Source: an uncultured Mycoplasmatota bacterium (GTDB lineage Bacteria > Bacillota_I > Bacilli_A > RF39 > UBA660). Taken from it: a stretch of DNA of 64,000 nucleotides. Of the stretch, positions 1-64,000 are shown piece by piece. Position 1 is the first letter of the stretch, and every line of letters begins with the position of its first letter. The notes under the pieces are model-generated. The model made no database searches, had not been told where the DNA came from, and saw nothing but the letters and a program-made list of their open reading frames with translations. The translations under genes and the position numbers were made by a program. The stretch lies in contig CANRSQ010000002.1 in the NCBI GenBank assembly GCA_947642475.1, positions 608-64,607 on the forward strand. The letters are read 5' to 3'.

Positions 1-428
1 ATTACCTAAATTAAATTCCAAATGATATCTAGACGTTTTAGGATCATTAATACTTCCATTCATCATAAATACCCCACGAAGATAAGCACGTGATAATTCA
101 TCATCAGCTAAAATAAAATCTTCTGGTTCATCCTTATCAATACCCAAAGAATTCAAAATCAAATCCACTTTAGATTTTATTTCCAAAATATATAACATTT
201 TTTTATTATAATTATATCCCCTTCTAACAGTAATTTTAGGGTGAACATCAAAAATATCTTTAATCAAAGAAAAAATTTTTCTAGCCACACTATTATTTTC
301 AGTTGTAATAACAATACTGTCATCAATAACTGCACTACTGTGGATAATTCCAGATAACTCTGAAATTCTAGTCATTTCATCATCTTCAAGCTTACTAAGT
401 TCATCCTTAACCGTACTTGTAAAAGACA
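1..428 (-). CDS. whiA: WhiA-like regulator, N-terminal part (gene runs off the left edge of the window)
   Basis: Reverse-strand translation from the ATG at 428 gives MSFTSTVKDELSKLEDDEMTRIS..., a typical WhiA N-terminus. It lies directly downstream of a yvcK-like gene, as in Bacillus. It is absent from the ORF track because it is truncated. Confidence 0.65.
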
Positions 429-496
429 TAAAAACCACCTTTTTCTACCAAAATATTATAACACGTATAAAAGAAAAATAGAAGAAAACTTCTACT

Positions 497-1456
497 TTAA
501 CTCATCAAATAAGATAAAAGATTAACAGATACCTTCAAAGCATTATGCCTAATAATATTGTTTTCAATCAAAACATAATTATCCTCAATAATATCCGCCC
601 CTAATTTTTTAATATTATCATAATCCACTTCCACTAAATCTTTTTCCTCAGAAGTAGCATAATTTTCAATAATTTCAGGACTAATCACACCATTATTCAC
701 AACAACCGCATCTACTTTTCTATTACCTAAATAACTATTAAGTAATTTAATATGATGACTAACAAGAAAATTATCAGTTTCTCCCGGTTGGGTCATAATA
801 TTACAAACATATATGATTTTAGCCTTACTTTTTTCAATTTCTTCCCTAACCTCATCACAAATTAAATTTGGAATAATACTAGTAAATAAACTACCCATAC
901 TTAAAACAATCGCATCAGATTCCCTAATAGCCTTTAAAACATCAGGATTGACAATTGGTTTTTCCTTGTAAAAAACAGAATTTATCACACGATAATCTTC
1001 AGTAATATTGTGTTCACCCTCGACAATATCACCATCTTCCATTTGACCCATCAAAACAACATTGTCCTCAGTAAGCGGTAAAACCTTACCCCTTAATTTA
1101 AGAATCGAATTCAAAAGTTCAATTCCATCAGACATATTACCAGTAATTTCTTTCGCCCCAGTTAATAATAAATTACCAACCGGATGACCATTCAAATCAC
1201 TATTCGTCTTAAAACGATAATCAAGTAATTTTTTTACATCTTCCTCTTCCTCAGATAAACTTATTAAAACCTTACGAATATCACCAACCGCAAGAATATT
1301 AAATTCTTCCCTTAATCTCCCGGTACTTCTGCCATCATCACTAACAGTAACAACCGCCGAAATATCAAAAGGTAATTTTTTTAATCCACTAAGTAAAATA
1401 CTCATTCCAGTTCCGCCGCCTAAAACAGCAATTTTATTTTTCTTCATTCTATTCAC
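497..1456 (-). CDS. yvcK: YvcK-like gluconeogenesis factor (CofD/UPF0052 family)
   Basis: N-terminal KIAVLGGGTGMS glycine loop and overall YvcK/CofD-like sequence. Synteny trxB-yvcK-whiA. Confidence 0.8.
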   Translation of the reverse strand: MNRMKKNKIAVLGGGTGMSILLSGLKKLPFDISAVVTVSDDGRSTGRLREEFNILAVGDIRKVLISLSEEEEDVKKLLDYRFKTNSDLNGHPVGNLLLTGAKEITGNMSDGIELLNSILKLRGKVLPLTEDNVVLMGQMEDGDIVEGEHNITEDYRVINSVFYKEKPIVNPDVLKAIRESDAIVLSMGSLFTSIIPNLICDEVREEIEKSKAKIIYVCNIMTQPGETDNFLVSHHIKLLNSYLGNRKVDAVVVNNGVISPEIIENYATSEEKDLVEVDYDNIKKLGADIIEDNYVLIENNIIRHNALKVSVNLLSYLMS

Positions 1457-2321
1457 CTGCTTTTATACTTAAAGCCGCTACCGCACCATCGCTAGCCGCT
1501 GTAATGATTTGATAATAATCCTTAGAAATAACATCACCACATGCATATACATTTTTAACCGATGTTTCCATATGCTTATTAACAATAATATACCCATTTT
1601 CATTCTCAAGATCAGAAATAAAATCAGCCTGTGGCTTACCTCCAATCGCAACAAATAAACCTTCTAATTCAATTTGTTTGCCGTCCTTTAAAATAACCCC
1701 AGTTAAACTATTATCCTTAGAAATAAATTCACTAATCTCGCAGCCCTTCAAAATAGTAATATTATCACAAGATAACACTTTCTGAATAACATCATCATGA
1801 GCCCTTAAATCACTTCTAACAAAAACATAAATTTGCTTGCATAAATCAGATAGATATAAAGCATTAGTTAAAGCCGAATTTCCACCACCAACTACACCAA
1901 CAACTTTATCCTTGTAAAAAGCTCCATCACAAGTCGCACAATAACTGATACCTCTAATAGAATCTTCACCAGGCAAATTAAGTTTTGAAGGAATCCTACC
2001 AGTCGCAATAATTACATTTTTACATTTTAATTCTTTATTACTAGTTTTAACCACAAGATATCCATCCCTATTTACCTCAGTTACTTCAGAAAATTCAAAT
2101 GGAATACCCTCTTTCTTAACGTGATTAAACATTGTTAAAGCAAGTTCTGCCCCATTAATCGATTCAAAACCTAAATAATTATCAACCACACTAGTTTTCA
2201 GCATTTGACCACCAGGAGCATCCTTATCAATAAGTAATACTGAAAGGCCAGCCCTTTTTAAATATAAAGCCGCCGACAAACCAGCCGGTCCAGCACCAAT
2301 AACAATCGTATTATAATCCAA
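1449..2321 (-). CDS. trxB: Thioredoxin-disulfide reductase
   Basis: GAGPAG FAD motif, redox-active CATCDG, GGGNSA NADPH motif. The ORF-track start (2408) overlaps lgt. The likely start is the TTG at 2321, preceded by a GGGAGG RBS. Confidence 0.85.
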   Translation of the reverse strand: MDYNTIVIGAGPAGLSAALYLKRAGLSVLLIDKDAPGGQMLKTSVVDNYLGFESINGAELALTMFNHVKKEGIPFEFSEVTEVNRDGYLVVKTSNKELKCKNVIIATGRIPSKLNLPGEDSIRGISYCATCDGAFYKDKVVGVVGGGNSALTNALYLSDLCKQIYVFVRSDLRAHDDVIQKVLSCDNITILKGCEISEFISKDNSLTGVILKDGKQIELEGLFVAIGGKPQADFISDLENENGYIIVNKHMETSVKNVYACGDVISKDYYQIITAASDGAVAALSIKAGE

Positions 2322-2322
2322 A

Positions 2323-3105
2323 CTAATCAGCCTCCCTATAATATTTACTTCTTTTATATGAAAATACAAATAAAACAATTCCACAAATAACCATTGTAAG
2401 CGACACAAATTGTGCCACTTTAAGATTAAATAACATCAAGCTATCAGTACGCAGTCCCTCGATAAAAAATCTTCCTATTCCATACCACACTAAATATAAA
2501 CTAGTAACCATTCCAACCTTGTTTTTACTCCATCTTCTAAAAAGAAGTAAAACAATAAACCCTAATAAACACCATAAAGACTCAAAAAAGAAAGTTGGAA
2601 TATAATACGTACCACCAATATTCATCCCATTAATAATAAATTCAGGCACAAACATATCGTGTAAATGACTTAAAGTAGTTTCAGGTCCATGAGCTTCACC
2701 ATTAAAGAAATTACCCCATCTTCCAATTGCCTGCCCAATAATAAGACCAACAACAATAAAATCTAAAATTAATAAAACATTAATTTTTTTCTTACGTAAA
2801 TAAATAATAATAAAAATCAAAGCTGCAATAATTCCGCCATGAATAGCTAAACCACCCCTCCAAAATTCAAAAGTTTCCAAAGGATGAGAAGCATAATAAT
2901 CAAAGTGAAATATTACAAAGTAAAGTCGTGCGCCTATAATCCCAATTATTATAGTCATAAATAATAAATTACAAATAAAATCTTCATTAAAGCCAAACTT
3001 TTTAGCTTCCTTAATAACTAACTGACCACCAATAATAATTGCCAAAAACAAAAACAAAGAGTAATAATGAATACTAATAAATCCTAAATCAATTGTTGGA
3101 TTCAT
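2323..3105 (-). CDS. lgt: Prolipoprotein diacylglyceryl transferase
   Basis: Polytopic membrane protein with Lgt signatures (GGLAIHGGIIAA, RWGNFFNGEAHG). Confidence 0.9.
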   Translation of the reverse strand: MNPTIDLGFISIHYYSLFLFLAIIIGGQLVIKEAKKFGFNEDFICNLLFMTIIIGIIGARLYFVIFHFDYYASHPLETFEFWRGGLAIHGGIIAALIFIIIYLRKKKINVLLILDFIVVGLIIGQAIGRWGNFFNGEAHGPETTLSHLHDMFVPEFIINGMNIGGTYYIPTFFFESLWCLLGFIVLLLFRRWSKNKVGMVTSLYLVWYGIGRFFIEGLRTDSLMLFNLKVAQFVSLTMVICGIVLFVFSYKRSKYYREAD

Positions 3106-3532
3106 ATGCTTTACCCCTTCCTTTTATTTTTTCTAAAACCAAAGTATCCATAAGAACATTCAAAGTAGAAATTAAAACCGCTGCCAAAACTGCAAACCAA
3201 ATACCATAAATTTGAAAATGAGGATATAAAATAACACTAACAATTTTTAAAATAATCAAATTAATAAATGGATAAAACAAGCCCAACGTAATACCCGTAA
3301 TTGGAATAGTAAGCCATACAAGTAAAGGCTTAATTGTTTTATTAAAAAGATAAATAATAACAGCCGCCACTAAGCTCCACAATCCATAATAAGCATTATC
3401 TATATATAAGGTATCATTAAAAATCAAAGACGTAATGATTAAAATAACCGCATAAGCAACCATACTAAATACCCAATTACAAATTTTATATAAATTATCT
3501 CTCGAAAGTAGTTTATTCTTCACAAAATTCAC
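3089..3532 (-). CDS. Small 4-TM membrane protein (YvlD / phage-holin-4-like)
   Basis: 147 aa, four hydrophobic segments, upstream of lgt as yvlD is in Bacillus. Family assignment is from memory only. Confidence 0.45.
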   Translation of the reverse strand: MNFVKNKLLSRDNLYKICNWVFSMVAYAVILIITSLIFNDTLYIDNAYYGLWSLVAAVIIYLFNKTIKPLLVWLTIPITGITLGLFYPFINLIILKIVSVILYPHFQIYGIWFAVLAAVLISTLNVLMDTLVLEKIKGRGKAYESNN

Positions 3533-3568
3533 CCATTTCCAAATATATTCTTTTATATTATATCATAA

Positions 3569-5518
3569 TTATTCACTCTTAAGTTCAAATAAAATATCAC
3601 GTAATTCCATCGCACGTTCAAAATCAAGATTTTTAGCCGCTTCCTTCATCTCATTTTCAATATTAATCATAAGTTTAGCCTTCTCTTGCTTACTCATCTC
3701 AGCTGGTTTTTCTTCCTTCACCTCAGCCTTATTAGAAATAACATCTCTAATTTCCTTAACAATAGTTTTCGGAACAATACCATGTTCTTTATTATAAGCT
3801 TCCTGAATAGATCTTCTTCTTTCCGTCTCACAAATCGCCTTACTCATCGCATCACTAATATAATCAGCGTACATAACAACACGACCATCCGCGTTTCGAG
3901 CTGCCCTACCAATAGTTTGAATAAGACTTCTTTCACTACGAAGAAAACCTTGCTTATCCGCATCCATAATTGCAATTAAACTAACCTCAGGAATATCAAT
4001 ACCTTCCCTTAATAAGTTTATTCCAACAACCACATCATATTTACCAAGTCTTAAATCACGAATAATTCTAGTACGTTCCAAAGTTTTAATCTCATTGTGT
4101 AAATAAGCAACCTTAATATCAATTTTCTTAAGATATTGTGTAAGTTCTTCCGCCATCCTAATAGTTAAAGTTGTAATTAAAGTTCTCTCATTCTTATCTA
4201 TTTGAGCCCTAATTCTATCAACCAAATCATCAATTTGATTTTTAGTCGGTCTAACCTCTATTAATGGATCAAGTAAACCAGTCGGCCTAATAATTTGCTC
4301 AGTAACTTCATTATGACACTTTTCAAGTTCATAATCTCCAGGTGTAGCCGAAATATAAATAATTTTATCAAGTTTTTTCTCAAACTCATCAAATTTAAGA
4401 GGGCGATTATCCATCGCACTAGGTAACCTAAAGCCATAATCAACCAATACCTTTTTACGAGCTTGGTCACCATTATACATCGCTCTAACCTGTGGTAAAG
4501 TAACATGTGATTCATCGACAACTAAAAGAAAATCATCGCCAAAAAAATCAATTAAAGTAGTAGGAGTTTCTCCAGGGCCACGTAAAGCCAAATGCCTAGA
4601 ATAATTTTCAACACCCCTACAAAAACCAGTTTCTGACAGCATCTCAATATCATAATTAGTTCTTTCCATAAGTCTTTGATATTCAAGTAACTTATTTTCA
4701 GACTTAAATTTATCAAGCTGCTCATCAAGTTCCTTTTTAATATTTTGGATAGCTAATTTTAGTTTCTCTTCACTCGTAACAAAGTGACTAGCTGGAAATA
4801 AGGTAATCGTTTTTTTATCCCCAACAATAGCGCCAGTTACAATATCAAACTCACTAATTCTATCAATTTCATCGCCAAAAAATTCTACACGTATTCCCTT
4901 AGAATGCTGGTTAACAGGAACTACTTCCAAAACATCCCCACGAACTCTAAAAGAACCCCTCTTTAAATCAATATTGTTTCTTTCATAAAGCATTTCAATA
5001 AGTTTTTCAATTACCTTATCCCTATCAACAGTTTCCCCAGTCGCTAAAGAAAGCATTTTATTACGATACTCTTCAATTTCACCAATACCATAAATACAAG
5101 AAACAGAAGACACAACAATAACATTTTTATTATTTAATAAAGCTGAAGTCGCATAATGCCTAAGCTCATCAATTTCATCATTAATAGCAGCATCCTTTTC
5201 AATATAAGTATCCGTTTTAGCTACATAAGCTTCCGGTTGATAATAATCATAATATGAAACAAAATAACATACATAATCATCAGGAAATAACTCCTTAAAT
5301 TCCGAATATAATTGTCCCGCTAAAGTCTTATTATGCGCAAGTACTAAAGTAGGTTTATTAATTTCCTTTATAACATTCGCAATCGTAAAAGTTTTTCCCG
5401 TCCCTGTTGCCCCTAATAAAACTTGTTCTTTTTTACCATTATTAATACCATCTACTAATTTTTCAATAGCCTGCGGTTGATCTCCACTAGGCTTATATGA
5501 AGACACCAAATTAAACAT
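3569..5518 (-). CDS. uvrB: Excinuclease ABC subunit B
   Basis: GATGTGKT Walker A, DESH box, C-terminal UVR domain (FERAMELRD). The likely start is the ATG at 5518 ([18 protein letters not shown]) with an AGGAGGG RBS. The ORF-track start at 5611 is an upstream in-frame extension. Confidence 0.95.
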
Positions 5519-5633
5519 AATATCCCTCCTTTCAAAGCTGAATAATCTGTTATTATATTTTACCATTTTTATATTATTAAAACAAGGAATAAAGACACCC
5601 CTTATTCCCAATAAATCAAAATTATAAATATAT

Positions 5634-6524
5634 TTATTTTTTCCTTATTTTAGCTACAAAAAATCCCTCATATAATTCATTTGGACAAACACAAATAGTT
5701 CCTTTAATATTAACAGGCAATAAAGGAATACCATCAAATAAAGGCATATCAATAGGTACTATTTCCACATCATACTTTTCCACAATATAATTCAATACAT
5801 CCTCATTTTCCTCTTTTAAAATAGAACAAGTAGAATAAACAATTTCTCCATCTTTTTTTAAATGCTTAATCGCAGATTCCAACAATTCCTTCTGAAATTT
5901 TACCGAACGACTAACTAAATCAAAAGAAAATACCTTAGAAATAGAATCATCATTGCAATTCAAAGTCCCACTACCACTACAAGGCGCATCTAATAAAATT
6001 TTATCAAAAGTAAAAAACTCATCTAAATTCCTTCCATCTTTTACAACTACACTTACCTTTTTAGAACCTTGTTTTTTAATATTATATTTAAGTCTTTCAG
6101 CTCTGATTTTATTTTTTTCCAAAGCCATAATTAAAGCCTTATTATTAGATAAATTTGCCATTTGCGTAGTTTTCCCACCAGGAGCAGCAGCCATATCCAA
6201 AATAGATTCACCTTCTTTAGGTTCCAAAACAAGAGGAGGTATCATTGAAGATAAACTTTGTAAATAAATTAAACCATCTTCATACATCGGAAGCTTCTTA
6301 ATAGAATCTTCCCTAACCCCATCAATAATTAATGCATCACTATACCAAGAAACTTCCCTAAAATTAATTCCTAAATCAGTTAATTCATTTTTAATAAAAT
6401 CAAGACTAGTCTTACTAGTATTTATCCTTAAAGTAACATTTCGAAAAGAAAGGCCATCTATAATATCTTTACCAACCTCATCACCATACTCTAATCTAAT
6501 TCTATCATATAATTTTTCGCTCAT
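5634..6524 (-). CDS. NOL1/NOP2/Sun (RsmB/RsmF-type) RNA cytosine-C5 methyltransferase
   Basis: [13 protein letters not shown] motif, DAPCSGSG and TCS catalytic cysteine motifs. Confidence 0.75.
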
Positions 6525-6589
6525 AAAATCAGTCCTTTAACGCATTATAACACATTTTAAAACATAGAAAAAGAGTTCAACTAAGAACT

Positions 6590-8650
6590 CTATTGTTTAT
6601 CAATTTTGAAGTTTGCTTGATAACTATTTCCTAAATCAATTTCATCAACATCAATTTTATAACCTAATTTTTCAATTTCATCCGCACAATTTCTAATCAA
6701 ACGAATAACTTCGATAAAATTGTTATCATTTGCTGGAGCACTAACAACATTTTCAGTTACATTGCTTGCCATAGTTTCTGCAGTAGGTGCTTCTAAAATG
6801 TCTGATGATGGAATATCCGTAATAACCGGTTCCGCAGGTGCAGTTTCAAAACTTGGTGCAGGATTTACATTAATAGGTTCTGGAGTAACAACTGGCTGAA
6901 CAACACTAGGTTCACTTGGAGTCTCTATCACTGGAGCAGCCACTGGTTCAATTGGAGCCATTGGTGGAACTGGAATAGTGTCAACAGTAGGTTCAGAAAC
7001 AGCTACTGGAGGAACCATAGTAGATTCCGCAGGTTGCGTCATCATTGGTTCTGGATTAATTTGTCCTTGTGGCTCAAATGTTTGAACTGGTTCTGGCATA
7101 GGTTCAGGTACTACCGGTTGTTGAGGCTCAAATTGTTGAATTGGCTCTGGCTTTACAGACATTTCAGGTTGAACTAATTCATTGTAAAGTGAAGATTGAT
7201 TCACCTCATTAATTGGTTCTGTATTATTAGGAGTTTCAGCCACAACCTCATTTATACTTGTAGACTCAGTCATAGAAACAGGTTCTTCAGGTGCTTTTGA
7301 ATTCATAGCTTTTTGAACAGCCTCAGCAATACTCATAGACTCATTATTAGCTACTGGTTCAACAACATTAGGCGTTTCAGTTTTCATTTCATTAAAATTA
7401 GATTCACTTTCATTAATATTTCCAACAACCATTACAGGCTCTGGATTTACTGGCTGTAAATCAACCGGAGTTTGATTAAAAATACTGTCAAAACTTACTT
7501 CATTAGTAACAACTGGCTCTGGTTTTGGAGCTTCTTCAGGTTGTACAATTCCACTAAAATTAATAAATTTATTTTGTTCTTCATTTACTAAAGGAATTTC
7601 ATTAACTTCTTCTTGAGTTTGAGGCTCAGGATTAATCACAGGTTCTACTGGAACACTAGTTTCAAAAGCATTAGAAACAGGATTATCTTGTTTCATTAAA
7701 TTCGAAATATCTTTATTTTCTTGCGGCGCATTAATATCTTGAGCTTCACGCATAATTCTATCTATATCCATACCCTTTTCATCCTTTCTCATAAGTTTTT
7801 CTTCTAAATCCTTTGGTAAACTAACCCTAATAATTTCATGACTACCTCTAGCCACAGCCCTAACAGGCTTTTTAATAGGCTCGTTTTCACTAAATAAATC
7901 TTCTACTGGTTCACTTTTAACAAAAGGAACTTTAACCTTTTCCGCTTCCTGACTATCAAGCTCATTTGATAATTCTAAAAATTGATTGTTAACCTGAGTT
8001 TCAGTTACTTTAACTTCACTATTATCCATAGGCAAAACATCCTTATCCCCTAATAATTCTTTAATCGCATCGTCTGTTTTCTTAACAGTTAGACGTTCAT
8101 TTATAATTTTATTAAGCATTTCTATTTGCATATTTTTATCATGAATTCTAAGTAAAGATCTTGCATGTCTTTCCGAAATTTTTCCATTCAAAAGAGCATA
8201 CTGAACTTGATCATCTAAGTTAAGTAATCTTACCTTATTCGCAATCGTAGATTGTGTTTTACCTAATTTTTCCGCTAATTGAGCTTGCGTAATATAGCCC
8301 ATATCTAAAATTCTTTTATAAGATACAGCCTCTTCAATTGGAGTTAAATTTTGTCTTTGAACATTTTCAAGTAAAGCAATTTCTTCACTTTCTTTATCAT
8401 TTAAGTTAATAACAATAGCAGGGATAGTACTTTTATTTGCAATTTTACTAGCTTTATATCTTCTTTCACCAGCAATAATTTCATACTTATCGCCAATTTG
8501 ACGCACAACAATAGGTTGAATAACACCATACTTACGAATAGATTCAGCAAGTTCATTCAACTTATTTTCATCAAAATGAATACGAGGTTGAAATCTATTT
8601 GGTAATACATCTTCAATATTTAAAGACGTCAAATTGCCATATTCATACAT
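6590..8650 (-). CDS. parB: ParB/Spo0J-family protein with a very long Pro/Glu/Val-rich low-complexity insert
   Basis: N-terminal ParB/Srx domain with a GERRYKA (CTP-binding GERRxRA-type) box at about 8456-8470, an HTH (TQAQLAEKLGKTQSTIANKV) and ISERHARSLL. It lies next to rsmG, as noc and spo0J do in Firmicutes. Residues about 200-640 are low complexity. Confidence 0.8.
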   Translation of the reverse strand: MYEYGNLTSLNIEDVLPNRFQPRIHFDENKLNELAESIRKYGVIQPIVVRQIGDKYEIIAGERRYKASKIANKSTIPAIVINLNDKESEEIALLENVQRQNLTPIEEAVSYKRILDMGYITQAQLAEKLGKTQSTIANKVRLLNLDDQVQYALLNGKISERHARSLLRIHDKNMQIEMLNKIINERLTVKKTDDAIKELLGDKDVLPMDNSEVKVTETQVNNQFLELSNELDSQEAEKVKVPFVKSEPVEDLFSENEPIKKPVRAVARGSHEIIRVSLPKDLEEKLMRKDEKGMDIDRIMREAQDINAPQENKDISNLMKQDNPVSNAFETSVPVEPVINPEPQTQEEVNEIPLVNEEQNKFINFSGIVQPEEAPKPEPVVTNEVSFDSIFNQTPVDLQPVNPEPVMVVGNINESESNFNEMKTETPNVVEPVANNESMSIAEAVQKAMNSKAPEEPVSMTESTSINEVVAETPNNTEPINEVNQSSLYNELVQPEMSVKPEPIQQFEPQQPVVPEPMPEPVQTFEPQGQINPEPMMTQPAESTMVPPVAVSEPTVDTIPVPPMAPIEPVAAPVIETPSEPSVVQPVVTPEPINVNPAPSFETAPAEPVITDIPSSDILEAPTAETMASNVTENVVSAPANDNNFIEVIRLIRNCADEIEKLGYKIDVDEIDLGNSYQANFKIDKQ

Positions 8651-8765
8651 AAAGTACCCCTCCCTTCTATTCTTTTATATTTATCATACTATTTTTTGGG
8701 AAATAATTCAACATTTTTTTGCAAATAAAAAAAACTTTAATATAAAAACTAAAGTTTTCCCTTAT

Positions 8766-9464
8766 TTATAAAGGCTTTTTCTTAATTTCTGCAAACCTTC
8801 TAGGATATTTCCCGGAAATATTTCCCAATTTTTGAATCTTAATAATTGTACGATTACTATTTTCAAGCGGCAATAAAAATTTATTTTCATCCACCACTTT
8901 GCAATTAAGAACCTTCAAAGCATTTTTACTTTCAGATACTTCTTCATTACCCTTTAAAGCAATAAAATATTTATTTTTCTTAACCAAAGGAATAGAATAC
9001 TCAAGTAAAATATTCAAAGGGGCAACCGCACGAGCAGTTACAACATCAAATAAGTCGCGATTTTTTAAAGCATATTCTTCAGCTCTAGCATGAATGCACT
9101 CTACATCAGATAAACCAAGATCATCACAAACCAATTTCAAAAAATTAATTCTTTTATTTAAAGCATCAACTAAAGTAAGTTTTAAATGCGGAAAACAAAT
9201 TTTCAAAACAATGCCAGGAAAACCCGCACCAGTTCCAATATCACATAAACTATCCACATCATTTAAGTCAATAATCTTACATAAAGTTAAACTATCATAA
9301 AAATGCTTTAAATAAACATCATTTTTATCAGTAATCGCCGTTAAATTAATTTTTTCATTCCACTCAACTAATAATTCATAATATTTTTCTAACTGTTGAA
9401 GCATTTCTTCAGTCAAATCAATATTTAACCTTTTAACTTCACTAATAAATATCTCTCTATCCAT
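8766..9464 (-). CDS. rsmG: 16S rRNA (guanine527-N7)-methyltransferase
   Basis: GidB family (DIGTGAGFPG SAM motif). Position downstream of mnmG. Confidence 0.9.
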   Translation of the reverse strand: MDREIFISEVKRLNIDLTEEMLQQLEKYYELLVEWNEKINLTAITDKNDVYLKHFYDSLTLCKIIDLNDVDSLCDIGTGAGFPGIVLKICFPHLKLTLVDALNKRINFLKLVCDDLGLSDVECIHARAEEYALKNRDLFDVVTARAVAPLNILLEYSIPLVKKNKYFIALKGNEEVSESKNALKVLNCKVVDENKFLLPLENSNRTIIKIQKLGNISGKYPRRFAEIKKKPL

Positions 9465-11316
9465 GGTAATCCCTCTTTAAATAAATCATCAAAATTGATA
9501 TATCAGCAGGATTAACCCCACTAATACGTAGAGCTTGACCCAAAGAAGTAGGTCTAACTTCTTTAAGTTTTTGTTTCGCTTCACTAGCCAAATTATGCAT
9601 CGCATCATAGTTGATATCATCAGGAATTTTTTTATCCTCAAGATCCTTCATTTTTGAAGCTTCCTTCATAGCTTTCGCAATATAACCTTCATATTTAATA
9701 GAAATATCAGCCTGTTCTAAAACATCATCACTATAATCAGAAGATAAAAATCTAACTAAACTATCAATCTTAACCTCAGGTCTTTTAAGTAAATTAAATA
9801 AAGTAAGACCATCTTTAATTTCAGTAGTACCAATACTAAGCAAAAACTCATTATCACTAGGAGTAACCTTTTTTAATTTTAATTCTTCAATTAATTTAGC
9901 AATATTACTTTTCTTATCCAAGAATTTTTGATAATGTCCTTCATCAATTAAACCAACATTATAGCCACGTTCTCTAAGTCTTATATCCGCATTATCATGA
10001 CGAAGTAATAATCTATATTCTGCACGAGAAGTAAGTAATCTGTAAGGATCCCTTATCCCTTTAGTAACTAAATCGTCAATTAATACGCCAATATAAGCCT
10101 CATCCCTTTTTAAAACTAAAGGTTCTTTTCCTTCAAGTTTCAAAGCCGCATTTATACCAGCAATTAATCCCTGACAAGCAGCCTCTTCATATCCACTAGA
10201 ACCATTAATTTGACCAGCCGTAAATAAATTTTCTATTCTTTTAGTCTCTAAAGATTGTTTTAATTGCGTTGGATAAATAGAATCATACTCAATCGCATAA
10301 GCATATTTTAAAATTTCTGCATTCTCAAGTCCAGGTAAACTATGAACCATTTTTTCTTGAACATCATAAGGCATCGAAGTAGAAAAACCTTGAATATAAA
10401 TATCATCGTAAAATAAACTTTCAGGCTCCAAAAATAATTGGTGCTTTTCCTTATCCGCAAATCTAACTACCTTATCCTCAATAGAAGGACAATATCTTGG
10501 TCCAACACCCTTAATATCATCCAGTCCACCATACATACTAGACTTACTTAAATTATCATTAATAATATTATGAGTTTCATTAGTAGTATAAATCAAATGA
10601 CATGGAATTTGCTCATCAATATCATAAAAAGGCTTTAAATCAAAACTAAATGTATGATATACACTATCTCCATTTTCTATTCTAGTTTGGGAAAAATCAA
10701 TAGAATCTTTCGCAATTCTAGGAGGAGTTCCAGTTTTAAGTCTTTTAATGTCAAAACCAAGTTTAGCTAAATTATCACTCAAATGATTAGAAGGCTTTTC
10801 CCCATGAGGTCCTTCCCTTCTTCTAGTATCACCAACTAAAATATCCGCTTTCATATAAGTTCCAGTAGTTAAAACAACCGCTAAAGAACTTATCTTTCTA
10901 CCGTCTTCTAAAACAACCCCTTCGACTTTATTGTCAGAAACAATTAAATCTTCCACTAAACCCTCTAAGATTTCTAAATTAGAAGTAGATTCTAAAGTTT
11001 TAAGCATTTCTTTAGGATAAGTAATCTTATCAGCTTGAGCACGAAGTGCCCTAACAGCAGGACCTTTACCACTATTAAGCATTTTTATCTGCAATAAACT
11101 CTTATCAGCATTACGTCCCATTTCCCCGCCTAAAGCATCAATTTCACGAACAACAATTCCCTTAGCACTACCACCAATAGATGGATTACAAGGCATATCC
11201 GCAATATTTTTAATATTACCAGTCACTAATAAAGTTTTATGACCTTTTCTAGCACTAGCCAAAGCCGCTTCACATCCAGCATGACCACCACCAACTACAA
11301 TAATTTCATAATCCAT
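9457..11316 (-). CDS. mnmG: tRNA uridine 5-carboxymethylaminomethyl modification enzyme MnmG (GidA)
   Basis: YEIIVVGGGHAGCEA FAD motif and full-length GidA similarity. The ATG at 11316 has better RBS spacing than the GTG at 11325 used by the ORF track. Confidence 0.95.
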   Translation of the reverse strand: MDYEIIVVGGGHAGCEAALASARKGHKTLLVTGNIKNIADMPCNPSIGGSAKGIVVREIDALGGEMGRNADKSLLQIKMLNSGKGPAVRALRAQADKITYPKEMLKTLESTSNLEILEGLVEDLIVSDNKVEGVVLEDGRKISSLAVVLTTGTYMKADILVGDTRRREGPHGEKPSNHLSDNLAKLGFDIKRLKTGTPPRIAKDSIDFSQTRIENGDSVYHTFSFDLKPFYDIDEQIPCHLIYTTNETHNIINDNLSKSSMYGGLDDIKGVGPRYCPSIEDKVVRFADKEKHQLFLEPESLFYDDIYIQGFSTSMPYDVQEKMVHSLPGLENAEILKYAYAIEYDSIYPTQLKQSLETKRIENLFTAGQINGSSGYEEAACQGLIAGINAALKLEGKEPLVLKRDEAYIGVLIDDLVTKGIRDPYRLLTSRAEYRLLLRHDNADIRLRERGYNVGLIDEGHYQKFLDKKSNIAKLIEELKLKKVTPSDNEFLLSIGTTEIKDGLTLFNLLKRPEVKIDSLVRFLSSDYSDDVLEQADISIKYEGYIAKAMKEASKMKDLEDKKIPDDINYDAMHNLASEAKQKLKEVRPTSLGQALRISGVNPADISILMIYLKRDYHG

Positions 11317-11395
11317 AAAGTTCACCCACTTCTTTCGTCCTATGTATTATACTATCTTTTTAAACATTTAACAATAAAAAAAGAATCAAAAGATT

Positions 11396-11815
11396 CTAAT
11401 AAGTTCCTGCTAAAAGTAAGAATAAAACAAATAATAAAAATAATGAAATACCATTTAATATCATACCAGAAATATTAAAACCATTTTTATTTTTTGTAAA
11501 CCCTACTATCGATAAAGCAAGACCTGTACAAATAAATAAGAAATCCATAAACAAATAATTAAAAATAAATAAAGCAAATTGAGTATTCGTATAAACAAAA
11601 GGAAGTTCAGCTTCAAAATCAGATATAGAATCAAACTCTCCCATCATAAGTAAAATTGCAAAAATACCCAAAATCATACCAGCAATAGATAAACCTTTGC
11701 CAGGAATTTTCACTTTTTTACTAACTGGATTAATCTCTTCTTTAATAAATTTTCCACATTTTAAACAAACATCAGCATCATCTTTTAATTTTGAACCACA
11801 ATACTTACAATACAT
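11396..11815 (-). CDS. Zinc-ribbon membrane protein, function unknown
   Basis: N-terminal CKYCG...CLKCG zinc ribbon followed by four hydrophobic helices. Confidence 0.5.
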   Translation of the reverse strand: MYCKYCGSKLKDDADVCLKCGKFIKEEINPVSKKVKIPGKGLSIAGMILGIFAILLMMGEFDSISDFEAELPFVYTNTQFALFIFNYLFMDFLFICTGLALSIVGFTKNKNGFNISGMILNGISLFLLFVLFLLLAGTY

Positions 11816-11887
11816 ATAAACATCTCCTATAATATATAATTAACACATTTTCATGTACAAGTCAAACATTTACCAAAGACTATAGAG

Positions 11888-13237
11888 TTATTTTCCAACA
11901 CAAAATCTACTAAATAACTCATCAATTAATTCCTCTTCATAACTTTCACCAATTATTTCACCAAGTAAATTCCAAATATTTTTAAGATCAATTTCTATCA
12001 TATCCAAAGTAACACCCATCTCAATACCATTATTTACATCAATAATAGCTTCGCTTATTTGATTCAAAATAGCTAAAGAACGTGCACTACTCAAATAATT
12101 ATAATCACTAGTTTCAATTTGTTCTAAATTAAATAGTTCTCTAATCTTATTCTTAATACCATCAATATTAATGTTTTCAGCCACACTAACATAAACAGTA
12201 TTTTTAAGATCACTATCATCTATTTTTTTATCTAAATCGCATTTATTAATAATCGTAATATAATTTTTACCATCTAATTTAGATAAAATCTTCTTATCAT
12301 CTGAAGATAATTCAGAATTATAATCAAGTACTAATAAAACTAAATCAGCTTCATCAATAAGTTTTAAACTTTTTTCAACCCCAATACTTTCAACCAAATC
12401 ATCAGTTTTTCTTATTCCCGCCGTATCAATTAAGTTTAAAATAAGGTTATCCATAATTAGTGTAGCTTCTACACTATCCCTTGTAGTCCCTTGAATTTCC
12501 GTAACAATTGCTTTTTCCTCACCAATTAAATTATTTAATAAACTACTTTTACCAACATTAGGCTTTCCAATAATAACCGTCTTAATTCCGTTCTTCAAAA
12601 GTTCACCATTTTTAGATTCAGAAATAATTTTATTAACCCTGTCAGACAAATCATTCATACTAACTTTAATTTTTTCCACAGTAATATCTTCAATATCATC
12701 ATATTCAGGATAATTTAAATTAACCTCAATATTAGCAAGTATGCCAGCTAAATTATCCCTTAACTCTTTAATAAGTAAGGAAGCCTTACCGCCAACTTGA
12801 TTAATCGCCACTTTAGAAGCAGACTCAGTTTTTGCATTAATTAAATCCATAACCCCTTCAGCTTCTACTAAATCAATACGACCATTTAAAAATGCTCTTT
12901 TAGTAAATTCACCAGGTTCAGCCAAACGACAACCATTAGAAAGTAATAATTCCAATACCTTATTAGTAGTTGAAATACCACCATGAGTATTAATTTCAAC
13001 CACATCTTCCATCGTAAAAGTTTTTGGACTGCACATCTTAGTAACTAAAACTTCATCCACCTTTTCATTGCCATCTAAAATATAACCATAATGAATAGTA
13101 TGACTATCAGCATCCTTAAACTTTTTATTAGAAAATAACTTTTCGATGGTAGAAAAAGCTTCATCACCGCTAACCCTAATAATAGAAATAGCCCCTACCC
13201 CTTGAGCAGTCGCAATAGCCGCAATAGTATCATTCAT
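11888..13237 (-). CDS. mnmE: tRNA modification GTPase MnmE (TrmE/ThdF)
   Basis: GKPNVGKSSL G1 motif, DTAG, NKCD, C-terminal FCVGK. Confidence 0.95.
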   Translation of the reverse strand: MNDTIAAIATAQGVGAISIIRVSGDEAFSTIEKLFSNKKFKDADSHTIHYGYILDGNEKVDEVLVTKMCSPKTFTMEDVVEINTHGGISTTNKVLELLLSNGCRLAEPGEFTKRAFLNGRIDLVEAEGVMDLINAKTESASKVAINQVGGKASLLIKELRDNLAGILANIEVNLNYPEYDDIEDITVEKIKVSMNDLSDRVNKIISESKNGELLKNGIKTVIIGKPNVGKSSLLNNLIGEEKAIVTEIQGTTRDSVEATLIMDNLILNLIDTAGIRKTDDLVESIGVEKSLKLIDEADLVLLVLDYNSELSSDDKKILSKLDGKNYITIINKCDLDKKIDDSDLKNTVYVSVAENINIDGIKNKIRELFNLEQIETSDYNYLSSARSLAILNQISEAIIDVNNGIEMGVTLDMIEIDLKNIWNLLGEIIGESYEEELIDELFSRFCVGK

Positions 13238-13330
13238 ATAAACACCTCTAATTCAATTTAAATATATTCTACTTTATATATCACATTAAGTCAAACAAAA
13301 ATAATAGTAAAAACTATTATTCTAAAACTC

Positions 13331-13891
13331 CTACCTAAATAATTTTGGAAAATCTTTTTTTAGTTGTTTACCTAAATTTTCTAAAAAACAAGCTTCTTTT
13401 CCATAAATATCATCATAAAATTTAATGCCATGCTCTCTAAAAGCACTATAAATTTCAGATAGATCACCAATTTCTCCATTCCAATATAAGCCTTTTCTAG
13501 AATCAATAATTAAACATGAATAATGGTCGATATCAACACCGCAAGTTATAAATGATACTTTTTCTTTTCCTTTTTTATCATAAGTAGTTTTTCTAAAAAC
13601 ATCTGTTTTACCTAAAAATTGACCTAAATATTCATATTTTTCAATAACAGGTAAGGAAGCCTCTATTAATTCAGTTCCCCTATTCATTTTATCAATAAAA
13701 TCCGCACTATCATCTAAAGGTTCCAAATTTCTCAAATCTTTCTGTTCCTTCTTCTTTTCTTTATAAAATTTCAAAATTTCTTTTTCACTTTCAAAACAAT
13801 TAGATGAAAACATTCCTTTTGCAAACCATAAAGTCATAATAGGTTCTGGAACTTTAATTTTTATTTTATCTTTTCCTTTCATTAAAATCAC
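13331..13891 (-). CDS. Hypothetical protein
   Basis: Clean 186-aa ORF co-oriented with its neighbours. No motif recognised. Confidence 0.4.
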   Translation of the reverse strand: MILMKGKDKIKIKVPEPIMTLWFAKGMFSSNCFESEKEILKFYKEKKKEQKDLRNLEPLDDSADFIDKMNRGTELIEASLPVIEKYEYLGQFLGKTDVFRKTTYDKKGKEKVSFITCGVDIDHYSCLIIDSRKGLYWNGEIGDLSEIYSAFREHGIKFYDDIYGKEACFLENLGKQLKKDFPKLFR

Positions 13892-13914
13892 CTCTAATTT
13901 CTAAATATAATGCA

Positions 13915-14454
13915 TTACCTTTTTATTTTATTCAAGAATTTCTTAAGACCAATATATTTAAGTAATTCCTTTCCACTACCCAATACACCTAAACTAACAA
14001 ATTTATCAGCAAAAGTAACTATCCAACTTTCAGGATACTTTGGCGGATGAATATTAAGTGGAAACATATGTCTTAAAATAATATCAGATACCCTTGCATT
14101 CACAAGTTCCGGAAAAAATTTAATAGAATTATCCAAAGCTTCACCAGCATGAACAAATCCATGTTGCTTAAAAAATGAATCCTTTTTTTCTACATTTTCT
14201 TGCCAAGGTTTATAATAAAAATCATGTAATAACCCACCAATTGCCGCATCACGACTATAAAGACCTAGTTTCCTACATATTCTATAAGCTAAATAAGATA
14301 TCTCAATACAATGTTCATAAACAGAACAATCTTCATGATGTTTAAAATTTTTCCTTTTTTGAAATTCAGGGCTATTAATAATAGACCTAACAATCTCATA
14401 ATATTTTCTATCATTCAAAGCTCTATTTACCTTATACTGCATAGATTTAGCCAT
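13915..14454 (-). CDS. HD-domain phosphohydrolase
   Basis: H...HD pattern (YEHCIEIS..., GGLLHDFY). The likely start is the ATG at 14454 (MAKSMQYK) with a GAGGTG RBS. An extended -10 (TGTTATAAT, minus strand) lies at 14472-14480. Confidence 0.7.
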   Translation of the reverse strand: MAKSMQYKVNRALNDRKYYEIVRSIINSPEFQKRKNFKHHEDCSVYEHCIEISYLAYRICRKLGLYSRDAAIGGLLHDFYYKPWQENVEKKDSFFKQHGFVHAGEALDNSIKFFPELVNARVSDIILRHMFPLNIHPPKYPESWIVTFADKFVSLGVLGSGKELLKYIGLKKFLNKIKR

Positions 14455-14495
14455 ATAAACACCTCTAAACAATTATAACACAAAAAAAGAAGAAA

Positions 14496-15110
14496 TTAAT
14501 TTTCTTTCTTCTTAATAACAGTATATCTATTAGGATTAACCCCTTCACTTTCAGAATATAATCCATCAAAATTACTAACAACATTATGAACAATACGTCT
14601 TTCATAAGAATTCATTGGATCTAACTTAGCATCAACACCAGTTTTTAAAACATCCTTACAAATTTTCTTAATCTCATAAGATAAACGTTTTTCTTTACGA
14701 GCTTTATAATTAGAAATATCCAAATTAACTCTAAAATCAAAATTACCATATTTCTTAAGACTTTGTCTTAAAACAGTTTGAATACTATTTAAAGTTTTAC
14801 CTTCTTTACCAATTAAATAAGCACTGTCATCAGCAACTATAATTACTGAAAAACCATACTCATTATCAGTTACTTCAATATTAAATTTAGTTCCCATTTT
14901 AGAAGCAAGTTCATTAAAAAATTCCTTAATATATTCTTTAACTGCATATTTAGTAGTTACAACAGCCGTATATTTTTTACCTTTAAATAAACCACCTTCA
15001 GTTTCTTCAAAATAATAATATACCTCATCTGTTCTAACATTTAATTGTTCTAAACATTTATTTAAGGCCTCTTCTTTATTCTTTGATTCGTTTCTTACCA
15101 TTTCTAGCAT
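14496..15110 (-). CDS. jag: Jag/KhpB RNA-binding protein (KH + R3H domains)
   Basis: C-terminal R3H region (LDPMNSYERRIVHNVV). Position downstream of yidC. Confidence 0.8.
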   Translation of the reverse strand: MLEMVRNESKNKEEALNKCLEQLNVRTDEVYYYFEETEGGLFKGKKYTAVVTTKYAVKEYIKEFFNELASKMGTKFNIEVTDNEYGFSVIIVADDSAYLIGKEGKTLNSIQTVLRQSLKKYGNFDFRVNLDISNYKARKEKRLSYEIKKICKDVLKTGVDAKLDPMNSYERRIVHNVVSNFDGLYSESEGVNPNRYTVIKKKEN

Positions 15111-16071
15111 CTTTATGCCTCCTTAAAACTAAACTTTGAATAATTGTAAATAAGCTTCCAGTTATCCAATAAATAATGATACTTGTAGACATTGTAAAAG
15201 ACACAAAGGTGATAAATACCATCATAACATTCATCATTAATCTCATTTGTTTTTCTTGCTCTGGATTAGTTCCACCTAAACCAGAATTCATCTTAAATGA
15301 GAAGAAAGTTGCAAGTCCAACCGCAATTGGAAGTAAAATATAAATCCAATTACCAGTACCAAATGAATCTATAAAATGACTAAATGATAAACTATTTCCA
15401 AATAATGCATTAAAAGGACTTGTTCCTAAATTAAAACCTAAGAACTCCCCTTCAAATACCGCTGGTATTCTATATAAACTTTCAAGGAAAGCAAAGAATA
15501 AAGGCATTTGAATAAAAGCAAATAAACATCCAGACATAGGATTAATATTATACTTCTTATAAATTCCCATCATTTCTTGAGCTTTCATCATTTGATCCTG
15601 TTGTGAAGTACGATTACGATATTTATTTTCTAATTTTTGCAAATCCTTACTAGCAAGTTTCATATTTTCTGACTGCATAGCAGATTTCTTACTAATAGGG
15701 AAAATAATCATACGAATCAATAAAGTTACTAAAATAATCGCTAAACCATAGTTTTTAACAAGCAAACCAATTTGAATAATAAGCCAGCTTAAAGGTTTAA
15801 TAAATATAGTACTCCAAATTCCTTCATAACCACCAGAAGCAGGAGTAAATTTTGGACATGTTGGTAACTTCGAAACATCCACTTCATTTTTTTCATAAGT
15901 TTTCAAAACATCTTTATTTACCGGCTTACATAAAATATTCGAAGTTAAATTTTGGCCAGTTGTAGGTTCCTTAACCACTCTACCATTATCATCTTTAACA
16001 TATTGAGTACATCCAGTCAGTGATAAAGTCATCACAAGAAGTAGTACCACTAAAATTTTCTTATTACGCAT
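15076..16071 (-). CDS. yidC: Membrane protein insertase YidC/SpoIIIJ (lipoprotein type)
   Basis: Lipobox LSLTGC, YidC core (NPMSGCLFAFIQMPLFFA). Synteny rnpA-yidC-jag. Confidence 0.9.
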   Translation of the reverse strand: MRNKKILVVLLLVMTLSLTGCTQYVKDDNGRVVKEPTTGQNLTSNILCKPVNKDVLKTYEKNEVDVSKLPTCPKFTPASGGYEGIWSTIFIKPLSWLIIQIGLLVKNYGLAIILVTLLIRMIIFPISKKSAMQSENMKLASKDLQKLENKYRNRTSQQDQMMKAQEMMGIYKKYNINPMSGCLFAFIQMPLFFAFLESLYRIPAVFEGEFLGFNLGTSPFNALFGNSLSFSHFIDSFGTGNWIYILLPIAVGLATFFSFKMNSGLGGTNPEQEKQMRLMMNVMMVFITFVSFTMSTSIIIYWITGSLFTIIQSLVLRRHKDARNGKKRIKE

Positions 16072-16072
16072 C

Positions 16073-16408
16073 TTATTTCTCCTTTGTTATTTTTATTAAA
16101 TCTAAAGCTTTAAATAAATTATCTTCCATTTCACTAAAACTTCGATTCAATATCCCCTTGCCTACTATTATAATACAATTAAAGTTATTTTGATAGACCT
16201 TTTTATCAATTATGTTTCTTAATCTTCTTTTATATTTATTTCTAGTAACCGCATTACCTATTTTCTTACCAACTGAAAAACCAAATTTATAAGGTCCTTT
16301 AGTACCCTTCTCTACATAAATAATATAATCCTTATATTTAAAAGGTTTATTATTTTTAATAATACGATTAAAATCATCATTACTCTTTAAAATATTAATT
16401 TTCTTCAT
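16073..16408 (-). CDS. rnpA: Ribonuclease P protein component
   Basis: 111 aa, basic, with an RNR-like motif (KKIGNAVTRNKYKRRLR). Downstream of rpmH. Confidence 0.9.
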   Translation of the reverse strand: MKKINILKSNDDFNRIIKNNKPFKYKDYIIYVEKGTKGPYKFGFSVGKKIGNAVTRNKYKRRLRNIIDKKVYQNNFNCIIIVGKGILNRSFSEMEDNLFKALDLIKITKEK

Positions 16409-16436
16409 ATCATCACCTATATAATATATTTAAAAA

Positions 16437-16454
16437 CCACTGGATAAGCAGTGG
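16437..16454 (-). terminator. Hairpin plus U-run between rpmH and rnpA (possible partial terminator)
   Basis: Minus strand reads CCACTG-cttatc-CAGTGG followed by TTTTTA, located between the rpmH stop (16459) and the rnpA start (16408). Confidence 0.4.
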
Positions 16455-16458
16455 CTAA

Positions 16459-16584
16459 TTAACGAGCTAAAACTTTGCGGCCCTTTTTTCTTCTTCTTTT
16501 AATAATATTAGTTTGCATTCTAGCGAAGAAACCCATTTTTTTACTTCTTCTTCTATTATTAGGTTGAAAAGTTCTTTTTGACAT
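16459..16584 (-). CDS. rpmH: 50S ribosomal protein L34
   Basis: Hand translation gives [41 protein letters not shown] (41 aa), with a GAGGAG RBS upstream. It is below the ORF-track size cut-off. Confidence 0.85.
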
Positions 16585-16676
16585 AGATAATTCACTCCTC
16601 TCAAGATAAATTTTTCATTGCTTTATTAATTATATAGATAAAACCTTGATTTGTCAACACTTTTTTCTCTTCAAAG

Positions 16677-16912
16677 TTTTCCACAATAAAAAAATTTCAA
16701 ATAATTAAAAAAATTTTTTCCAGATATTTTTTCCACCACAGTTTTTTTTGAATTAAAATATAATAGCACCTTTTTCAACATATGTGAATAACTTTTAAAT
16801 AATTCACAATGTGAATAAATAACTTTTCCACAATTTTTGTGGAAAAACTTCATTTTCCGCTAAAATTCGACAAAAAATCCATGTGGATATCTTTTTTTAA
16901 ACTTTTTCCACA
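16677..16912. promoter_or_regulatory. oriC left part: DnaA-box cluster upstream of dnaA
   Basis: TTTTCCACA at 16677, 16824 and 16904. TGTGGAAAA at 16838, forming an inverted pair with 16824. TGTGGATAT at 16882. TGTGAATAA at 16783 and 16810. The gene-strand switch occurs here. Confidence 0.8.
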
Positions 16913-16981
16913 GTTTTTATAGAATTTTCCGTAAAAATAATGTAAAATGGTGTTAAGAAACTTTAAAGCAGATAGTGGGGG

Positions 16982-18322
16982 ATGCTTATGGATTTAGAAA
17001 GCACTTGGAGTGTCTTTTTAGCCAAAATAGAAGAGAAAGTAAAACCAGTTCTCTTTGAAACTTGGTTTAAAGACACAAAATTAATAAAACTAACTGAAGA
17101 TACCGCTTTAGTAAAAGTAGAGTGGGATGTTCAAATAAATCACCTAAAAGAAAATTATGGTGAATTAATAAAAGAAACATTTATGGATGTCACCGGATCA
17201 TTATATAAATTTGAATACACAACAATTGAACCAATAACAAAAGAGGAAGAAGAAATAAAAGATAATAACGAAGCCTTATTTGAAAGTGGCTTAGATAAAA
17301 AATACACATTTGAAACATTTATCCAAGGAGAAAGTAATAAATTTGCAAAAGCAATAGGGCTAGCCGTAGCCGAAAAGCCAGGAAGCATGTATAATCCATT
17401 ATTTATATACGGAAATAGCGGACTCGGAAAAACCCACTTAATGCACGCAATCGGTAACTATATAGCCGATAGTACAAATAAAAAAGTATTATACGTAACA
17501 AGTGAAAAATTTGTTGACGACTTTTTAAGTCTATATCGAAAAAATGATAATAACTTCAAAGCTGTGGATAGTTTTAAAAGAAAATATCGCGATATTGATG
17601 TTTTAATGATAGACGATATTCAATACCTTGAAATAGCAAGTAAAACTCAACAAGAATTTTTCAACACCTTTAATGAATTACACACGCAAAATAAACAAAT
17701 TATCATTTCTTCAGATAGATCACCAGACGATCTAAAAAAACTAGAAGAAAGATTAAGAACAAGATTCAATTGGGGACTAACAATCGACATATTGCCACCT
17801 GACTTTAATTTAAGAATGGCAATCCTTGATAAAAAAATAGAAGCACAAGGGATTAGTAGCTTTGTACCAGAAGAAGTAAAAGAATATATCGCTAGTAACT
17901 GTACAACCGATATCAGAAAGTTAGAAGGGGCCCTAACCAGAGTATTTGCCTACGCAACAATCATGAATGGCTCAGAAATAACCATTGAACTAGCAGTTGA
18001 AGCCCTAAAAGATTATATTGGAAAACATATAATATCAAAAAATAAAATAGATAAAGTAATCCAAATAGTTGCGGATAACTACAATATAACTGCCGAAGAT
18101 ATCAGAAGCAAAAAAAGACTAGCTAAAATAGCCGTTCCAAGGCAAATAGGAATGTATATATGTAGAACATACCTAAAGGAATCACTACCAAAAATCGGAA
18201 GTGAATTCGGTGGAAAAGACCATACAACCGTAATGCATTCTGTAGATAAAATAAAAAGGGAAGTTAGTAAAGATAAAACACTAGAAGAAGAAATCAATAG
18301 ATTAATTGAAAAAATAGGATAG
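16982..18322 (+). CDS. dnaA: Chromosomal replication initiator DnaA
   Basis: GNSGLGKTHL Walker A, AAA+ core, C-terminal DNA-binding domain (GGKDHTTVMHS). Confidence 0.97.
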   Translation: MLMDLESTWSVFLAKIEEKVKPVLFETWFKDTKLIKLTEDTALVKVEWDVQINHLKENYGELIKETFMDVTGSLYKFEYTTIEPITKEEEEIKDNNEALFESGLDKKYTFETFIQGESNKFAKAIGLAVAEKPGSMYNPLFIYGNSGLGKTHLMHAIGNYIADSTNKKVLYVTSEKFVDDFLSLYRKNDNNFKAVDSFKRKYRDIDVLMIDDIQYLEIASKTQQEFFNTFNELHTQNKQIIISSDRSPDDLKKLEERLRTRFNWGLTIDILPPDFNLRMAILDKKIEAQGISSFVPEEVKEYIASNCTTDIRKLEGALTRVFAYATIMNGSEITIELAVEALKDYIGKHIISKNKIDKVIQIVADNYNITAEDIRSKKRLAKIAVPRQIGMYICRTYLKESLPKIGSEFGGKDHTTVMHSVDKIKREVSKDKTLEEEINRLIEKIG

Positions 18323-18337
18323 GGGAAAACAATTTCT

Positions 18338-18460
18338 TTTTCCACAATTTTTACACACCCTAAAAATAGCCATTAAAGTGTGTAATTAAAAGAAAAAACA
18401 GACTTTTCCACACAATCCACAACAATAATAAAAATACTATTAATAAATAATAAAAAAAGG
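18338..18460. promoter_or_regulatory. oriC right part: DnaA boxes plus AT-rich tract between dnaA and dnaN
   Basis: TTTTCCACA at 18338 and 18404, TTTTACACA at 18349, CAATCCACA at 18413, then an almost pure A/T run at 18421-18458 (candidate unwinding element). Confidence 0.7.
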
Positions 18461-18472
18461 AGATAAGAAATT

Positions 18473-19594
18473 ATGAAATTAGAAATTAAACAAGAAGTAC
18501 TTTTAGAACATTTAAACTACGTTATTAAAGGAATATCAACAAAAAACTTAAGACCAATTTTAAACTGTATAAAATTTGAATTAACAGATGAAGGTTTATA
18601 TTTAATGAGTACAGATAATGAAATCGCAATTAAAACATTTATCGATAAAAGTGAAATAGAAAAAATAGATACCTGTGGAGAAATAGTAGTTTCAGGTAGA
18701 TATATTTATGAAATTGTTAGAAAATTACCAGATGAAATAATAAATATAGAAGAAGTAATCGATTCTAAACTATTTATTACAACCCCAAATTCATCATTTA
18801 ATTTAAACTGTAATGATGCTACTGAATTTCCAAATCTAGAATTAGAATATAAAAAAGAACCAATAATTTTAAACCAAAAAGTATTTAAAACGATTATAGG
18901 TCAAACCGCATTTGCAACCTCAACAGGAGAATCAAGACCAGTATTAACAGGTATAAACTTTAAAATTGATAGAAACATAATGGAATGTACCGCAACAGAC
19001 TCATATCGTTTAGCTATCAAAAAGCTAGAATTAGACCAAGAACAAACAGAAAATATAAATATTATTATTCCAACTAAAAACCTAAATGAAATCGTAAAAT
19101 TAATGAATGACGAAGAAGAAAATCTAGAAATGCACATTTTCAACAATAAAGTAATCTTCAAATTTAATACTTTAACAATCATGACAAGATTAATAAGTGG
19201 AACATATCCAGATACTTCAAAATTAATCCCAGAAGAATTCACATTAACAATGAAAGTAAAATTAATGGATTTCTTTAGAGCTATCGATAGAGCTTCATTA
19301 TTAACAAATGAAAGTGATAAAAACACGATAAAACTTGAAAGTAAAGGTAATACAGTATTAATTTCATCAAATATTCCTGAAATCGGAAACGTTGAAGAAA
19401 AAATAACTGTGGAAAAAAATAATGAAGACGATATTAAAATTGCCTTTAACTCAAAATTTATGTTAGATGCCGTAAGAGTATTAGAATCAGACGAAATAAA
19501 ATTATTATTTAATGGAGAATTTAAACCAATTATTCTAAAAAATCCAGAAAGTGATGATCTAACACAATTAATTTTACCAATAAGAACTTATTAA
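18473..19594 (+). CDS. dnaN: DNA polymerase III beta sliding clamp
   Basis: Full-length beta-clamp similarity (C-terminal LILPIRTY). Position after dnaA. Confidence 0.95.
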   Translation: MKLEIKQEVLLEHLNYVIKGISTKNLRPILNCIKFELTDEGLYLMSTDNEIAIKTFIDKSEIEKIDTCGEIVVSGRYIYEIVRKLPDEIINIEEVIDSKLFITTPNSSFNLNCNDATEFPNLELEYKKEPIILNQKVFKTIIGQTAFATSTGESRPVLTGINFKIDRNIMECTATDSYRLAIKKLELDQEQTENINIIIPTKNLNEIVKLMNDEEENLEMHIFNNKVIFKFNTLTIMTRLISGTYPDTSKLIPEEFTLTMKVKLMDFFRAIDRASLLTNESDKNTIKLESKGNTVLISSNIPEIGNVEEKITVEKNNEDDIKIAFNSKFMLDAVRVLESDEIKLLFNGEFKPIILKNPESDDLTQLILPIRTY

Positions 19595-19728
19595 AATAGG
19601 TTCTTTTTTATTTTTCCACAATATTTTTCAAAAAAACATATAATTACGACAAAAAACGCTAAAATTTGACAAAGAAAAAGAGTATAAGAGAGTGGTCAGA
19701 TTTTTTATCTGAAAACAGGGGGGATTTT

Positions 19729-20175
19729 ATGTTAGAATATGAAATAACAAGTAAAACATGTGCGTTAATATCAATAAGTGAAGAAGAAACAGAAATAATT
19801 GAGTTAGGTAGGAAATTTATCATTCAAAATAAACTATCACAAATTTTAAAACAAAATTGTGAATTTTACGGTTGTTCCTTAGAAGGGCGTATAAAAGGAA
19901 GTCAAACGCAACTAGGAATGAAATATAAACTTCCAATAGTAATAGAAAATACAAGAGAAATAATATTTTTTCCAACAACATCGCCAAGATTGCAAGAATG
20001 TAGTTGGATATCACTCAAAAATATTAAAAATTATAAAGAAAATGAATTTGGAACTATAATAGAATTTGTAGATAATAATGAATTAAACCTACCAATTTCC
20101 TATGAAACAATAGAAAATCAAATATTTCGAGCTACAAAACTAATGTTGATATCACGCCAACGAGGAAAAAAATAG
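19729..20175 (+). CDS. comK: ComK-family competence transcription factor
   Basis: Matches B. subtilis ComK blocks: FYGCSLEGRIKGS (FFGSSYAGRKAGT), KLPIVIENTREIIFFPTTSPRLQECSWIS (KPPIMVDPSNQIFLFPTLS..PQCGWIS) and LPISYETIENQIFRAT (LPISYNSFENQVYRT). The likely start is the ATG at 19729, after a GGGGGGA RBS. Confidence 0.7.
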   Translation: MLEYEITSKTCALISISEEETEIIELGRKFIIQNKLSQILKQNCEFYGCSLEGRIKGSQTQLGMKYKLPIVIENTREIIFFPTTSPRLQECSWISLKNIKNYKENEFGTIIEFVDNNELNLPISYETIENQIFRATKLMLISRQRGKK

Positions 20176-20306
20176 AAATAGGCCATTATTGTCTATTTTT
20201 TTGCTTATTTTAGCCAATTTTATGGTATAATGGATATAGGGTATAGGAGTACTATTAAGGTAGTTTTTTTTCGCTACAGTCCAAAAAAATCGAAAAGAGG
20301 GAAATC

Positions 20307-21419
20307 ATGATACTAAAAAACATCGAAGTTAGAAATTTTAGAAATTATGAGAACCTCAAAATCACCTTAAATAAAAATACCAATATTATTTATGGTGATA
20401 ACGGTGGGGGGAAAACAAATATATTAGAAAGTATTTTTGTGCTGGCTCTAACAAAATCGCATAGAGCTTTATCACAAGCTGATCTAATAAATAATGGAAA
20501 AGAAAATGCTTTAATTAAAGGGACTATACTAAATGAAATACCTTATAATCTTGAATTATCCTTAACCAAAACCACAAAACAGGTTAAAATTGATAATAAT
20601 CCCGTAAATAAGATTGGCGAATATATAAGTATGATGAATATCATTATTTTTTATTCCGATGATTTAGATCTTATTAGAGGATTCCCAAGTAATAGACGAA
20701 AATATTTAAATCTAGAACTTAGTCAAATATCAAAAAATTACTATAATACATTAAATGATTATAATAAATTACTAAAAATTAGAAATGATTATTTAAAAAA
20801 AATGAGTAATAAAGAACCTGTTGATGAAGGATATTTTGAAATTCTAACCGATTATCTAATAGAAAGAAGTATTTTTATTTATCAAATGCGTGAAAAATAT
20901 ATCGAAAGGCTAAATAATATCTGTCCTGATATATATAAAGACATAACCGGGAATGATAACTTTAAAATAAAATACTTACCATCTATACCATTAGAAAATA
21001 TGGATAAAGATAATATCAGATTAGAAATGAAAAAAGCATTAAGTGAAAATAAAACCAAAGAAATTAAAGCCAAAACCACTCTTTTTGGACCACACAGAGA
21101 TGATTTTGAATTTCAATTAAATGAAAAAAATCTAAAAAACTACGGTTCTCAAGGTCAACAAAGGGTAGCTGTTTTATCACTTAAACTATCAGAAATTAAG
21201 ATATTCAAAGATTATAAAAATAACAATCCAATAATTTTATTAGATGATGTATTTAGTGAACTTGATAACGATAAGAAAAATAATCTATTAAAATACATTG
21301 ATAACGATATGCAAGTAATAATAACTACCACAGATCTAGATAATATCGATGAAAATATCAAGAAAAAAGCTAAACTAATCAAAATAAAAAATGGAAAAAT
21401 AGTAGAAGAGGTGGAATAA
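20307..21419 (+). CDS. recF: DNA replication and repair protein RecF
   Basis: [12 protein letters not shown] Walker A, SQGQQR signature, [10 protein letters not shown] Walker B. Confidence 0.95.
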
Positions 21420-23344
21420 TGGAAGAAAACAAAGAACATTATAACGAATCCGATATTCAGGTTTTAGAAGGTCTAGAAGCCGTAAGAAAACGTCCTGGAA
21501 TGTATATAGGAACAACTGATGTTAAAGGACTTCACCATTTAGTATGGGAAATAGTTGATAATGCTATCGACGAAGCTTTAGCAGGATATTGTGATAATAT
21601 CGAAATTATCATCAACAAAGACAATTCAATCACTGTCAAAGATAATGGTCGTGGAATTCCAACAGGAGTACATCCAAAAACTGGATTATCAACTGTTGAA
21701 ACAGTATATACCGTATTACACGCCGGTGGAAAATTCGGTGGAGGTGGATACAAAGTATCAGGTGGACTTCACGGAGTAGGAGCTTCAGTAGTTAATGCCT
21801 TATCAACAAGTGTAACCGTTACAGTATATAAAGATGGTCATATTCACGAAGCTAAATTCGAAAACGGTGGAAAAATCACTCAAAAATTAACAATAATAGG
21901 TGATTGTGAGCCAGACAGAACAGGAACACATGTAACTTTCAAACCAGACCCAGATATCTTCGACACAGACATCTATGACTATAATACTTTAATGGTCAGA
22001 ACAAGAGAACTAGCTTTCTTAAATAAAGGATTAAGTCTAACATTAAGAGATGACCGCGATGAAGAAGATACAACAGGAGAAACATTCCATTATGAAGGTG
22101 GTATTAGTGAATATGTTAAATATTTAAACGCTAATAAAACACCAATTCAAAATGAAATTATTCATTTAGAAGGACAGCAAGATGGAATTATGTTCGAAGT
22201 TGCCCTTCAATATAACACAGGATACACAGATAGTGTTTATTCATTCGTTAATAACATCAACACACATGATGGTGGTACCCACGAAGAAGGTGTCAGAAGA
22301 GCTTTAACAAGAATAATCAATAACTATGCTAGAAAAAATAATATATTAAAAGAAAAAGATGATTCTTTAAGCGGTGAAGATGTCAAAGAAGGATTAACAA
22401 TGATCGTTTCTTGTAAACATCCAAACCCACAATTTGAAGGACAAACCAAAGGAAGACTTGGAAATTCAGAAGTAAGAAAGCTAGCTGATAATGTCTTCGC
22501 CGAAGGTTTTGAAAGATATCTTTTAGAACATCCAGATGAAGCAAAAATTATTGTGGAAAAAAATATGACAGCTGCTAGAGCCAGAGTAGCCGCTAAAAAA
22601 GCCAGAGAATTAACAAGAAGAAAAAGTGACTTAGACGTTATAAACTTTGGTGGAAAACTAGTAGACTGTAAGGATAAAGATCCAATTAAATGCGAAATAT
22701 TCCTAGTCGAAGGAGATTCAGCAGGTGGATCTGCTATTAAAGGTAGAGACTCAATGACCCAAGCAATCCTTCCATTAAGAGGTAAAATCTTAAATGTAGA
22801 AAAAGCAAGATTAGATAGAGCTTTATCAAATGAAGAAATAAGAACTATAATTACCGCTTTTGGAACAGGAATAGGTCAAGACTTTGATTTAAAAAAATTA
22901 AGATACCATAAAATAATAATCATGACCGATGCCGATGTCGATGGATCACATATCAGAGTCTTATTATTAACACTATTCTATCGCTTCTTTAAGCCAATAG
23001 TAGAAGCGGGACACGTTTATGCTGCCCAACCACCATTATTCTGTATTAAACACGGAAAAACCATTAAATACGTATTAAATGAGGAAGAAAGAGACGCTTA
23101 TTTAGCTACTTTAAACCCAAATACTAAATATGATATTTTACGTATGAAAGGTTTAGGTGAAATGGACGCCGAAGAATTAAATGAAACAACAATGGATATA
23201 AACACAAGAGTATTAAGAAAAATAACCGTAGATGACGCTATAGAAGCCGATGCTGCCTTCACAAAACTTATGGGTGAAGAAGTAGAACCAAGAAGAAACT
23301 TTATCGAAGAAAATGCAGTATATGCAGAAAATTTAGATATATAG
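21419..23344 (+). CDS. gyrB: DNA gyrase subunit B
   Basis: GHKL ATPase ([16 protein letters not shown]), Toprim ([23 protein letters not shown]). The start overlaps the recF stop (TAATG). Confidence 0.97.
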
Positions 23345-23354
23345 GAGGTAAATC

Positions 23355-25865
23355 ATGGATAAAGATAAATTACAAGAGAACAACATAGTAGATGAAATAG
23401 AAAAATCATTCCTTGAGTATTCGATGAGTGTAATTGTATCCCGTGCTTTACCAGATTTAAGAGACGGATTAAAACCAGTTCACAGAAGAATACTATATTC
23501 AATGTACGAATCAGGTTATACTCCTGATAAACCACATAAAAAGAGTGCCAGAATCGTCGGAGACGTAATGGGTAAATATCACCCACACGGAGACTCATCA
23601 ATTTATGAAGCAATGGTAAGAATGGCCCAAGACTTTAGCTACAGATATATGTTAGTAGATGGTCATGGAAACTTCGGTATCATTGAAGGTTCTGGAGCCG
23701 CTGCAATGCGTTATACCGAATCAAGATTATCAAAATTATCATTAGAGTTATTAAGAGATCTTAATAAAGATACTGTAGACTTTGATCCAAACTTTGATGA
23801 ATCATTAAAAGAACCAAAAATACTACCTTCAAGATTTCCAAATATCTTAGTAAATGGTACAATGGGAATCGCTGTAGGTATGGCTACAAACATTCCACCA
23901 CATAATTTAAGCGAAGTTATTGATGGATGTGTCGCATATATAGATAATCCAGATATAGATACAGATGGATTGATGCAACACATAAAAGGTCCAGATTTCC
24001 CAACCGGCGCAACTATTCTAGGTAATAGTGGAATAAAAAAAGCCTATGAAACAGGAAAAGGAACCATTACAATCCGAAGTAAAGCTGAAATAGAAGAAAA
24101 AAATGGTAGACAATATATAGTTATTACAGAAGTTCCTTATGGAATAAAAACATCAGATTTAAAAGACAAAGTAGCTGAATTAGTTCACAATAAAACAATT
24201 GATGGAATTTCTGATTATCATACCGATTTAAAAAAAGGTGTAAAAATTACAATAACTCTTAAAAAGGACGCAAATGCACAAGTAGTCTTAAATAACTTAT
24301 ATAAACATACCGCATTTCAAACAACTTTCGGTATAACACTATTAATGCTTGATAATGGAGTTCCAAAAACTCTAGGATTAAAAGATATAATTTCAAAATA
24401 TATCGATTATCAAAAAGAAATAATCATCAGAAGAACAAGATTCGACCTAAATAAAGCCGAAAATCGTGTTCATATACTAGAAGGTTTAAAAATAGCTTTA
24501 GACAACATAGATGCCGTTATAAAGCTAATTAGAGGATCAAAATCTGACGAGGAAGCTAGAACAGGCCTTATGAATGATTTCAAACTTAGTGAAGCACAAG
24601 CAAATGCTATTCTAGAAATGAAATTAAGAAGATTAACAGGCTTAGAAAGAGAAAAAGTAGAAGATGAATTAAGAGAACTACTCGAAAAAATAAAATATTA
24701 TAAAGAAGTCCTTGATTCAGAACAAAAAATCTTAGGAATAATCAAAGATGAAATGCTAGAAATCAAAAACAAATATGGTGATGATAGAAGAACCAATATA
24801 GATATGACAGCTATCGATTATATTGAAGATGAATCACTAATACCTGTGGAAAACGTTGTAATAACATTAACAAATAATGGATATATTAAACGTATGACTA
24901 GTGAAACCTACAAAACCCAAAACAGAGGCGGGGTAGGTATCAAAGGAATGGCCACAAATGAAGACGATTTTGTGGAAAAACTAGTACCAATGACTACCCA
25001 CGATTACTTAATGTTCTTCACAAATCGTGGAAAAGTATACAGAATCAAAGGATATGAAATTCCGCAATATAGTAGACAATCAAAAGGATTACCAATAATA
25101 AATCTTTTACCACTAGAAAAAGATGAAAAGGTAAGAGCAATGCTAAAAGTAAGCTCAGATGACGAAAGTCAATATATTGTATTTTGTACACAAAGGGGGC
25201 TAGTTAAGAGAACCGCACTTTCAGAATTTGAAAATATCAGATCAAACGGAAAAATTGCAATAAGTTTAAAAGATGATGATGAATTATTATCAGTTAAGAA
25301 AACAACTGGGGAAAACGAGGTTATAATTGCCTCATCAAATGGTCGTATGATAAGATTCGATGAATCAGAAATTAGAGTAATGGGTAGAACAGCATCAGGA
25401 GTTAAAGGTATAGAACTTGGTGACGGTGTCTGTGTAGGTTGTGAAATTGCCCTTCCAGAACAACAAATATTAGTTGTAACAGAAAAAGGTTATGGAAAAC
25501 GTACATCAGTAGAAGAATATCGTATGACTCACCGTGGAAGCAAAGGTGTAAAAGCCCTTAATATTACTGAGAAAAATGGTAATATAGTATCATTTAAATT
25601 AGTAAACGGAAATGAAGATTTAATGATAATAACAGATAGTGGAATTATTATTAGATTAGGAATCGAACAAGTTTCAAATACTGGTAGAGTAGCTCAGGGT
25701 GTTAGATTAATTCACCTAAAAGACAACCAAAAAGTTAGTAATGCCGCTCTTCTAGAAAAAGAAGTGGAAAACGACCAAGAAGAGTCAGACGACACAAAAG
25801 AAATAGTGGAAAATTCTGAAGTTAAAGAAGAAACTGTGGAAAACTCAGAGCAAAATAACGAATAA
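23355..25865 (+). CDS. gyrA: DNA gyrase subunit A with an acidic C-terminal tail
   Basis: AAMRYTE active-site Tyr motif, QRDR region ([14 protein letters not shown]), C-terminal beta-pinwheel repeats. Confidence 0.97.
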
Positions 25866-25868
25866 GAT

Positions 25869-25902
25869 AAACTATGTTTCACGTGAAACATAGTTTTTTT
25901 TG
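25869..25902 (+). terminator. Probable gyrA intrinsic terminator, formed by the first parS palindrome
   Basis: A 28-bp perfect palindrome AAACTATGTTTCACGTGAAACATAGTTT (25869-25896) runs into a T-run (TTTTTTTT to 25901), starting 4 nt after the gyrA stop. Confidence 0.55.
25875..25890. other. parS site 1, TGTTTCACGTGAAACA
   Basis: Perfect consensus 16-mer. The palindrome extends over 25869-25896. Confidence 0.85.
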
Positions 25903-25948
25903 TATAAAAATATAGTTAAAGCAACATATTTATTACTTCCATACATGA

Positions 25949-25964
25949 TGTTTCACGTGAAACA
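25949..25964. other. parS site 2, TGTTTCACGTGAAACA
   Basis: Perfect 16-mer. 18-bp palindrome at 25948-25965. Confidence 0.85.
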
Positions 25965-26073
25965 TTAATATACTGATAAGAATGTTTAAAAGTTTGATTA
26001 TATCAGTATAAAAAGTAAAAAATTAAATAACAATGTGGAAATATATAATTTTAAATAACAAATTCTGAATTAT

Positions 26074-26089
26074 AGTTTCACGTGAAACT
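26074..26089. other. parS site 3, variant AGTTTCACGTGAAACT
   Basis: Perfect 14-mer core. 24-bp palindrome at 26070-26093. Confidence 0.8.
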
Positions 26090-26171
26090 ATAAATAAAGA
26101 TAAAAAAAACATTCCAATTATATAAAGCAGTAGTAATACAAAAAAACAATTCAACTTATTTTATCAACCAA

Positions 26172-26187
26172 TGTTTCACGTGAAACA
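26172..26187. other. parS site 4, TGTTTCACGTGAAACA
   Basis: Perfect 16-mer. 18-bp palindrome at 26171-26188. Confidence 0.85.
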
Positions 26188-26297
26188 TGGATACACTGAC
26201 AAATACGTTAAATAGTTTAAATTTTAAACCAAAAAATAGAAAAACAAAGTAAATTATGTGGAAAACAATTCGAAATTAGATGAAAAATACAAATTAT

Positions 26298-26313
26298 AGT
26301 TTCACGTGAAACA
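26298..26313. other. parS site 5, hybrid AGTTTCACGTGAAACA
   Basis: Perfect 14-mer core at 26299-26312. The outer positions are asymmetric. Confidence 0.8.
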
Positions 26314-26408
26314 CAAATAGAAACATTTATCATTCTAATTAATTATTAAAATATAATTTTGAAAATAGAAATAAATTATAATCAAAAAAGATTAGTAATA
26401 AAAAATAA

Positions 26409-26424
26409 TGTTTCACGTGAAACA
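26409..26424. other. parS site 6, TGTTTCACGTGAAACA
   Basis: Perfect 16-mer. 20-bp palindrome at 26407-26426. Confidence 0.85.
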
Positions 26425-26444
26425 TTGGTAAACAAAAAAACTAT

Positions 26445-26460
26445 AGTTTCACGTGAAACT
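26445..26460. other. parS site 7, variant AGTTTCACGTGAAACT
   Basis: 20-bp palindrome at 26443-26462. Its centre is only 36 bp from the centre of site 6. Confidence 0.8.
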
Positions 26461-26583
26461 ATGAAAATTAAAAAATAGTAAAGAAATATTTATTCATGTG
26501 ACATATATGATAATTTATAAATAAAATGTGAAAAAAATATAAAATTATATAAGAAAGTGTCATTATAGCAATCACTAACTCAA

Positions 26584-26599
26584 TGTTTCACGTGAAACA
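26584..26599. other. parS site 8, TGTTTCACGTGAAACA
   Basis: 22-bp palindrome at 26581-26602. Confidence 0.85.
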
Positions 26600-26686
26600 T
26601 TGTTGATAAAAATATAACACCTTAGTCAAAATAATCACTCAGAAGAAAAAATAAAATATATATAAACAGTAGTAGAATAAAATCAT

Positions 26687-26702
26687 AGTTTCACGTGAAA
26701 CT
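26687..26702. other. parS site 9, variant AGTTTCACGTGAAACT
   Basis: 20-bp palindrome at 26685-26704. Confidence 0.8.
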
Positions 26703-26790
26703 ATAAAAGAAAGTAAATCCGTAATTTCAAATAATTGCGATCCTATTAAGTAATTGAATAATAATGATAAAAAAATAGAGCAAAACCTAA

Positions 26791-26806
26791 TGTTTCACGT
26801 GAAACA
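26791..26806. other. parS site 10, TGTTTCACGTGAAACA
   Basis: 22-bp palindrome at 26788-26809. Confidence 0.85.
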
Positions 26807-26896
26807 TTAAAATAATAACTAAAATATAAAAAATAATATTGTGGAAAAATAGGATAAATAGATGTGGAAAAACAAAATTTACAGAAAAAACAGTAT

Positions 26897-26912
26897 TGTT
26901 TCACGTGAAACA
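26897..26912. other. parS site 11, TGTTTCACGTGAAACA
   Basis: Perfect 16-mer. Confidence 0.85.
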
Positions 26913-26959
26913 TAGATATAAGTTTGCCTTTTAAAAAAAAATAATATATTATTAATACT

Positions 26960-27036
26960 GGTACAACATTTATGTTCGAACCAGGTCAGAATCGGAAGAT
27001 AGCAGCCTTAAGGACCACTAAATGTGTGTACCTTTT
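26960..27036 (+). ncRNA. ffs: Small (4.5S-type) signal recognition particle RNA
   Basis: Contains the conserved SRP domain IV sequence CCAGGTCAGAATCGGAAGATAGCAGCCTTAAGG with a GGAA tetraloop. The 5' GGTACAACATTTA pairs with the 3' TAAATGTGTGTACC, followed by TTTTAT. A promoter-like TTGCCT(26924)-17-TATTAT(26947) places the TSS near G26960. Synteny with tadA/dnaX matches Bacillus scr. Confidence 0.75.
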
Positions 27037-27051
27037 ATTATAGGTGATAAT

Positions 27052-27456
27052 ATGAACAAATATATGGACTTAGCATTTAAAGAAGCTAAAAAATCAATAA
27101 AAACAGATGATGTTCCAGTAGGTGCGGTTATCGTAGAAAATGGAGTAGTAATAGCCAAAGCACATAATACCAAAGAGAAAAAACACATTGTAACAAGACA
27201 CGCAGAAATAAATGTTGTGGAAAAAGCATGTAAAAAAAAGAAAAATTGGTATTTAAATAACTGCGAATTATATGTAACATTAGAACCATGTAAAATGTGT
27301 ATGGGAGCAATAGAACAGGCAAGAATTAAAACAGTAATTTATGCCGCCCCAAGAGATAAAAACGACAATTTAAAATCACCACCGCTCAAACAAGGAGAAG
27401 GTGTGGAAAAATCCCGAGAAATGTTAAAATCCTTTTTCGAAAACAAGAGAAAATAA
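27052..27456 (+). CDS. tadA: tRNA-specific adenosine deaminase
   Basis: HAE...PCKMC zinc-binding deaminase motifs. The likely start is the ATG at 27052 (MNKYMDLAF). The ORF-track start at 27022 would overlap the SRP RNA. Confidence 0.9.
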   Translation: MNKYMDLAFKEAKKSIKTDDVPVGAVIVENGVVIAKAHNTKEKKHIVTRHAEINVVEKACKKKKNWYLNNCELYVTLEPCKMCMGAIEQARIKTVIYAAPRDKNDNLKSPPLKQGEGVEKSREMLKSFFENKRK

Positions 27457-27521
27457 TGTAAAGTTATTTTCTTTTATTGTGGATAAATGGTATAATTATA
27501 TATAGTTCAGAGGGTGATAAA

Positions 27522-29243
27522 ATGTATCAAGCTTTATATAGAAAATACCGTCCACAAACCTTAGAAGAAGTAGGTGGACAAGATACAATTGTAAAAATAA
27601 TAAAAAATTCCATAAACAAAGGTAAAATAAACCATGCTTATTTATTTGCAGGCCCAAGAGGTACCGGAAAAACAAGTATTGCTAAAATATTTGCAAAAAT
27701 GGTAAACTGTGAACATCTAAAAAATGGAATTCCCTGTGGAAAATGCGTTAGCTGTACGCAAACAAATAATAGCGATACAATCGAAATAGATGCTGCTTCA
27801 AACAATGGAGTAGATGAGATAAGAGAACTGAGAAATAACGTTAATTTGGTACCATCATATGGGAAATACAAAGTCTATATAATTGATGAGGTTCATATGC
27901 TTACAACAGGCGCATTCAATGCATTATTAAAAACATTAGAAGAACCTCCAGCACACATAATATTTATTTTAGCTACAACTGATCCTCATAAAATACCAGA
28001 AACAATACTTTCTAGATGTCAAAGACTAGATTTTAAAAAAATTAGTGAAAATAGCATAGTAAAACGATTAAAAGACATAGTAAAAGCAGAAAATATAACA
28101 ATCGAAGAAGGAGCATTAAGAGAAATTGCCCGTCTGTCTGATGGAGGAATGCGTGATTCAATAGGAATGCTAGATCAAGCCATCGCTTATACGGACGGAA
28201 ATATTACCCCAAAAGATATACATGATATTAACGGAACTTTGACAGCCGAAAGCTTAAAAAATCTAATAAATGTAATAATTACAAGGAAAATAAAGGAAAT
28301 ATTCGAAATATTAGATAATTACAACGAAAATGGTAAGAATTTTGTCAAATTAACAGAAGAAATCATTACCTTTATGCGCAATACGTTATTATATAAAAAT
28401 GCCAAAGAATATTTCATTGGAGTAAACGGAGATACCGATATATATGAAGAAATTTCCAGGGAAATAACAACAACAGAAATATTAAGATATATAGAAATCT
28501 TAAATAACACCATTTTAGAAATGAAAACAACCAATAATACAAAATTATTACTAGAATTAGCAATAATTCAAATGATAAATGAAGAAAACTATCAAATAGT
28601 TAACCACGAAATACAAAAACCTGTGGAAAACTCGATAAAAAGTGTAGAAAAACAAAAAAATGAAACCTATGTTAAAGAAACATCTATTACAAAACCAACA
28701 GTAGAAGAAAAAACTGTGGACAAACCAGAAGAAACACCAAAAGAAACTTCACAACCAATAATAGAAAAACAAAAAATTAGTGAAGAAGGTAAAAAAGAAT
28801 TAGAAAAAATAAAAAACATAAGAATAGATAATACTTTAGCAGAATTTTCTAAAAAACATTTACAAGAACTAAAACCACAAATAGATAGTTTTAATGAGTT
28901 TTTACTAGATCCAGAAATTAGCCCATTCATATCAATTATATTAGATGGAACCCTAAAAGCCGCTAGTAACAAAAACCTAATTTTTGTCTATAAAAACGAA
29001 AGAACATCTAATTTATTTAATGAAAATATAATAAATGTGGAAAAAACAATAGAAAAAGTCTTAAAAAACAAATATAAAGTAATCGCAACCGATATAAATC
29101 ATTGGGAAAAAATAAAAAATGAATTTAATAGTAAAAAAAGAGAGTATAATTATACTGAAGAAACATTCAATCTTGAAGAATTATTTAACAAAAACGAAAC
29201 AAATGACTTTAGCGATTTTCAAGATATAATAGAATATAATTAG
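27522..29243 (+). CDS. dnaX: DNA polymerase III subunit tau/gamma
   Basis: GPRGTGKTS Walker A, zinc module CGKCVSC, SRC motif (LSRCQRLDF). The likely start is the ATG at 27522 (MYQALYRKYRP) after GGGTGA. Confidence 0.95.
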   Translation: MYQALYRKYRPQTLEEVGGQDTIVKIIKNSINKGKINHAYLFAGPRGTGKTSIAKIFAKMVNCEHLKNGIPCGKCVSCTQTNNSDTIEIDAASNNGVDEIRELRNNVNLVPSYGKYKVYIIDEVHMLTTGAFNALLKTLEEPPAHIIFILATTDPHKIPETILSRCQRLDFKKISENSIVKRLKDIVKAENITIEEGALREIARLSDGGMRDSIGMLDQAIAYTDGNITPKDIHDINGTLTAESLKNLINVIITRKIKEIFEILDNYNENGKNFVKLTEEIITFMRNTLLYKNAKEYFIGVNGDTDIYEEISREITTTEILRYIEILNNTILEMKTTNNTKLLLELAIIQMINEENYQIVNHEIQKPVENSIKSVEKQKNETYVKETSITKPTVEEKTVDKPEETPKETSQPIIEKQKISEEGKKELEKIKNIRIDNTLAEFSKKHLQELKPQIDSFNEFLLDPEISPFISIILDGTLKAASNKNLIFVYKNERTSNLFNENIINVEKTIEKVLKNKYKVIATDINHWEKIKNEFNSKKREYNYTEETFNLEELFNKNETNDFSDFQDIIEYN

Positions 29244-29258
29244 AAAGAAGGAAATAAA

Positions 29259-29555
29259 ATGAATATTCAAGCAATGATGAAACAAGCACAAAAAATGCAA
29301 AAAGACATGATGAATGCCAAAGAAGAAATAGATAATATGACATTCGAAGGGAAATCATCCTTAGTTACTGTAGAAATGAAAGGTACCAAAGAACTTACCA
29401 AAGTTAAAATCGATGCCGAAGCAATCGAAAGTGATGAAATCGAAATGTTAGAAGATATGATAGTAGTCGCAGTAAATGAAGCTAGTAAAAAAATTGATCA
29501 AACAACCGAAGACAAAATGGGTAAATATACAAAAGGAATGCCAGGTTTATTCTAA
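29259..29555 (+). CDS. ybaB: Nucleoid-associated protein YbaB/EbfC
   Basis: 98 aa with the typical MQKDMM... N-terminus and PGLF C-terminus. Located between dnaX and recR. Confidence 0.9.
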   Translation: MNIQAMMKQAQKMQKDMMNAKEEIDNMTFEGKSSLVTVEMKGTKELTKVKIDAEAIESDEIEMLEDMIVVAVNEASKKIDQTTEDKMGKYTKGMPGLF

Positions 29556-30151
29556 TGTATCCAAAAACAATAAATAATTTAATAGAATGTTTTAAGAAAT
29601 TTCCTGGAATTGGTGAGAAAACAGCAGAACGTTTAGCCCTTTCATGTTTGAACATGGACGATGAAACAATTGAATTATTTACTAAATCACTTCAAGGTAG
29701 TAAAACAAACATAAAAAAATGTGAAAAATGTGGAAATCTTTCAGAAGAAAATTTATGTACAATATGCAAAGATACATCAAGAGATAAAAAAGTACTTTGC
29801 GTTGTAGAAGAAAGTAAAAATATCGTTCTTTTTGAAAAAATAGGAACATTTAATGGAACTTACCACGTTTTAAATGGATTAATTTCTCCATTAGATGGAA
29901 TTAATCCTGAAGATATAAATATTGCTTCTTTAATTAATAGAATAAAAGAAGATGAAATAAAAGAAGTAATATTAGCTGTTAAACCAACTGTTGAAGGAGA
30001 AACAACAGCCCTATACATCAGAAAATTACTAGAAGGGACAGATGTAGTCATATCTAAAATAGCCCATGGAATACCAATGGGAGCAGATATCGATTACATT
30101 GATTCCTTAACTTTAGAAATTGCCTTATCAGAGCGTAGTCAGATTTCATAA
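29555..30151 (+). CDS. recR: Recombination protein RecR
   Basis: HhH (PGIGEKTAERLA), C4 zinc finger (CEKCGN..CTIC), Toprim domain. Confidence 0.95.
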   Translation: MYPKTINNLIECFKKFPGIGEKTAERLALSCLNMDDETIELFTKSLQGSKTNIKKCEKCGNLSEENLCTICKDTSRDKKVLCVVEESKNIVLFEKIGTFNGTYHVLNGLISPLDGINPEDINIASLINRIKEDEIKEVILAVKPTVEGETTALYIRKLLEGTDVVISKIAHGIPMGADIDYIDSLTLEIALSERSQIS

Positions 30152-30188
30152 ATTACAAATAAAATTATATAATTTATTGAGGTGTTAC

Positions 30189-30374
30189 ATGCTTAATAAA
30201 TTAACAATAATATTAAAAAAGCTTGTAGTAGGCTTTTTCATGCTATATGGTTACAATATCATTGTGCCAGCAGCTGCAATTATTCCTATAAATATTGTAA
30301 CAGTAATTTTACTTACAATATTTGGTTTGCCGGCCCTTATATTTTTAATAATAATTAGAGTATTGGTATATTAG
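30189..30374 (+). CDS. bofA: BofA-like small membrane protein
   Basis: 61 aa with 2 TM segments. IPINIVTVILLTIFGLPALIFLIII resembles B. subtilis BofA (VPINLVTTAISGILGIPGIAALVV). It has the same position after recR. The ATG at 30189 has a GAGGTG RBS. Confidence 0.55.
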   Translation: MLNKLTIILKKLVVGFFMLYGYNIIVPAAAIIPINIVTVILLTIFGLPALIFLIIIRVLVY

Positions 30375-30385
30375 GAGGAAGAATT

Positions 30386-31327
30386 ATGTTAGATACTTAT
30401 AAACAAACACAACCAATCGCATATAAAATCCTAAAAAACGCTGTTAGTAAAGAAAAGTATTCACATGCTTATCTTTTTGAAACTAACGGCTTTTACGATA
30501 GTGATAATTTAATACTATCATTTATAAAAGAAATATTATGCGAAAACATTAATAGAGAAGACCATAATTCTGAAACATGTAATAAATGCAAAATGATTGA
30601 TACCGGAAATTATCCAGAAATAGAAATTATAACTCCAGATGGCATGTGGATAAAAAAAGACCAACTTCTAAAATTACAAAACGAATTCAATAAAAAAGCT
30701 ATAGTAGGCGATAAAAAAATATATATTATAAAAGAAGCTGAAAAATTAAATAAACAAGCTGCAAATTCCATCTTAAAATTTTTAGAAGAACCCGAGGAAG
30801 GAATAATTGCCATTTTAGTAACCGATAATATTTATGAAATTCTAGAAACAATTAGATCAAGATGCCAATTAATTAAGTTAAAAGAAGACAAAAAAACACT
30901 TAATGTAAAAAATACAAAAAGCATTTTAAGCCTTATTTTGTATAATAAAGAAACATTAACCGAAGAAGAAGAGGAGAAATTAGAAAAAGTAATAAAATTT
31001 GTTAACTATTACGAAAAAAAACATCTAAACACAATAATTTATATGCAAAAGTTGTGGCATGATAATATAAAAAATAAAGACGAATTATTAATTGCCTTTG
31101 ATATAATGATACTTTATTATAAAGATATACTAAATTTAATTTCAAATAAAAACATAGAAATATTTAATGATTACAAACAAGAAATAACAGAATTAGCTGA
31201 GAACAATACTATAACTGAAATATGTAATAAATTAAATATCTTGACAGAATTCAAAGAAAAGATAAAATATAATGCAAACACCAATTTACTAATGGACAAG
31301 CTAATAATTACATTAGAAGGGAGGTAA
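30386..31327 (+). CDS. holB: DNA polymerase III delta-prime subunit
   Basis: HAYLF clamp-loader N-terminus, SRC motif (IRSRCQLIKL). Synteny. Confidence 0.85.
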   Translation: MLDTYKQTQPIAYKILKNAVSKEKYSHAYLFETNGFYDSDNLILSFIKEILCENINREDHNSETCNKCKMIDTGNYPEIEIITPDGMWIKKDQLLKLQNEFNKKAIVGDKKIYIIKEAEKLNKQAANSILKFLEEPEEGIIAILVTDNIYEILETIRSRCQLIKLKEDKKTLNVKNTKSILSLILYNKETLTEEEEEKLEKVIKFVNYYEKKHLNTIIYMQKLWHDNIKNKDELLIAFDIMILYYKDILNLISNKNIEIFNDYKQEITELAENNTITEICNKLNILTEFKEKIKYNANTNLLMDKLIITLEGR

Positions 31328-31329
31328 TT

Positions 31330-32121
31330 ATGAAAGAAGCAGTTGGGATAATATTAAAAGACGGAGGTCGAATATATTATTTTGATTCAAACGGATATAA
31401 ACTAAAGAAAAATGTAACCGTAATAGTCGAAACAGAACAAGGCCAACAGTTCGGTAAAGTCGTCAAAGAAAATATCGAACTAACTCCAAAAGAACTAAAA
31501 AAAGAATTAAAAAAAGTCATTAGAATTTCAAATAAAGAAGATTATCGAAAAAACCTCAAAAATAAAAAAGATGCCAAAGATGCCTTAAGTAAATGCCAAA
31601 AATTAGTTGCCAAAAAGCAATTAAAAATGAAAGTATTAGATGCTAGTTATACTTTCGATAGAGATAAACTAATTTTTAGATTTTTAGCCGATAACCGTGT
31701 AGATTTTAGAGAACTCGCCAAAGAATTAGCAGCTATCTATAAAGTCAGAATAGAATTAAGACAAATAGGCGTAAGAGATAAAGCCAAAGAAGTAGGCGGA
31801 TGTGGTCCATGCGGACAAAAACTGTGTTGTGCTAGATTTTTGAAAGAATTAGATACCGTTTCAATAAATATGGCAAAAAATCAAAATCTTTCATTAAATC
31901 CTTCAAAAATAAACGGTGTTTGTGGCAGATTATTATGTTGCCTAAAGTATGAAGATGAAACCTATAAAGAATGTCATAAATGTATGAAAAAAGTTGGAGA
32001 TAAAATACAAACAGAATTTGGTGAAGGAAAAATAGTAAGTGTTGAATTATTAGAAGGAAAATATAAAGTAGATGTTCCAGAACATGGAATAATAACAATT
32101 GAAAAAGAAATATGCAAGTAA
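31330..32121 (+). CDS. ricT: PSP1-domain protein YaaT/RicT
   Basis: PSP1 domain with a Cys-rich cluster (GGCGPCGQKLCCARFL, GVCGRLLCCLKYE). Follows holB as in Bacillus. Confidence 0.85.
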   Translation: MKEAVGIILKDGGRIYYFDSNGYKLKKNVTVIVETEQGQQFGKVVKENIELTPKELKKELKKVIRISNKEDYRKNLKNKKDAKDALSKCQKLVAKKQLKMKVLDASYTFDRDKLIFRFLADNRVDFRELAKELAAIYKVRIELRQIGVRDKAKEVGGCGPCGQKLCCARFLKELDTVSINMAKNQNLSLNPSKINGVCGRLLCCLKYEDETYKECHKCMKKVGDKIQTEFGEGKIVSVELLEGKYKVDVPEHGIITIEKEICK

Positions 32122-32837
32122 TAAACGATTTACTAGATTATAATAAATTAAAAATCTATCAAGACACAGATATGTTTAACTTTTCACTAGATTCAGTTTT
32201 ATTACCTAACTTCATCACAATACCATTAAAAACAGAAAATATATTAGATATAGGGACAGGAAACGGTCCTATTCCATTAATATTAACAACCAAAACAGCC
32301 GCTAAAATAACCGGTGTAGAAATACAATCTGAAGTAGCCGATTTAGCGCAAAAATCAGTAAAATTAAATAATCTTCAAAACCAAATAACAATAATAAATG
32401 AAGATATAAATATTTTAAAAGATGAATTACCAATCAACCATTTTGATATAATAACCTGCAATCCACCATATTTTAAAGTTAACAAAGAATCAAAATTAAA
32501 TAAAAGCGATTACAAAACTATCGCCAGACATGAAATAACATTAAATATAAACGATCTTTGTGCTATCGCAAAACGCCTTTTAAAAAATGATGGAATACTA
32601 GGCATAGTTCATAGACCAGAAAGATTAACCGATATTTTAATCGCCATGCGTGAAAATAATATCGAACCCAAAAAGATTCGTTTTGTAGCTCCAAAAAAAG
32701 CCACAAATGCTAATACCGTTCTAATAGAAGGCGTATTAAATGGCAAAAAAGGACTTACTGTACTTCCTACACTAATAAGTCATAAAGCCAATGGAGAATA
32801 CACAGAAGAGATAAAACAATATTTTAAAGTAGAGTGA
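32112..32837 (+). CDS. SAM-dependent methyltransferase, YabB/TrmN6-like (tRNA m6A37 type)
   Basis: DIGTGNG SAM motif and NPPY catalytic motif. Synteny with yabB. Confidence 0.7.
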   Translation: MQVINDLLDYNKLKIYQDTDMFNFSLDSVLLPNFITIPLKTENILDIGTGNGPIPLILTTKTAAKITGVEIQSEVADLAQKSVKLNNLQNQITIINEDINILKDELPINHFDIITCNPPYFKVNKESKLNKSDYKTIARHEITLNINDLCAIAKRLLKNDGILGIVHRPERLTDILIAMRENNIEPKKIRFVAPKKATNANTVLIEGVLNGKKGLTVLPTLISHKANGEYTEEIKQYFKVE

Positions 32838-32841
32838 TAAT

Positions 32842-33678
32842 ATGAGTCAAAAAAGTTACGATGGAAAACCAACATTATATATAGTTCCCACACCAATTGG
32901 AAACATGGAAGATATAACAATAAGAGCTTTAAACATCCTAAAAGAAGCCGATATAGTTTTTTCAGAAGACACCAGAGTTACAAGCAATCTTTTAAAACAC
33001 TTTGATATCAAAAAAAGACTAATATCTAGCCATCTATATAATGAAAATGGCAACCAAGAGAAAGAATTAGAATATTTAAAAGACGGCAAAACCATTGCTT
33101 TAGTTAGCGATAGAGGAACACCTTTAATCAGTGATCCAGGATATATTTTAGTAAAAAATGCTATTGAAAATAACTACAATGTTGTTTGCCTTCCAGGCGC
33201 AACCGCACTAATACCCGCACTTGTAATGTCAGGATTAGGTGATGGACCATTTACTTTCTATGGATTTTTAAATAGTAAAGAAAGTAAAAGAAAAAAAGAA
33301 TTAGAAACACTAAAAGACCATAAATTTACTATAATTTTTTATGAAGCACCACATCGTATAACCAAAACACTAGAAAATATAAAAGAAATATTTGGAAACC
33401 GAAAAGCTTCAATCGCAAGAGAAATCAGTAAAAAATATGAAGAAATAATCAGAGGAACTATTGATGACCTAATACAAGCCTCAGAAAATATAAAAGGCGA
33501 AATAGTTATCATAGTAGAAGGCAATAAAGAAGAAAAAGATTATAGTGATTTAACTATTTTAGATCATATTAATATATACTTAAAAGAAGGAAAAGATAGT
33601 AAAGAAGCGATAAAACAAGTCGCAAAAGATAGAAATCTACCAAAAAGTGAAGTTTATAACGAATACCATAGAAGGTGA
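32842..33678 (+). CDS. rsmI: 16S rRNA (cytidine1402-2'-O)-methyltransferase
   Basis: Tetrapyrrole-methylase fold (LYIVPTPIGNMEDIT, SDRGTPLISDPG). Confidence 0.9.
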   Translation: MSQKSYDGKPTLYIVPTPIGNMEDITIRALNILKEADIVFSEDTRVTSNLLKHFDIKKRLISSHLYNENGNQEKELEYLKDGKTIALVSDRGTPLISDPGYILVKNAIENNYNVVCLPGATALIPALVMSGLGDGPFTFYGFLNSKESKRKKELETLKDHKFTIIFYEAPHRITKTLENIKEIFGNRKASIAREISKKYEEIIRGTIDDLIQASENIKGEIVIIVEGNKEEKDYSDLTILDHINIYLKEGKDSKEAIKQVAKDRNLPKSEVYNEYHRR

Positions 33679-33682
33679 TAAT

Positions 33683-34249
33683 ATGAAACTAATAGTAGGA
33701 TTAGGCAATCCTGGAAAAGAATATGAAAAAACAAGGCATAATGCTGGATTTAGATTTATTGATAAATATGCTGAAAGCAAGAACCTTACAATCAATAAAG
33801 AAAAATTTAAAGGTTTATATACCGAGTTTAATTATGATGGGGAAAAAATAATCCTTTTAAAACCACAAAAATATATGAATCTTTCAGGCGAAGTAATCAA
33901 AGACTTCGTAAATTTTTTCAAAATAAAAAAAGAAGATATCTTAATAATATATGATGATTTAGATACCGAAAAAGGAAAAATAAAAATAAGATATAAAGGT
34001 TCTTCTGGTGGACATAATGGATTAAAAAGCATCGAAAGCCATTTAAAAACAAACGAATATAAACGAATAAAAATAGGCATTGGAAAAGATAAAAACCAAG
34101 ACAAAATTGATTATGTTATCGGTAATATGCCAAAAGAAGAATTTGAAATAATAAATAAAAAGGCAAATCAAGCTGAAAAAATAATTGATGACTACTTAAA
34201 TATGAACTTCGACAATTTCATGAATAAATATAACGGAGGCGAAAAATAA
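33683..34249 (+). CDS. pth: Peptidyl-tRNA hydrolase
   Basis: MKLIVGLGNPGKEYEKTRHNAGF N-terminus and GGHNGLKSI. The ATG at 33683 has a GGTGA RBS. Confidence 0.92.
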   Translation: MKLIVGLGNPGKEYEKTRHNAGFRFIDKYAESKNLTINKEKFKGLYTEFNYDGEKIILLKPQKYMNLSGEVIKDFVNFFKIKKEDILIIYDDLDTEKGKIKIRYKGSSGGHNGLKSIESHLKTNEYKRIKIGIGKDKNQDKIDYVIGNMPKEEFEIINKKANQAEKIIDDYLNMNFDNFMNKYNGGEK

Positions 34250-34251
34250 AA

Positions 34252-37200
34252 ATGAGCTTTCTAGATAATATTTTAGATATAGAAAACGAAGAAGAAGTCA
34301 TCGGCTTAACAAACGAATTAAAAAGTTTATACGTTTATAATAAATTCAAAAAAGAAAATAAATCAATAATCTTAGTTACATCAAATCTTCATAATGCCGG
34401 CAAATACTATGCCTCAATATCCCGCCATACTGACAAAGTATGGTTTTTCCCAATGGATGATTTCCTTACAAGTGAAGCCATTGCCATCTCACCAGAATTT
34501 AAAATAAATAGATTAGAAACAATAAATAATCTATTAAATAATGAAAAATGTATAGTAATAACAAACTTAATGGGATATTTAAGATTTCTTCCACCAAAAC
34601 AAAATTTTAAAAATAGCTATATAACCCTAAAAACAAATGAAGATTATAATCAAAATGAATTAATAGAAAAACTATTTAAATTAGGATATAAAAGACAAAC
34701 AACAGTTAATATGACTGGTGAAATCGCCGTAAGAGGATTTGTTGTAGATATTTTTCCAATAAATAGCGAAAATCCAATCAGAATAGAATTTTGGGGCGAT
34801 ACAATTGACACAATCAAAACCTTCAATATAGATAGTCAAAGAACCAAAAGTACATTAGACGAAATAACAATCTACCCCAATACCGAATTTTTAATCGATA
34901 AAGATCCATTCGAAATACCATACCGTGATATGTATAAATATACTGAAGTTACTAGTATTTCAGATTATTTAGATAGTCCACTAACCATATACGATAATTA
35001 TAATGAATTAAAGACAAGCTATAAACTTCTGCAGGAAGAAATATTAGATTACAACATAAGCACTAATCGTCCAGCCAATACAAAATATATGCGCTCTATA
35101 GAAGAAATAAAAACGAAAGAAACATTAAAGTTCGAAACATTTGAAAATCACAAAAACCAAAAAACCACAAAAATATATCAAACAAAAGACATAGAAATAT
35201 TTCCCAAGCAACCAAAAGACATCAACACAAAATTAAATACATATATAAAAATAAATAAAATGGTAGTAATTTCCCTAGATAACCGTTATCAAGTCAATAG
35301 AATAATAGAAACCCTAGAAAATCCAAATATAATATATACAAATGAAAACGAATTATTTCCCGGGAAAATTAATGTAATTATAAAAAAACTAAATAGTGGA
35401 TTTGAAACAGACAAATATATCGTTATAACCCCAAAAGAACTATATGGAAAACAAACCGAAAACAATTATAAAAGTAAATTTAGATATGGTTCAAAAATTA
35501 AAGATATTAGTAAGTTAGAAATTGGAGACTATGTAGTTCATGGCAAACACGGTATCGGAAGATATTTAGGAATAAAAACAGTCCCAAAAAACGGAATAAA
35601 AAAAGATTATCTAATGATTGAATACAAGGGTAATGATAAATTATATATTCCTGTGGAAAAACTAGATTATATTACAAAATATTCAGGAAAAGAAGGAGCC
35701 GCTCCTAAATTAAATAAATTAGGAAGTCATGATTGGGAAAAAACCAAGGCTAGGGCCAAAAAACATGCCGAAGATATAGCCGAAGAATTATTAGAACTAT
35801 ACGCAATCAGAGAATCAAAAAAAGGATTTGCCTTTGAAGAAGATAGTAAAGAACAATATGAATTTGAAAAAGAATTTGAATATAATGAAACACAAGATCA
35901 ACTTAGAGTAATAGACGAAATAAAAAAAGATATGCAATCCGATAAACCAATGGATAGATTACTTTGTGGTGATGTTGGATACGGAAAAACAGAAGTAGCC
36001 TTTAGGGCAATCTTTAAATGTATTTTATCAGGGAAACAAGCTGCCATCCTATGTCCAACAACAATTTTATCTTCCCAGCACTATCAAAATGCCCTTCAAA
36101 GATTTAAATCATTCCCTGTTAATATTGCCATAATTAATAGATTTATAACAACAAAGCAATTAAAAGAAACATTAAAAAAATTAGAAGAAGGGAAAATAGA
36201 CTTATTAATTGGAACCCATAGATTATTAAGTGACGATGTAAAATTTAAAGATTTAGGACTATTAGTAATCGATGAAGAACAACGATTTGGCGTAAAACAT
36301 AAAGAAAAAATCAAACAATATAAAAATAACATAGATGTCCTAACCTTATCAGCTACACCAATCCCAAGAACCTTACAAATGTCTATGGCTGGTATTAGAA
36401 GTTTATCATTAATAGAAACCCCACCCGCACAAAGATATCCAATTCAAACTTACGTTTTAGCCGAAAATAACCAAATCATCAAAGAAGCAATATATAAAGA
36501 AATGGCCAGACAAGGGCAAGTCTTCATGTTATATAATAGTGTGGAAAACTTAGATACAAAAAAAGAACAACTACAAAAATTAGTTCCTGATGCTAAAATC
36601 GCCACCGCTCATGGAAGAATGACAAAAAATGAACTAGAAAACGTAATGATAAAATTCAATAATAGAGAATTTGATGTCTTGCTTTGTACAACAATAATCG
36701 AAACAGGTATTGATATTCCAACCGCTAATACATTAATAATAATCGATGCGGACCATTTTGGATTATCACAACTGTACCAAATCAGAGGAAGAATAGGAAG
36801 AAGTAATAAAATTGCTTATTGCTATTTAATGTATGATAATAAAAAAATTCTATCAGAAATAGCCACAAAAAGATTAAAAGTAATAAAAGACTTTACTGAA
36901 TTAGGTAGTGGATTTGCCATCGCCATGAGAGACTTGTCAATAAGAGGTGCTGGAGACCTATTAGGTTCGCAGCAAGCCGGATTTATTGATAGTATTGGAA
37001 TAGAATTATTTTTAGAAATGGTAAACGAGTCAGTAAAAAAACTGCAAGGAAAAGAAATAAAAGAGGAACCTATAGAAGAAAAAACAAATCCATTAGTCGA
37101 AGTAGAAACCTACATATCAGATGACTATGTCAAAGAAGAAGAACTAAAACTAGAAATCCACAAGAAAATAAACGAAATAGATTCATATGAAAAACTCCAA

Positions 37201-37539
37201 AAAGTCAAAGAAGAAATAGAAGATAGATTTGGTAAAGTTTCAGAAGATTTAATCATATATATGCACGAAGAATGGTTTGAAAAATTAGCAAACAAACTAA
37301 ACATTACTCAGACCAAGCAAACAAAAAACTTCATCGAAATAACTTTACCAAAAGAATTAACCAAACAAATAGATGGTGAAATATTATTCTATGAAGCATC
37401 GCAAATAAGTAGAATGTTTAGATTCAGCATGAAACATGAAAAACTAACAATTACATTAGATACAATAAAATTAGAAAAACACTTCATATATTATCTAATA
37501 GACTTGATGCAAATAATCAATAAAAGCATAAAAAAATAG
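34252..37539 (+). CDS. mfd: Transcription-repair coupling factor
   Basis: 1095 aa with a UvrB-homology N-terminus, CarD-like domain, superfamily 2 helicase (GDVGYGKTEV, DEEQRFG) and TRG motif. Confidence 0.95.
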   Translation: MSFLDNILDIENEEEVIGLTNELKSLYVYNKFKKENKSIILVTSNLHNAGKYYASISRHTDKVWFFPMDDFLTSEAIAISPEFKINRLETINNLLNNEKCIVITNLMGYLRFLPPKQNFKNSYITLKTNEDYNQNELIEKLFKLGYKRQTTVNMTGEIAVRGFVVDIFPINSENPIRIEFWGDTIDTIKTFNIDSQRTKSTLDEITIYPNTEFLIDKDPFEIPYRDMYKYTEVTSISDYLDSPLTIYDNYNELKTSYKLLQEEILDYNISTNRPANTKYMRSIEEIKTKETLKFETFENHKNQKTTKIYQTKDIEIFPKQPKDINTKLNTYIKINKMVVISLDNRYQVNRIIETLENPNIIYTNENELFPGKINVIIKKLNSGFETDKYIVITPKELYGKQTENNYKSKFRYGSKIKDISKLEIGDYVVHGKHGIGRYLGIKTVPKNGIKKDYLMIEYKGNDKLYIPVEKLDYITKYSGKEGAAPKLNKLGSHDWEKTKARAKKHAEDIAEELLELYAIRESKKGFAFEEDSKEQYEFEKEFEYNETQDQLRVIDEIKKDMQSDKPMDRLLCGDVGYGKTEVAFRAIFKCILSGKQAAILCPTTILSSQHYQNALQRFKSFPVNIAIINRFITTKQLKETLKKLEEGKIDLLIGTHRLLSDDVKFKDLGLLVIDEEQRFGVKHKEKIKQYKNNIDVLTLSATPIPRTLQMSMAGIRSLSLIETPPAQRYPIQTYVLAENNQIIKEAIYKEMARQGQVFMLYNSVENLDTKKEQLQKLVPDAKIATAHGRMTKNELENVMIKFNNREFDVLLCTTIIETGIDIPTANTLIIIDADHFGLSQLYQIRGRIGRSNKIAYCYLMYDNKKILSEIATKRLKVIKDFTELGSGFAIAMRDLSIRGAGDLLGSQQAGFIDSIGIELFLEMVNESVKKLQGKEIKEEPIEEKTNPLVEVETYISDDYVKEEELKLEIHKKINEIDSYEKLQKVKEEIEDRFGKVSEDLIIYMHEEWFEKLANKLNITQTKQTKNFIEITLPKELTKQIDGEILFYEASQISRMFRFSMKHEKLTITLDTIKLEKHFIYYLIDLMQIINKSIKK

Positions 37540-37563
37540 CTAGAATTTTCTAGTTATTTTTAT
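37537..37563. terminator. Possible bidirectional terminator between convergent mfd and the pyrophosphatase gene
   Basis: TAGCTAGAA/TTCTAGTTA inverted repeat flanked by an A-run on the left and a T-run on the right. Confidence 0.4.
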
Positions 37564-39182
37564 TTATCTAAATAATTCATAATTTTTGGAACAATTTGTT
37601 TTTTACGAGAAACCATACCTTCAAAGAAATGAGATTCTTCAATATTTGGAACTCCAAATGATCCAGCAAAAATATCTCTGCTACTTTCATTAAATAAAAT
37701 ATAAGAACCATTATTTAAAATATCAGTAACAAATAAAGCTACAGCCTTATAATCCTCATTTTTAGCCATATCATTAAGTTCAGCAATAATTTCTTCTTTT
37801 TTTCCCATAATTTCATCAGTACTCATAGTAGATACTTGACCAACACCAATTTTTTGATTATCAACAGTAAAGTTTTTAAAATCACCATGAATAATTTCAC
37901 TAATAGATTTTCCCTCTAAAGAAGATCCAGCTTTAAACATTTCCATACCATATTCGTTGTAATCAACACCAGCAATTTTAGCAAGTTCTTCTAAAGCAGT
38001 TTTATCTAAATCAGTAGTAGTAGGAGAAGTAAGTAATAAAGTATCAGAAATAATACCAGACATCATAAGACCAGCAATTTCCTTTGGGATTTCAATATTA
38101 CTTTCCTTATACATCAAATATAAAATAGTTTCAGTACAACCAACAGTCATATTTCTAAAATTAATAGGCATAGCTGTACCAATATTACCAATTTTATGAT
38201 GGTCAACAATTTCAACAATTTCAGCTTCATCTAAACCAACAACACTTTGTTCACGTTCATTATGATCAACTAAAATAACCTTTTTAGGAGTATTATTATC
38301 TGCAATACTTAATCTAAATATTCCTAAACATTCACCATCGTTATTTAAAATAGGGTAATTACTAAATTTTTTCTTATTAGCCATTTCTAAAACATCATAT
38401 AAAGCATCATTTTCATTGACACTAATAATCTTTTCATCCTTAATCTTATCCTTAATAAAATTACTCAAAACAACAAGATTAGCCGTAGTAAGACCATCAT
38501 ATTCCGTACTAATAACATCCACATTATTTTTCTTCGCAATTTCTAAATGCTCAGGTTTCATTTCAACACCATTAGTTAAAATAATAATAGAAGCACAGTT
38601 ATTAACAGCATATTCAATAATATTATGACGATCTCCAACAATTAAAACACTATCCTTATCAATTTTAACTTGTTCCTTAAAAGTAGCAGTTCTGTAAGTA
38701 GGAGAATAAATATTTCCCTCAATAACCTTATCAAAACGTAGGATTTCCTTAGCATTCAAAGCCTCTAATAAATTATCATAAGAAGTATGAAGCCAACCAA
38801 TATTACCAGAAATCAAATTACTAGCAACATCCTTCATAGAAACTGCACCCTTATAATTACCATCAGTATCAATAACCGGAATAGTACTAATCTTAGTTTC
38901 ATTCATATATTGATAACCCTTAAAAATAGAATCATTTTCATTTAAAAAACAATCTTTAATATAATCAACATCTTTAATTTGTGTTCTTACATCATTTAAA
39001 TACTTAGGAGCATCTACTTTAAAATAATCTAAAACAAATTGAGTTTCGTTATTAATATCCCCAAGTACTCTAGGCTCAGTATTTTCACCTAATTTATTTT
39101 TTAAATAAGATAAAACAATAGATGAAGTAACACTATCAGTATCCGGTTTTTGATGTCCAAAAATTAATGTTTTTTCCAACAT
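37560..39182 (-). CDS. ppaC: CBS-domain-containing family II (DHH) inorganic pyrophosphatase
   Basis: DHH N-terminus (FGHQKPDTDSV), internal CBS pair/DRTGG insert, DHHA2 C-terminus. The ATG at 39182 has better RBS spacing than the one at 39188. An extended -10 TGTTATAAT (minus strand) lies at 39207-39215. Confidence 0.8.
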   Translation of the reverse strand: MLEKTLIFGHQKPDTDSVTSSIVLSYLKNKLGENTEPRVLGDINNETQFVLDYFKVDAPKYLNDVRTQIKDVDYIKDCFLNENDSIFKGYQYMNETKISTIPVIDTDGNYKGAVSMKDVASNLISGNIGWLHTSYDNLLEALNAKEILRFDKVIEGNIYSPTYRTATFKEQVKIDKDSVLIVGDRHNIIEYAVNNCASIIILTNGVEMKPEHLEIAKKNNVDVISTEYDGLTTANLVVLSNFIKDKIKDEKIISVNENDALYDVLEMANKKKFSNYPILNNDGECLGIFRLSIADNNTPKKVILVDHNEREQSVVGLDEAEIVEIVDHHKIGNIGTAMPINFRNMTVGCTETILYLMYKESNIEIPKEIAGLMMSGIISDTLLLTSPTTTDLDKTALEELAKIAGVDYNEYGMEMFKAGSSLEGKSISEIIHGDFKNFTVDNQKIGVGQVSTMSTDEIMGKKEEIIAELNDMAKNEDYKAVALFVTDILNNGSYILFNESSRDIFAGSFGVPNIEESHFFEGMVSRKKQIVPKIMNYLDK

Positions 39183-39253
39183 AATCATCTCCTTTTTCGT
39201 AAAACAATTATAACACTTTTATATCAAAAAAAAAAGCAAAATCAAGAATTTTA

Positions 39254-39862
39254 CTAAAAACCACTACTTAACCAAAATACAAGAATTAAAATCGCAATCA
39301 TTAAAAAGAAACCAATAATAAAGAATAAAAAGTTTTTATATTGTTCAGCTTCTCTAACAAAAGAGCTTTGAACCATAGGCTTAGGATCATAATCCTTATC
39401 TAGCGTCATATAATCATTAACAAAAACCTCAGTTCCACCGTTACTTAAACTTTCATTACTGCTAAAATCTTTTAAAATATAATTATTTTTATCCCCTCCA
39501 CAATAATCATTTAACCTTCTAGTAACAAAAAATAAAAGTTCATCATAATTCGCAAATACAAATTGACCAGAGAGTTTTTCTAAAAAAGGTTCATAATAAA
39601 ACCAATCATCGCCATTAAAAAAAGCTAAAAACCAATGATTGAAATCTTCCTTTTTAAACAAAAAACGAACATAATCATAACCAATAACCTGCATAAATAA
39701 ACTCATAAATTCAGTAGAACCTTTACTGGTGTTTAAGTCAAAAAAAATATCGCCAACTTGAACACAATCATTAGCTACAATAAAATCATATAAATCAAAT
39801 GAACCCTTAATATTTAATTTTTTAAACTCATTTAAAATATCCTTTTTATTCATTTCTATCAC
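39254..39862 (-). CDS. Hypothetical tail-anchored membrane protein
   Basis: 202-aa ORF with a single C-terminal TM segment (FLFFIIGFFLMIAILILVFWL). No recognised domain. An alternative ATG start lies at 39853. Confidence 0.4.
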   Translation of the reverse strand: MIEMNKKDILNEFKKLNIKGSFDLYDFIVANDCVQVGDIFFDLNTSKGSTEFMSLFMQVIGYDYVRFLFKKEDFNHWFLAFFNGDDWFYYEPFLEKLSGQFVFANYDELLFFVTRRLNDYCGGDKNNYILKDFSSNESLSNGGTEVFVNDYMTLDKDYDPKPMVQSSFVREAEQYKNFLFFIIGFFLMIAILILVFWLSSGF

Positions 39863-39966
39863 TCAATTCTATTATTATAATAACACATTTTCTAAAAAAG
39901 AAAAATAAAATAAAAGTATAAATAACCAAAAACAACACAAACTATACATTAGAAAGAAGGTAATCT

Positions 39967-40485
39967 ATGAAAGCAACAGGTGTAGTTAGAAGAATAGACG
40001 ATTTAGGAAGAATAGTAATTCCAAAAGAAATAAGAAAAACATTAAGACTAAAAAATGGAGAAAATCTCGAAATATTTGTTGACGAAAATGAAAACATAAT
40101 ATTAAAAAAATATAGCCAAATAGATAAAATAAAAGACTTCGCAGATGCCATAACCGATGCAACAAACAATATAACAAAAAATTCTGTTTTCATAACAAAT
40201 ACCGATTCATTCGTATCCGTAAGTGGCAAAAAAAAAGAATATCAAGACGAGCCATTATCAAACGAAATCATTACCATGATCAATGATAGAAAAGACGTAA
40301 ACTCAAACAATATAAAATTAACCGAAGAAAAAGAAGAACCAGAAAACTTTATATTCTGTCCAATAATCGCAAACGGCGATGCAATAGGATCATTAATGAT
40401 AATGTCAGAAGAAGAACTAACCGAAAATGATTTAAAAACCTTAAAAATAATTTCTTCCTTTTTAGCTAAACATATTGAACAGTAA
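39967..40485 (+). CDS. spoVT: AbrB/SpoVT-family regulator with C-terminal GAF-like domain (SpoVT-like)
   Basis: N-terminal swapped-hairpin motif (TGVVRRIDDLGRIVIPKEIRKTLRL) plus a C-terminal domain of about 120 aa. Located near mfd, as spoVT is in B. subtilis. Confidence 0.75.
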   Translation: MKATGVVRRIDDLGRIVIPKEIRKTLRLKNGENLEIFVDENENIILKKYSQIDKIKDFADAITDATNNITKNSVFITNTDSFVSVSGKKKEYQDEPLSNEIITMINDRKDVNSNNIKLTEEKEEPENFIFCPIIANGDAIGSLMIMSEEELTENDLKTLKIISSFLAKHIEQ

Positions 40486-40511
40486 AACCAAATATGCTAT
40501 AATTAACACGA

Positions 40512-40727
40512 AAAAAGCGAAGAAAGAGAGAAAAATAGGTGACTTTATAGAGAGTTTATGGTTGGTGGAAATAAACAAGGTAACTATTCAAAATGGCTCT
40601 AGAGCTTCCAAACCGAATAATTAAGTTTGGACGTCCACATGCGTTAAATGTTCAAGGTAAGCAAAGCTTATAAATTAAGGTGGTACCACGTCAACCGCAC
40701 GTCCTTATATTAAGGGCGTTTTTTTAT
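40512..40727 (+). promoter_or_regulatory. T-box riboswitch leader (probable Met specifier) with terminator
   Basis: Promoter TTGAAC(40475)-17-TGcTATAAT(40495-40503). Stem I elements AGAGAG and GGTGGAAA. Candidate specifier AUG-G at 40593. Conserved T-box sequence AATTAAGGTGGTACCACG at 40673-40690. Terminator ACGTCCTTA/TAAGGGCGT plus T6 at 40699-40725. Confidence 0.8.
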
Positions 40728-40747
40728 ATAAAAAAGGAGGTAAAAAC

Positions 40748-41227
40748 ATGCGAAAATTTGAAAAAATATCTTTAAATCAGTTTATAAAAGATACAGGATT
40801 AACCGAAAAAGAATATAATGAATATAAACTTCCACAAAGAAGTACAAAACACAGTGCCGGTTACGATTTTGAAGCCCTAACAGACTTTACCCTAAATCCA
40901 AATGAAATAAAATTAATTCCAACAGGAATAAAAGCCGAAATGAATGATAATGAAGTACTAATGATATATATTAGAAGCAGTTTAGGATTTAAATTCAATA
41001 TACGAATGTGTAACCAAACAGGCATAATTGATAAAGATTACTACAACAATATAGATAATGAAGGACATATTTTTGTAAAAATACAAAATGAAGGCGATAA
41101 ACCAAAACAATTTAAACAAGGTGAGAATATAGTTCAAGGAATATTTCTAAACTATTTAACCGTCGACGACGAAAAAGAAATCAATAAAGAAAGGAGTGGT
41201 GGTTTTGGAAGCACCAACGAACAATAA
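40748..41227 (+). CDS. dut: dUTP diphosphatase (trimeric dUTPase family)
   Basis: Motifs AGYDF, RSSLGFK, GIIDKDYY and C-terminal RSGGFGST. Confidence 0.85.
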   Translation: MRKFEKISLNQFIKDTGLTEKEYNEYKLPQRSTKHSAGYDFEALTDFTLNPNEIKLIPTGIKAEMNDNEVLMIYIRSSLGFKFNIRMCNQTGIIDKDYYNNIDNEGHIFVKIQNEGDKPKQFKQGENIVQGIFLNYLTVDDEKEINKERSGGFGSTNEQ

Positions 41228-42152
41228 AGAATTATTATTAATTAGTCATGTAGCCGATCCCGATGGAATAACACCAGTAATTCTAGCTAAATTTGTTTTC
41301 AAAGAATTCGACACATTGTTATTAAACCCAGAAGAAGTAGACGAAAATTTAAAAGCAAACATAGATAAATATAAAGAAATTCATATTGTCGACTTACCAG
41401 TATCAGAAACCATGGCCAAAGCAATAGAAAATAATGAAGAGTGGAAAAAGAAAGTAAAACTATTTGATCATCATCATGGAAATCTTTACTTAAATAATTA
41501 TTCATTCGCCAAAGTCATAGATGAAGAAAATGGAAAAAAAGAAAGTGGAACCAGCGTTTATTATAATTACTTAACAACAATGTCAGATAATGAATACCTA
41601 CATAAACAATCAACCAAAGGTCTAGTAGAACAAGTAAGATTAATAGATACATATGATTTTAAAACCGAAAAAGAAAAAGAAGCCCATAATATAGATTCCC
41701 TCTTCTCAATCTTAGGTAGACAAAACTATATAGACTACTATTATAATTACATCAAAGAAGAACAAGAATTTAAATATAGAGACCAAGATTTATTTTTAAT
41801 CAAATTAGAGCAAGATAGAATGAATAATTATATTGAAAAAAGAGAAGAAGAAATGATAAAAGCCGAACTAGATGGATATCAAGTTGGAATAGTTTATGCC
41901 GAAAGATATCGTAGTGATATTGGGAACTTTTTAGCCAATAAATATCCAGAACTAGATTTTGTTATGATAATAAATATCGCCAGAAGCATAAGCTTCAGAG
42001 GAATAGATAAAGTAGATTTAAGTCTATACTCAAAAAAATTCGGTGGAGGTGGCCACAAAAATGCATCAGGCTGCCCGCTACCACCAAATTTATTAAACAA
42101 CATTACACATTTAATATTTAAAGATATAAAAATCAAGGAGGAAGAAAAATGA
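41196..42152 (+). CDS. DHH/DHHA1-family phosphoesterase (NrnA-like)
   Basis: ISHVADPDGI (DHH motif I/II region), DHHHGN, and DHHA1 GGGHKNASG. The start is uncertain: GTG at 41196 or TTG at 41205. It overlaps the end of dut. Confidence 0.7.
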   Translation: MVVLEAPTNNKELLLISHVADPDGITPVILAKFVFKEFDTLLLNPEEVDENLKANIDKYKEIHIVDLPVSETMAKAIENNEEWKKKVKLFDHHHGNLYLNNYSFAKVIDEENGKKESGTSVYYNYLTTMSDNEYLHKQSTKGLVEQVRLIDTYDFKTEKEKEAHNIDSLFSILGRQNYIDYYYNYIKEEQEFKYRDQDLFLIKLEQDRMNNYIEKREEEMIKAELDGYQVGIVYAERYRSDIGNFLANKYPELDFVMIINIARSISFRGIDKVDLSLYSKKFGGGGHKNASGCPLPPNLLNNITHLIFKDIKIKEEEK

Positions 42153-43714
42153 AAAAACCATATTATATAACAACATCAATTTTTTACGCATCAGCAAAAC
42201 CACATATTGGAAATTCTTATGAAGGAGTTCTAACAGACGCCATTGCTAGATATAAAAGATTAACAGGATATGATGTAAGATTCCATACAGGAACAGATGA
42301 ACATGGAGAAAAGGTCCAACAAAATGCTATAAAAAATAACCAAGAACCACAAAGCTATGTTGACGAAATAGCATTAGAAGTAAAAAGAATAGATGATTTA
42401 CTAAATATAAGCTATGACAAATTTGTAAGAACAACAAATCCACACCACAAAGAAACAGTCCAAAAAATCTTCAAAAAATTATACGATAATGGTGATATTT
42501 ACAAAGGAAAATATGAAGGATTATATTGTACACCTTGCGAATCATTCTTCACAGAATCACAGTTAGTAGACGGAAAGTGTCCCGATTGTGGTAGAGAAGT
42601 CCAAACTGCCAGCGAAGAAGCATACTTCTTAAAACTAAGTAAATATAATGAGTGGTTAAAAGAATATATCGAAACACATCCAAATTTTATCGAACCAGAA
42701 AGTAGAAAAAACGAAATCATGAATAATTTCATAATTCCAGGAGTTCAAGATTTATGTATTTCAAGAACAACATTTGATTGGGGAATAAAAGTCCCATTTG
42801 ATGATAAACATGTAATTTATGTTTGGCTAGATGCCCTTGCCAATTATATAACATTCTTAAACTACGATTTAGATAATGATTCAGAAGAATTTACAAAATA
42901 TTGGCCAGCAGACGTTCATATTATTGGAAAAGATATTTTAAGATTCCATACAATTTATTGGCCAGTAATCCTAAAAGCCCTAGACCTACCAATGCCCAAA
43001 AAAATCTTTGGTCATCCATGGGTATTAGCCGCCGATAGTGATAAAATGAGCAAATCAAAAGGAAATGTACTATACGCCGATGAACTAGTACATCTATTTG
43101 GAACCGATGCCATAAGATATTATTTATTACATGAAATACCTTATGGACATGATGGAAATATCAGTTATGAATTAATAATTGAAAGAATAAACTCAGATTT
43201 AGCCAACGTAATGGGAAATCTAGTAAATAGAACAATAACAATGGCTCACAAATACTTTGATGGAATTGTCTATGCGCCAGAACAGATAACAGCAGAAGAT
43301 AAAGAATTAGTCGAAATGGCAAAAGACCTAAAAAATAAAGTAGAAGAAAAAATGGAAGACTTAAAAATAGCTGAAGCTATTGATGAAATCTTTGAAGTAT
43401 ACCGTAGAAGTAATAAATATATTGATGAACAAATGCCATGGGTACTAGCTAAAGATCCAGCCCAACAAGAAAGATTAAAAACAGTTATTTATAATCTTTT
43501 AGAAGCCATAAGAACTGCGACTGTATTCTTACAAGCATTCTTACCAGAAACCGCCGATAAAATATTTAAACAATTAAATACCCAAAATAGAGATATTGAT
43601 TCAGTAAATAACTTTGATGGTATGGATGATGGAATAAAATTAAATGAACCAGAAGTATTATTTCAAAGAATAGATAAAGAAAAGAAACTACAAGAGATTG
43701 AAGAAACTCTATAA
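42149..43714 (+). CDS. metG: Methionine--tRNA ligase (short form, no C-terminal EMAP/Trbp domain)
   Basis: HIGN, zinc knuckle CPDCG, KMSKS. 521 aa. Confidence 0.95.
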   Translation: MKKPYYITTSIFYASAKPHIGNSYEGVLTDAIARYKRLTGYDVRFHTGTDEHGEKVQQNAIKNNQEPQSYVDEIALEVKRIDDLLNISYDKFVRTTNPHHKETVQKIFKKLYDNGDIYKGKYEGLYCTPCESFFTESQLVDGKCPDCGREVQTASEEAYFLKLSKYNEWLKEYIETHPNFIEPESRKNEIMNNFIIPGVQDLCISRTTFDWGIKVPFDDKHVIYVWLDALANYITFLNYDLDNDSEEFTKYWPADVHIIGKDILRFHTIYWPVILKALDLPMPKKIFGHPWVLAADSDKMSKSKGNVLYADELVHLFGTDAIRYYLLHEIPYGHDGNISYELIIERINSDLANVMGNLVNRTITMAHKYFDGIVYAPEQITAEDKELVEMAKDLKNKVEEKMEDLKIAEAIDEIFEVYRRSNKYIDEQMPWVLAKDPAQQERLKTVIYNLLEAIRTATVFLQAFLPETADKIFKQLNTQNRDIDSVNNFDGMDDGIKLNEPEVLFQRIDKEKKLQEIEETL

Positions 43715-43728
43715 AAAGTTTCTTTTTT
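43702..43728 (+). terminator. metG intrinsic terminator
   Basis: AGAAACT-8 nt-AGTTTCT followed by TTTTT, overlapping the stop codon. Confidence 0.5.
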
Positions 43729-43930
43729 AATTACCAAATTTCCATTTTTGCATAAAAAACCATCCAAATTTCCCAAATCTGCATATAAAAAATCCCCAAA
43801 AAAGGAATTTTGTAAAACCCATTGACTAATAAAAAACATTAATATATATTAATACCCACGGAAACATTGTAACCGCTATTGGTGTCTACCTGTCTTTATT
43901 CGAAAGAATTCAAAGGGAGGTTATGTGCTT

Positions 43931-44008
43931 ATGTCAAAAAAGGATTGCTTAATCGCTTTATTGATTATAATCATAATTTTATTGATTCTATTTCCGAGAG
44001 GAATTTAG
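43931..44008 (+). CDS. Candidate type I toxin: 25-aa hydrophobic peptide MSKKDCLIALLIIIIILLILFPRGI
   Basis: Own promoter TTGACT(43822)-17-TATATT(43845). GGGAGG RBS at 43915-43920, 10 nt before the ATG. The peptide has a charged N-terminus followed by one TM-length hydrophobic run. It is embedded in a structured RNA of about 270 nt. Confidence 0.4.
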   Translation: MSKKDCLIALLIIIIILLILFPRGI

Positions 44009-44046
44009 TTCATAGGAGCTAAGGACCTTCAGGGGGGTTAGGTCGT

Positions 44047-44146
44047 AAAAAAAGACATCTAGCTTTATGCTAAATGTCTATCACCATTGGTAGGTAGACA
44101 TTGATATGTTACAATGTTTCCCTTTTTATGAGGAAATATCCTCACT
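44047..44146 (-). ncRNA. Candidate antisense sRNA (antitoxin) convergent with the small-peptide mRNA
   Basis: Minus-strand promoter TTGTAA (plus-strand coordinates 44176-44181), 17-nt spacer, TGtTATAGT (44153-44161). Minus-strand terminator AGACATTTAGC-ATAAA-GCTAGATGTCT plus T7 (plus-strand coordinates 44047-44079). The stem has a U-G wobble on the minus strand, but a C-A mismatch on the plus strand. Confidence 0.35.
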
Positions 44147-44328
44147 AACAATACTATAACACATTCCTTAATTTATTACAACAAATATAACCATTAATCA
44201 CACCTTATAACCAAAACAAAAAAAATATATAATATTTTCGTAAAAAGTTGTAAAATGTCGAGAAAAAAGGTTTGAAATAATCCCCACATAATGATATATT
44301 AAAAAAGGACAGGAGAGGAAAAAACATT

Positions 44329-44493
44329 ATGCTAATCAAAGACAAACAGAGTGTAATAATCACTCTAGGATTTGTAGTATTGATTTTGCTGTTAGTAGTA
44401 AATATAATATGTGAATTCAACATATTGGATTTATCATATTTATTATTTATGATAGGATGTTTTATTAGATATATTTATATAAAATTACATTAA
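44329..44493 (+). CDS. Small (54-aa) two-TM membrane protein, hypothetical
   Basis: Hand-translated MLIKDKQSVIITLGFVVLILLLVVNIICEFNILDLSYLLFMIGCFIRYIYIKLH. GGAGAGG RBS. Promoter TTGAAA(44272)-17-TATATT(44295) with an upstream TG. Confidence 0.35.
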   Translation: MLIKDKQSVIITLGFVVLILLLVVNIICEFNILDLSYLLFMIGCFIRYIYIKLH

Positions 44494-44534
44494 GATTATA
44501 CTAATTATGGTATAATCTTTTTAGGTGATTAATT

Positions 44535-45296
44535 ATGATAGATACACATTGTCATTTAAATAAAGAAGATTATGATGACGTAAACAAAATTATTGAAAAT
44601 ATGAAAGATAATATAATGATAATTTCCACTGCAAGTCCAGAAGATTTAGACGAAGTAATAAATCTAATAGAAAACAATAAAAACATATATGCAACCATAG
44701 GAATTCATCCAGAATTTGCTGACACCTATACAAAAGAAGACTTAGATCAAATAGAAAAATATCTAACCCATCCAAAAGTAGTAGGCATCGGCGAAATTGG
44801 TTTAGATTATCACTACACCAAAGAAAATAAAGAAAAACAACAAGAACTATTCAAAAAACAAATCAAGCTAGCCAACAAATACAAAAAAACAATAGTTATC
44901 CATACAAGAGATGCTATGTTAGATACCTATAACATTTTAAAAGAAGAAAAAGATAAAGATATAAAATGCAATTTTCACTGTTATAGTGGTAGTTTAGAAA
45001 CAGCTAAAGAAATAATAAAATTAAATGGAACGTTTGGAATAGGAGGGGTGTTAACCTTCAAAAATGAAAAGAAACTAAAAGAAATAGTAAAAGAACTAGA
45101 TTTAAAATATTTCCTTTTAGAAACCGACAGCCCTTATCTAACACCAGAACCATTTAGAGGGCAAAAAAACGAACCCAAAAATATTGAATATGTTGCTAAA
45201 AAAATAGCCGAAATAAAAGAAATACCTTATGAAAAAGTACTAGAAGAAACCACTCAAAACGCCATCCGTCAATTTGACATGAAAAATTCTCTATGA
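44535..45296 (+). CDS. tatD: TatD-family metal-dependent hydrolase (YabD)
   Basis: IDTHCHL start, GEIGLDYHY and ETDSPYL motifs. Follows metG as in Bacillus. Confidence 0.9.
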   Translation: MIDTHCHLNKEDYDDVNKIIENMKDNIMIISTASPEDLDEVINLIENNKNIYATIGIHPEFADTYTKEDLDQIEKYLTHPKVVGIGEIGLDYHYTKENKEKQQELFKKQIKLANKYKKTIVIHTRDAMLDTYNILKEEKDKDIKCNFHCYSGSLETAKEIIKLNGTFGIGGVLTFKNEKKLKEIVKELDLKYFLLETDSPYLTPEPFRGQKNEPKNIEYVAKKIAEIKEIPYEKVLEETTQNAIRQFDMKNSL

Positions 45297-45336
45297 TATA
45301 ATATCAAACGTTTCACATTTGAAATAGGAGGTATTT

Positions 45337-46038
45337 ATGAATACATATTTACTGGGGCTGATTTCGAAGTGGGGGACGATTTTACTCACATCAGTCACAG
45401 GAATAGTTGGTTCTGGACAGCTATTTTCAGAAGAAACGACAAAAGTAGAGAATACAAATCAAACAAAAAATGCCAGTGCAGTAATAACTGAAGTGGCATA
45501 TGATACAGAAAAAAGATACAATAGTAAACTCCCAAGTAATATTACAAAAGTGATGCAAGAAGGAAAAAAAGGACTTGCCTTCACTGATAACCAGAATAAC
45601 GAAGTAGAAACTATTGTAGAGCCTGTAAAAGAAATAATTGAAGTAGGAACAGGCGGCCAAGGAGAATATACTGGTAAAATGACAGGTTATGGTGCTGACT
45701 GTGCAGGTTGCTCAGGAACAGTTTCATGTAAAACCAAATCAGGTAGAACTTGGAACTTACTCAAAGACGGTACGTCATATAATGATGACGAATACGGACA
45801 AACGAGAATATTAGCCGCTGCTTTAACAAAATTCCCTTGTGGAACAATAATTAAAGTTGATAGTAGTACCTTAGGAACCTTTAACGCTATTGTTCTAGAT
45901 ACAGGAGGCGCTATGCGAAAAGCATGGAATAACGGAACTGTATTAATGGATTTAGCCTTTACAAGTGAAACATCAGAAGGTATCCATAATTCTACAAACA
46001 GCAATGTTAAATACAGCGTACAAAGATGGGGATGGTAA
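45337..46038 (+). CDS. Secreted G5 + 3D domain protein (YabE/Rpf-like cell-wall protein)
   Basis: Signal/TM N-terminus, G5-like segment (EVAYDTEKRYNSKLP...QEGKKGL) and a 3D-domain C-terminus (GTIIKVDS...AIVLDTGGAM). Synteny with yabE. Confidence 0.7.
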   Translation: MNTYLLGLISKWGTILLTSVTGIVGSGQLFSEETTKVENTNQTKNASAVITEVAYDTEKRYNSKLPSNITKVMQEGKKGLAFTDNQNNEVETIVEPVKEIIEVGTGGQGEYTGKMTGYGADCAGCSGTVSCKTKSGRTWNLLKDGTSYNDDEYGQTRILAAALTKFPCGTIIKVDSSTLGTFNAIVLDTGGAMRKAWNNGTVLMDLAFTSETSEGIHNSTNSNVKYSVQRWGW

Positions 46039-46092
46039 TCCCTTTTTCTTTGTCTAAAATAATGATATAATATAAACACAAAGGAGGATAAT

Positions 46093-46920
46093 ATGGAATA
46101 TTCACCAAATAAAATGAAAGAAAACTTACAAGCTAATGATTTCAACTTTAAAAAGAAATTTGGGCAAAACTTCATAACCGATAAAAATATTATCGAAGCC
46201 ATCGCCAATAAAGCCCAAATAGATAAAGATACATTAGTAATTGAAATAGGTCCAGGGGCAGGATCTCTAACCAATATATTAGGACAAAAAGCTAAAAACG
46301 TTATAGCCTATGAAATAGATGAAACACTAAAACCCATTCTAGAAAAAAATATCCATGAAAATACCGAAATAATATATGGAGATTTCTTAAAAAGAAATAT
46401 AATGCCAGACCTAAAAAAATATAAATACAACAAACTATATGTAGTTGCTAATCTTCCATATTATATAACCACCCCAATCATAATAAAATTAATAGAAGAT
46501 AAAATACCAGTAGACAAAATAGTAGTAATGGTTCAAAAAGAAGTAGGCGATAGATTTAAAGCCAAACCAAAAACAAAAGAATATAATTCATTATCTATCT
46601 TTCTAAATTATTACTTTGAAGTCAAAAAAGAATTAGATGTTAGTCGAAACGTCTTCATGCCAAAACCAAATGTAGATAGTATTGTTGTATCTTTTACCAA
46701 AAGAGATAACAAACTACCACTAAAAAATGAAGATATATTTTTCAAACTAATTAGAGATAGCTTTACCCAAAAAAGAAAAACATTAAAAAATAACCTAAAA
46801 GGGTACGATTTATCAAAAATAGAAGAAGTATTAAATAAACACAATTTAGATTTATCAGTAAGAGCCGAAGCCTTACCAATAGAAATATTTGTAGAAATTG
46901 CTAATAACTTAAATAACTAA
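46093..46920 (+). CDS. rsmA: 16S rRNA (adenine1518/1519-N6)-dimethyltransferase
   Basis: KKKFGQNFI, EIGPGAGSLT and NLPYYITTPI motifs. Confidence 0.93.
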   Translation: MEYSPNKMKENLQANDFNFKKKFGQNFITDKNIIEAIANKAQIDKDTLVIEIGPGAGSLTNILGQKAKNVIAYEIDETLKPILEKNIHENTEIIYGDFLKRNIMPDLKKYKYNKLYVVANLPYYITTPIIIKLIEDKIPVDKIVVMVQKEVGDRFKAKPKTKEYNSLSIFLNYYFEVKKELDVSRNVFMPKPNVDSIVVSFTKRDNKLPLKNEDIFFKLIRDSFTQKRKTLKNNLKGYDLSKIEEVLNKHNLDLSVRAEALPIEIFVEIANNLNN

Positions 46921-46960
46921 AACCAATCACCAAAGCATAAAATAGTTTTGGTGATTTTAT

Positions 46961-48235
46961 ATGGAAATAATCAAAGGAGTCCTTTGGGCAATACTAACAG
47001 TATTAATCATAATAACCGGAATATATTTCACAAAAAAATTATCTTTTCCACAGCTAAAAATAAATAAAATCATAAACTCCCTAAAAACAAACAATAATAA
47101 AGGAATAAGTCCAATAAAAACCCTTTTTCTAACTCTAGCAGGTAGAATCGGAGTAGGTAGTATAGCCGGAGTTGCCCTCGCAATTTATATAGGCGGTCCA
47201 GGCACCATTTTTTGGATGTGGATAATCGCCATAATATCCGCACCACTAGCCTATACTGAAACACTCCTTGCTATAAAATATAAAGATCAAAAAAACAATA
47301 TAGGAGGACCTTCACATTATATAAAAAAAGGACTAAATAAAAAAACACTAGCTGCTCTTTACTCACTTCTAGTAATAATCTCTTATCTAATAGGTTTCAT
47401 TCCCATTCAGTCAAACACCATAGTAAAATCAGTAGATATGATAAACCCAGAAAATCATTTAATAATCGGAATAACCCTAGCCATAATATCCTTCATAATA
47501 ATAAAAGGCGGAATAAATAAAATATCAAGGGTCACAGATAAATTAATCCCCTTTATGACCATTTTATATATAACAATGGCCCTTTTTGTAATATTCACAC
47601 ATATAGATAAATTTCCTTCAGTAATAACAAATATCATAACACAAGCCTTTAAAATAAAACCATTTTTAAGTGGATTCATACTAACAATCATAATAGGAGT
47701 CCAAAGAGCCATCTTTTCAAACGAATCAGGAATAGGGTTAGGTGGAATCGCCGCCAGTGCCTCAAATAGTCAAAACGGTTCACAAAGTGGATATATCCAA
47801 ATATTAGGAGTCTACATAACAACCATCCTTATATGCACCGCCACCGCTTTCATGATATTAATATTTGATTATCAAAACATCACAATAAATAATCCCAACG
47901 GCATAGAATTAACCTCACTCGCCTTCAATCATCATTTTGGAAATATAGGAAATATATTATTAGTTTTATGTATCCTATTATTTTCATTCACAACAATTCT
48001 AACAGGTTACTATTACTGTGAATCAAGTTTAAAATTCTTAAATAATAAAATAAACATAAAATTTCTAAAAATTATAACCCCACTAAGCGTATTAATAGGA
48101 ACAATAATCTCTCCAACAACCATTTGGGAAATGATAGATATTTTAGTAGCTATTTTAGGTTTAATAAATATATATACAATGATAAAATTAAAAACAGAAA
48201 TAATAGATTACCACAATAAAAAAGAAAAGTATTAA
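46961..48235 (+). CDS. Alanine/glycine:cation symporter (AGCS family)
   Basis: Polytopic protein with GGPGTIFWMWIIAIIS and the other conserved AGCS blocks. Confidence 0.85.
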   Translation: MEIIKGVLWAILTVLIIITGIYFTKKLSFPQLKINKIINSLKTNNNKGISPIKTLFLTLAGRIGVGSIAGVALAIYIGGPGTIFWMWIIAIISAPLAYTETLLAIKYKDQKNNIGGPSHYIKKGLNKKTLAALYSLLVIISYLIGFIPIQSNTIVKSVDMINPENHLIIGITLAIISFIIIKGGINKISRVTDKLIPFMTILYITMALFVIFTHIDKFPSVITNIITQAFKIKPFLSGFILTIIIGVQRAIFSNESGIGLGGIAASASNSQNGSQSGYIQILGVYITTILICTATAFMILIFDYQNITINNPNGIELTSLAFNHHFGNIGNILLVLCILLFSFTTILTGYYYCESSLKFLNNKINIKFLKIITPLSVLIGTIISPTTIWEMIDILVAILGLINIYTMIKLKTEIIDYHNKKEKY

Positions 48236-48245
48236 AACTTTTCAA

Positions 48246-49322
48246 TTAACCTATAGTAAATGGTTCATTTGAACTTCCAGAACCACCAAGCTGGATATCG
48301 GATGAAAGATAGACAACTGGATGCACGCCGCGAGTGGTATTAGCAGAATTAGTGCCTATGCAACCATTACTGCCCACTAACCACATAGAAACCGATCGCG
48401 TGACCATACCCGGCGATATTGTCCACCAATCATATAATGAAGTATACATATAATTGGTATTCTTACATGGATATGGGCGTGGAAATCCGGCATAAATGCT
48501 TGTACATGATGCATCGGTACTAGCTCTTACATAATCAGTGGCGGTTGGCAAGCCTACTTTACCTTTCCATGTATAGGCTTTTTCTCGCAAGATATCAGTA
48601 AATAGTTTTTGATTACTGGTATTGGTTAAAATTCCGACATTAAAACTATGATTTACTATTTTACTTTTTGTATTTTCACTTAAACTAGCATAATATGTAG
48701 TATTTAAATAGGTATTTAAATAAGCTTCTTTTTCTGGTAAATTATAGGTAGTTGATTCACCAACCTCTCTTGGCATTTTGGTTATACTATTTCCGTTTGC
48801 ATCTAACATTGTTGTCTTACTGCCCCATACATTACAACCAGAATATGAGGTAGTTGAACCATTGTAGTAACAATAATCTGTACTAACGGATGACCATCTT
48901 GTTCCTTCCATGGAATTTGCATTTGTGACGCCTGATATACTGTTTGAATAGCCTGGATCATATACAAAGCTACCTATACCATCTTTTTTTATTATTTTAA
49001 GTGTATTATCTGGTTCAATAGATATAATACGCCATAGGTCATTATCTAACTTTATATAGTTATTTGGATCTTCACCTTTATAAACGTATTTATTTTCTTC
49101 TATATTATCTTTATATAGACCTGGACCTGATGTGACTATATTTTCTTTTAAATCATTTGGTGTTATACCTTTTTTTAATATATTTCCTTTGGCTGTTATA
49201 TTTAGATTTGTTTGAAATGCGGCATAACCTGCAGTCATTAAACCCAACATTCCTATCATTGAAGCAATAATTATCTTTCTTTGCTTTTTTCTTTCTCTTC
49301 TTGTTTTTCTATGCCTTCTCAT
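48246..49322 (-). CDS. Secreted or membrane-anchored hypothetical protein (basic N-terminus plus signal anchor)
   Basis: MRRHRKTRRERKKQRK followed by a TM helix and AAFQTNLNITAKGN. The C-terminal WWTISP...GVHPVVYLS pattern recalls DUF6273-type domains (from memory). The DNA is visibly richer in G+C than its neighbours. Confidence 0.5.
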   Translation of the reverse strand: MRRHRKTRRERKKQRKIIIASMIGMLGLMTAGYAAFQTNLNITAKGNILKKGITPNDLKENIVTSGPGLYKDNIEENKYVYKGEDPNNYIKLDNDLWRIISIEPDNTLKIIKKDGIGSFVYDPGYSNSISGVTNANSMEGTRWSSVSTDYCYYNGSTTSYSGCNVWGSKTTMLDANGNSITKMPREVGESTTYNLPEKEAYLNTYLNTTYYASLSENTKSKIVNHSFNVGILTNTSNQKLFTDILREKAYTWKGKVGLPTATDYVRASTDASCTSIYAGFPRPYPCKNTNYMYTSLYDWWTISPGMVTRSVSMWLVGSNGCIGTNSANTTRGVHPVVYLSSDIQLGGSGSSNEPFTIG

Positions 49323-49362
49323 CTTATTATCACATCCTCATAAATTTATTATAACACATAAC

Positions 49363-49377
49363 TGTCCGTTACGGACA
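49363..49377. promoter_or_regulatory. 7-1-7 palindrome TGTCCGT-T-ACGGACA in a divergent promoter region (candidate XRE operator)
   Basis: It lies between the divergent genes 48246-49322 (minus) and 49429-49692 (plus). It overlaps the -35 position of the minus-strand extended -10 TGTTATAAT (49348-49356). Confidence 0.4.
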
Positions 49378-49428
49378 ATTAATAGAATAAAATTAATTTT
49401 TTTGACACAATGATTACAAGGTGATTGT

Positions 49429-49692
49429 ATGATTGGTAAAATGATAAGATTTATGAGAATAAACAAAGGTTTAAAGCAAAAAGAACTAGCTAAAAAAATA
49501 AAAATATCTGATTCCACTTTAGCCCATTATGAATCCGGATATCGTTCAATAACATTAGAAACCGCTAATAATATTGCCAATGCTTGTGGGTTTGATATAA
49601 TTTTTATAGATCAAAACACAAAACAAAAATATAAATTTGAAGATGTAGAAAGAATGAACTACGATACAAGAGTAAGGGGTAAGAAGAAATAA
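49429..49692 (+). CDS. XRE-family helix-turn-helix transcriptional regulator
   Basis: 87 aa with the typical HTH_3 pattern (IRFMRINKGLKQKELAKKIKISDSTLAHYESG). Confidence 0.75.
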   Translation: MIGKMIRFMRINKGLKQKELAKKIKISDSTLAHYESGYRSITLETANNIANACGFDIIFIDQNTKQKYKFEDVERMNYDTRVRGKKK

Positions 49693-49767
49693 TATCTCTT
49701 TTTTCTAAAACAAAATGTTTCATATCCATTAAAATATGTTAGAATATATCAAAAGAGGTGCATTATA

Positions 49768-50433
49768 GTGATTAATAAAAAATGGGATGAAGTACTAAAA
49801 GAAGAAATGAAAAAACCATACTTTAAAGATTTAGGAATATTTGTAAAAAATGAATATAATAAAAAAACAATATATCCAGAATATAAAAACATATTCAACG
49901 CCTTAAGATATACAGACTATGACCAAGTAAAAGTCGTAATCTTAGGACAAGATCCATATCATGGACCAAACGAAGCCCATGGACTATCATTTTCAGTTCA
50001 AAAAGGAGTCAAAAGACCACCTTCATTACAAAATATATTTAAAGAATTATATAATGATTTAGGAATAACAAGAACAAACAACGATTTAACCGATTGGGCA
50101 AAGCAAGGAGTATTTTTGTTAAACGCTATAATGACAGTTGTAAAAGATACACCACTTTCCCATAAAGGAAAAGGGTGGGAAATATTTACCGACGATTTAA
50201 TAAAATTACTAAATCAAAGAGAAGAACCAATCGTCTTTATTTTCTGGGGTGCATATGCAAGAAGTAAAAAAGAACTAATCACAAATAAAAACCATTATAT
50301 TATAGAAAGTCCCCATCCATCGCCATTATCTGCAAGTAGAGGATTCTTTGGCAGTAAACCATTTTCAAAAACAAATAACTTTTTAGTAAGTAAAGGAATA
50401 AAACCAATTAACTGGGGTGATAACAATGATTAA
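49768..50433 (+). CDS. ung: Uracil-DNA glycosylase
   Basis: GQDPYHG, the GVFLLN motif and HPSPLS. GTG start at 49768 with an AGAGGTG RBS. Confidence 0.93.
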   Translation: MINKKWDEVLKEEMKKPYFKDLGIFVKNEYNKKTIYPEYKNIFNALRYTDYDQVKVVILGQDPYHGPNEAHGLSFSVQKGVKRPPSLQNIFKELYNDLGITRTNNDLTDWAKQGVFLLNAIMTVVKDTPLSHKGKGWEIFTDDLIKLLNQREEPIVFIFWGAYARSKKELITNKNHYIIESPHPSPLSASRGFFGSKPFSKTNNFLVSKGIKPINWGDNND

Positions 50434-51739
50434 CGCAAAACAAATACTAAAAGAAAATTTAAAAGATGAAACTGTAGTAGTCGCATGTTCAGGTGGACCA
50501 GATTCAATGGCCCTTTTAAAAATAACCAACGATTTAAAAGATGAATTAAACCTCAAAATCGTCTGTGCCCACGTAAATCACAAAATTAGACCCGAAAGTG
50601 ACGATGAAGCAATCATGGTAGAAGATTATTGTAAGGAAAATGGTATATTTTTCGAATATATGACCATCGATAATTATAATCAAACCAATTTCCACCAAGA
50701 CGCCAGAATCAAAAGATATCAATTTTTTGATAAAACTGTAAATAAATGTAAAGCGAAACACCTTTTAACCGCTCATCATGGTGATGATTTAATGGAAACA
50801 ATTTTAATGCGAATAGTTAGAGGAGCCAATCTAAAAAGTTACGCTGGCTTCAGTGAAAAAATTCAAAATAAAACATACACCATTTTAAGACCACTCATCC
50901 CATATACAAAAGATCAAGTATTAAAATATACTAAAGAAAATAATATTCCATATAGTATCGATAACTCTAACGCCAAAGACGATTATACAAGAAATAGATT
51001 TAGAAAATACATTTTGCCAAAACTAAAAGAAGAAGATAAAAATGTCCATAAAAAATTCTACAAATTTAGTAAAACATTAGAAATGTATGATGAATATATA
51101 AATAAAGACGTTCAAAAAGCCTATAACCAAATTATCAAAGATAAAACATTAGATATCGAAAAATTCCAAAAATTAGAAAATTTAATTCAAATAAAAATAA
51201 TAAATAAACTACTAGAACAAGAATATAAAAATGATCTTTCGCAAATAACCGATAAACATAGACAGTTAATCCATAAAGTCCTAACATCAAATAAACCAAA
51301 TCAAGAAGTCTCACTTCCAAACCATAAAAAAGGAATCAAAACATATAACTCATTCAACATTACAGAAGAAAAACCAAAAAGTACTTATCAAATAGAATTA
51401 ATAGACTATTTAACCTTACCAAATAATAAAATAGTAGAAATAATCGACAACACCGAAGATACCAGCAACAACACAATAAGACTACTAAAAAAAGACATAA
51501 CTTTACCCTTATATATAAGAACAAGACTAGATGGCGATAAAATAGAAATAAAAGGGTTAAATGGCCACAAAAAACTAAAAGATATTTTCATTGATGAAAA
51601 AATTACGAAAGAAGAAAGAGACAACTGGCCAATCCTTGTAGATTCAAACGAAAACATCCTTTGGATACCAGGCCTTAAAAAATCAAAATTTGATAAACAA
51701 AAAGATGAAAACTATGATATAATAATTAGGTATCATTAA
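50426..51739 (+). CDS. tilS: tRNA(Ile)-lysidine synthase
   Basis: PP-loop SGGPDS and a TilS C-terminal domain. The ATG at 50426 follows GGGGTGA. Confidence 0.88.
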   Translation: MINAKQILKENLKDETVVVACSGGPDSMALLKITNDLKDELNLKIVCAHVNHKIRPESDDEAIMVEDYCKENGIFFEYMTIDNYNQTNFHQDARIKRYQFFDKTVNKCKAKHLLTAHHGDDLMETILMRIVRGANLKSYAGFSEKIQNKTYTILRPLIPYTKDQVLKYTKENNIPYSIDNSNAKDDYTRNRFRKYILPKLKEEDKNVHKKFYKFSKTLEMYDEYINKDVQKAYNQIIKDKTLDIEKFQKLENLIQIKIINKLLEQEYKNDLSQITDKHRQLIHKVLTSNKPNQEVSLPNHKKGIKTYNSFNITEEKPKSTYQIELIDYLTLPNNKIVEIIDNTEDTSNNTIRLLKKDITLPLYIRTRLDGDKIEIKGLNGHKKLKDIFIDEKITKEERDNWPILVDSNENILWIPGLKKSKFDKQKDENYDIIIRYH

Positions 51740-51756
51740 AGAAAGGGAGTTTTGAC

Positions 51757-53733
51757 ATGAATAAAAAGACAATAAAAAGAGGACTTCTACCATATTTATT
51801 TCTTGCAATATTCTTAGTAGGAATAATGATGGTAGTAGGTTCATTAAATAAAGAAGTTCACGAATTTACTTACGGAGACTTCACAAAACAAGTAGATAAA
51901 AAAGAAATCAAAGAAATAACCGTTACACCAAGAAGTAGAGGTAGCGTTTATACCATTACTGGTAAATTAAAAGATTACAAAAGTAATGAATCATTCGTAT
52001 TAACAATGCCACTTACTAACGAAACCATGGTTAAACTATTAGAAGCCGAAGACGAAGCCGGCTTCAAAATGACAACATCTACAGATCCAGAATCAAGTAC
52101 ACTATTATTATTCATAATTCAAGTTTTACCAATGGTATTACTAGTAGGTCTAGGCTTCTGGTTTATCACTAGACAAATGGGTGGTAATAATAAATCAATG
52201 GATTTCGGAAAATCAAAAGCCAGATTAAGTGGCGGAGATTCAAAAGTAACATTCAAAGATGTCGCCGGATTAACCGAAGAAAAAGAAGAAGTTTCAGAAC
52301 TTATAGACTTCTTAAAAAATCCTAAAAAATTCCAAAAAATGGGTGCTAGAATTCCAAAAGGAGTTTTACTAGTAGGCCCTCCAGGAACCGGTAAAACATT
52401 ACTTGCCAAAGCCGTAGCTGGAGAAGCTAATGTTCCATTCTACTTCATAAGTGGTTCAGAATTTGTAGAACTATTTGTCGGAGTAGGAGCATCAAGAGTA
52501 AGAGACATGTTCAAACAAGCAAAACAATCAGCCCCATGTCTAATCTTCATCGACGAAATCGATGCAGTTGGAAGACAAAGAGGAGCTGGACTAGGCGGAG
52601 GTCATGACGAAAGAGAACAAACATTAAACCAATTATTAACTGAAATGGATGGTTTTGGTGCTAATGAAGGAATAATTATCATCGCCGCAACCAACAGACC
52701 AGATGTATTAGATCCAGCCTTATTAAGACCAGGAAGATTTGATAGACAAGTAACAGTTAACGTTCCAGACGTAAAAGGAAGAGAAGAAATCTTAAACGTT
52801 CACGCTAAAGGAAAAACTTTTGCTAAAAACGTTACAATGAAAAACATTGCTAAAAGAACAGTAGGATTTAGTGGTGCCGATCTAGAAAACTTACTTAATG
52901 AAGCCGCATTACTAGCCGTAAGAAGAGGTAAAGATCAAATAACAATGGCTGAAATAGATGAAGCCCACGATAGAGTACTTATGGGTCCAGCCAAAAAATC
53001 TAAAAAATATACCGATAAAGAAAAGAAAACAGTAGCTTACCACGAAGCAGGTCATGCCGTAGTTGGATTAAAACTAGAAGGCGCAAATGACGTTCAAAAA
53101 ATAACAATAATTCCAAGAGGTTCAGCTGGTGGATATAACTTAATGCTTCCAAAAGAAGAAACATATCTATCAACTAAAAACGAACTATTACAAACAATCA
53201 GCGGATTATTAGCTGGTAGGGTAGCTGAAGAAATAGTATTCGGTGAAATAACAACAGGTGCTTCAAACGATTTTAGGCAAGCAACCAAAATTGCCAGAGC
53301 AATGGTTACAGAATACGGAATGAGTGATTTAGGACCAGTTCAATTCGAACACCAAAGTTCAAGTGTTTTCTTAGGTAGAGATTATAATAAACAACAAAAC
53401 TTCTCAACAAAAGTAGCTGATGAAATCGATGCCGAAGTTAGAAAAATAATTGAAAAACAATACGAAGTAACTAAAAAAATAATCAAAGAAAACATGGATT
53501 TACTAGACTTAATCGCTAATACACTATTAGAATATGAAACAATCACCAAAGAACAAATCGATCATTTAGTAGAACATGGAACAATGCCAGTAGAAGTAAT
53601 TGAAGAAGCTAGTTTAGAAGACCTAACTCTAGAAGAATTACAAGAAATGGCCAAAGAACAAGAAATCGACATTGAAGACAAAAGCAAAGAAGAGCTTATC
53701 GAACTATTAAATAAAGAAGACAAGGAAGACTAA
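51757..53733 (+). CDS. ftsH: ATP-dependent zinc metalloprotease FtsH
   Basis: Two N-terminal TM segments, AAA+ ([19 protein letters not shown]), HEAGH zinc site. Confidence 0.97.
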
Positions 53734-53747
53734 TTCCTTGTTTTTTT
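53721..53747 (+). terminator. ftsH intrinsic terminator
   Basis: CAAGGAA-6 nt-TTCCTTG followed by T7, overlapping the stop codon. Confidence 0.55.
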
Positions 53748-53792
53748 AATACAAATATGATAATATATTAAACATTTAAAGGAGGAATATCT

Positions 53793-54611
53793 ATGGAACT
53801 CGCACCATTACTTTGGTCATGGCTAGCCACAATCATTGGAAGTCTTACATTAACCACAATTTCAGTCTTAGGCTTTGTAAAAACTCTCGCCCAACAAGGT
53901 TATAAATTCAATTTAGATAAAATGAATTCTAGGCCGACCGACGAAAATACTCTCAATTTTCAAAAAGCCTTATTTTTTATCCCTATAATTAATTTAGGAC
54001 TTCCATTTCTAATCCAAAATATTATTTCTAAAAATTCAGAAAAATTTAGAAATGAAGGTTTTATCGTTCCATTAAATAAAGAAGAGCAAGAAATATTAGA
54101 ATGTGAACCAACTTTATCTAATATATTAAGCATAAATGCTGGTATTGAAAAAGAAAAAGTAGGAATCATGACCTATAAAGACGAAGACAATAAAACCAAT
54201 ATAATACAATTTGTTGATGAAAATGGAATAGTTACAATTGAAGAAGTCAGTGGACCAGATATCGAAACAAAAAACAGATTAGAACAAAGAGCCCTCTTAC
54301 TTCAATTATTACAACAAGATGAGTTAGAAAATATTTATGAAGCATTACAAGAAATCCTTGAAGAAGCTATAAAACAAGAAGCCGAAGAAATAGTTTTAGT
54401 AGATATCGAACCATATGAAATCGGCGCGATTGCAAAGATTATTGCAAAATATGGAAACGATATCACAATAAATATCAGATTTATAGATAACATATCACCA
54501 GAAGAAGAAAAAGAAGCTCTAATCGCTTTAAGCCAAACATTAAAGGAAATCAGCGGATTTGATATCGCCTTTCTAGAAGAAGAGCCAAAACAAAAAACAC
54601 TAACAAAATAA
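53793..54611 (+). CDS. Hypothetical membrane protein with an acidic cytoplasmic C-terminal region
   Basis: 272-aa ORF with two N-terminal hydrophobic helices. No recognised domain. A hairpin plus T-run follows at about 54611-54637. Confidence 0.45.
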   Translation: MELAPLLWSWLATIIGSLTLTTISVLGFVKTLAQQGYKFNLDKMNSRPTDENTLNFQKALFFIPIINLGLPFLIQNIISKNSEKFRNEGFIVPLNKEEQEILECEPTLSNILSINAGIEKEKVGIMTYKDEDNKTNIIQFVDENGIVTIEEVSGPDIETKNRLEQRALLLQLLQQDELENIYEALQEILEEAIKQEAEEIVLVDIEPYEIGAIAKIIAKYGNDITINIRFIDNISPEEEKEALIALSQTLKEISGFDIAFLEEEPKQKTLTK

Positions 54612-54651
54612 ACATCGATTATAATCGGTGTTTTTTTCAAAAGAAAAAAGC

Positions 54652-55623
54652 CTAAGGCTTTTCAATTAAGAAACTAACTAAATCCTCAGGCTTTTTATCA
54701 CCATATATAATACCCTCAATCAAATTAACAATAGGCATATCAACATTATAAGTTTCCATTAATTGGTGAACAGATTTTAAAGTATATAATCCCTCAATAG
54801 TCGTACTAGCAATATATTCATCAATCTCTGACTTAGAAGCTCCACTACCAATTAAATGACCAAACGAATAGTTACGGCTTTTAGGACTAGTAGCAGTTAA
54901 TAATAAATCACCAAACCCCGCAAAGGATAAAATCGTGTCACCATTACCACCCAGACCCTTAATCAAAGCCTTAATATCGTGAACCGATTCCGTAATAAAC
55001 ATAGCCGAAGTACTTTCAGGCATACCCATACCATCTAAAATACCAGCTGCAATCGCAATAACATTTTTAATCGCTCCGCATATTTCTGTACCAATAATAT
55101 CGCTGCACACGCGTAATTTAAAATGATTATTACAAAAAGCTTCCGTAACTAAATCAATAGTTTCTCTGTGTTTACAGGCTAAAGTTAAACCAACAGGAAC
55201 CTTATTCGCTACATCAATCGCAAATGAAGGCCCAGAAAAAGCCGCCACATTATCAGTATCTAAAATCTTTTCCACAATATCAGAAACAAATAAACAGCTG
55301 TCCTGTTCAATACCCTTAGAAGCAATTACAATCGGTTTATCCTTAATATATTCCTTCGCATCTTTTAAAGTTTCGCTAACAAAAGCCGTAGGAATCGCAA
55401 TTAAAATAAACGCTGCTCCATCAGTAGCCTCTTTCAAACTAGAAGTCGCATAAATATCTGAAGGTAAAGTTACACCGGGTAGTTTAGGACAAGTATGATC
55501 AGAGTTAATTCTATTAGCCTCCTCCTCAAATCTAGTCCACATAGTAACATCATTACCATTTTCACTTAAAATTATAGATAACGCAGATCCATAAGCACCC
55601 GCACCTAATACACATATTTTCAT
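54652..55623 (-). CDS. gpsA: NAD(P)H-dependent glycerol-3-phosphate dehydrogenase
   Basis: MKICVLGAGAYGSAL Rossmann start and a GpsA core (KGIE, GAIKNVIAIAAG). The ATG at 55623 has an AGGTGA RBS. Confidence 0.92.
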   Translation of the reverse strand: MKICVLGAGAYGSALSIILSENGNDVTMWTRFEEEANRINSDHTCPKLPGVTLPSDIYATSSLKEATDGAAFILIAIPTAFVSETLKDAKEYIKDKPIVIASKGIEQDSCLFVSDIVEKILDTDNVAAFSGPSFAIDVANKVPVGLTLACKHRETIDLVTEAFCNNHFKLRVCSDIIGTEICGAIKNVIAIAAGILDGMGMPESTSAMFITESVHDIKALIKGLGGNGDTILSFAGFGDLLLTATSPKSRNYSFGHLIGSGASKSEIDEYIASTTIEGLYTLKSVHQLMETYNVDMPIVNLIEGIIYGDKKPEDLVSFLIEKP

Positions 55624-55807
55624 ATAATCACCTTTTTCATTATACATCATTACAAAATCAAAGGCAAATAAAACAATCTATAAGCTAAATAAACACCATC
55701 ACTAAATTTCCATTTTACACTTTTAGACTATTATAAACCAAAAAAATCCTTTTTTTAATTGCCTTTTAACAAAAACACCTTTATAGTTAATATAGAAGGG
55801 TGTTAGT

Positions 55808-56833
55808 ATGAAGGGAAAATTATTAAAAATTAGTTTAACATTTATCTCTATAATATGTATGACATTAGTTTTAAGCATGCCAGTTTTAAAAAACTTAGAC
55901 ACTAATACAACCACACAAACACCGCTAAAAACCTTAAATTCAAATCAAGAAATAGTATATGATTATATAGAAGAAAAAACATTCGGTATCGACGTATCAA
56001 AATATCAGGGTAACATCGATTGGGCTAAAGTAAAACAAAGCGGTGTAGAATTCGCAATGATAAGAGTTGGATTCCGAGGCTATGAAGATGGTAAAATTTA
56101 TATAGACGATTCCTTTGAAAAAAATATAAAAGGCGCTATAGATAATGATATACAAATAGGAATTTATTTCTATTCATCATCCAAAAACGAAAAAGAAGCC
56201 AAAGAAGAAGCAAAATGGGTTGTAAATAAAATTAATCCATACAAAGAATATATCAGTTATCCTGTCGCTTTTGACTTAGAAGATTTTGATAAGTATAGAT
56301 TAAAAGGTGTTAACAATACAAAATTATCAAAAAACGCTGAAGCCTTCTTAGAATACATAGAAGAAAACAACTATACCCCAATGATTTATAGTTGTAACCT
56401 TCCATTCAAACATATATGGAGTAAAAAAGTAAAAGAAAAATATAAAATATGGCTTGCACAGTACGATAACAACGTAGATTTAGAATACGATATGATACAA
56501 TATACAAGTAAAGGTAAAATAAATGGAATAAAAGGAAATGTCGATTTAAACTATGCTAATTTTAAATTCATAAAAAGAATAGTCGACACTAATGACCCAA
56601 ACGAAAAAATAATTAAAGATACCAAAATTACCAAAACAAATGATTATGTAGCAACCACAACATTCGCCAACTTTAGAAAGGCGCCTACATTTGAATTAGA
56701 TAATACTTTAACAGAATCACTCCCGCCAAAAACAAAACTAAAAAGATTGGGCATAACCGATAACGATTGGTCTAAAGTAGAATATAATGGTCAAATAGGA
56801 TATATTTATAATTATTATTTAAAAAAAGCATAA
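55808..56833 (+). CDS. GH25 muramidase (lysozyme) with C-terminal SH3b domain
   Basis: Signal peptide, GH25 signature GIDVSKYQGNIDW...FAMIR...FYSS...DLE, and a C-terminal SH3-like WSKVEYNGQIGYIYNYYL. Confidence 0.85.
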   Translation: MKGKLLKISLTFISIICMTLVLSMPVLKNLDTNTTTQTPLKTLNSNQEIVYDYIEEKTFGIDVSKYQGNIDWAKVKQSGVEFAMIRVGFRGYEDGKIYIDDSFEKNIKGAIDNDIQIGIYFYSSSKNEKEAKEEAKWVVNKINPYKEYISYPVAFDLEDFDKYRLKGVNNTKLSKNAEAFLEYIEENNYTPMIYSCNLPFKHIWSKKVKEKYKIWLAQYDNNVDLEYDMIQYTSKGKINGIKGNVDLNYANFKFIKRIVDTNDPNEKIIKDTKITKTNDYVATTTFANFRKAPTFELDNTLTESLPPKTKLKRLGITDNDWSKVEYNGQIGYIYNYYLKKA

Positions 56834-56860
56834 CTACTAAAATAAACTTAGTAGTTTTTC
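56832..56860 (+). terminator. Intrinsic terminator after the muramidase gene
   Basis: AACTACTAA-7 nt-TTAGTAGTT running into TTTT. Confidence 0.5.
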
Positions 56861-56907
56861 TTTACATAAAAAAATGTCAAAAAAATGAAAAAAGTTCTAA
56901 AAAAACG

Positions 56908-57060
56908 TTGATTTTCATATATTTTTCATGTATAATTTTGAATGTGTGGCGTGCGATGATGTGTGAGGTTGCCGAGACACGGGGTTAAGTTGTAAATAAC
57001 TATAAACCCAAACTCGGGTTTTTACACGGAGCAAGTCTATACTGAGATATAGGCGAAAGG
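56908..57060 (+). promoter_or_regulatory. S10 operon promoter and structured, GC-richer leader
   Basis: TTGATT(56908)-17-TATAAT(56931). The leader contains the hairpin AAACCC-AAACTC-GGGTTT plus TT (57004-57023), upstream of the rpsJ RBS AAAGGAGG. Confidence 0.5.
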
Positions 57061-57070
57061 AGGATACAAT

Positions 57071-57379
57071 ATGTCTAAGACTAAAGTTCGTATCAGACTT
57101 AAATCATTTGAACACAAGAATTTAGACGCTGCTTGTGCAAAAATAATTGAGACTGTAAAAAGAACTGGAGGAGAAGTAAGTGGACCAATTCCACTACCAA
57201 CCGAAATTGAAAAAATTACAATCTTAAGAGCTGTTCACAAATACAAAGATTCACGTGAACAATTCGAAAAGAGAACACACAAAAGACTTATTGATATCAA
57301 TAACCCAAGTAAGGAAACAGTAGATGCATTATCACATCTAGATATTCCAAGCGGCGTTGATATTCAAATCAAATTATAG
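57071..57379 (+). CDS. rpsJ: 30S ribosomal protein S10
   Basis: Sequence and position at the head of the S10 operon. Confidence 0.97.
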
Positions 57380-57391
57380 GAGGAATGAAAA

Positions 57392-58183
57392 ATGAAAGGA
57401 ATCTTAGGTCGTAAAATAGGAATGACTGAAGTATTCGACCAAAATGGAAAATTAACTCCAGTAACTGTTGTTGAAGTAACTCCAAACGTAGTTACACAAA
57501 TCAAAACAAAAGCTACTGACGGTTATGATGCTATCCAACTTGGATTCGATGACAAGAGAGAAAAGTTAGCGACAAAAGCTTCTATTGGACATACCAATAA
57601 AGCAAACACTACACCTAAGCGCTTCTTTAAAGAAATTAGAGGTGTTAACGTTGAAGAATATACTTTAGGACAAGAAATCGCTGCAGATATCTTTACTAGA
57701 GGAGAAGTAATCGACGTAACTGGAACTACAAAAGGTAAAGGGTTCCAAGGTGTTATTAAAAGACATAATCAACACAGAGGACCTATGGGACATGGTTCAC
57801 ACTATCACAGAAGACCAGGTTCAATGGGAACAATGAGACCAATGCGTGTATTCAAAGGTAAAAAGTTACCAGGTCATATGGGAACATTGACTGTAACGAT
57901 TCAAAACTTAGAAGTAGTTGCAGTTGACGTAGAAAATAATGTTATTTTAGTAAAAGGAAATATTCCAGGACCTAAAAAAGGATTAGTAATCATTAAGAGT
58001 GCTGTTAAAAAACCTAACAAAGTTAACGAAAGACCTGAATTAGTTTCATATGTTACTGAAGAAGCTCCAGTAGAAACTACAGAAGTTGTAGAAGAAACTG
58101 TAACTGAAGAAGTAATCGAAGAAACAACTGCACCTGAAGAAAACGCAGAAGTAAGTGTTGAAACTACTGAGGAAGAAAAGTAG
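57392..58183 (+). CDS. rplC: 50S ribosomal protein L3 with an acidic C-terminal extension of about 50 aa
   Basis: Canonical L3 core ([12 protein letters not shown]). The tail is [43 protein letters not shown]. Confidence 0.95.
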
Positions 58184-58194
58184 GAGGTTAAAAC

Positions 58195-58818
58195 ATGAAA
58201 AAGAATTCTGTATTAAATATTAAAGGTGAAAAAGTAGGGGACATCACTTTAAACGAAAACGTATGGGGAATCACTCCAAACGACGCAGTTTTATATGATG
58301 CTATAACATTAGCTAGAAATTCTCAAAGACAAGGTACACATAGTACAAAAACACGTAGTGAAGTTAGTGGTGGAGGAAGAAAACCTTGGAGACAAAAAGG
58401 AACAGGACACGCAAGACAAGGTAGTACAAGATCACCACAATGGCCAGGTGGAGGAATCGTATTCGGCCCAAAACCAAGAACATATAACAAAAAACAAAAT
58501 AGAAAAGAAAGAGTATTAGCTCTTAAATCAGCTTTATCTTATAAAGCCCAAGACAAAGAAATAATTGTATTAGATAATTTGAATATCGACACAAATAAAA
58601 CAAAAGATATGCTTACAATTTTAGAAGCTATCAAAGCAAATAAAAATATTTTAATCGTTGTAAACGAACTTACTGATAATGTAATTTTAAGTTCACGTAA
58701 TATACCTAACGTAGTATTATTAAAAGCGGACGAAATTAGTACATTAGACGTAATCGCTTCAGATTGTTTAGTAATAACTGAAGATGCGGTTAAAGCTATA
58801 GAGGAGGTGCTTGCATAA
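58195..58818 (+). CDS. rplD: 50S ribosomal protein L4
   Basis: [19 protein letters not shown] motif. Operon order. Confidence 0.97.
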
Positions 58819-59093
58819 TGGAACATAGAGACGTTATAAAAGCTCCAATCATTACAGAAAAATCTTCTGATTTAGCAAAAGAAAATACTATCGTACTAAG
58901 TGTTGATCCAAGAGCAAACAAAACTCAAATCAAACAAGCTGTTGAAGCAATCTTCGACGTAAAAGTAGATAGTGTTAATACAATCAACGTAAAACCAAAG
59001 AAAAAAAGAGTAGGTCGTTACGCTGGTAAAACAAATAAAGTTAAAAAAGCAATTGTTAAATTAAAAGAAGGAAGTTCAATCGAACTTAACTAG
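58818..59093 (+). CDS. rplW: 50S ribosomal protein L23
   Basis: Sequence and operon order. Confidence 0.96.
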
Positions 59094-59111
59094 ACTTAAG
59101 GGAGGATATAT

Positions 59112-59942
59112 ATGGCGATCAAAACATATAAACCAACGACTAATGGTAGACGTGGTATGACAACTCTTCAAAACGAAGAAATTACAAAATCTACTCCAGA
59201 AAAATCATTAGTTGTAACATTAAAAAAATCAGGTGGTCGTAATAACCAAGGTAAAATCACAGTAAGACACCATGGTGGTGGAGTTAAAAGAAAATATCGT
59301 ATCATCGATTTCAAAAGAGATAAAGATGGCGTTGTTGGAACAGTAGCTTCAATCGAATACGACCCAAATAGAAGTGCTAACATTGCTTTAATAAATTATG
59401 CTGATGGAGAAAAAAGATACATTATCGCTCCAAAAGACTTAAAAGTAGGAATGAAAATCGAAAGTGGAGAAAACGCAGATATCAAAGTTGGTAACTGCTT
59501 ACCATTAAAAGATATTCCAGAAGGAACTTTAGTTCACAATATCGAATTAAAACCTGGAAAAGGTGGCCAAATGGCAAGAAGTGCCGGAGCTAGCGTACAA
59601 ATCTTAGGACGTGAAGACAAATATACTTTACTTCGTTTAGCGAGTGGAGAAGTTAGAAAAGTTCTAAGTGTGTGCCGTGCTACAATCGGTGAAGTAGGAA
59701 ATGCTGACTATTCATTAGTTAACATTGGTAAAGCTGGTAGAAAAAGACATATGGGTATTAGACCTACAGTTCGTGGATCAGTTATGAACCCTAACGATCA
59801 CCCACACGGTGGTGGTGAAGGACGTGCGCCTATCGGACGTAAAGGTCCTATGACTCCATGGGGTAAACCAGCACTTGGTTACAAAACTCGTAACAAGAAA
59901 AAGGCTTCAGACAAATTAATTGTTCGTCGTCGTAAAAAATAA
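59112..59942 (+). CDS. rplB: 50S ribosomal protein L2
   Basis: GGGHKR-like GGGVKRKYR and HPHGGGEG motifs. Confidence 0.97.
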
Positions 59943-59959
59943 GAAAGGATTGATTAAAG

Positions 59960-60232
59960 ATGGCTAGAAGTTTAAAAAAAGGTCCTTATGTCTTTGATAG
60001 ACTATTAAAAAAGGTACAAGAATTAAACGAATCTGGTAAAAAAGAAGTTATCAAAACTTGGTCTCGCCGTTCTACAATTTTTCCTGAATTTATTGGACAC
60101 ACATTTGCTGTTCATAATGGTAAAGATTTCATTCCGGTTTATGTAACAGAAGATATGGTTGGACATAAATTAGGAGAATTTGCCGCAACACGTAAATTTG
60201 GTGGACACGGTGACGACAAAAAGAAAAAGTAA
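59960..60232 (+). CDS. rpsS: 30S ribosomal protein S19
   Basis: [10 protein letters not shown] start. Operon order. Confidence 0.97.
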
Positions 60233-60256
60233 AATAAACCAGAAAGGATGATATAA

Positions 60257-60592
60257 ATGGAAGCTAGAGCAATCGCTAAAGGTGTAAGAATCGCACCAAG
60301 AAAAGCTCGTCTAACTATCGATTTAATTCGTGGTAAAGATGTAGCGGAAGCTGACATAATATTAGCAAACCTTAACACAAAAGCTTCAAGAATAATCCGT
60401 AAGGTTTTAACTTCAGCAACTGCAAACGCTGAAAACAATTTAGAATTAAACAAAGAAAACCTATACGTAAGTGAAGCATATATAAACGAAGGTAAAACTA
60501 TGAAAAGAGGTAGAGCTGGAGCTAAAGGTAGACCAGACCCTATCTTAAAAAGAACAAGTCACATTACAGTAGTTGTAAGTGAGAAAAATTAA
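60257..60592 (+). CDS. rplV: 50S ribosomal protein L22
   Basis: Sequence and operon order. Confidence 0.96.
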
Positions 60593-60609
60593 GCAAAGGA
60601 GGATGGCTG

Positions 60610-61290
60610 ATGGGTCAAAAAGTTAGTCCAGTCGGACTTAGAATCGGAATCAACAAAGGCTGGGAATCAAACTGGTATGCCGAAGGAAAAGACTTCGCTA
60701 AAAACCTAAATAGTGATTACCAAATCCGTAAATTTTTAGAGAAAAAATTAAAAGACGCAGCAGTTGCAAGTATTCTTATTGAAAGAACCGCTGATAAGAC
60801 TGAAGTTATTATCAACACAGCTAAACCTGGTGTAGTAATCGGTCACGGTGGCGATGAAATAGAAAAACTTAGAAAAGAATTGTCTAAAAAAGTTAAAGAA
60901 GACATTCACATTTCAATTAAAGAAATTAAAAACCCTAACATGGTAGCAGCATTAGTTGCTGAGAATATTGCTCATCAAATCGAAAATCGTGTATCATTTA
61001 GAGTTGCTCAAAAGAAAGCAATTAGAAATGTAATGAAATCAGGAGCAAAAGGAGTTAAAACTTTAGTATCTGGACGTTTAAATGGTGTAGAAATTGCCAG
61101 AAGTGAAGGATATACAGAAGGTACAATTCCGCTTCATACTTTAAGAGCAGATGTAGACTACTCTCATAAAGAAGCTGATACAACTTATGGTAAAATCGGT
61201 GTAAAAGTATGGATTTATAAAGGAGAAATCCTTCCTGAAAAGAAAAATAAGGGAGGTATGAACAATGGCAGTCATTCCAAAGAGAACTAA
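60610..61290 (+). CDS. rpsC: 30S ribosomal protein S3
   Basis: [13 protein letters not shown] start, KH domain. Confidence 0.97.
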
Positions 61291-61696
61291 ATATCGTCGT
61301 CCACATCGTCTAAGATATGATGGCGTAGCCAGAGGAAATACCAAAGTTAATTTTGGTGAATATGGATTACAAGCATTAGAAGGTGCTTGGATCACACAAA
61401 GACAAATCGAAGCTGCCCGTGTAGCTATGACACGTTATATGAAACGTGGAGGAAAAGTATGGATCAATATTTTCCCACACTTATCATTAACTAAAAAACC
61501 ACTTGAAACTCGTCAAGGTAAAGGTAAAGGTGCTCCAGAAGCATGGGTTGCAGTTGTTAAAAAAGGTAAAGTTATGTTCGAAGTAGCTGGAGTTAGTGAA
61601 GAAGTAGCTAGAGAAGCATTAAGACTAGCTATGCACAAACTACCAATTAAATGTAAGTTTGTTAAAAGAGAAAGTGGTGAGGTAAATGAAAAGTAA
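61265..61696 (+). CDS. rplP: 50S ribosomal protein L16
   Basis: [11 protein letters not shown] start region. Overlaps the end of rpsC by 26 nt. Confidence 0.95.
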
Positions 61697-61880
61697 AGAA
61701 CTTAGAGAATTAAGCGATGAAGAACTAAAAGCAAAAATCGCGCAGTGCAAAGAAGAATTATTCAATTTACGTTTCAGCCAAGCTACTGGTAGTCTTGAAA
61801 AACCAGCTAGAATAAGTGAGCTTAGAAAGGCTGTCGCACGTATGAAAACAATCTTACGTGAACGTGAGTTACAAGACTAG
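61686..61880 (+). CDS. rpmC: 50S ribosomal protein L29
   Basis: Sequence and operon order. Confidence 0.95.
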
Positions 61881-61889
61881 GAGGATATT

Positions 61890-62147
61890 ATGGAAACAAG
61901 AAAACAAGAATTAATCGGTAAAGTTACCAGTGCTGGTAACGATAAAACTATTACTGTATTAGTAGAAACTTACAGAAAAGACAAACTTTACGGAAAAAGA
62001 GCAAAATATTCTAAAAAATATGCTGCACACGATGAAAAAAATGAAGCAGCAGTTGGGGATACTGTAAAAATCGTGGAAACAAGACCACTATCAAAAACTA
62101 AACACTTCCGTTTAGTAGAAATTATAGAAAAAGCAGTTATCTTATAA
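61890..62147 (+). CDS. rpsQ: 30S ribosomal protein S17
   Basis: Sequence and operon order. Confidence 0.96.
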
Positions 62148-62173
62148 CTAATAGTAAAAGGAGGAAAAGTTAA

Positions 62174-62542
62174 ATGGTTCAATCAGAAACTCGTTTAAAA
62201 GTTGCTGACAACTCAGGTGCTCGTGAACTATTAGTAATAGGAGTAATGGGTGGAAGCAAAGTAAAAACTGGAAACATCGGAGATATCGTTGTTGGAACAG
62301 TTAAAAAAGCAACACCTAACGGAACTGTTGGCAAAGGTAAAGTTGTAAAAGCAGTTATCGTTAGAACAAAACAAGGTCTAAGAAGAGAAGATGGGTCATA
62401 TATCAGATTTGATGACAATGCTTGCATCATCATCAAAGACGATAAATCACCAGTTGGAACTCGTGTATTCGGACCAGTCGCAAGAGAACTTCGTGACAAA
62501 GATTTTATGAAAATAGTATCACTTGCTAAAGAAGTACTATAA
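62174..62542 (+). CDS. rplN: 50S ribosomal protein L14
   Basis: [16 protein letters not shown] start. Confidence 0.97.
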
Positions 62543-62559
62543 TCGTTTGGAGGAATAAT

Positions 62560-62868
62560 ATGAAATTAAAACAAGGAGATAAAGTAGTTGTCATTGCTGG
62601 TAAAGACAAAGGCAAAGAAGGCAAAATAATCAAAACCCTTAAAGCCGATGATAAAGTCATCGTTGAAGGTGTTAATATCGCCCATAAGCATATTAAACCA
62701 AACGGTGGAGAAGCTGGACAAATTATCGAAATCGAAAGACCAATTCATGTGTCAAACGTTATGATAATTGATCCAAAAACAAAAAAAGCAACTAGAATCG
62801 GACATACTACTACAAAAGATGGTAAAAAAATAAGAGTATCAAGAAAATCAGATGAAAAACTTGACTAA
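62560..62868 (+). CDS. rplX: 50S ribosomal protein L24
   Basis: [21 protein letters not shown] motif. Confidence 0.96.
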
Positions 62869-62887
62869 ACCTGAAAGGAGGGTATAT

Positions 62888-63427
62888 ATGAACCGCCTAC
62901 AAGAAAAATATAGTAAAGAAATCGTACCTAGTTTAAGAGAAAAATATGGTTATAAAAGCGTAATGGAATTACCTAAATTAGATAAAATAGTTGTAAACAT
63001 GGGTGTTGGTGATGCCACTAGCAATTCTAAATTATTAGATGCAGCAGTAGCTGACTTAGAGGCAATTACTGGACAAAAACCTGTAGTAACAAAAGCTAAA
63101 AAAGCAATCGCAGGATTTAAAGTTCGTGAAGGTCATCCAATCGGATGTAAAGTAACTTTAAGAGGCGAAAACATGTATAACTTTTTAGACAAATTAATTA
63201 GTATTACATTACCTCGTGTAAGAGACTTTAGAGGTATTAATCCAAAATCATTTGATGGAAGAGGAAACTATACTTTAGGACTTACAGAACAACTAATTTT
63301 CTCAGAAATAGAATATGATAATGTTGTTAAAGTACGTGGAATGGACATCGTATTCGTTACAACAGCTAATACTAATGAAGAAGCATTAGATTTACTAAAA
63401 GGTTTCGGTATGCCATTTAAAAAATAA
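62888..63427 (+). CDS. rplE: 50S ribosomal protein L5
   Basis: [14 protein letters not shown] start after a GGAGGG RBS. The ORF-track start at 62852 overlaps rplX. Confidence 0.96.
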
Positions 63428-63444
63428 CAAATTAGGAGGAAATT

Positions 63445-63630
63445 ATGGCTAGAAAAAGTATGATTGTAAAAGCTAATAGAAAGCCAAAATATAAAGTACG
63501 TGCTTACACTCGTTGTAATATTTGTGGAAGACCACATTCAGTACTTAAAAAATATGGTATTTGCCGTATTTGCTTTAGAGAATTAGCTTATAAAGGACAG
63601 ATTCCAGGAGTAACTAAATCAAGTTGGTAG
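63445..63630 (+). CDS. rpsZ: 30S ribosomal protein S14, type Z (zinc-binding, 61 aa)
   Basis: CxxC...CxxC (CNICGR...CRIC) in a 61-aa S14. Confidence 0.96.
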
Positions 63631-63677
63631 GAAACTTGTGAAAAGCTGGTAATCTGAAAAGTGAAGGGAGGATATGA

Positions 63678-64000
63678 ATGGTAACAGATCCAATCGCTGA
63701 TATGCTTACAAGAATACGTAACGCAAATCAAATGCGATACACAGAGGTCGAAGTACCCGCTTCAAAAATAAAAGAAGATATCGCAAAAATATTAAAAGAA
63801 GAAGGATACATTAGTGATTACAAAATCATTGATGGAAAAGTTCAAAATACAATCGTTCTAAATCTTAAATATGCAGATAAAAAAGAACGTGTAATCACTG
63901 GTCTTAAAAGAATATCTAAACCAGGATTAAGAGTTTATGCAAAAGCTGACGAAGTACCACAAGTATTAAACGGTTTAGGAATTGCTATCATGTCAACATC
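63678..64000 (+). CDS. rpsH: 30S ribosomal protein S8 (C-terminus beyond the window)
   Basis: The ATG at 63678 after AGGGAGG gives [18 protein letters not shown]..., the canonical S8 N-terminus. The ORF is open to the window end. Confidence 0.93.

What the first reader, a model, noticed from the sequence alone, without database searches (positions are those of the whole stretch)
6590..8650. Orphan ParB with a roughly 440-residue Pro/Glu/Val-rich disordered insert and no neighbouring ParA
Seen in the sequence: the only ParB-family ORF in the window is 686 aa. Residues 1-200 form a normal ParB N-terminal domain (GERRYKA box) plus HTH. Residues about 200-640 (DNA about 6733-8053) are low-complexity P/E/V/N/Q sequence with recurring EPV, PEP and PVxPEP patterns. 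Only the last 45 aa or so (NFIEVIRLIRNCADEIEKLGYKIDVDEIDLG...) look folded.

No Walker-type ParA/Soj ORF is adjacent. The neighbours are rsmG and an RsmB-like methyltransferase, and I saw none anywhere in the window.

Established knowledge: typical chromosomal ParB proteins are about 280-300 aa with a short linker before the C-terminal dimerisation domain. ParA-less ParB/parS systems exist (for example pneumococcus) and act mainly in SMC loading.

Inference: a ParB with a giant flexible linker, combined with an 11-site parS array, could form an unusually large or phase-separated partition complex, or tether the origin to another structure.
Basis: partly seen in the sequence, partly recalled or inferred. 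Interest (0 to 1): 0.65.

Follow-up and report, generated by a model that had tools for sequence, protein, structure and literature searches.

The report
Noc-type DNA clamp with giant linker

Summary
ORF 6590-8650 (-) encodes 686 aa: a ParB-family N-terminal domain plus HTH (residues 1-204), a disordered Pro/Glu/Val-rich linker of about 440 residues (net charge about -54), and a 44-residue folded C-terminal domain. The whole 72-kb contig has no ParA and no second ParB-family gene. Three independent runs assemble the gene without gaps.

**The interpretation needs correcting.** The protein belongs to the Noc branch:
- Its best HMM match is TIGR04285 and its best PDB matches are Noc structures.
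- Its C-terminal domain is Noc-type, and the gene sits directly after rsmG.
- Its DNA-specificity residues are Q-K-N-R in all 49 related species. Published work says Q173 and R201 read the Noc-binding site (NBS), while parS binders always carry R173 and G201.

NBS-like sites are strongly enriched in these genomes: 16 against 0.22 for control palindromes, plus 13 perfect sites in 114 kb of related contigs. Some of them sit directly beside the parS array. The 11-site parS array therefore probably belongs to another, unseen ParB.

**The linker is not featureless.** It carries motifs conserved across the family, such as MDIDKIMxEAxDIN and FDSIF. These motifs occur in no other protein architecture.

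**Verdict:** a new variant of a known kind. What the linker does is unknown.

The parts
6590..8650 (-). Whole gene: 686-aa Noc-type ParB-family protein (stop codon at 6590-6592)
   Evidence: An identical protein is found in independent assemblies.
8357..8632 (-). N-terminal CTPase-fold domain (residues 7-98) with PNRFQPR, GERRYKA and ENVQRQ motifs. It lacks an N-terminal amphipathic membrane helix and a ParA-binding LG(K/R)GL motif.
   Evidence: Pfam ParB_N 112 bits; alignment to Noc structures 7ng0 and 7nfu; motif search.
8039..8353 (-). HTH DNA-binding domain (residues 100-204). Specificity residues are Q133, K139, N144 and R161, equivalent to positions 173/179/184/201 (Noc type).
   Evidence: Pfam HTH_ParB; invariant Q-K-N-R code in the family; Foldseek against the Noc DBD-NBS structure 6y93, TM 0.90-0.94.
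6725..8038 (-). Disordered acidic Pro/Glu/Val-rich linker (residues 205-642, net charge about -54). In the family its length ranges from 211 to 446 residues and it is always net negative.
   Evidence: dN/dS is 0.29-0.46 overall.
7892..7909 (-). Conserved linker motif PVEDLF (residues 248-253)
   Evidence: Conservation across 46 species; also seen in the alignment.
7781..7879 (-). Basic patch plus predicted helix (residues 258-290, PIKKPVRAVARGSHEIIRV...LEEKLMRKD)
   Evidence: It is conserved in the closer relatives only.
7694..7771 (-). Most conserved linker island, MDIDRIMREAQDINAPQENKDISNLM (residues 294-319). It contains a predicted amphipathic helix at 296-306.
   Evidence: Columns M294, D295, I296, D297, I299, E302, A303, D305 and I306 are invariant. 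AF2 predicts a helix. Hydrophobic moment is 0.72 with net charge -1. dN/dS is 0.07.
7556..7576 (-). Conserved linker motif QNKFINF (residues 359-365)
7472..7498 (-). Conserved linker motif VSFDSIFNQ (residues 385-393)
   Evidence: F387, D388 and F391 are invariant. AF2 predicts a short helix at 387-391.
7301..7333 (-). Moderately conserved helix SIAEAVQKAMN (residues 440-450)
6794..6820 (-). Moderately conserved motif TDIPSSDIL (family consensus NIPDxDI; residues 611-619)
6593..6724 (-). Noc-type C-terminal dimerisation domain (residues 643-686; helix plus beta-hairpin)
   Evidence: With the linker removed, the protein covers TIGR04285 positions 2-255 of 255 and gains 14 bits. AF2 pLDDT is about 80. 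The domain is conserved in all complete family members.
28452..28465 (.). NBS-like site ATTTCCAGGGAAAT inside dnaX, the predicted nucleation site for this protein. Five relatives have a perfect NBS at the same place.
   Evidence: It uses the rare TCC codon.
35355..35368 (.). NBS-like site ATTTCCCGGGAAAA inside mfd
25875..26912 (.). Context only: an array of 11 parS sites between gyrA and the SRP RNA/tadA. It is predicted NOT to be the direct target of this protein.
   Evidence: The specificity argument rests.

Best explanation
The gene encodes a member of the Noc (nucleoid occlusion) branch of the ParB/Noc CTPase-clamp family, not the parS-binding partition protein.

**Shown:**
- It has a ParB-type CTPase fold with intact GERR and ENxQR motifs.
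- Its HTH domain carries the NBS-reading residues Q173, K179 and R201.
- Its C-terminal dimerisation domain is Noc-type.
- It occupies the noc gene position after rsmG.
- NBS palindromes (ATTTCCCGGGAAAT) are enriched in these genomes, written with codons the genome otherwise avoids.

**Inferred mechanism:**
- Dimers nucleate on NBS sites, several of which lie within 0.1-1.6 kb of the origin-proximal parS array.
- They bind CTP, close into sliding clamps and spread over neighbouring DNA, as shown for Bacillus Noc.

**What is special.** The tether between the DNA-binding domain and the C-terminal domain is 211-446 residues long, always acidic and disordered. It carries four to six conserved short linear motifs, the strongest being an amphipathic helix, MDIDKIMxEAxDIN. 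[quoted passage not shown]

**Most likely reading (inferred, untested).** The linker is a flexible acidic spacer whose motifs recruit one or more protein partners. These could be envelope, divisome or partition-complex components. The motifs would replace the missing membrane helix as the output of the clamp. The long tether would also create a very large clamp lumen and reach.

**Consequence for the parS array.** It is expected to be served by a separate canonical ParB encoded outside the 72-kb contig.
For: **Identity as Noc:**
- TIGR04285 nucleoid_noc scores 269.8 bits against parB_part 167.3.
- With the linker removed, the protein covers the whole Noc profile (positions 2-255 of 255) at 283.9 bits.
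- The best PDB sequence hits are Noc 7ng0/7nfu at 207 bits, against Spo0J 6sdk at 161.
- The best Foldseek hits are Noc structures, and the DNA-binding domain superposes on the Noc-NBS complex 6y93 at TM 0.90-0.94.
- The rsmG-to-noc-like gene order is kept in a distant relative's complete 1.54-Mb genome.

**DNA specificity:**
- The Q-K-N-R code is found in nearly all 49 species, and ERHAR is invariant.
- PMC7383237 states that Q173 reads adenine 1 and R201 reads cytosine 6, given a K at 179 or 184, and that parS-specific variants always have R173.

**Cognate sites:**
- The window has 2 NBS hits at <=1 mismatch against 0.01 expected.
- The window plus 50 loci (824 kb) have 16 hits, against a mean of 0.22 and a maximum of 3 for 139 palindromes of the same composition.
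- There are 13 perfect NBS in 114 kb of related gyrA-parS-tadA contigs, against 2 imperfect ones in 678 kb of unrelated contigs.
- The sites lie in several different genes. They use CGG (0 of 395 Arg codons in the window) and TCC (3% of Ser codons).

**Linker:**
- It is predicted disordered with short helices.
- It has conserved islands.
- dN/dS is 0.07 for island 261-322, 0.35 for the rest of the linker and 0.04 for the folded N-terminal part.
- It is always acidic and never shorter than 211 residues.
- A profile of the linker module finds only 45 clusters among 1.84 billion representatives; all are the same architecture or fragments.

**Missing features:** no N-terminal helix and no ParA-binding motif.
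Against: - The protein stays below NCBIfam's curated Noc cut-off (284 against 315 bits).
- Position 184 is N, whereas Noc homologues almost always have K.
- It lacks the membrane-targeting helix on which the Bacillus occlusion mechanism depends.
- No canonical ParB or ParA was found anywhere I could look. That covers the 72-kb contig, +-10 kb around the gene in 49 species, and 15 related parS-array contigs. The 'second ParB' is therefore inferred, not seen.
- DNA binding, CTP binding and any partner of the linker motifs are untested.
- Both NBS-like sites in the window carry one mismatch.
- All sampled DNA is origin-proximal, so the genome-wide NBS distribution is unknown.
- Part of the linker evolves fast and by tandem duplication (P0162), as neutral low-complexity sequence would.
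Confidence: 0.68

Rival explanations
1. First reader's view. This is the organism's only chromosomal ParB. It binds the 11-site parS array itself and builds an unusually large partition, SMC-loading or condensate complex without ParA.
For: - It is the only ParB-family gene on the 72-kb origin contig and within +-10 kb in 49 species.
- A conserved parS array lies 17 kb away.
- No canonical ParB was seen in any related contig.
- ParA-less ParB systems exist, for example in the pneumococcus (established knowledge).
Against: - Q at 173 and R at 201 are invariant in the family. [quoted passage not shown]
- Perfect NBS sites are kept alongside perfect parS sites in the same intergenic regions. That points to two different readers.
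- HMM, PDB and C-terminal-domain evidence all place the protein in the Noc branch.
Confidence: 0.08
2. It is an ordinary Noc whose linker has merely drifted long. The low-complexity expansion is largely neutral, as is common in AT-rich reduced genomes, and adds no new function.
For: - Linker length (211-446) and composition vary widely.
- dN/dS is 0.35-0.50 outside the islands.
- One member expanded by tandem repeats (P0162).
- An unrelated low-GC canonical ParB (L104) also carries a K/T/A-rich low-complexity insert.
- No Pfam, NCBIfam or PDB similarity was found for the linker.
Against: - Several motifs are invariant across 36-46 sequences that are only 42-60% identical overall.
- Island dN/dS is 0.07.
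- The linker is net negative in every member and is never lost.
- The architecture is retained in all 45 clusters found.
Confidence: 0.2
3. It is an artefact: a mis-assembly, a frameshifted fusion of two genes, or a non-coding stretch read as ORF.
For: The composition is unusual and the GC content is locally raised (0.335 against about 0.30).
Against: - Single contigs from three independent runs span the gene with no gaps.
- Identical 686-aa proteins occur in several assemblies.
- 49 species keep one continuous ORF ending in the same C-terminal domain.
- No standalone homologue of the linker module exists.
- dN/dS is below 1.
Confidence: 0.01

Closest known systems
Noc (nucleoid occlusion protein) of Bacillus subtilis and Geobacillus thermoleovorans (TIGR04285; PDB 7nfu, 7ng0, 7ol9, 6y93)
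   Same: - ParB-type CTPase N-terminal domain, 44-51% identical over about 195 residues.
- NBS-type specificity residues Q173, K179 and R201.
- Noc-type C-terminal domain.
- Gene placed directly after rsmG (gidB).
- No ParA-binding motif.
- Cognate ATTTCCCGGGAAAT sites present in the genome.
   Different: - The linker between the DNA-binding and C-terminal domains is 211-446 residues with conserved motifs, instead of the short linker of Bacillus Noc (283 aa in all).
- The N-terminal amphipathic membrane-targeting helix and helix alpha-2 are absent.
- Position 184 is N, not K.
- The score falls below the curated family cut-off.
- In relatives, NBS sites adjoin the parS array.
Canonical chromosomal ParB/Spo0J (TIGR00180; PDB 6sdk, 1vz0, 4umk)
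   Same: - ParB_N plus HTH_ParB architecture.
- GERR box.
- A probable CTP-gated sliding clamp.
- An origin-proximal gene.
   Different: - Q173/R201 instead of the invariant R173/G201.
- No LG(K/R)GL ParA-binding peptide.
- No parA partner.
- A C-terminal domain of the Noc type rather than the Spo0J type.
ParA-less Firmicutes: Streptococcus pneumoniae ParB, and Staphylococcus aureus with Noc plus ParB (from my own knowledge, not tested here)
   Same: ParB-family proteins work without ParA near the origin. S. aureus is a precedent for Noc and ParB being encoded at separate loci.
   Different: Those proteins are of normal length (about 250-290 aa). The pneumococcal protein is a true parS binder.
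FtsZ C-terminal linker plus conserved C-terminal peptide (an analogy of design, not homology)
   Same: A variable-length disordered spacer, tolerant in sequence, presents short conserved peptides that recruit partners.
   Different: It is a different protein family. Here the spacer is internal, joins two folded domains of a DNA clamp, and carries several motifs.
KorB of plasmid RK2 (a ParB-family CTP clamp whose output is partner binding; PMC11790492)
   Same: It shows that ParB-fold clamps can act through a bound protein partner rather than through ParA.
   Different: KorB is a plasmid repressor with a different C-terminal domain and operator. It has no long acidic linker.

Membership tests
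Noc (nucleoid occlusion protein, TIGR04285) | ParB-type CTPase N-terminal domain with GERR and ENxQR nucleotide-binding motifs | tested here: met
   Pfam ParB_N 112 bits. The motifs PNRFQPR, IIAGERR and ALLENVQRQ align with Noc 7ng0. The third Arg of GERRxRA is a Lys here (GERRYKA), and this is invariant in the family.
Noc (nucleoid occlusion protein, TIGR04285) | NBS-specific recognition residues Q173, K179, K184 and R201 | tested here: met
   The code is Q-K-N-R: three of four residues match. Both base-reading residues (Q173, R201) are present, along with one permissive Lys, which PMC7383237 says is sufficient.
Noc (nucleoid occlusion protein, TIGR04285) | Cognate NBS sites (ATTTCCCGGGAAAT) present in the chromosome | tested here: met
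   strong enrichment over shuffles and over control palindromes of the same composition, and perfect sites in relatives.
Noc (nucleoid occlusion protein, TIGR04285) | Noc-type C-terminal dimerisation domain | tested here: met
   The linker-deleted sequence aligns to profile positions 2-255 of 255. AF2 predicts a helix plus hairpin at pLDDT about 80.
Noc (nucleoid occlusion protein, TIGR04285) | Score above NCBIfam's curated cut-off (315 bits) | tested here: not met
   269.8 bits for the native protein and 283.9 bits with the linker removed.
Noc (nucleoid occlusion protein, TIGR04285) | N-terminal amphipathic membrane-targeting helix (needed for occlusion in B. subtilis) | tested here: not met
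   The ORF is maximal and begins about 8 residues before strand beta-1. The N-terminus has a hydrophobic moment of 0.10. The helix is absent in all 49 species. A short 262-aa Noc in L073 also lacks it, so the feature may not define the whole family.
Noc (nucleoid occlusion protein, TIGR04285) | Gene directly downstream of rsmG (gidB) near oriC | tested here: met
Noc (nucleoid occlusion protein, TIGR04285) | Blocks division over the nucleoid and recruits DNA to the membrane | not testable with these tools
   This needs genetics and cell biology, and the lineage is uncultured.
Canonical chromosomal ParB/Spo0J | parS-reading residues R173 and G201 | tested here: not met
   Q and R occupy these positions in the window protein and in all 49 species' proteins tabulated. 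One distant member (P0166) has G201 but still Q173.
Canonical chromosomal ParB/Spo0J | N-terminal ParA-binding motif LG(K/R)GL | tested here: not met
   The motif search found none.
Canonical chromosomal ParB/Spo0J | Adjacent parA (soj) | tested here: not met
Canonical chromosomal ParB/Spo0J | parS sites in the genome bound by the protein | tested here: inconclusive
   parS sites are present, but whether this protein binds them cannot be tested here. The residue code argues against it.

The most novel reading that the evidence does not exclude
In this uncultured, small-genome gut lineage the long-linker Noc is not a general nucleoid-occlusion factor. It is instead a dedicated origin-region organiser.

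- It loads at NBS sites built into or next to the parS array.
- It spreads into the ParB-parS complex.
- Through its roughly 300-450-residue acidic tether and conserved peptide motifs, it anchors the origin to an envelope or division component.
- It thereby takes over the positioning role that ParA plays elsewhere.

A still bolder version is that it is the only ParB-family protein in these genomes.
Probability: 0.15. Interest if true: 0.75.

Novelty: new variant of a known kind. Interest (0 to 1): 0.5.

Why it matters
Noc has so far been studied only in Bacillus and Staphylococcus. There it works through an N-terminal membrane helix and a short linker. This variant matters for four reasons:

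- **The Noc/NBS pair reaches further than known.** It extends, with a perfectly conserved 14-16-bp site, into a deep uncultured gut lineage with genomes of about 1.3-1.5 Mb. The relatives include Ca. Coprosoma, placed in order RF39.
- **The clamp chassis has been re-equipped.** The membrane helix is absent, as it also is in a short 262-aa Noc on an unrelated contig (L073). A long acidic spacer with conserved peptide motifs has been gained. This offers a natural experiment on how far the DBD-CTD tether of a CTP-gated clamp can be stretched. It also bears on how such clamps couple to partners.
- **NBS sites abut a conserved parS array.** This suggests cross-talk between the two paralogous clamp systems at the origin, which I found nowhere in the searched literature.
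- **It is a practical warning.** 'ParB' calls next to rsmG in Firmicutes-like genomes should be checked for the Q173/R201 code before being paired with parS sites.

Tried and rejected
**Searching for a canonical ParB or ParA in the same genomes.**
- tblastn of the window, of 49 GTDB loci (+-10 kb each) and of 119 parS-array contigs found none in the lineage.
- The rest of the contig encodes only ribosomal-protein genes and their operon neighbours.
- Whole MAG chromosomes could not be read with these tools.
- I laid contigs from four mouse-gut or gut runs on a soj-spo0J reference (L073) at 80% likeness, hoping to spot a contig at the organism's own depth. The result was too noisy, with dozens of organisms matching.
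- I ran no further search on this, because the listed top 120 hits would not be lineage-specific.

**Homology of the linker.**
- Pfam, NCBIfam and a PDB profile search found nothing (best E-value 0.47).
- The 1.84-billion-protein profile search found only the same family.
- This rejects the ideas of a 'fusion with a known module' and of a 'standalone partner gene'.

**A membrane-targeting helix hidden in the linker.** The most amphipathic segment (296-306) has net charge -1 and low hydrophobicity, unlike the Noc or MinD targeting sequences. I judged this unlikely but could not exclude it.

**Other dead ends.**
- The supplementary deep-mutational data for the exact QKNR variant are not in the files held.
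- No RNA run holds the gene.
- Phage or plasmid ParB origin: PHROGs hits (up to 124 bits) are much weaker than the Noc hits.
- The first look-up for the window's end used an ORF whose start did not match the gene call.
Full report

Yes. The ORF at 6590..8650 on the minus strand is 686 aa and cannot be extended upstream. Pfam places ParB_N at residues 7-98 and HTH_ParB at 100-199.

Residues 201-640 are 14% Glu, 14% Pro and 12% Val, with a net charge of about -54. AlphaFold2 on a 36-sequence family alignment gave three regions:
- a confident fold for residues 1-204;
- pLDDT below 50 for nearly all of 205-642, apart from short helices at 280-290, 296-306, 387-391 and 441-450;
- a helix plus beta-hairpin at 643-685, with pLDDT about 80.

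No ParA is present. tblastn with Soj found nothing at E<=1, and the ORF is the only ParB-family hit. No deviant Walker A motif (KGGxGK[ST]) exists in any frame. The remaining 7 kb of the contig encodes only ribosomal-protein genes and their operon neighbours. The neighbours are rsmG and an RsmB/F-type methyltransferase.

The gene is not an assembly artefact. Single contigs from three independent gut-metagenome runs span 6300-8900 with no gaps and 3-23 substitutions. Only one trivial tandem repeat is present.

**2. What is it? A Noc-branch protein, not the partition ParB.**

Six lines of evidence point the same way:
- NCBIfam's best model is TIGR04285 (nucleoid occlusion protein) at 269.8 bits, against 167.3 for the generic ParB model.
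- When I cut the linker out (residues 1-214 joined to 636-686), the protein aligned to the Noc profile end to end (positions 2-255 of 255) at 283.9 bits. The last 45 residues are therefore a Noc-type C-terminal domain. The score is still under the curated cut-off of 315.
- The best solved-structure matches are Geobacillus and Bacillus Noc (207 bits, 44-51% identity), ahead of Spo0J (161 bits).
- Foldseek gives the same order. The DNA-binding domain superposes on the Noc-NBS complex 6y93 at TM 0.90-0.94.
- The gene sits directly after mnmE-mnmG-rsmG, which is the noc position. The same order is kept in a distant relative's circular 1.54-Mb genome.
- The N-terminus lacks the ParA-binding LG(K/R)GL peptide.

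**3. Which DNA does it read?**

Jalal et al. 2020 (PMC7383237) showed that four positions decide between parS and NBS. ParB is R173-T179-A184-G201 and Noc is Q-K-K-R. [quoted passage not shown]

The window protein has Q133, K139, N144 and R161, which is Q-K-N-R. The same code, with occasional K, S or D at the third position, occurs in all 49 related species, and ERHAR is invariant. The predicted target is therefore the NBS, ATTTCCCGGGAAAT, and not parS.

**4. Are NBS sites there?**

Yes, and they are far more frequent than chance allows:
- The window has two sites with one mismatch each, at 28452 in dnaX and 35355 in mfd, against 0.01 expected.
- Across the window plus 50 related loci (824 kb) there are 16 sites at <=1 mismatch. 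The 139 other palindromes of identical composition average 0.22, with a maximum of 3.
- The sites lie in several different genes and often encode I-S-R-E/K. They use CGG, which accounts for 0 of 395 Arg codons in the window's large genes, and TCC, which accounts for 3% of Ser codons. This points to selection on the DNA rather than on the protein.
- A metagenome scan for parS arrays returned 15 low-GC contigs with the window's layout, gyrA - parS array - tadA (GyrA 54-77% identical). They contain 13 perfect NBS sites in 114 kb. The other contigs contain 2 imperfect sites in 678 kb.

**5. Relation to the parS array.**

The 11-site array at 25875-26912 is real and intergenic. It lies between gyrA and the SRP RNA/tadA, and the layout is conserved in relatives.

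- In five relatives, one or two perfect 16-bp NBS palindromes sit inside the same intergenic region. They come directly after the last parS, at parS-like spacing of 114-158 bp.
- In five others, a perfect NBS lies about 1.5 kb past the start of tadA. This is the same place in dnaX as the window's 28452 site.

Two site types are thus kept side by side, and each matches a different residue code. That argues for two readers.

I infer a canonical ParB elsewhere in the genome, but I could not verify it. None lies on the 72-kb contig, within +-10 kb of the gene in 49 species, or on any low-GC parS-array contig. Whole genomes were out of reach. From my own knowledge, S. aureus is a precedent: it is a ParA-less Firmicute with Noc and ParB at separate loci.

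**6. The linker.**

*Distribution.* A scan of one genome per species, using only linker sequence, found 49 species. All are uncultured gut Bacilli or 'Tenericutes' MAGs. They include Ca. Coprosoma, which is GTDB genus CAG-822 in order RF39 according to PMC8035907. Three are complete chromosomes of 1.34-1.54 Mb. The window's own organism is seen in mouse-gut metagenomes.

*Size and charge.* The proteins are 455-693 aa (up to 766 among the cluster representatives). The linker is 211-446 residues and is net negative in every case.

*Conserved motifs.* The linker is not featureless. Across 36-46 sequences that are only 42-60% identical overall, these islands persist:
- PVExLF (residues 248-253);
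- MDIDKIMxEAxDIN...KDISxLM (294-319, many invariant columns, with a predicted amphipathic helix);
- NKF(I/V)NF (359-365);
- (V/T)(S/T)FDS(I/M)F(N/H)Q (385-393);
- AVQKAMN (440-450);
- NIPDxDI (611-619).

*Selection.* Between the window and its closest species, dN/dS is 0.04 for the folded N-terminal part. It is 0.07 for island 261-322, 0.35 for the rest of the linker and 0.12 for the C-terminal domain.

*No outside homology.* A profile of residues 262-400 searched against 1.84 billion representative proteins found only 45 clusters. All share this architecture or are fragments of it. Pfam, NCBIfam and PDB show no similarity. The linker is therefore a lineage-specific elaboration, not a fused known module.

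**7. How it most likely works.**

*Shown:* the family, fold, specificity code, cognate sites, disorder and motif conservation.

*Inferred from Bacillus Noc (PMC8429893):* the protein nucleates on NBS, closes into a CTP-dependent clamp and slides.

The Bacillus output device is a 10-residue N-terminal amphipathic helix, without which occlusion fails. It is absent here: residues 1-8 correspond only to the loop before strand beta-1. A short 262-aa Noc on an unrelated contig also lacks the helix, so this alone is not unique.

My best reading is that the acidic tether presents the conserved motifs to one or more protein partners. These could be envelope, divisome or partition-complex components. 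The tether would also enlarge the clamp's lumen and reach. The most amphipathic segment (296-306) has net charge -1 and low hydrophobicity, so it looks like a protein-binding helix rather than a membrane-binding one. This step is speculation.

The main rival for the linker is neutral low-complexity growth. It is supported by the variable length, the faster evolution and tandem-repeat expansion in one member. It is opposed by the invariant motifs and the constant acidity.

**8. Novelty and verdict.**

I found no paper describing a Noc or ParB with such a linker, nor Noc in RF39-type bacteria. A 2025 survey of ParB-CTPase folds lists Noc only as a canonical-architecture orphan.

The thing itself is a new variant of a known kind: a Noc-type clamp with a giant, motif-bearing acidic linker and no N-terminal membrane helix. 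Its binding sites adjoin the origin's parS array. Interest is moderate (0.5). It would rise sharply if the complete genomes turn out to hold no other ParB, or if the motifs tie the origin to the envelope.

Noticed in passing
window 25875-26912; L069, L078, L079, L105, L106, L108, L135, L141, L146, L152, L154, L155, L160, L171, L172: The gyrA - parS array - (SRP RNA) - tadA layout is conserved in 15 related low-GC contigs, each with 3-8 perfect parS cores at roughly 85-160 bp spacing. Arrays of at least three parS at about 100-bp spacing are also common in unrelated metagenome contigs: 119 or more hits, some carrying 20-55 sites (for example L100, L123, L132).
   Followed up: partly
L154 1764-1777 and 1920-1933; L152 556 and 713; L146 734; L141 1361; L108 2809: Perfect 16-bp NBS palindromes (TATTTCCCGGGAAATA) sit at the tadA-side end of the parS array, at parS-like spacing. 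In L154 the two copies lie within a roughly 45-bp direct repeat. These are mixed parS/NBS arrays, which I have not seen described.
   Followed up: partly
window 26950-27046: A bacterial small SRP RNA (RF00169, 60.8 bits) lies just after the parS array. It overlaps the first ATG of the mechanically listed tadA ORF (27022), so the real tadA start is probably the ATG at about 27053.
   Followed up: partly
P0062 / L001 10001-12073 (690-aa form) versus P0075 (611-aa form): The 690-aa Coprosoma-type proteins carry an in-frame tandem duplication of about 60-80 residues. It repeats the last helices of the DNA-binding domain (ISEGHARSLLRPSDQADQVKMLQRIYNERLTGKMTDNEIAKLKEEKNKQ). The 611-aa forms lack it.
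   Followed up: no
P0162 (766 aa) and P0166 (538 aa): P0162's linker contains about 10 tandem copies of PAAQPSVSPAMPELPFPGPVE. P0166 has G instead of R at position 201 (ISEGHAK, code Q-K-N-G). In the published mutant series this combination shifts specificity to a parS/NBS hybrid site.
   Followed up: no
L104 1206-2504 (-): In an unrelated low-GC contig, a canonical ParB (LGKGL motif, R173, G201, next to soj and a parS array) carries a K/T/A-rich repetitive insert of about 150 residues. The insert lies between the ParA-binding peptide and the N-terminal domain. This is another case of low-complexity expansion in a ParB-family protein.
   Followed up: no
L073 4382-5170 (-): A short (262-aa) Noc with the full Q-K-K-R code, in an mnmG-rsmG-noc-prs-soj-spo0J locus, also lacks any N-terminal amphipathic extension. 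The membrane helix may therefore not be universal among Noc homologues.
   Followed up: no
window, 22 large ORFs: CGG is never used for Arg (0 of 395 codons) and TCC is rare for Ser (3%). Both codons appear in NBS-like sites embedded in genes, in this lineage's mnmE (ATT TCC CGG AAA) and elsewhere.
   Followed up: yes
window 16000-18400: Cumulative GC skew turns at about 17-18 kb, next to rnpA/rpmH and dnaA (16982-18322). The window therefore spans the replication origin.
   Followed up: no

Follow-up and report, generated by a model that had tools for sequence, protein, structure and literature searches.

In Bacillus subtilis the Spo0J-parS system comprises 8-10 sites over ~0.75 Mb, mostly inside genes, at which ParB-CTP clamps load SMC, and among plasmids the F centromere sopC consists of 12 tandem 43-bp repeats. 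The Bacilli are cited as a lineage with scattered parS, and it is known that ParB-parS loads SMC and that collisions of SMC are avoided where sites are clustered (PMC8357415). In density the closest precedent is Myxococcus xanthus, with 22-24 parS in ~3 kb that lie 4 kb upstream of parAB (Iniesta 2014, PMC3899335), and this 22-site, 3-kb cluster is bound by ParB in vitro (PMC3899335). ParA-less ParB-parS-SMC systems are described in Streptococcus pneumoniae and Staphylococcus aureus (PMC7333895), where the main task of ParB-parS is to recruit SMC and organise the origin (PMC7333895, PMC7022226), and the reasons for the varying number of parS and for their clustering are still a question in reviews of the field (PMC7333895).

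The stretch of DNA analysed here (the window, 64 kb at its full length), from a gut-dwelling, uncultured member of the Bacilli, carries, in the spacer between gyrA and the small SRP RNA gene ffs, 11 exact copies of the GTTTCACGTGAAAC core, all at 25876-26911, against an expected count of 0.00 in dinucleotide shuffles of the window; outside the array the 64 kb gave no match to the parS 16-mer, even at 3 mismatches. These sites are the canonical chromosomal parS consensus: TGTTNCACGTGAAACA is matched at 16/16 positions by 7 of the 11, and the other 4 deviate only at the outermost position(s), the 16-mers being TGTTTCACGTGAAACA in 7/11, AGTTTCACGTGAAACT in 3/11 and a hybrid, AGTTTCACGTGAAACA, in the one at 26298. 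They follow each other at 74, 125, 98, 126, 111, 36, 139, 103, 104 and 106 bp, and palindrome symmetry continues past the 14-mer for 0-7 bases per side, giving palindromes of 14-28 bp. The first-pass annotation had listed the same eleven sites, positions, classes and ten spacings, had recognised canonical parS, and had seen no other full parS in the 64 kb, all of which came back identical on exact 16-mer matching and recount; its estimate that most palindromes extend to 18-28 bp lies within the measured range. Its statement that the spacer holds no ORF of 60 aa or more also stands, the longest in 25866-26949 being one of 59 aa that overlaps the end of gyrA and one of 55 aa. For the parS duplexes the labels class I (AATGTTTCACGTGAAACATT) and class II (TATAGTTTCACGTGAAACTATA) are used. 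Coordinates are collected in Table 1.

Table 1. Features of the window that bear on the parS array, with the basis of each assignment.
Feature	Position	Strand	Remarks
Noc-like gene, the only ParB-family gene in the window	6590..8650	-	686 aa; PDB and NCBIfam best matches are Noc
oriC region, rnpA/rpmH-dnaA gap	16409..16981	.	clustered DnaA-box-like motifs TTTTCCACA
gyrA, left boundary of array	23355..25865	+	Pfam PF00521/PF03989 on homologues
gyrA-to-ffs spacer, dedicated non-coding	25866..26949	.	contains all 11 sites; ORFs >=60 aa absent
parS 1, TGTTTCACGTGAAACA	25875..25890	.	inside 28-bp perfect palindrome 25869-25896, then T-run
parS 2, TGTTTCACGTGAAACA	25949..25964	.	16-mer match
parS 3, class II, AGTTTCACGTGAAACT within TATAGTTTCACGTGAAACTATA	26074..26089	.	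16-mer match
parS 4, TGTTTCACGTGAAACA	26172..26187	.	16-mer match
parS 5, hybrid, AGTTTCACGTGAAACA	26298..26313	.	16-mer match
parS 6, TGTTTCACGTGAAACA	26409..26424	.	paired with parS 7 at 36-bp spacing
parS 7, class II, AGTTTCACGTGAAACT	26445..26460	.	16-mer match
parS 8, TGTTTCACGTGAAACA	26584..26599	.	16-mer match
parS 9, class II, AGTTTCACGTGAAACT	26687..26702	.	16-mer match
parS 10, TGTTTCACGTGAAACA	26791..26806	.	16-mer match
parS 11, TGTTTCACGTGAAACA	26897..26912	.	11 bp upstream of ffs promoter -35
Promoter-like site for SRP RNA gene (TTGCCT, 17 bp, TATTAT)	26924..26952	+	block kept in relatives' alignment
Small SRP RNA (ffs), right boundary of array	26950..27046	+	Rfam RF00169, 60.8 bits
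TadA-like deaminase ORF	27022-27456		Pfam on identical assemblies and relatives
NBS-like site ATTTCCAGGGAAAT, inside dnaX	28452..28465	.	1 mismatch to Noc-binding consensus
NBS-like site ATTTCCCGGGAAAA, inside mfd	35355..35368	.	1 mismatch; also in L001, L003

We propose that the gyrA-ffs spacer serves as a compact centromere-like locus of the chromosome, ~1 kb long and dedicated to this use, which is read by a canonical ParB encoded elsewhere, and as an overall explanation we give this a probability of roughly 0.7. Each parS would be a gate at which a CTP-dependent ParB sliding clamp loads, and many gates at one point would multiply ParB loading, so that a single sharply localised ParB-DNA partition complex may form to the right of oriC, where its role would be to keep the origin region organised, to segregate it and, most likely, to load SMC; with one point source of this kind, the SMC collisions caused by scattered parS would be avoided. 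The distance of the array from oriC is ~8.9 kb, because dnaA starts at 16982 and the GC skew switches sign at ~16-17 kb, and this agrees with the 8-9 kb estimated at first.

Compared with the scattered sites of B. subtilis, with which the window shares the 16-bp consensus and the phylum, every parS seen here lies within one 1-kb non-coding gap. The M. xanthus cluster is similarly a dense origin-proximal run (mean spacing ~140 bp there, ~100 bp here), but it consists of degenerate sites around TGTTCCACGTGGAACG and lies beside a parAB operon that is essential, whereas the window has perfect consensus sites at a gyrA-ffs locus of a low-GC Bacilli host, with neither parA nor a canonical parB nearby. 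In having no parA beside the ParB-family gene the window resembles the Firmicutes S. pneumoniae and S. aureus, and the clade's genomes are small and likewise show no parA at that place; those two species, however, have four or few dispersed sites and a canonical ParB, unlike the 11 clustered sites and the visible Noc-type paralogue found here. The array adjoins no parA-parB operon, its neighbours being gyrA and ffs/tadA, a ParA Walker A motif is absent from every frame of the 64-kb window, and no SMC gene was seen in its annotated parts, which leave out ~25 ORFs at 44-64 kb.

With sopC and other iterated plasmid centromeres the locus shares many ParB-type sites in <1 kb, and the first-pass annotation had indeed likened it to a plasmid-style iterated centromere. 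This likeness does not extend to an iteron-like tandem unit, since in the window array only the site and ~3 flanking bases recur (repeat finder, TRF), TRF giving just one 2.3-copy 35-bp stretch and no regular head-to-tail repeat, and an array-wide tandem or iteron unit was rejected on that ground; the array differs from sopC also in its irregular spacing (36-139 bp), unique spacers, chromosomal location and consensus and in having no adjacent parAB operon. The true tandem arrays of sopC type belong to sister lineages. Helical phasing of the spacings was considered and rejected (p = 0.11 in the unbiased set), the apparent phasing in the pattern-selected set being produced artificially by the repeated 36-bp units and by the pattern used for the search, and no positional rule pointing to a specific higher-order structure was found in the site spacings. 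Structural selection on the extended palindromes was also rejected, because flank positions 1-3 belong to a longer consensus, YAATGTTTCACGTGAAACATTR, and long variable complementary arms occur at a minority of sites only.

Dense parS arrays on chromosomes have precedents and are not rare: among 185,579 species genomes scanned there were at least 120 dense parS triplets, spread over many phyla, several of the arrays among the matches listed having 12-15 sites in 0.5 kb, so that the contrast drawn by the first-pass annotation with the usual dispersed sites has to be tempered by these and by the 22 parS in 3 kb of M. xanthus. In other phyla the arrays adjoin parB/rsmG/mnmG, and the adjacent ParB, where the motif search was readable (several matches gave no reading), has R173 and/or G201; the exceptions beside those arrays that lack R173/G201 are second, Noc-type (TERHAR) paralogues. 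In the literature on dense or tandem chromosomal parS and on parS in Mollicutes-like Bacilli we found no published description of the clade's arrays or of the NBS/parS composites considered below.

The analysis exposes a mismatch: the sites are parS, but the one ParB-family protein visible is of Noc type and has no membrane helix. The product of 6590-8650 had been named as the cognate ParB, and its best PDB and NCBIfam matches, together with its specificity residues, speak against this assignment. Its CTP-binding N-domain motifs (GERRY, ENVQR) are intact, its linker of ~435 aa is disordered and rich in E, P and V, and its C-terminal domain is Noc-like. The HTH carries Q173/K179/N184/R201 (Caulobacter numbering; motifs GKTQSTIANKVRLLN...SERHAR), with the conserved anchors Q162, G170, K171, N178 and R204 aligned; the NBS-specifying Q173, K179 and R201 are thus present, and residue 184 is N rather than K. 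According to Jalal et al. 2020, parS binders have an invariant R173 and extant ParBs always R173/G201, while in their deep mutational scan Q173 and R201 select A1 and C6, i.e. NBS (PMC7383237). Judged by these residues, the 6590-8650 protein probably does not read the parS array and more probably reads NBS-like sites. The reader of parS would most likely be a canonical ParB (R173...G201), hypothetical at present, encoded outside the 64-kb window.

The distribution of NBS points in the same direction. Two 1-mismatch NBS-like sites occur in the window, against 0.01 expected, as with the Noc of Bacillus and Staphylococcus, which the protein resembles also in Q173/K179/R201, in its C-terminal domain and in the rsmG-adjacent position of its gene. 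Unlike in the Noc-NBS system, the array sites themselves are parS (G1/A6) and not NBS (A1/C6): the NBS core ATTTCCCGGGAAAT is absent from the window array, whose sites stand 4 mismatches away from NBS. NBS relics were also looked for in the spacer, and none were seen. Among related loci 14 of 40 have NBS sites, and perfect B. subtilis-type NBS number 58 in 280 kb of the clade and 0 in 575 kb of other phyla, which, taken with the Noc-type protein of the window, suggests that the Noc code is conserved and implies a separate parS reader. In distinction to the scattered NBS of the Noc system, those of the relatives form origin-proximal tandem arrays, and in some relatives perfect NBS alternate with parS within one tandem repeat unit.

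A different reading would be that Spo0J/ParB was lost in the clade and the helix-less Noc paralogue took over the centromere role, the 6590-8650 protein being then the clade's only ParB-family CTP clamp, loading at parS here and at the alternating NBS/parS units in relatives. It has real arguments on its side, and we nevertheless consider it unlikely. The gene is the sole ParB-family gene in the 64 kb around oriC, and the same is true of the relatives' loci; when the ParB N-domain was run by tblastn against the window and every locus, the Noc-type gene was the only match in the clade, no R173/G201 ParB but only the Q173/R201 paralogue was seen in the window or in the relatives' 22-kb oriC loci, and in two further lineages the neighbourhoods of the Noc-like gene have no parA or parB beside it. 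Its place is the classical rsmG-adjacent par/noc locus, and its CTP-binding motifs are intact. Although TIGR04285 (NCBIfam Noc) remains the best family, the score of 269.8 bits (parB_part 167 bits) falls under the cut-off of 315, residue 184 is N/D in the window protein and its relatives, and one relative has T179. The N-terminal membrane-targeting helix is conserved in Noc and defines Noc function (PMC4331003, PMC8429893), and in contrast to the Noc of Bacillus and Staphylococcus the window protein has no such amphipathic helix (~26 aa before the ParB N-domain), its N-domain beginning at about residue 7. Since the ORF starts at the first ATG/GTG/TTG after an upstream in-frame stop, the N-terminus cannot be extended, and the relatives' proteins are equally short there, so that nucleoid occlusion as in B. 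subtilis is unlikely.

Against this takeover it has to be said that relatives retain perfect parS next to perfect NBS within a single repeat unit, and two distinct palindromes kept together are hard to reconcile with a single reader. In S. aureus, too, noc and parB lie at separate places on the chromosome. In the scan of Jalal et al. every parS-specific variant carried R173, and Q173/R201 selected NBS (PMC7383237); parS DNA gave no signal with B. subtilis Noc (PMC8429893). If the takeover were true, the ParB/Noc recognition code would have a natural exception here, with a Noc that had reverted to a ParB-like role; in a weaker version, the clade's composite origin-proximal centromeres may use one tandem repeat to co-load two CTP clamps, of which one would be ParB and the other derived from Noc. 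Identifying the binders would test the generality of the four-residue ParB/Noc specificity code, and might show Noc-derived CTP clamps in a new role at the origin.

Whichever protein may bind it, the array is a real, conserved and fast-evolving centromere-like locus. We compared nine relatives, fetched by GyrA (82-95% identical) with 22-kb loci, and ~40 low-GC Bacilli MAG loci (GyrA 58-84% identical) chosen for >=3 parS. The orthologous gyrA-to-ffs spacer of the nine measures 213-2235 bp and contains 2, 4, 4, 5, 6, 7, 9, 9 and 11 parS copies; in the more distant MAG loci, selected by the pattern itself, the arrays lie in the gyrA-to-dnaX gap with 3-15 sites. The copy-number comparison of the gyrA-ffs/tadA spacer, proposed in the first-pass annotation, in this way revealed a locus conserved across a large clade, with 2-11 copies and up to 15 in the pattern-selected MAGs. 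Between relatives only parS, the ffs promoter and ffs can be aligned, and as the DNA between sites is unalignable, it is the parS sites themselves that are under selection. Regular tandem arrays in sister lineages (15 x 36 bp in L044, 13 x 43 bp in L052, 11 x 53 bp in L088) demonstrate the duplication mechanism; the 36-37 bp unit, which is the parS 6-7 spacing of the window, makes long tandem arrays in L009, L044 and L099, and other relatives have units of 126 bp and ~290 bp. It would be logical to suggest that arrays grow and shrink by tandem duplication and deletion of a one-parS unit (36, 43, 53, 126 or ~290 bp), after which the spacers may decay fast while selection keeps each site perfect. 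The clade offers a natural series of 2-15 perfect sites at one locus, with strict 36-bp tandem repeats at one end and old arrays whose spacers have decayed at the other, and shows that the Bacilli, as a rule cited for scattered parS, also contain a large lineage whose centromere is ultra-compact.

The same comparison makes it very improbable that the palindromes are structural or selfish elements, be it REP/MITE-like repeats or terminators and RNA hairpins stacked between highly expressed genes. A hairpin is possible at each site, the spacer does sit between gyrA and ffs, perfect palindromes of 30-32 bp, with outer arms that vary, occur among the relatives' sites, and the first site with its T-run scores as a terminator; yet a T-run is found only at this first site, and the conserved core is exactly the parS consensus, arrays of which stand beside parB in unrelated phyla. 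Copies outside the spacer number zero in the 64 kb and in the nine relatives' 22-kb loci, with no REP/MITE-like scatter across intergenic regions there, and no MITE features (terminal repeats, target duplications, a conserved body) surround the core. Fixed position, varying copy number and spacer decay fit a selected centromere-like loading platform and not REP/MITE.

The edges of the array deserve attention of their own. A terminator scan gave a 12-pair stem followed by TTTTTTTT at parS 1, whose 28-bp palindrome and T-run indicate that it doubles as a gyrA terminator-like hairpin, and in the relatives where this was checked (L003, L005, L007, L010, L011) the gyrA-proximal site is likewise an extended palindrome. 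As the ffs promoter comes right after the last site, the spacer appears to be transcriptionally insulated. Internal promoters in the spacer were rejected, promoter-like matches being 15 versus 11.9 +/- 3.5 in shuffles, and so were DnaA boxes as an integral array component, which are not conserved across relatives; TGTGGAAAA occurs 3 times in the window spacer, 8 times in that of L012 (7 on the minus strand) and 0-2 times in other relatives. The closeness of the last site to the ffs -35, kept in several relatives (L001, L003, L005), might recall an operator of an unrelated transcription factor that recognises a CACGTG-centred palindrome and serves ffs/tadA or gyrA, but eleven sites over 1 kb whose copies drift from 2 to 15 between relatives are unlike an operator, and the 16/16 parS identity with the same arrays beside parB elsewhere favours ParB, so that we find this idea scarcely credible.

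That the array is an assembly artefact, as the first-pass annotation had cautioned, through short-read collapse or expansion of a repeat, can practically be dismissed: repeats are error-prone in metagenome assemblies and the four assemblies of the species are all short-read, but these are independent, come from different samples and agree on the same 11 sites and spacings (the first spacing of the fourth being 73 instead of 74 bp), three of them differ from the window spacer by 0-4 mismatches (the fourth was compared in sites and spacings), the inter-site spacers are unique sequence and make the array easy to assemble, and a circular metaFlye long-read MAG of the clade (L016) has an array at the same locus.

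The array of parS (the ParB/Spo0J site) beside gyrA is real, selected and centromere-like. Eleven copies of the 14-mer GTTTCACGTGAAAC are present in the 64-kb window, every one within 25876-26911, against 0.00 expected from dinucleotide-preserving shuffles. The first-pass annotation had described eleven parS-consensus sites, seven perfect, three variant and one hybrid, in dedicated non-coding DNA about 8-9 kb from oriC, with no other parS in the 64 kb, and recomputation bears it out: the 16-mers are TGTTTCACGTGAAACA (7/11), AGTTTCACGTGAAACT (3/11) and one hybrid, the spacing list is identical, no ORF of 60 aa or more lies between gyrA and the SRP RNA gene (ffs), and no further 16-mer site appears in the entire window even at three mismatches. 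Based on the dnaA start and the GC-skew sign change found there, the array is placed 8.9 kb to the right of oriC.

Coordinates and site content of the features discussed (window positions unless a locus is named; L001-L012 are relatives fetched via GyrA, the other L numbers in this table are loci of the parS-triplet scan)
Feature	Position or span	Strand	Detail
ParB-family gene	6590-8650	-	686 aa; ParB_N and HTH_ParB confined to residues 1-200
dnaA start	16982		GC skew changes sign at same point
gyrA stop	25865		left boundary of array
SRP RNA	26950-27046		right boundary of array
NBS-like site in dnaX	28452-28465		1 mismatch
NBS-like site in mfd	35355-35368		1 mismatch; present too in L001, L003
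TGTGGAAAA, examples	16677-16912; 18338-18412; 22552-29044
Window array			11 parS
L010 spacer			2 parS
L001 spacer			4 parS and one degenerate site
L007 spacer			4 parS
L005 spacer			5 parS, one a 1-mismatch site
L009 spacer			6 parS; 37-bp tandem
L003 spacer			7 parS
L011 spacer			9 parS
L012 spacer			9 parS; about 290-bp unit
L016	2264-2903		circular long-read MAG; 126-bp tandem unit of one NBS and one parS; 6 NBS
L092	2430-3697		9 perfect and 2 one-mismatch NBS, interleaved with 10 parS
L050	1118-1567		4 NBS, 4 parS
L052	2163-3032		block of 4 NBS, then 13 parS
L046	4760-5697		perfect NBS tATTTCCCGGGAAATa and parS in gyrA-dnaX spacer
L044 array	0.5 kb		15 sites
L052 array	0.5 kb		13 sites
L051 array	0.8 kb		13 sites
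L093 array	about 0.46 kb		12 sites
L099 array	about 0.44 kb		12 sites

The comparison of the gyrA-ffs/tadA spacer proposed earlier was run on loci fetched via GyrA homologues of 82-100% identity. In every fetched relative (22-kb loci) parS is limited to this orthologous spacer, with 2-11 copies and a spacer length of 213 to 2235 bp. Outside ffs, its promoter and the parS cores, five spacers cannot be aligned with one another, despite GyrA being 88-95% identical; this is the mark of purifying selection acting on every site within a rapidly turning over array.

A scan for triplets of parS at a spacing of 98-128 bp, covering 185,579 species with one genome each, returned at least 120 dense stretches. 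The matches listed include low-GC Bacilli MAGs, Clostridia, Planctomycetota, Acidobacteriota, Bdellovibrionota, CPR bacteria and Haliangium, together with the cultured genera Arthrobacter, Microbacterium, Nesterenkonia, Flavobacterium, Dorea and Atopobacter, and several of these loci are denser than the window array. About 40 low-GC Bacilli loci among them, some labelled 'Erysipelotrichaceae', 'Mycoplasma' or 'Tenericutes', have the array again between gyrA and dnaX, with GyrA 58-84% identical to that of the window, so the gyrA-linked array is a trait of a large clade; among the matches listed from other phyla, arrays adjoin parB, rsmG or mnmG. Strictly regular tandem arrays in some sister lineages (units of 36, 41-42, 43, 53-55 or 126 bp) show that growth is by unit duplication.

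Myxococcus xanthus likewise has dense parS, 22 in a 3-kb cluster bound by its ParB (PMC3899335); the common pattern is one or few closely spaced sites, with Bacilli as the scattered exception (PMC8357415), and the reasons for parS number and clustering are listed among open questions (PMC7333895). The window array is another case in a known class of dense origin-proximal clusters and not a unique invention; its host lineage and locus are unexpected for such clusters. Five contigs with GC of 22-31%, labelled Muribaculaceae (L017, L047, L062, L096) or Methanobacteriaceae archaeon (L088), encode GyrA, GyrB or DnaX with 35-78% identity to the window proteins, and gyrA-linked arrays are present in four of them (L017 shows DnaX only). 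Almost certainly these contigs belong to Bacilli and were binned wrongly into other MAGs.

It had been suggested that the array is read by the ParB-family protein of 6590-8650, and this assignment does not hold up well. The CTP motifs GERRY and ENVQR are intact in it, but its best solved relative is Geobacillus Noc (210 bits vs 164 for B. subtilis Spo0J) and its best NCBIfam family is nucleoid_noc (270 bits, under the 315 cut-off; generic parB_part 167 bits). Aligned on anchors Q162, G170, K171, N178 and R204 (Caulobacter numbering), its specificity positions are Q173, K179, N184 and R201, and the relatives' proteins have Q/K(or T)/N(or D)/R. Specificity for the Noc-binding site (NBS) comes from Q173 together with R201, given a permissive lysine at 179 or 184, whereas parS-specific variants have R173 without exception and every extant ParB conserves R173 and G201 (Jalal et al., PMC7383237); B. 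subtilis Noc gave no signal on parS DNA (PMC8429893). Where the motif search could read them, array-adjacent ParBs of other phyla have R173 and/or G201, apart from second, Noc-type paralogues; several matches were not read by this search. The gene comes after rsmG, an order shared with noc of B. subtilis, and no parA adjoins it in the window or in three further loci (L137, L138, L139); the ParA Walker A motif is absent from all frames of the window.

A C-terminal domain of roughly 44 aa, which we take to resemble the Noc C-terminus, is common to this protein and its relatives. Unlike an orthodox Noc, the protein is without the N-terminal amphipathic helix region (~26 aa), which is Noc-specific and needed for Noc function (PMC4331003, PMC8429893), and has a long E-, P- and V-rich linker of roughly 435 aa; its relatives are 270-370 aa in total vs 686 aa. 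It looks Noc-like rather than Spo0J-like, yet not an orthodox Noc. The linker motif MDIDRIMREAQDINAP (residues 294-309, window 7724-7771) is conserved across relatives and may be a partner-binding peptide.

The window has two NBS-like one-mismatch palindromes, vs 0.01 expected, and none within the parS array. More distant clade members (GyrA about 64-74% identical) have the perfect B. subtilis-type NBS tATTTCCCGGGAAATa together with parS in the gyrA-dnaX spacer, often in strict alternation within a 125-126-bp tandem unit. The 40 Bacilli loci (280 kb) contain 58 perfect NBS and the other-phyla loci (575 kb) none; in 14 of the 40, NBS lie in or beside the parS array. That two distinct perfect palindromes persist next to each other argues for separate readers: most simply, NBS would be read by a Noc-type protein and parS by a canonical ParB, which is putatively encoded outside the window (probability about 0.7-0.8). 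That the Noc-like protein itself reads the array would be favoured by its being the only ParB-family member seen and by the loss of the membrane helix, but the specificity code and this coexistence both contradict it, and we consider it unlikely. What our analysis adds is the clade-wide copy-number series, the correction of the neighbouring 'ParB' to a Noc derivative without membrane helix, and the alternating NBS/parS arrays of relatives; literature searches found no description of origin-proximal NBS arrays or NBS/parS composites.

REP/MITE elements or terminators are a poorly supported and improbable identity for the sites, and recognition by an unrelated transcription factor is likewise poorly supported and a shade less probable. 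A perfect 28-bp palindrome surrounds the first parS, a T-run comes next, and this site scores as an intrinsic gyrA terminator. There is no array-wide repeat unit in the window, recurrence being limited to the site and few flanking bases. The consensus over 55 pooled sites (window and eight relatives) is 20-22 bp, YAATGTTTCACGTGAAACATTR, with a symmetric minor class TATAGTTTCACGTGAAACTATA. An assembly artefact is poorly supported and very unlikely, because the 11 sites and spacings are reproduced in four independent assemblies from separate samples, three with spacers 0-4 mismatches from the window and the fourth, compared by spacing, with its first spacing off by one base.

Some relatives' parS lie in perfect palindromes of 30-32 bp (L011:12561-12590, L011:13003-13032, L007:12752-12781, L003:12807-12836) whose outer arms vary by site (gcactaat...attagtgc, ataatgat...atcattat). 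Extension by at least 8 bases, seen at 8 of the 55 sites, was judged by estimate to be above AT-rich chance and could come from hairpin-templated correction or from selection for cruciform/terminator structure.

parS catalyses closure of the ParB-CTP clamp, which then slides away. We propose that eleven such gates in 1 kb would multiply ParB loading at one point and give a single dense partition complex near oriC. Since no parA is visible, SMC loading and origin organisation are the likely outputs, as in S. pneumoniae and S. aureus, which do so without parA (PMC7333895). Distant parS sites cause SMC collisions (PMC8357415), which a point source of loading would avoid. Promoter-like matches within the tract are not in excess over chance, which would fit a transcriptionally quiet tract; its terminator-like first site, and the promoter that follows the last one, suggest shielding from transcription. 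Copy number would drift via unequal recombination or slippage of units, with selection keeping surviving sites perfect.

The last parS (26897) is ~11 bp upstream of the -35 of a promoter-like TTGCCT-17-TATTAT before ffs, and this arrangement (window 26897-26952) is kept in L001, L003 and L005 (columns about 1180-1240 of alignment A1). ParB bound there might alter ffs transcription, or the promoter might set a limit to ParB sliding. The longest TadA-like ORF (27022-27456) starts within the SRP RNA; a start at 27052, an in-frame ATG with AGGTGA ahead of it, is more plausible, and relatives' genes are called at 134 or 144 aa.

The motif TGTGGAAAA (reverse complement TTTTCCACA, DnaA-box-like) occurs 27 times in the window vs 1.1 expected, flips strand at oriC and clusters within about 20 kb of the origin. 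The parS spacer has three copies in the window, none in L001, L003 and L005, and eight in L012, where seven are on the minus strand, roughly one to each 290-bp parS unit. The motif might represent DnaA boxes, a polar motif of the leading strand or coding bias. A ComK-family gene lies clade-wide between dnaN and recF (window 19666-20175; L001-L012 about 6330-6830), an unusual insertion in an otherwise classical dnaA-dnaN-recF-gyrB-gyrA block. Sporulation-associated genes (SpoVT-like, BofA-like, SpoIIR; window 39967-40485, L001:16071-16256, L138:17412-17951) suggest a spore-former ancestry or lifestyle for this clade, whose MAGs are often labelled Mycoplasma or Tenericutes.
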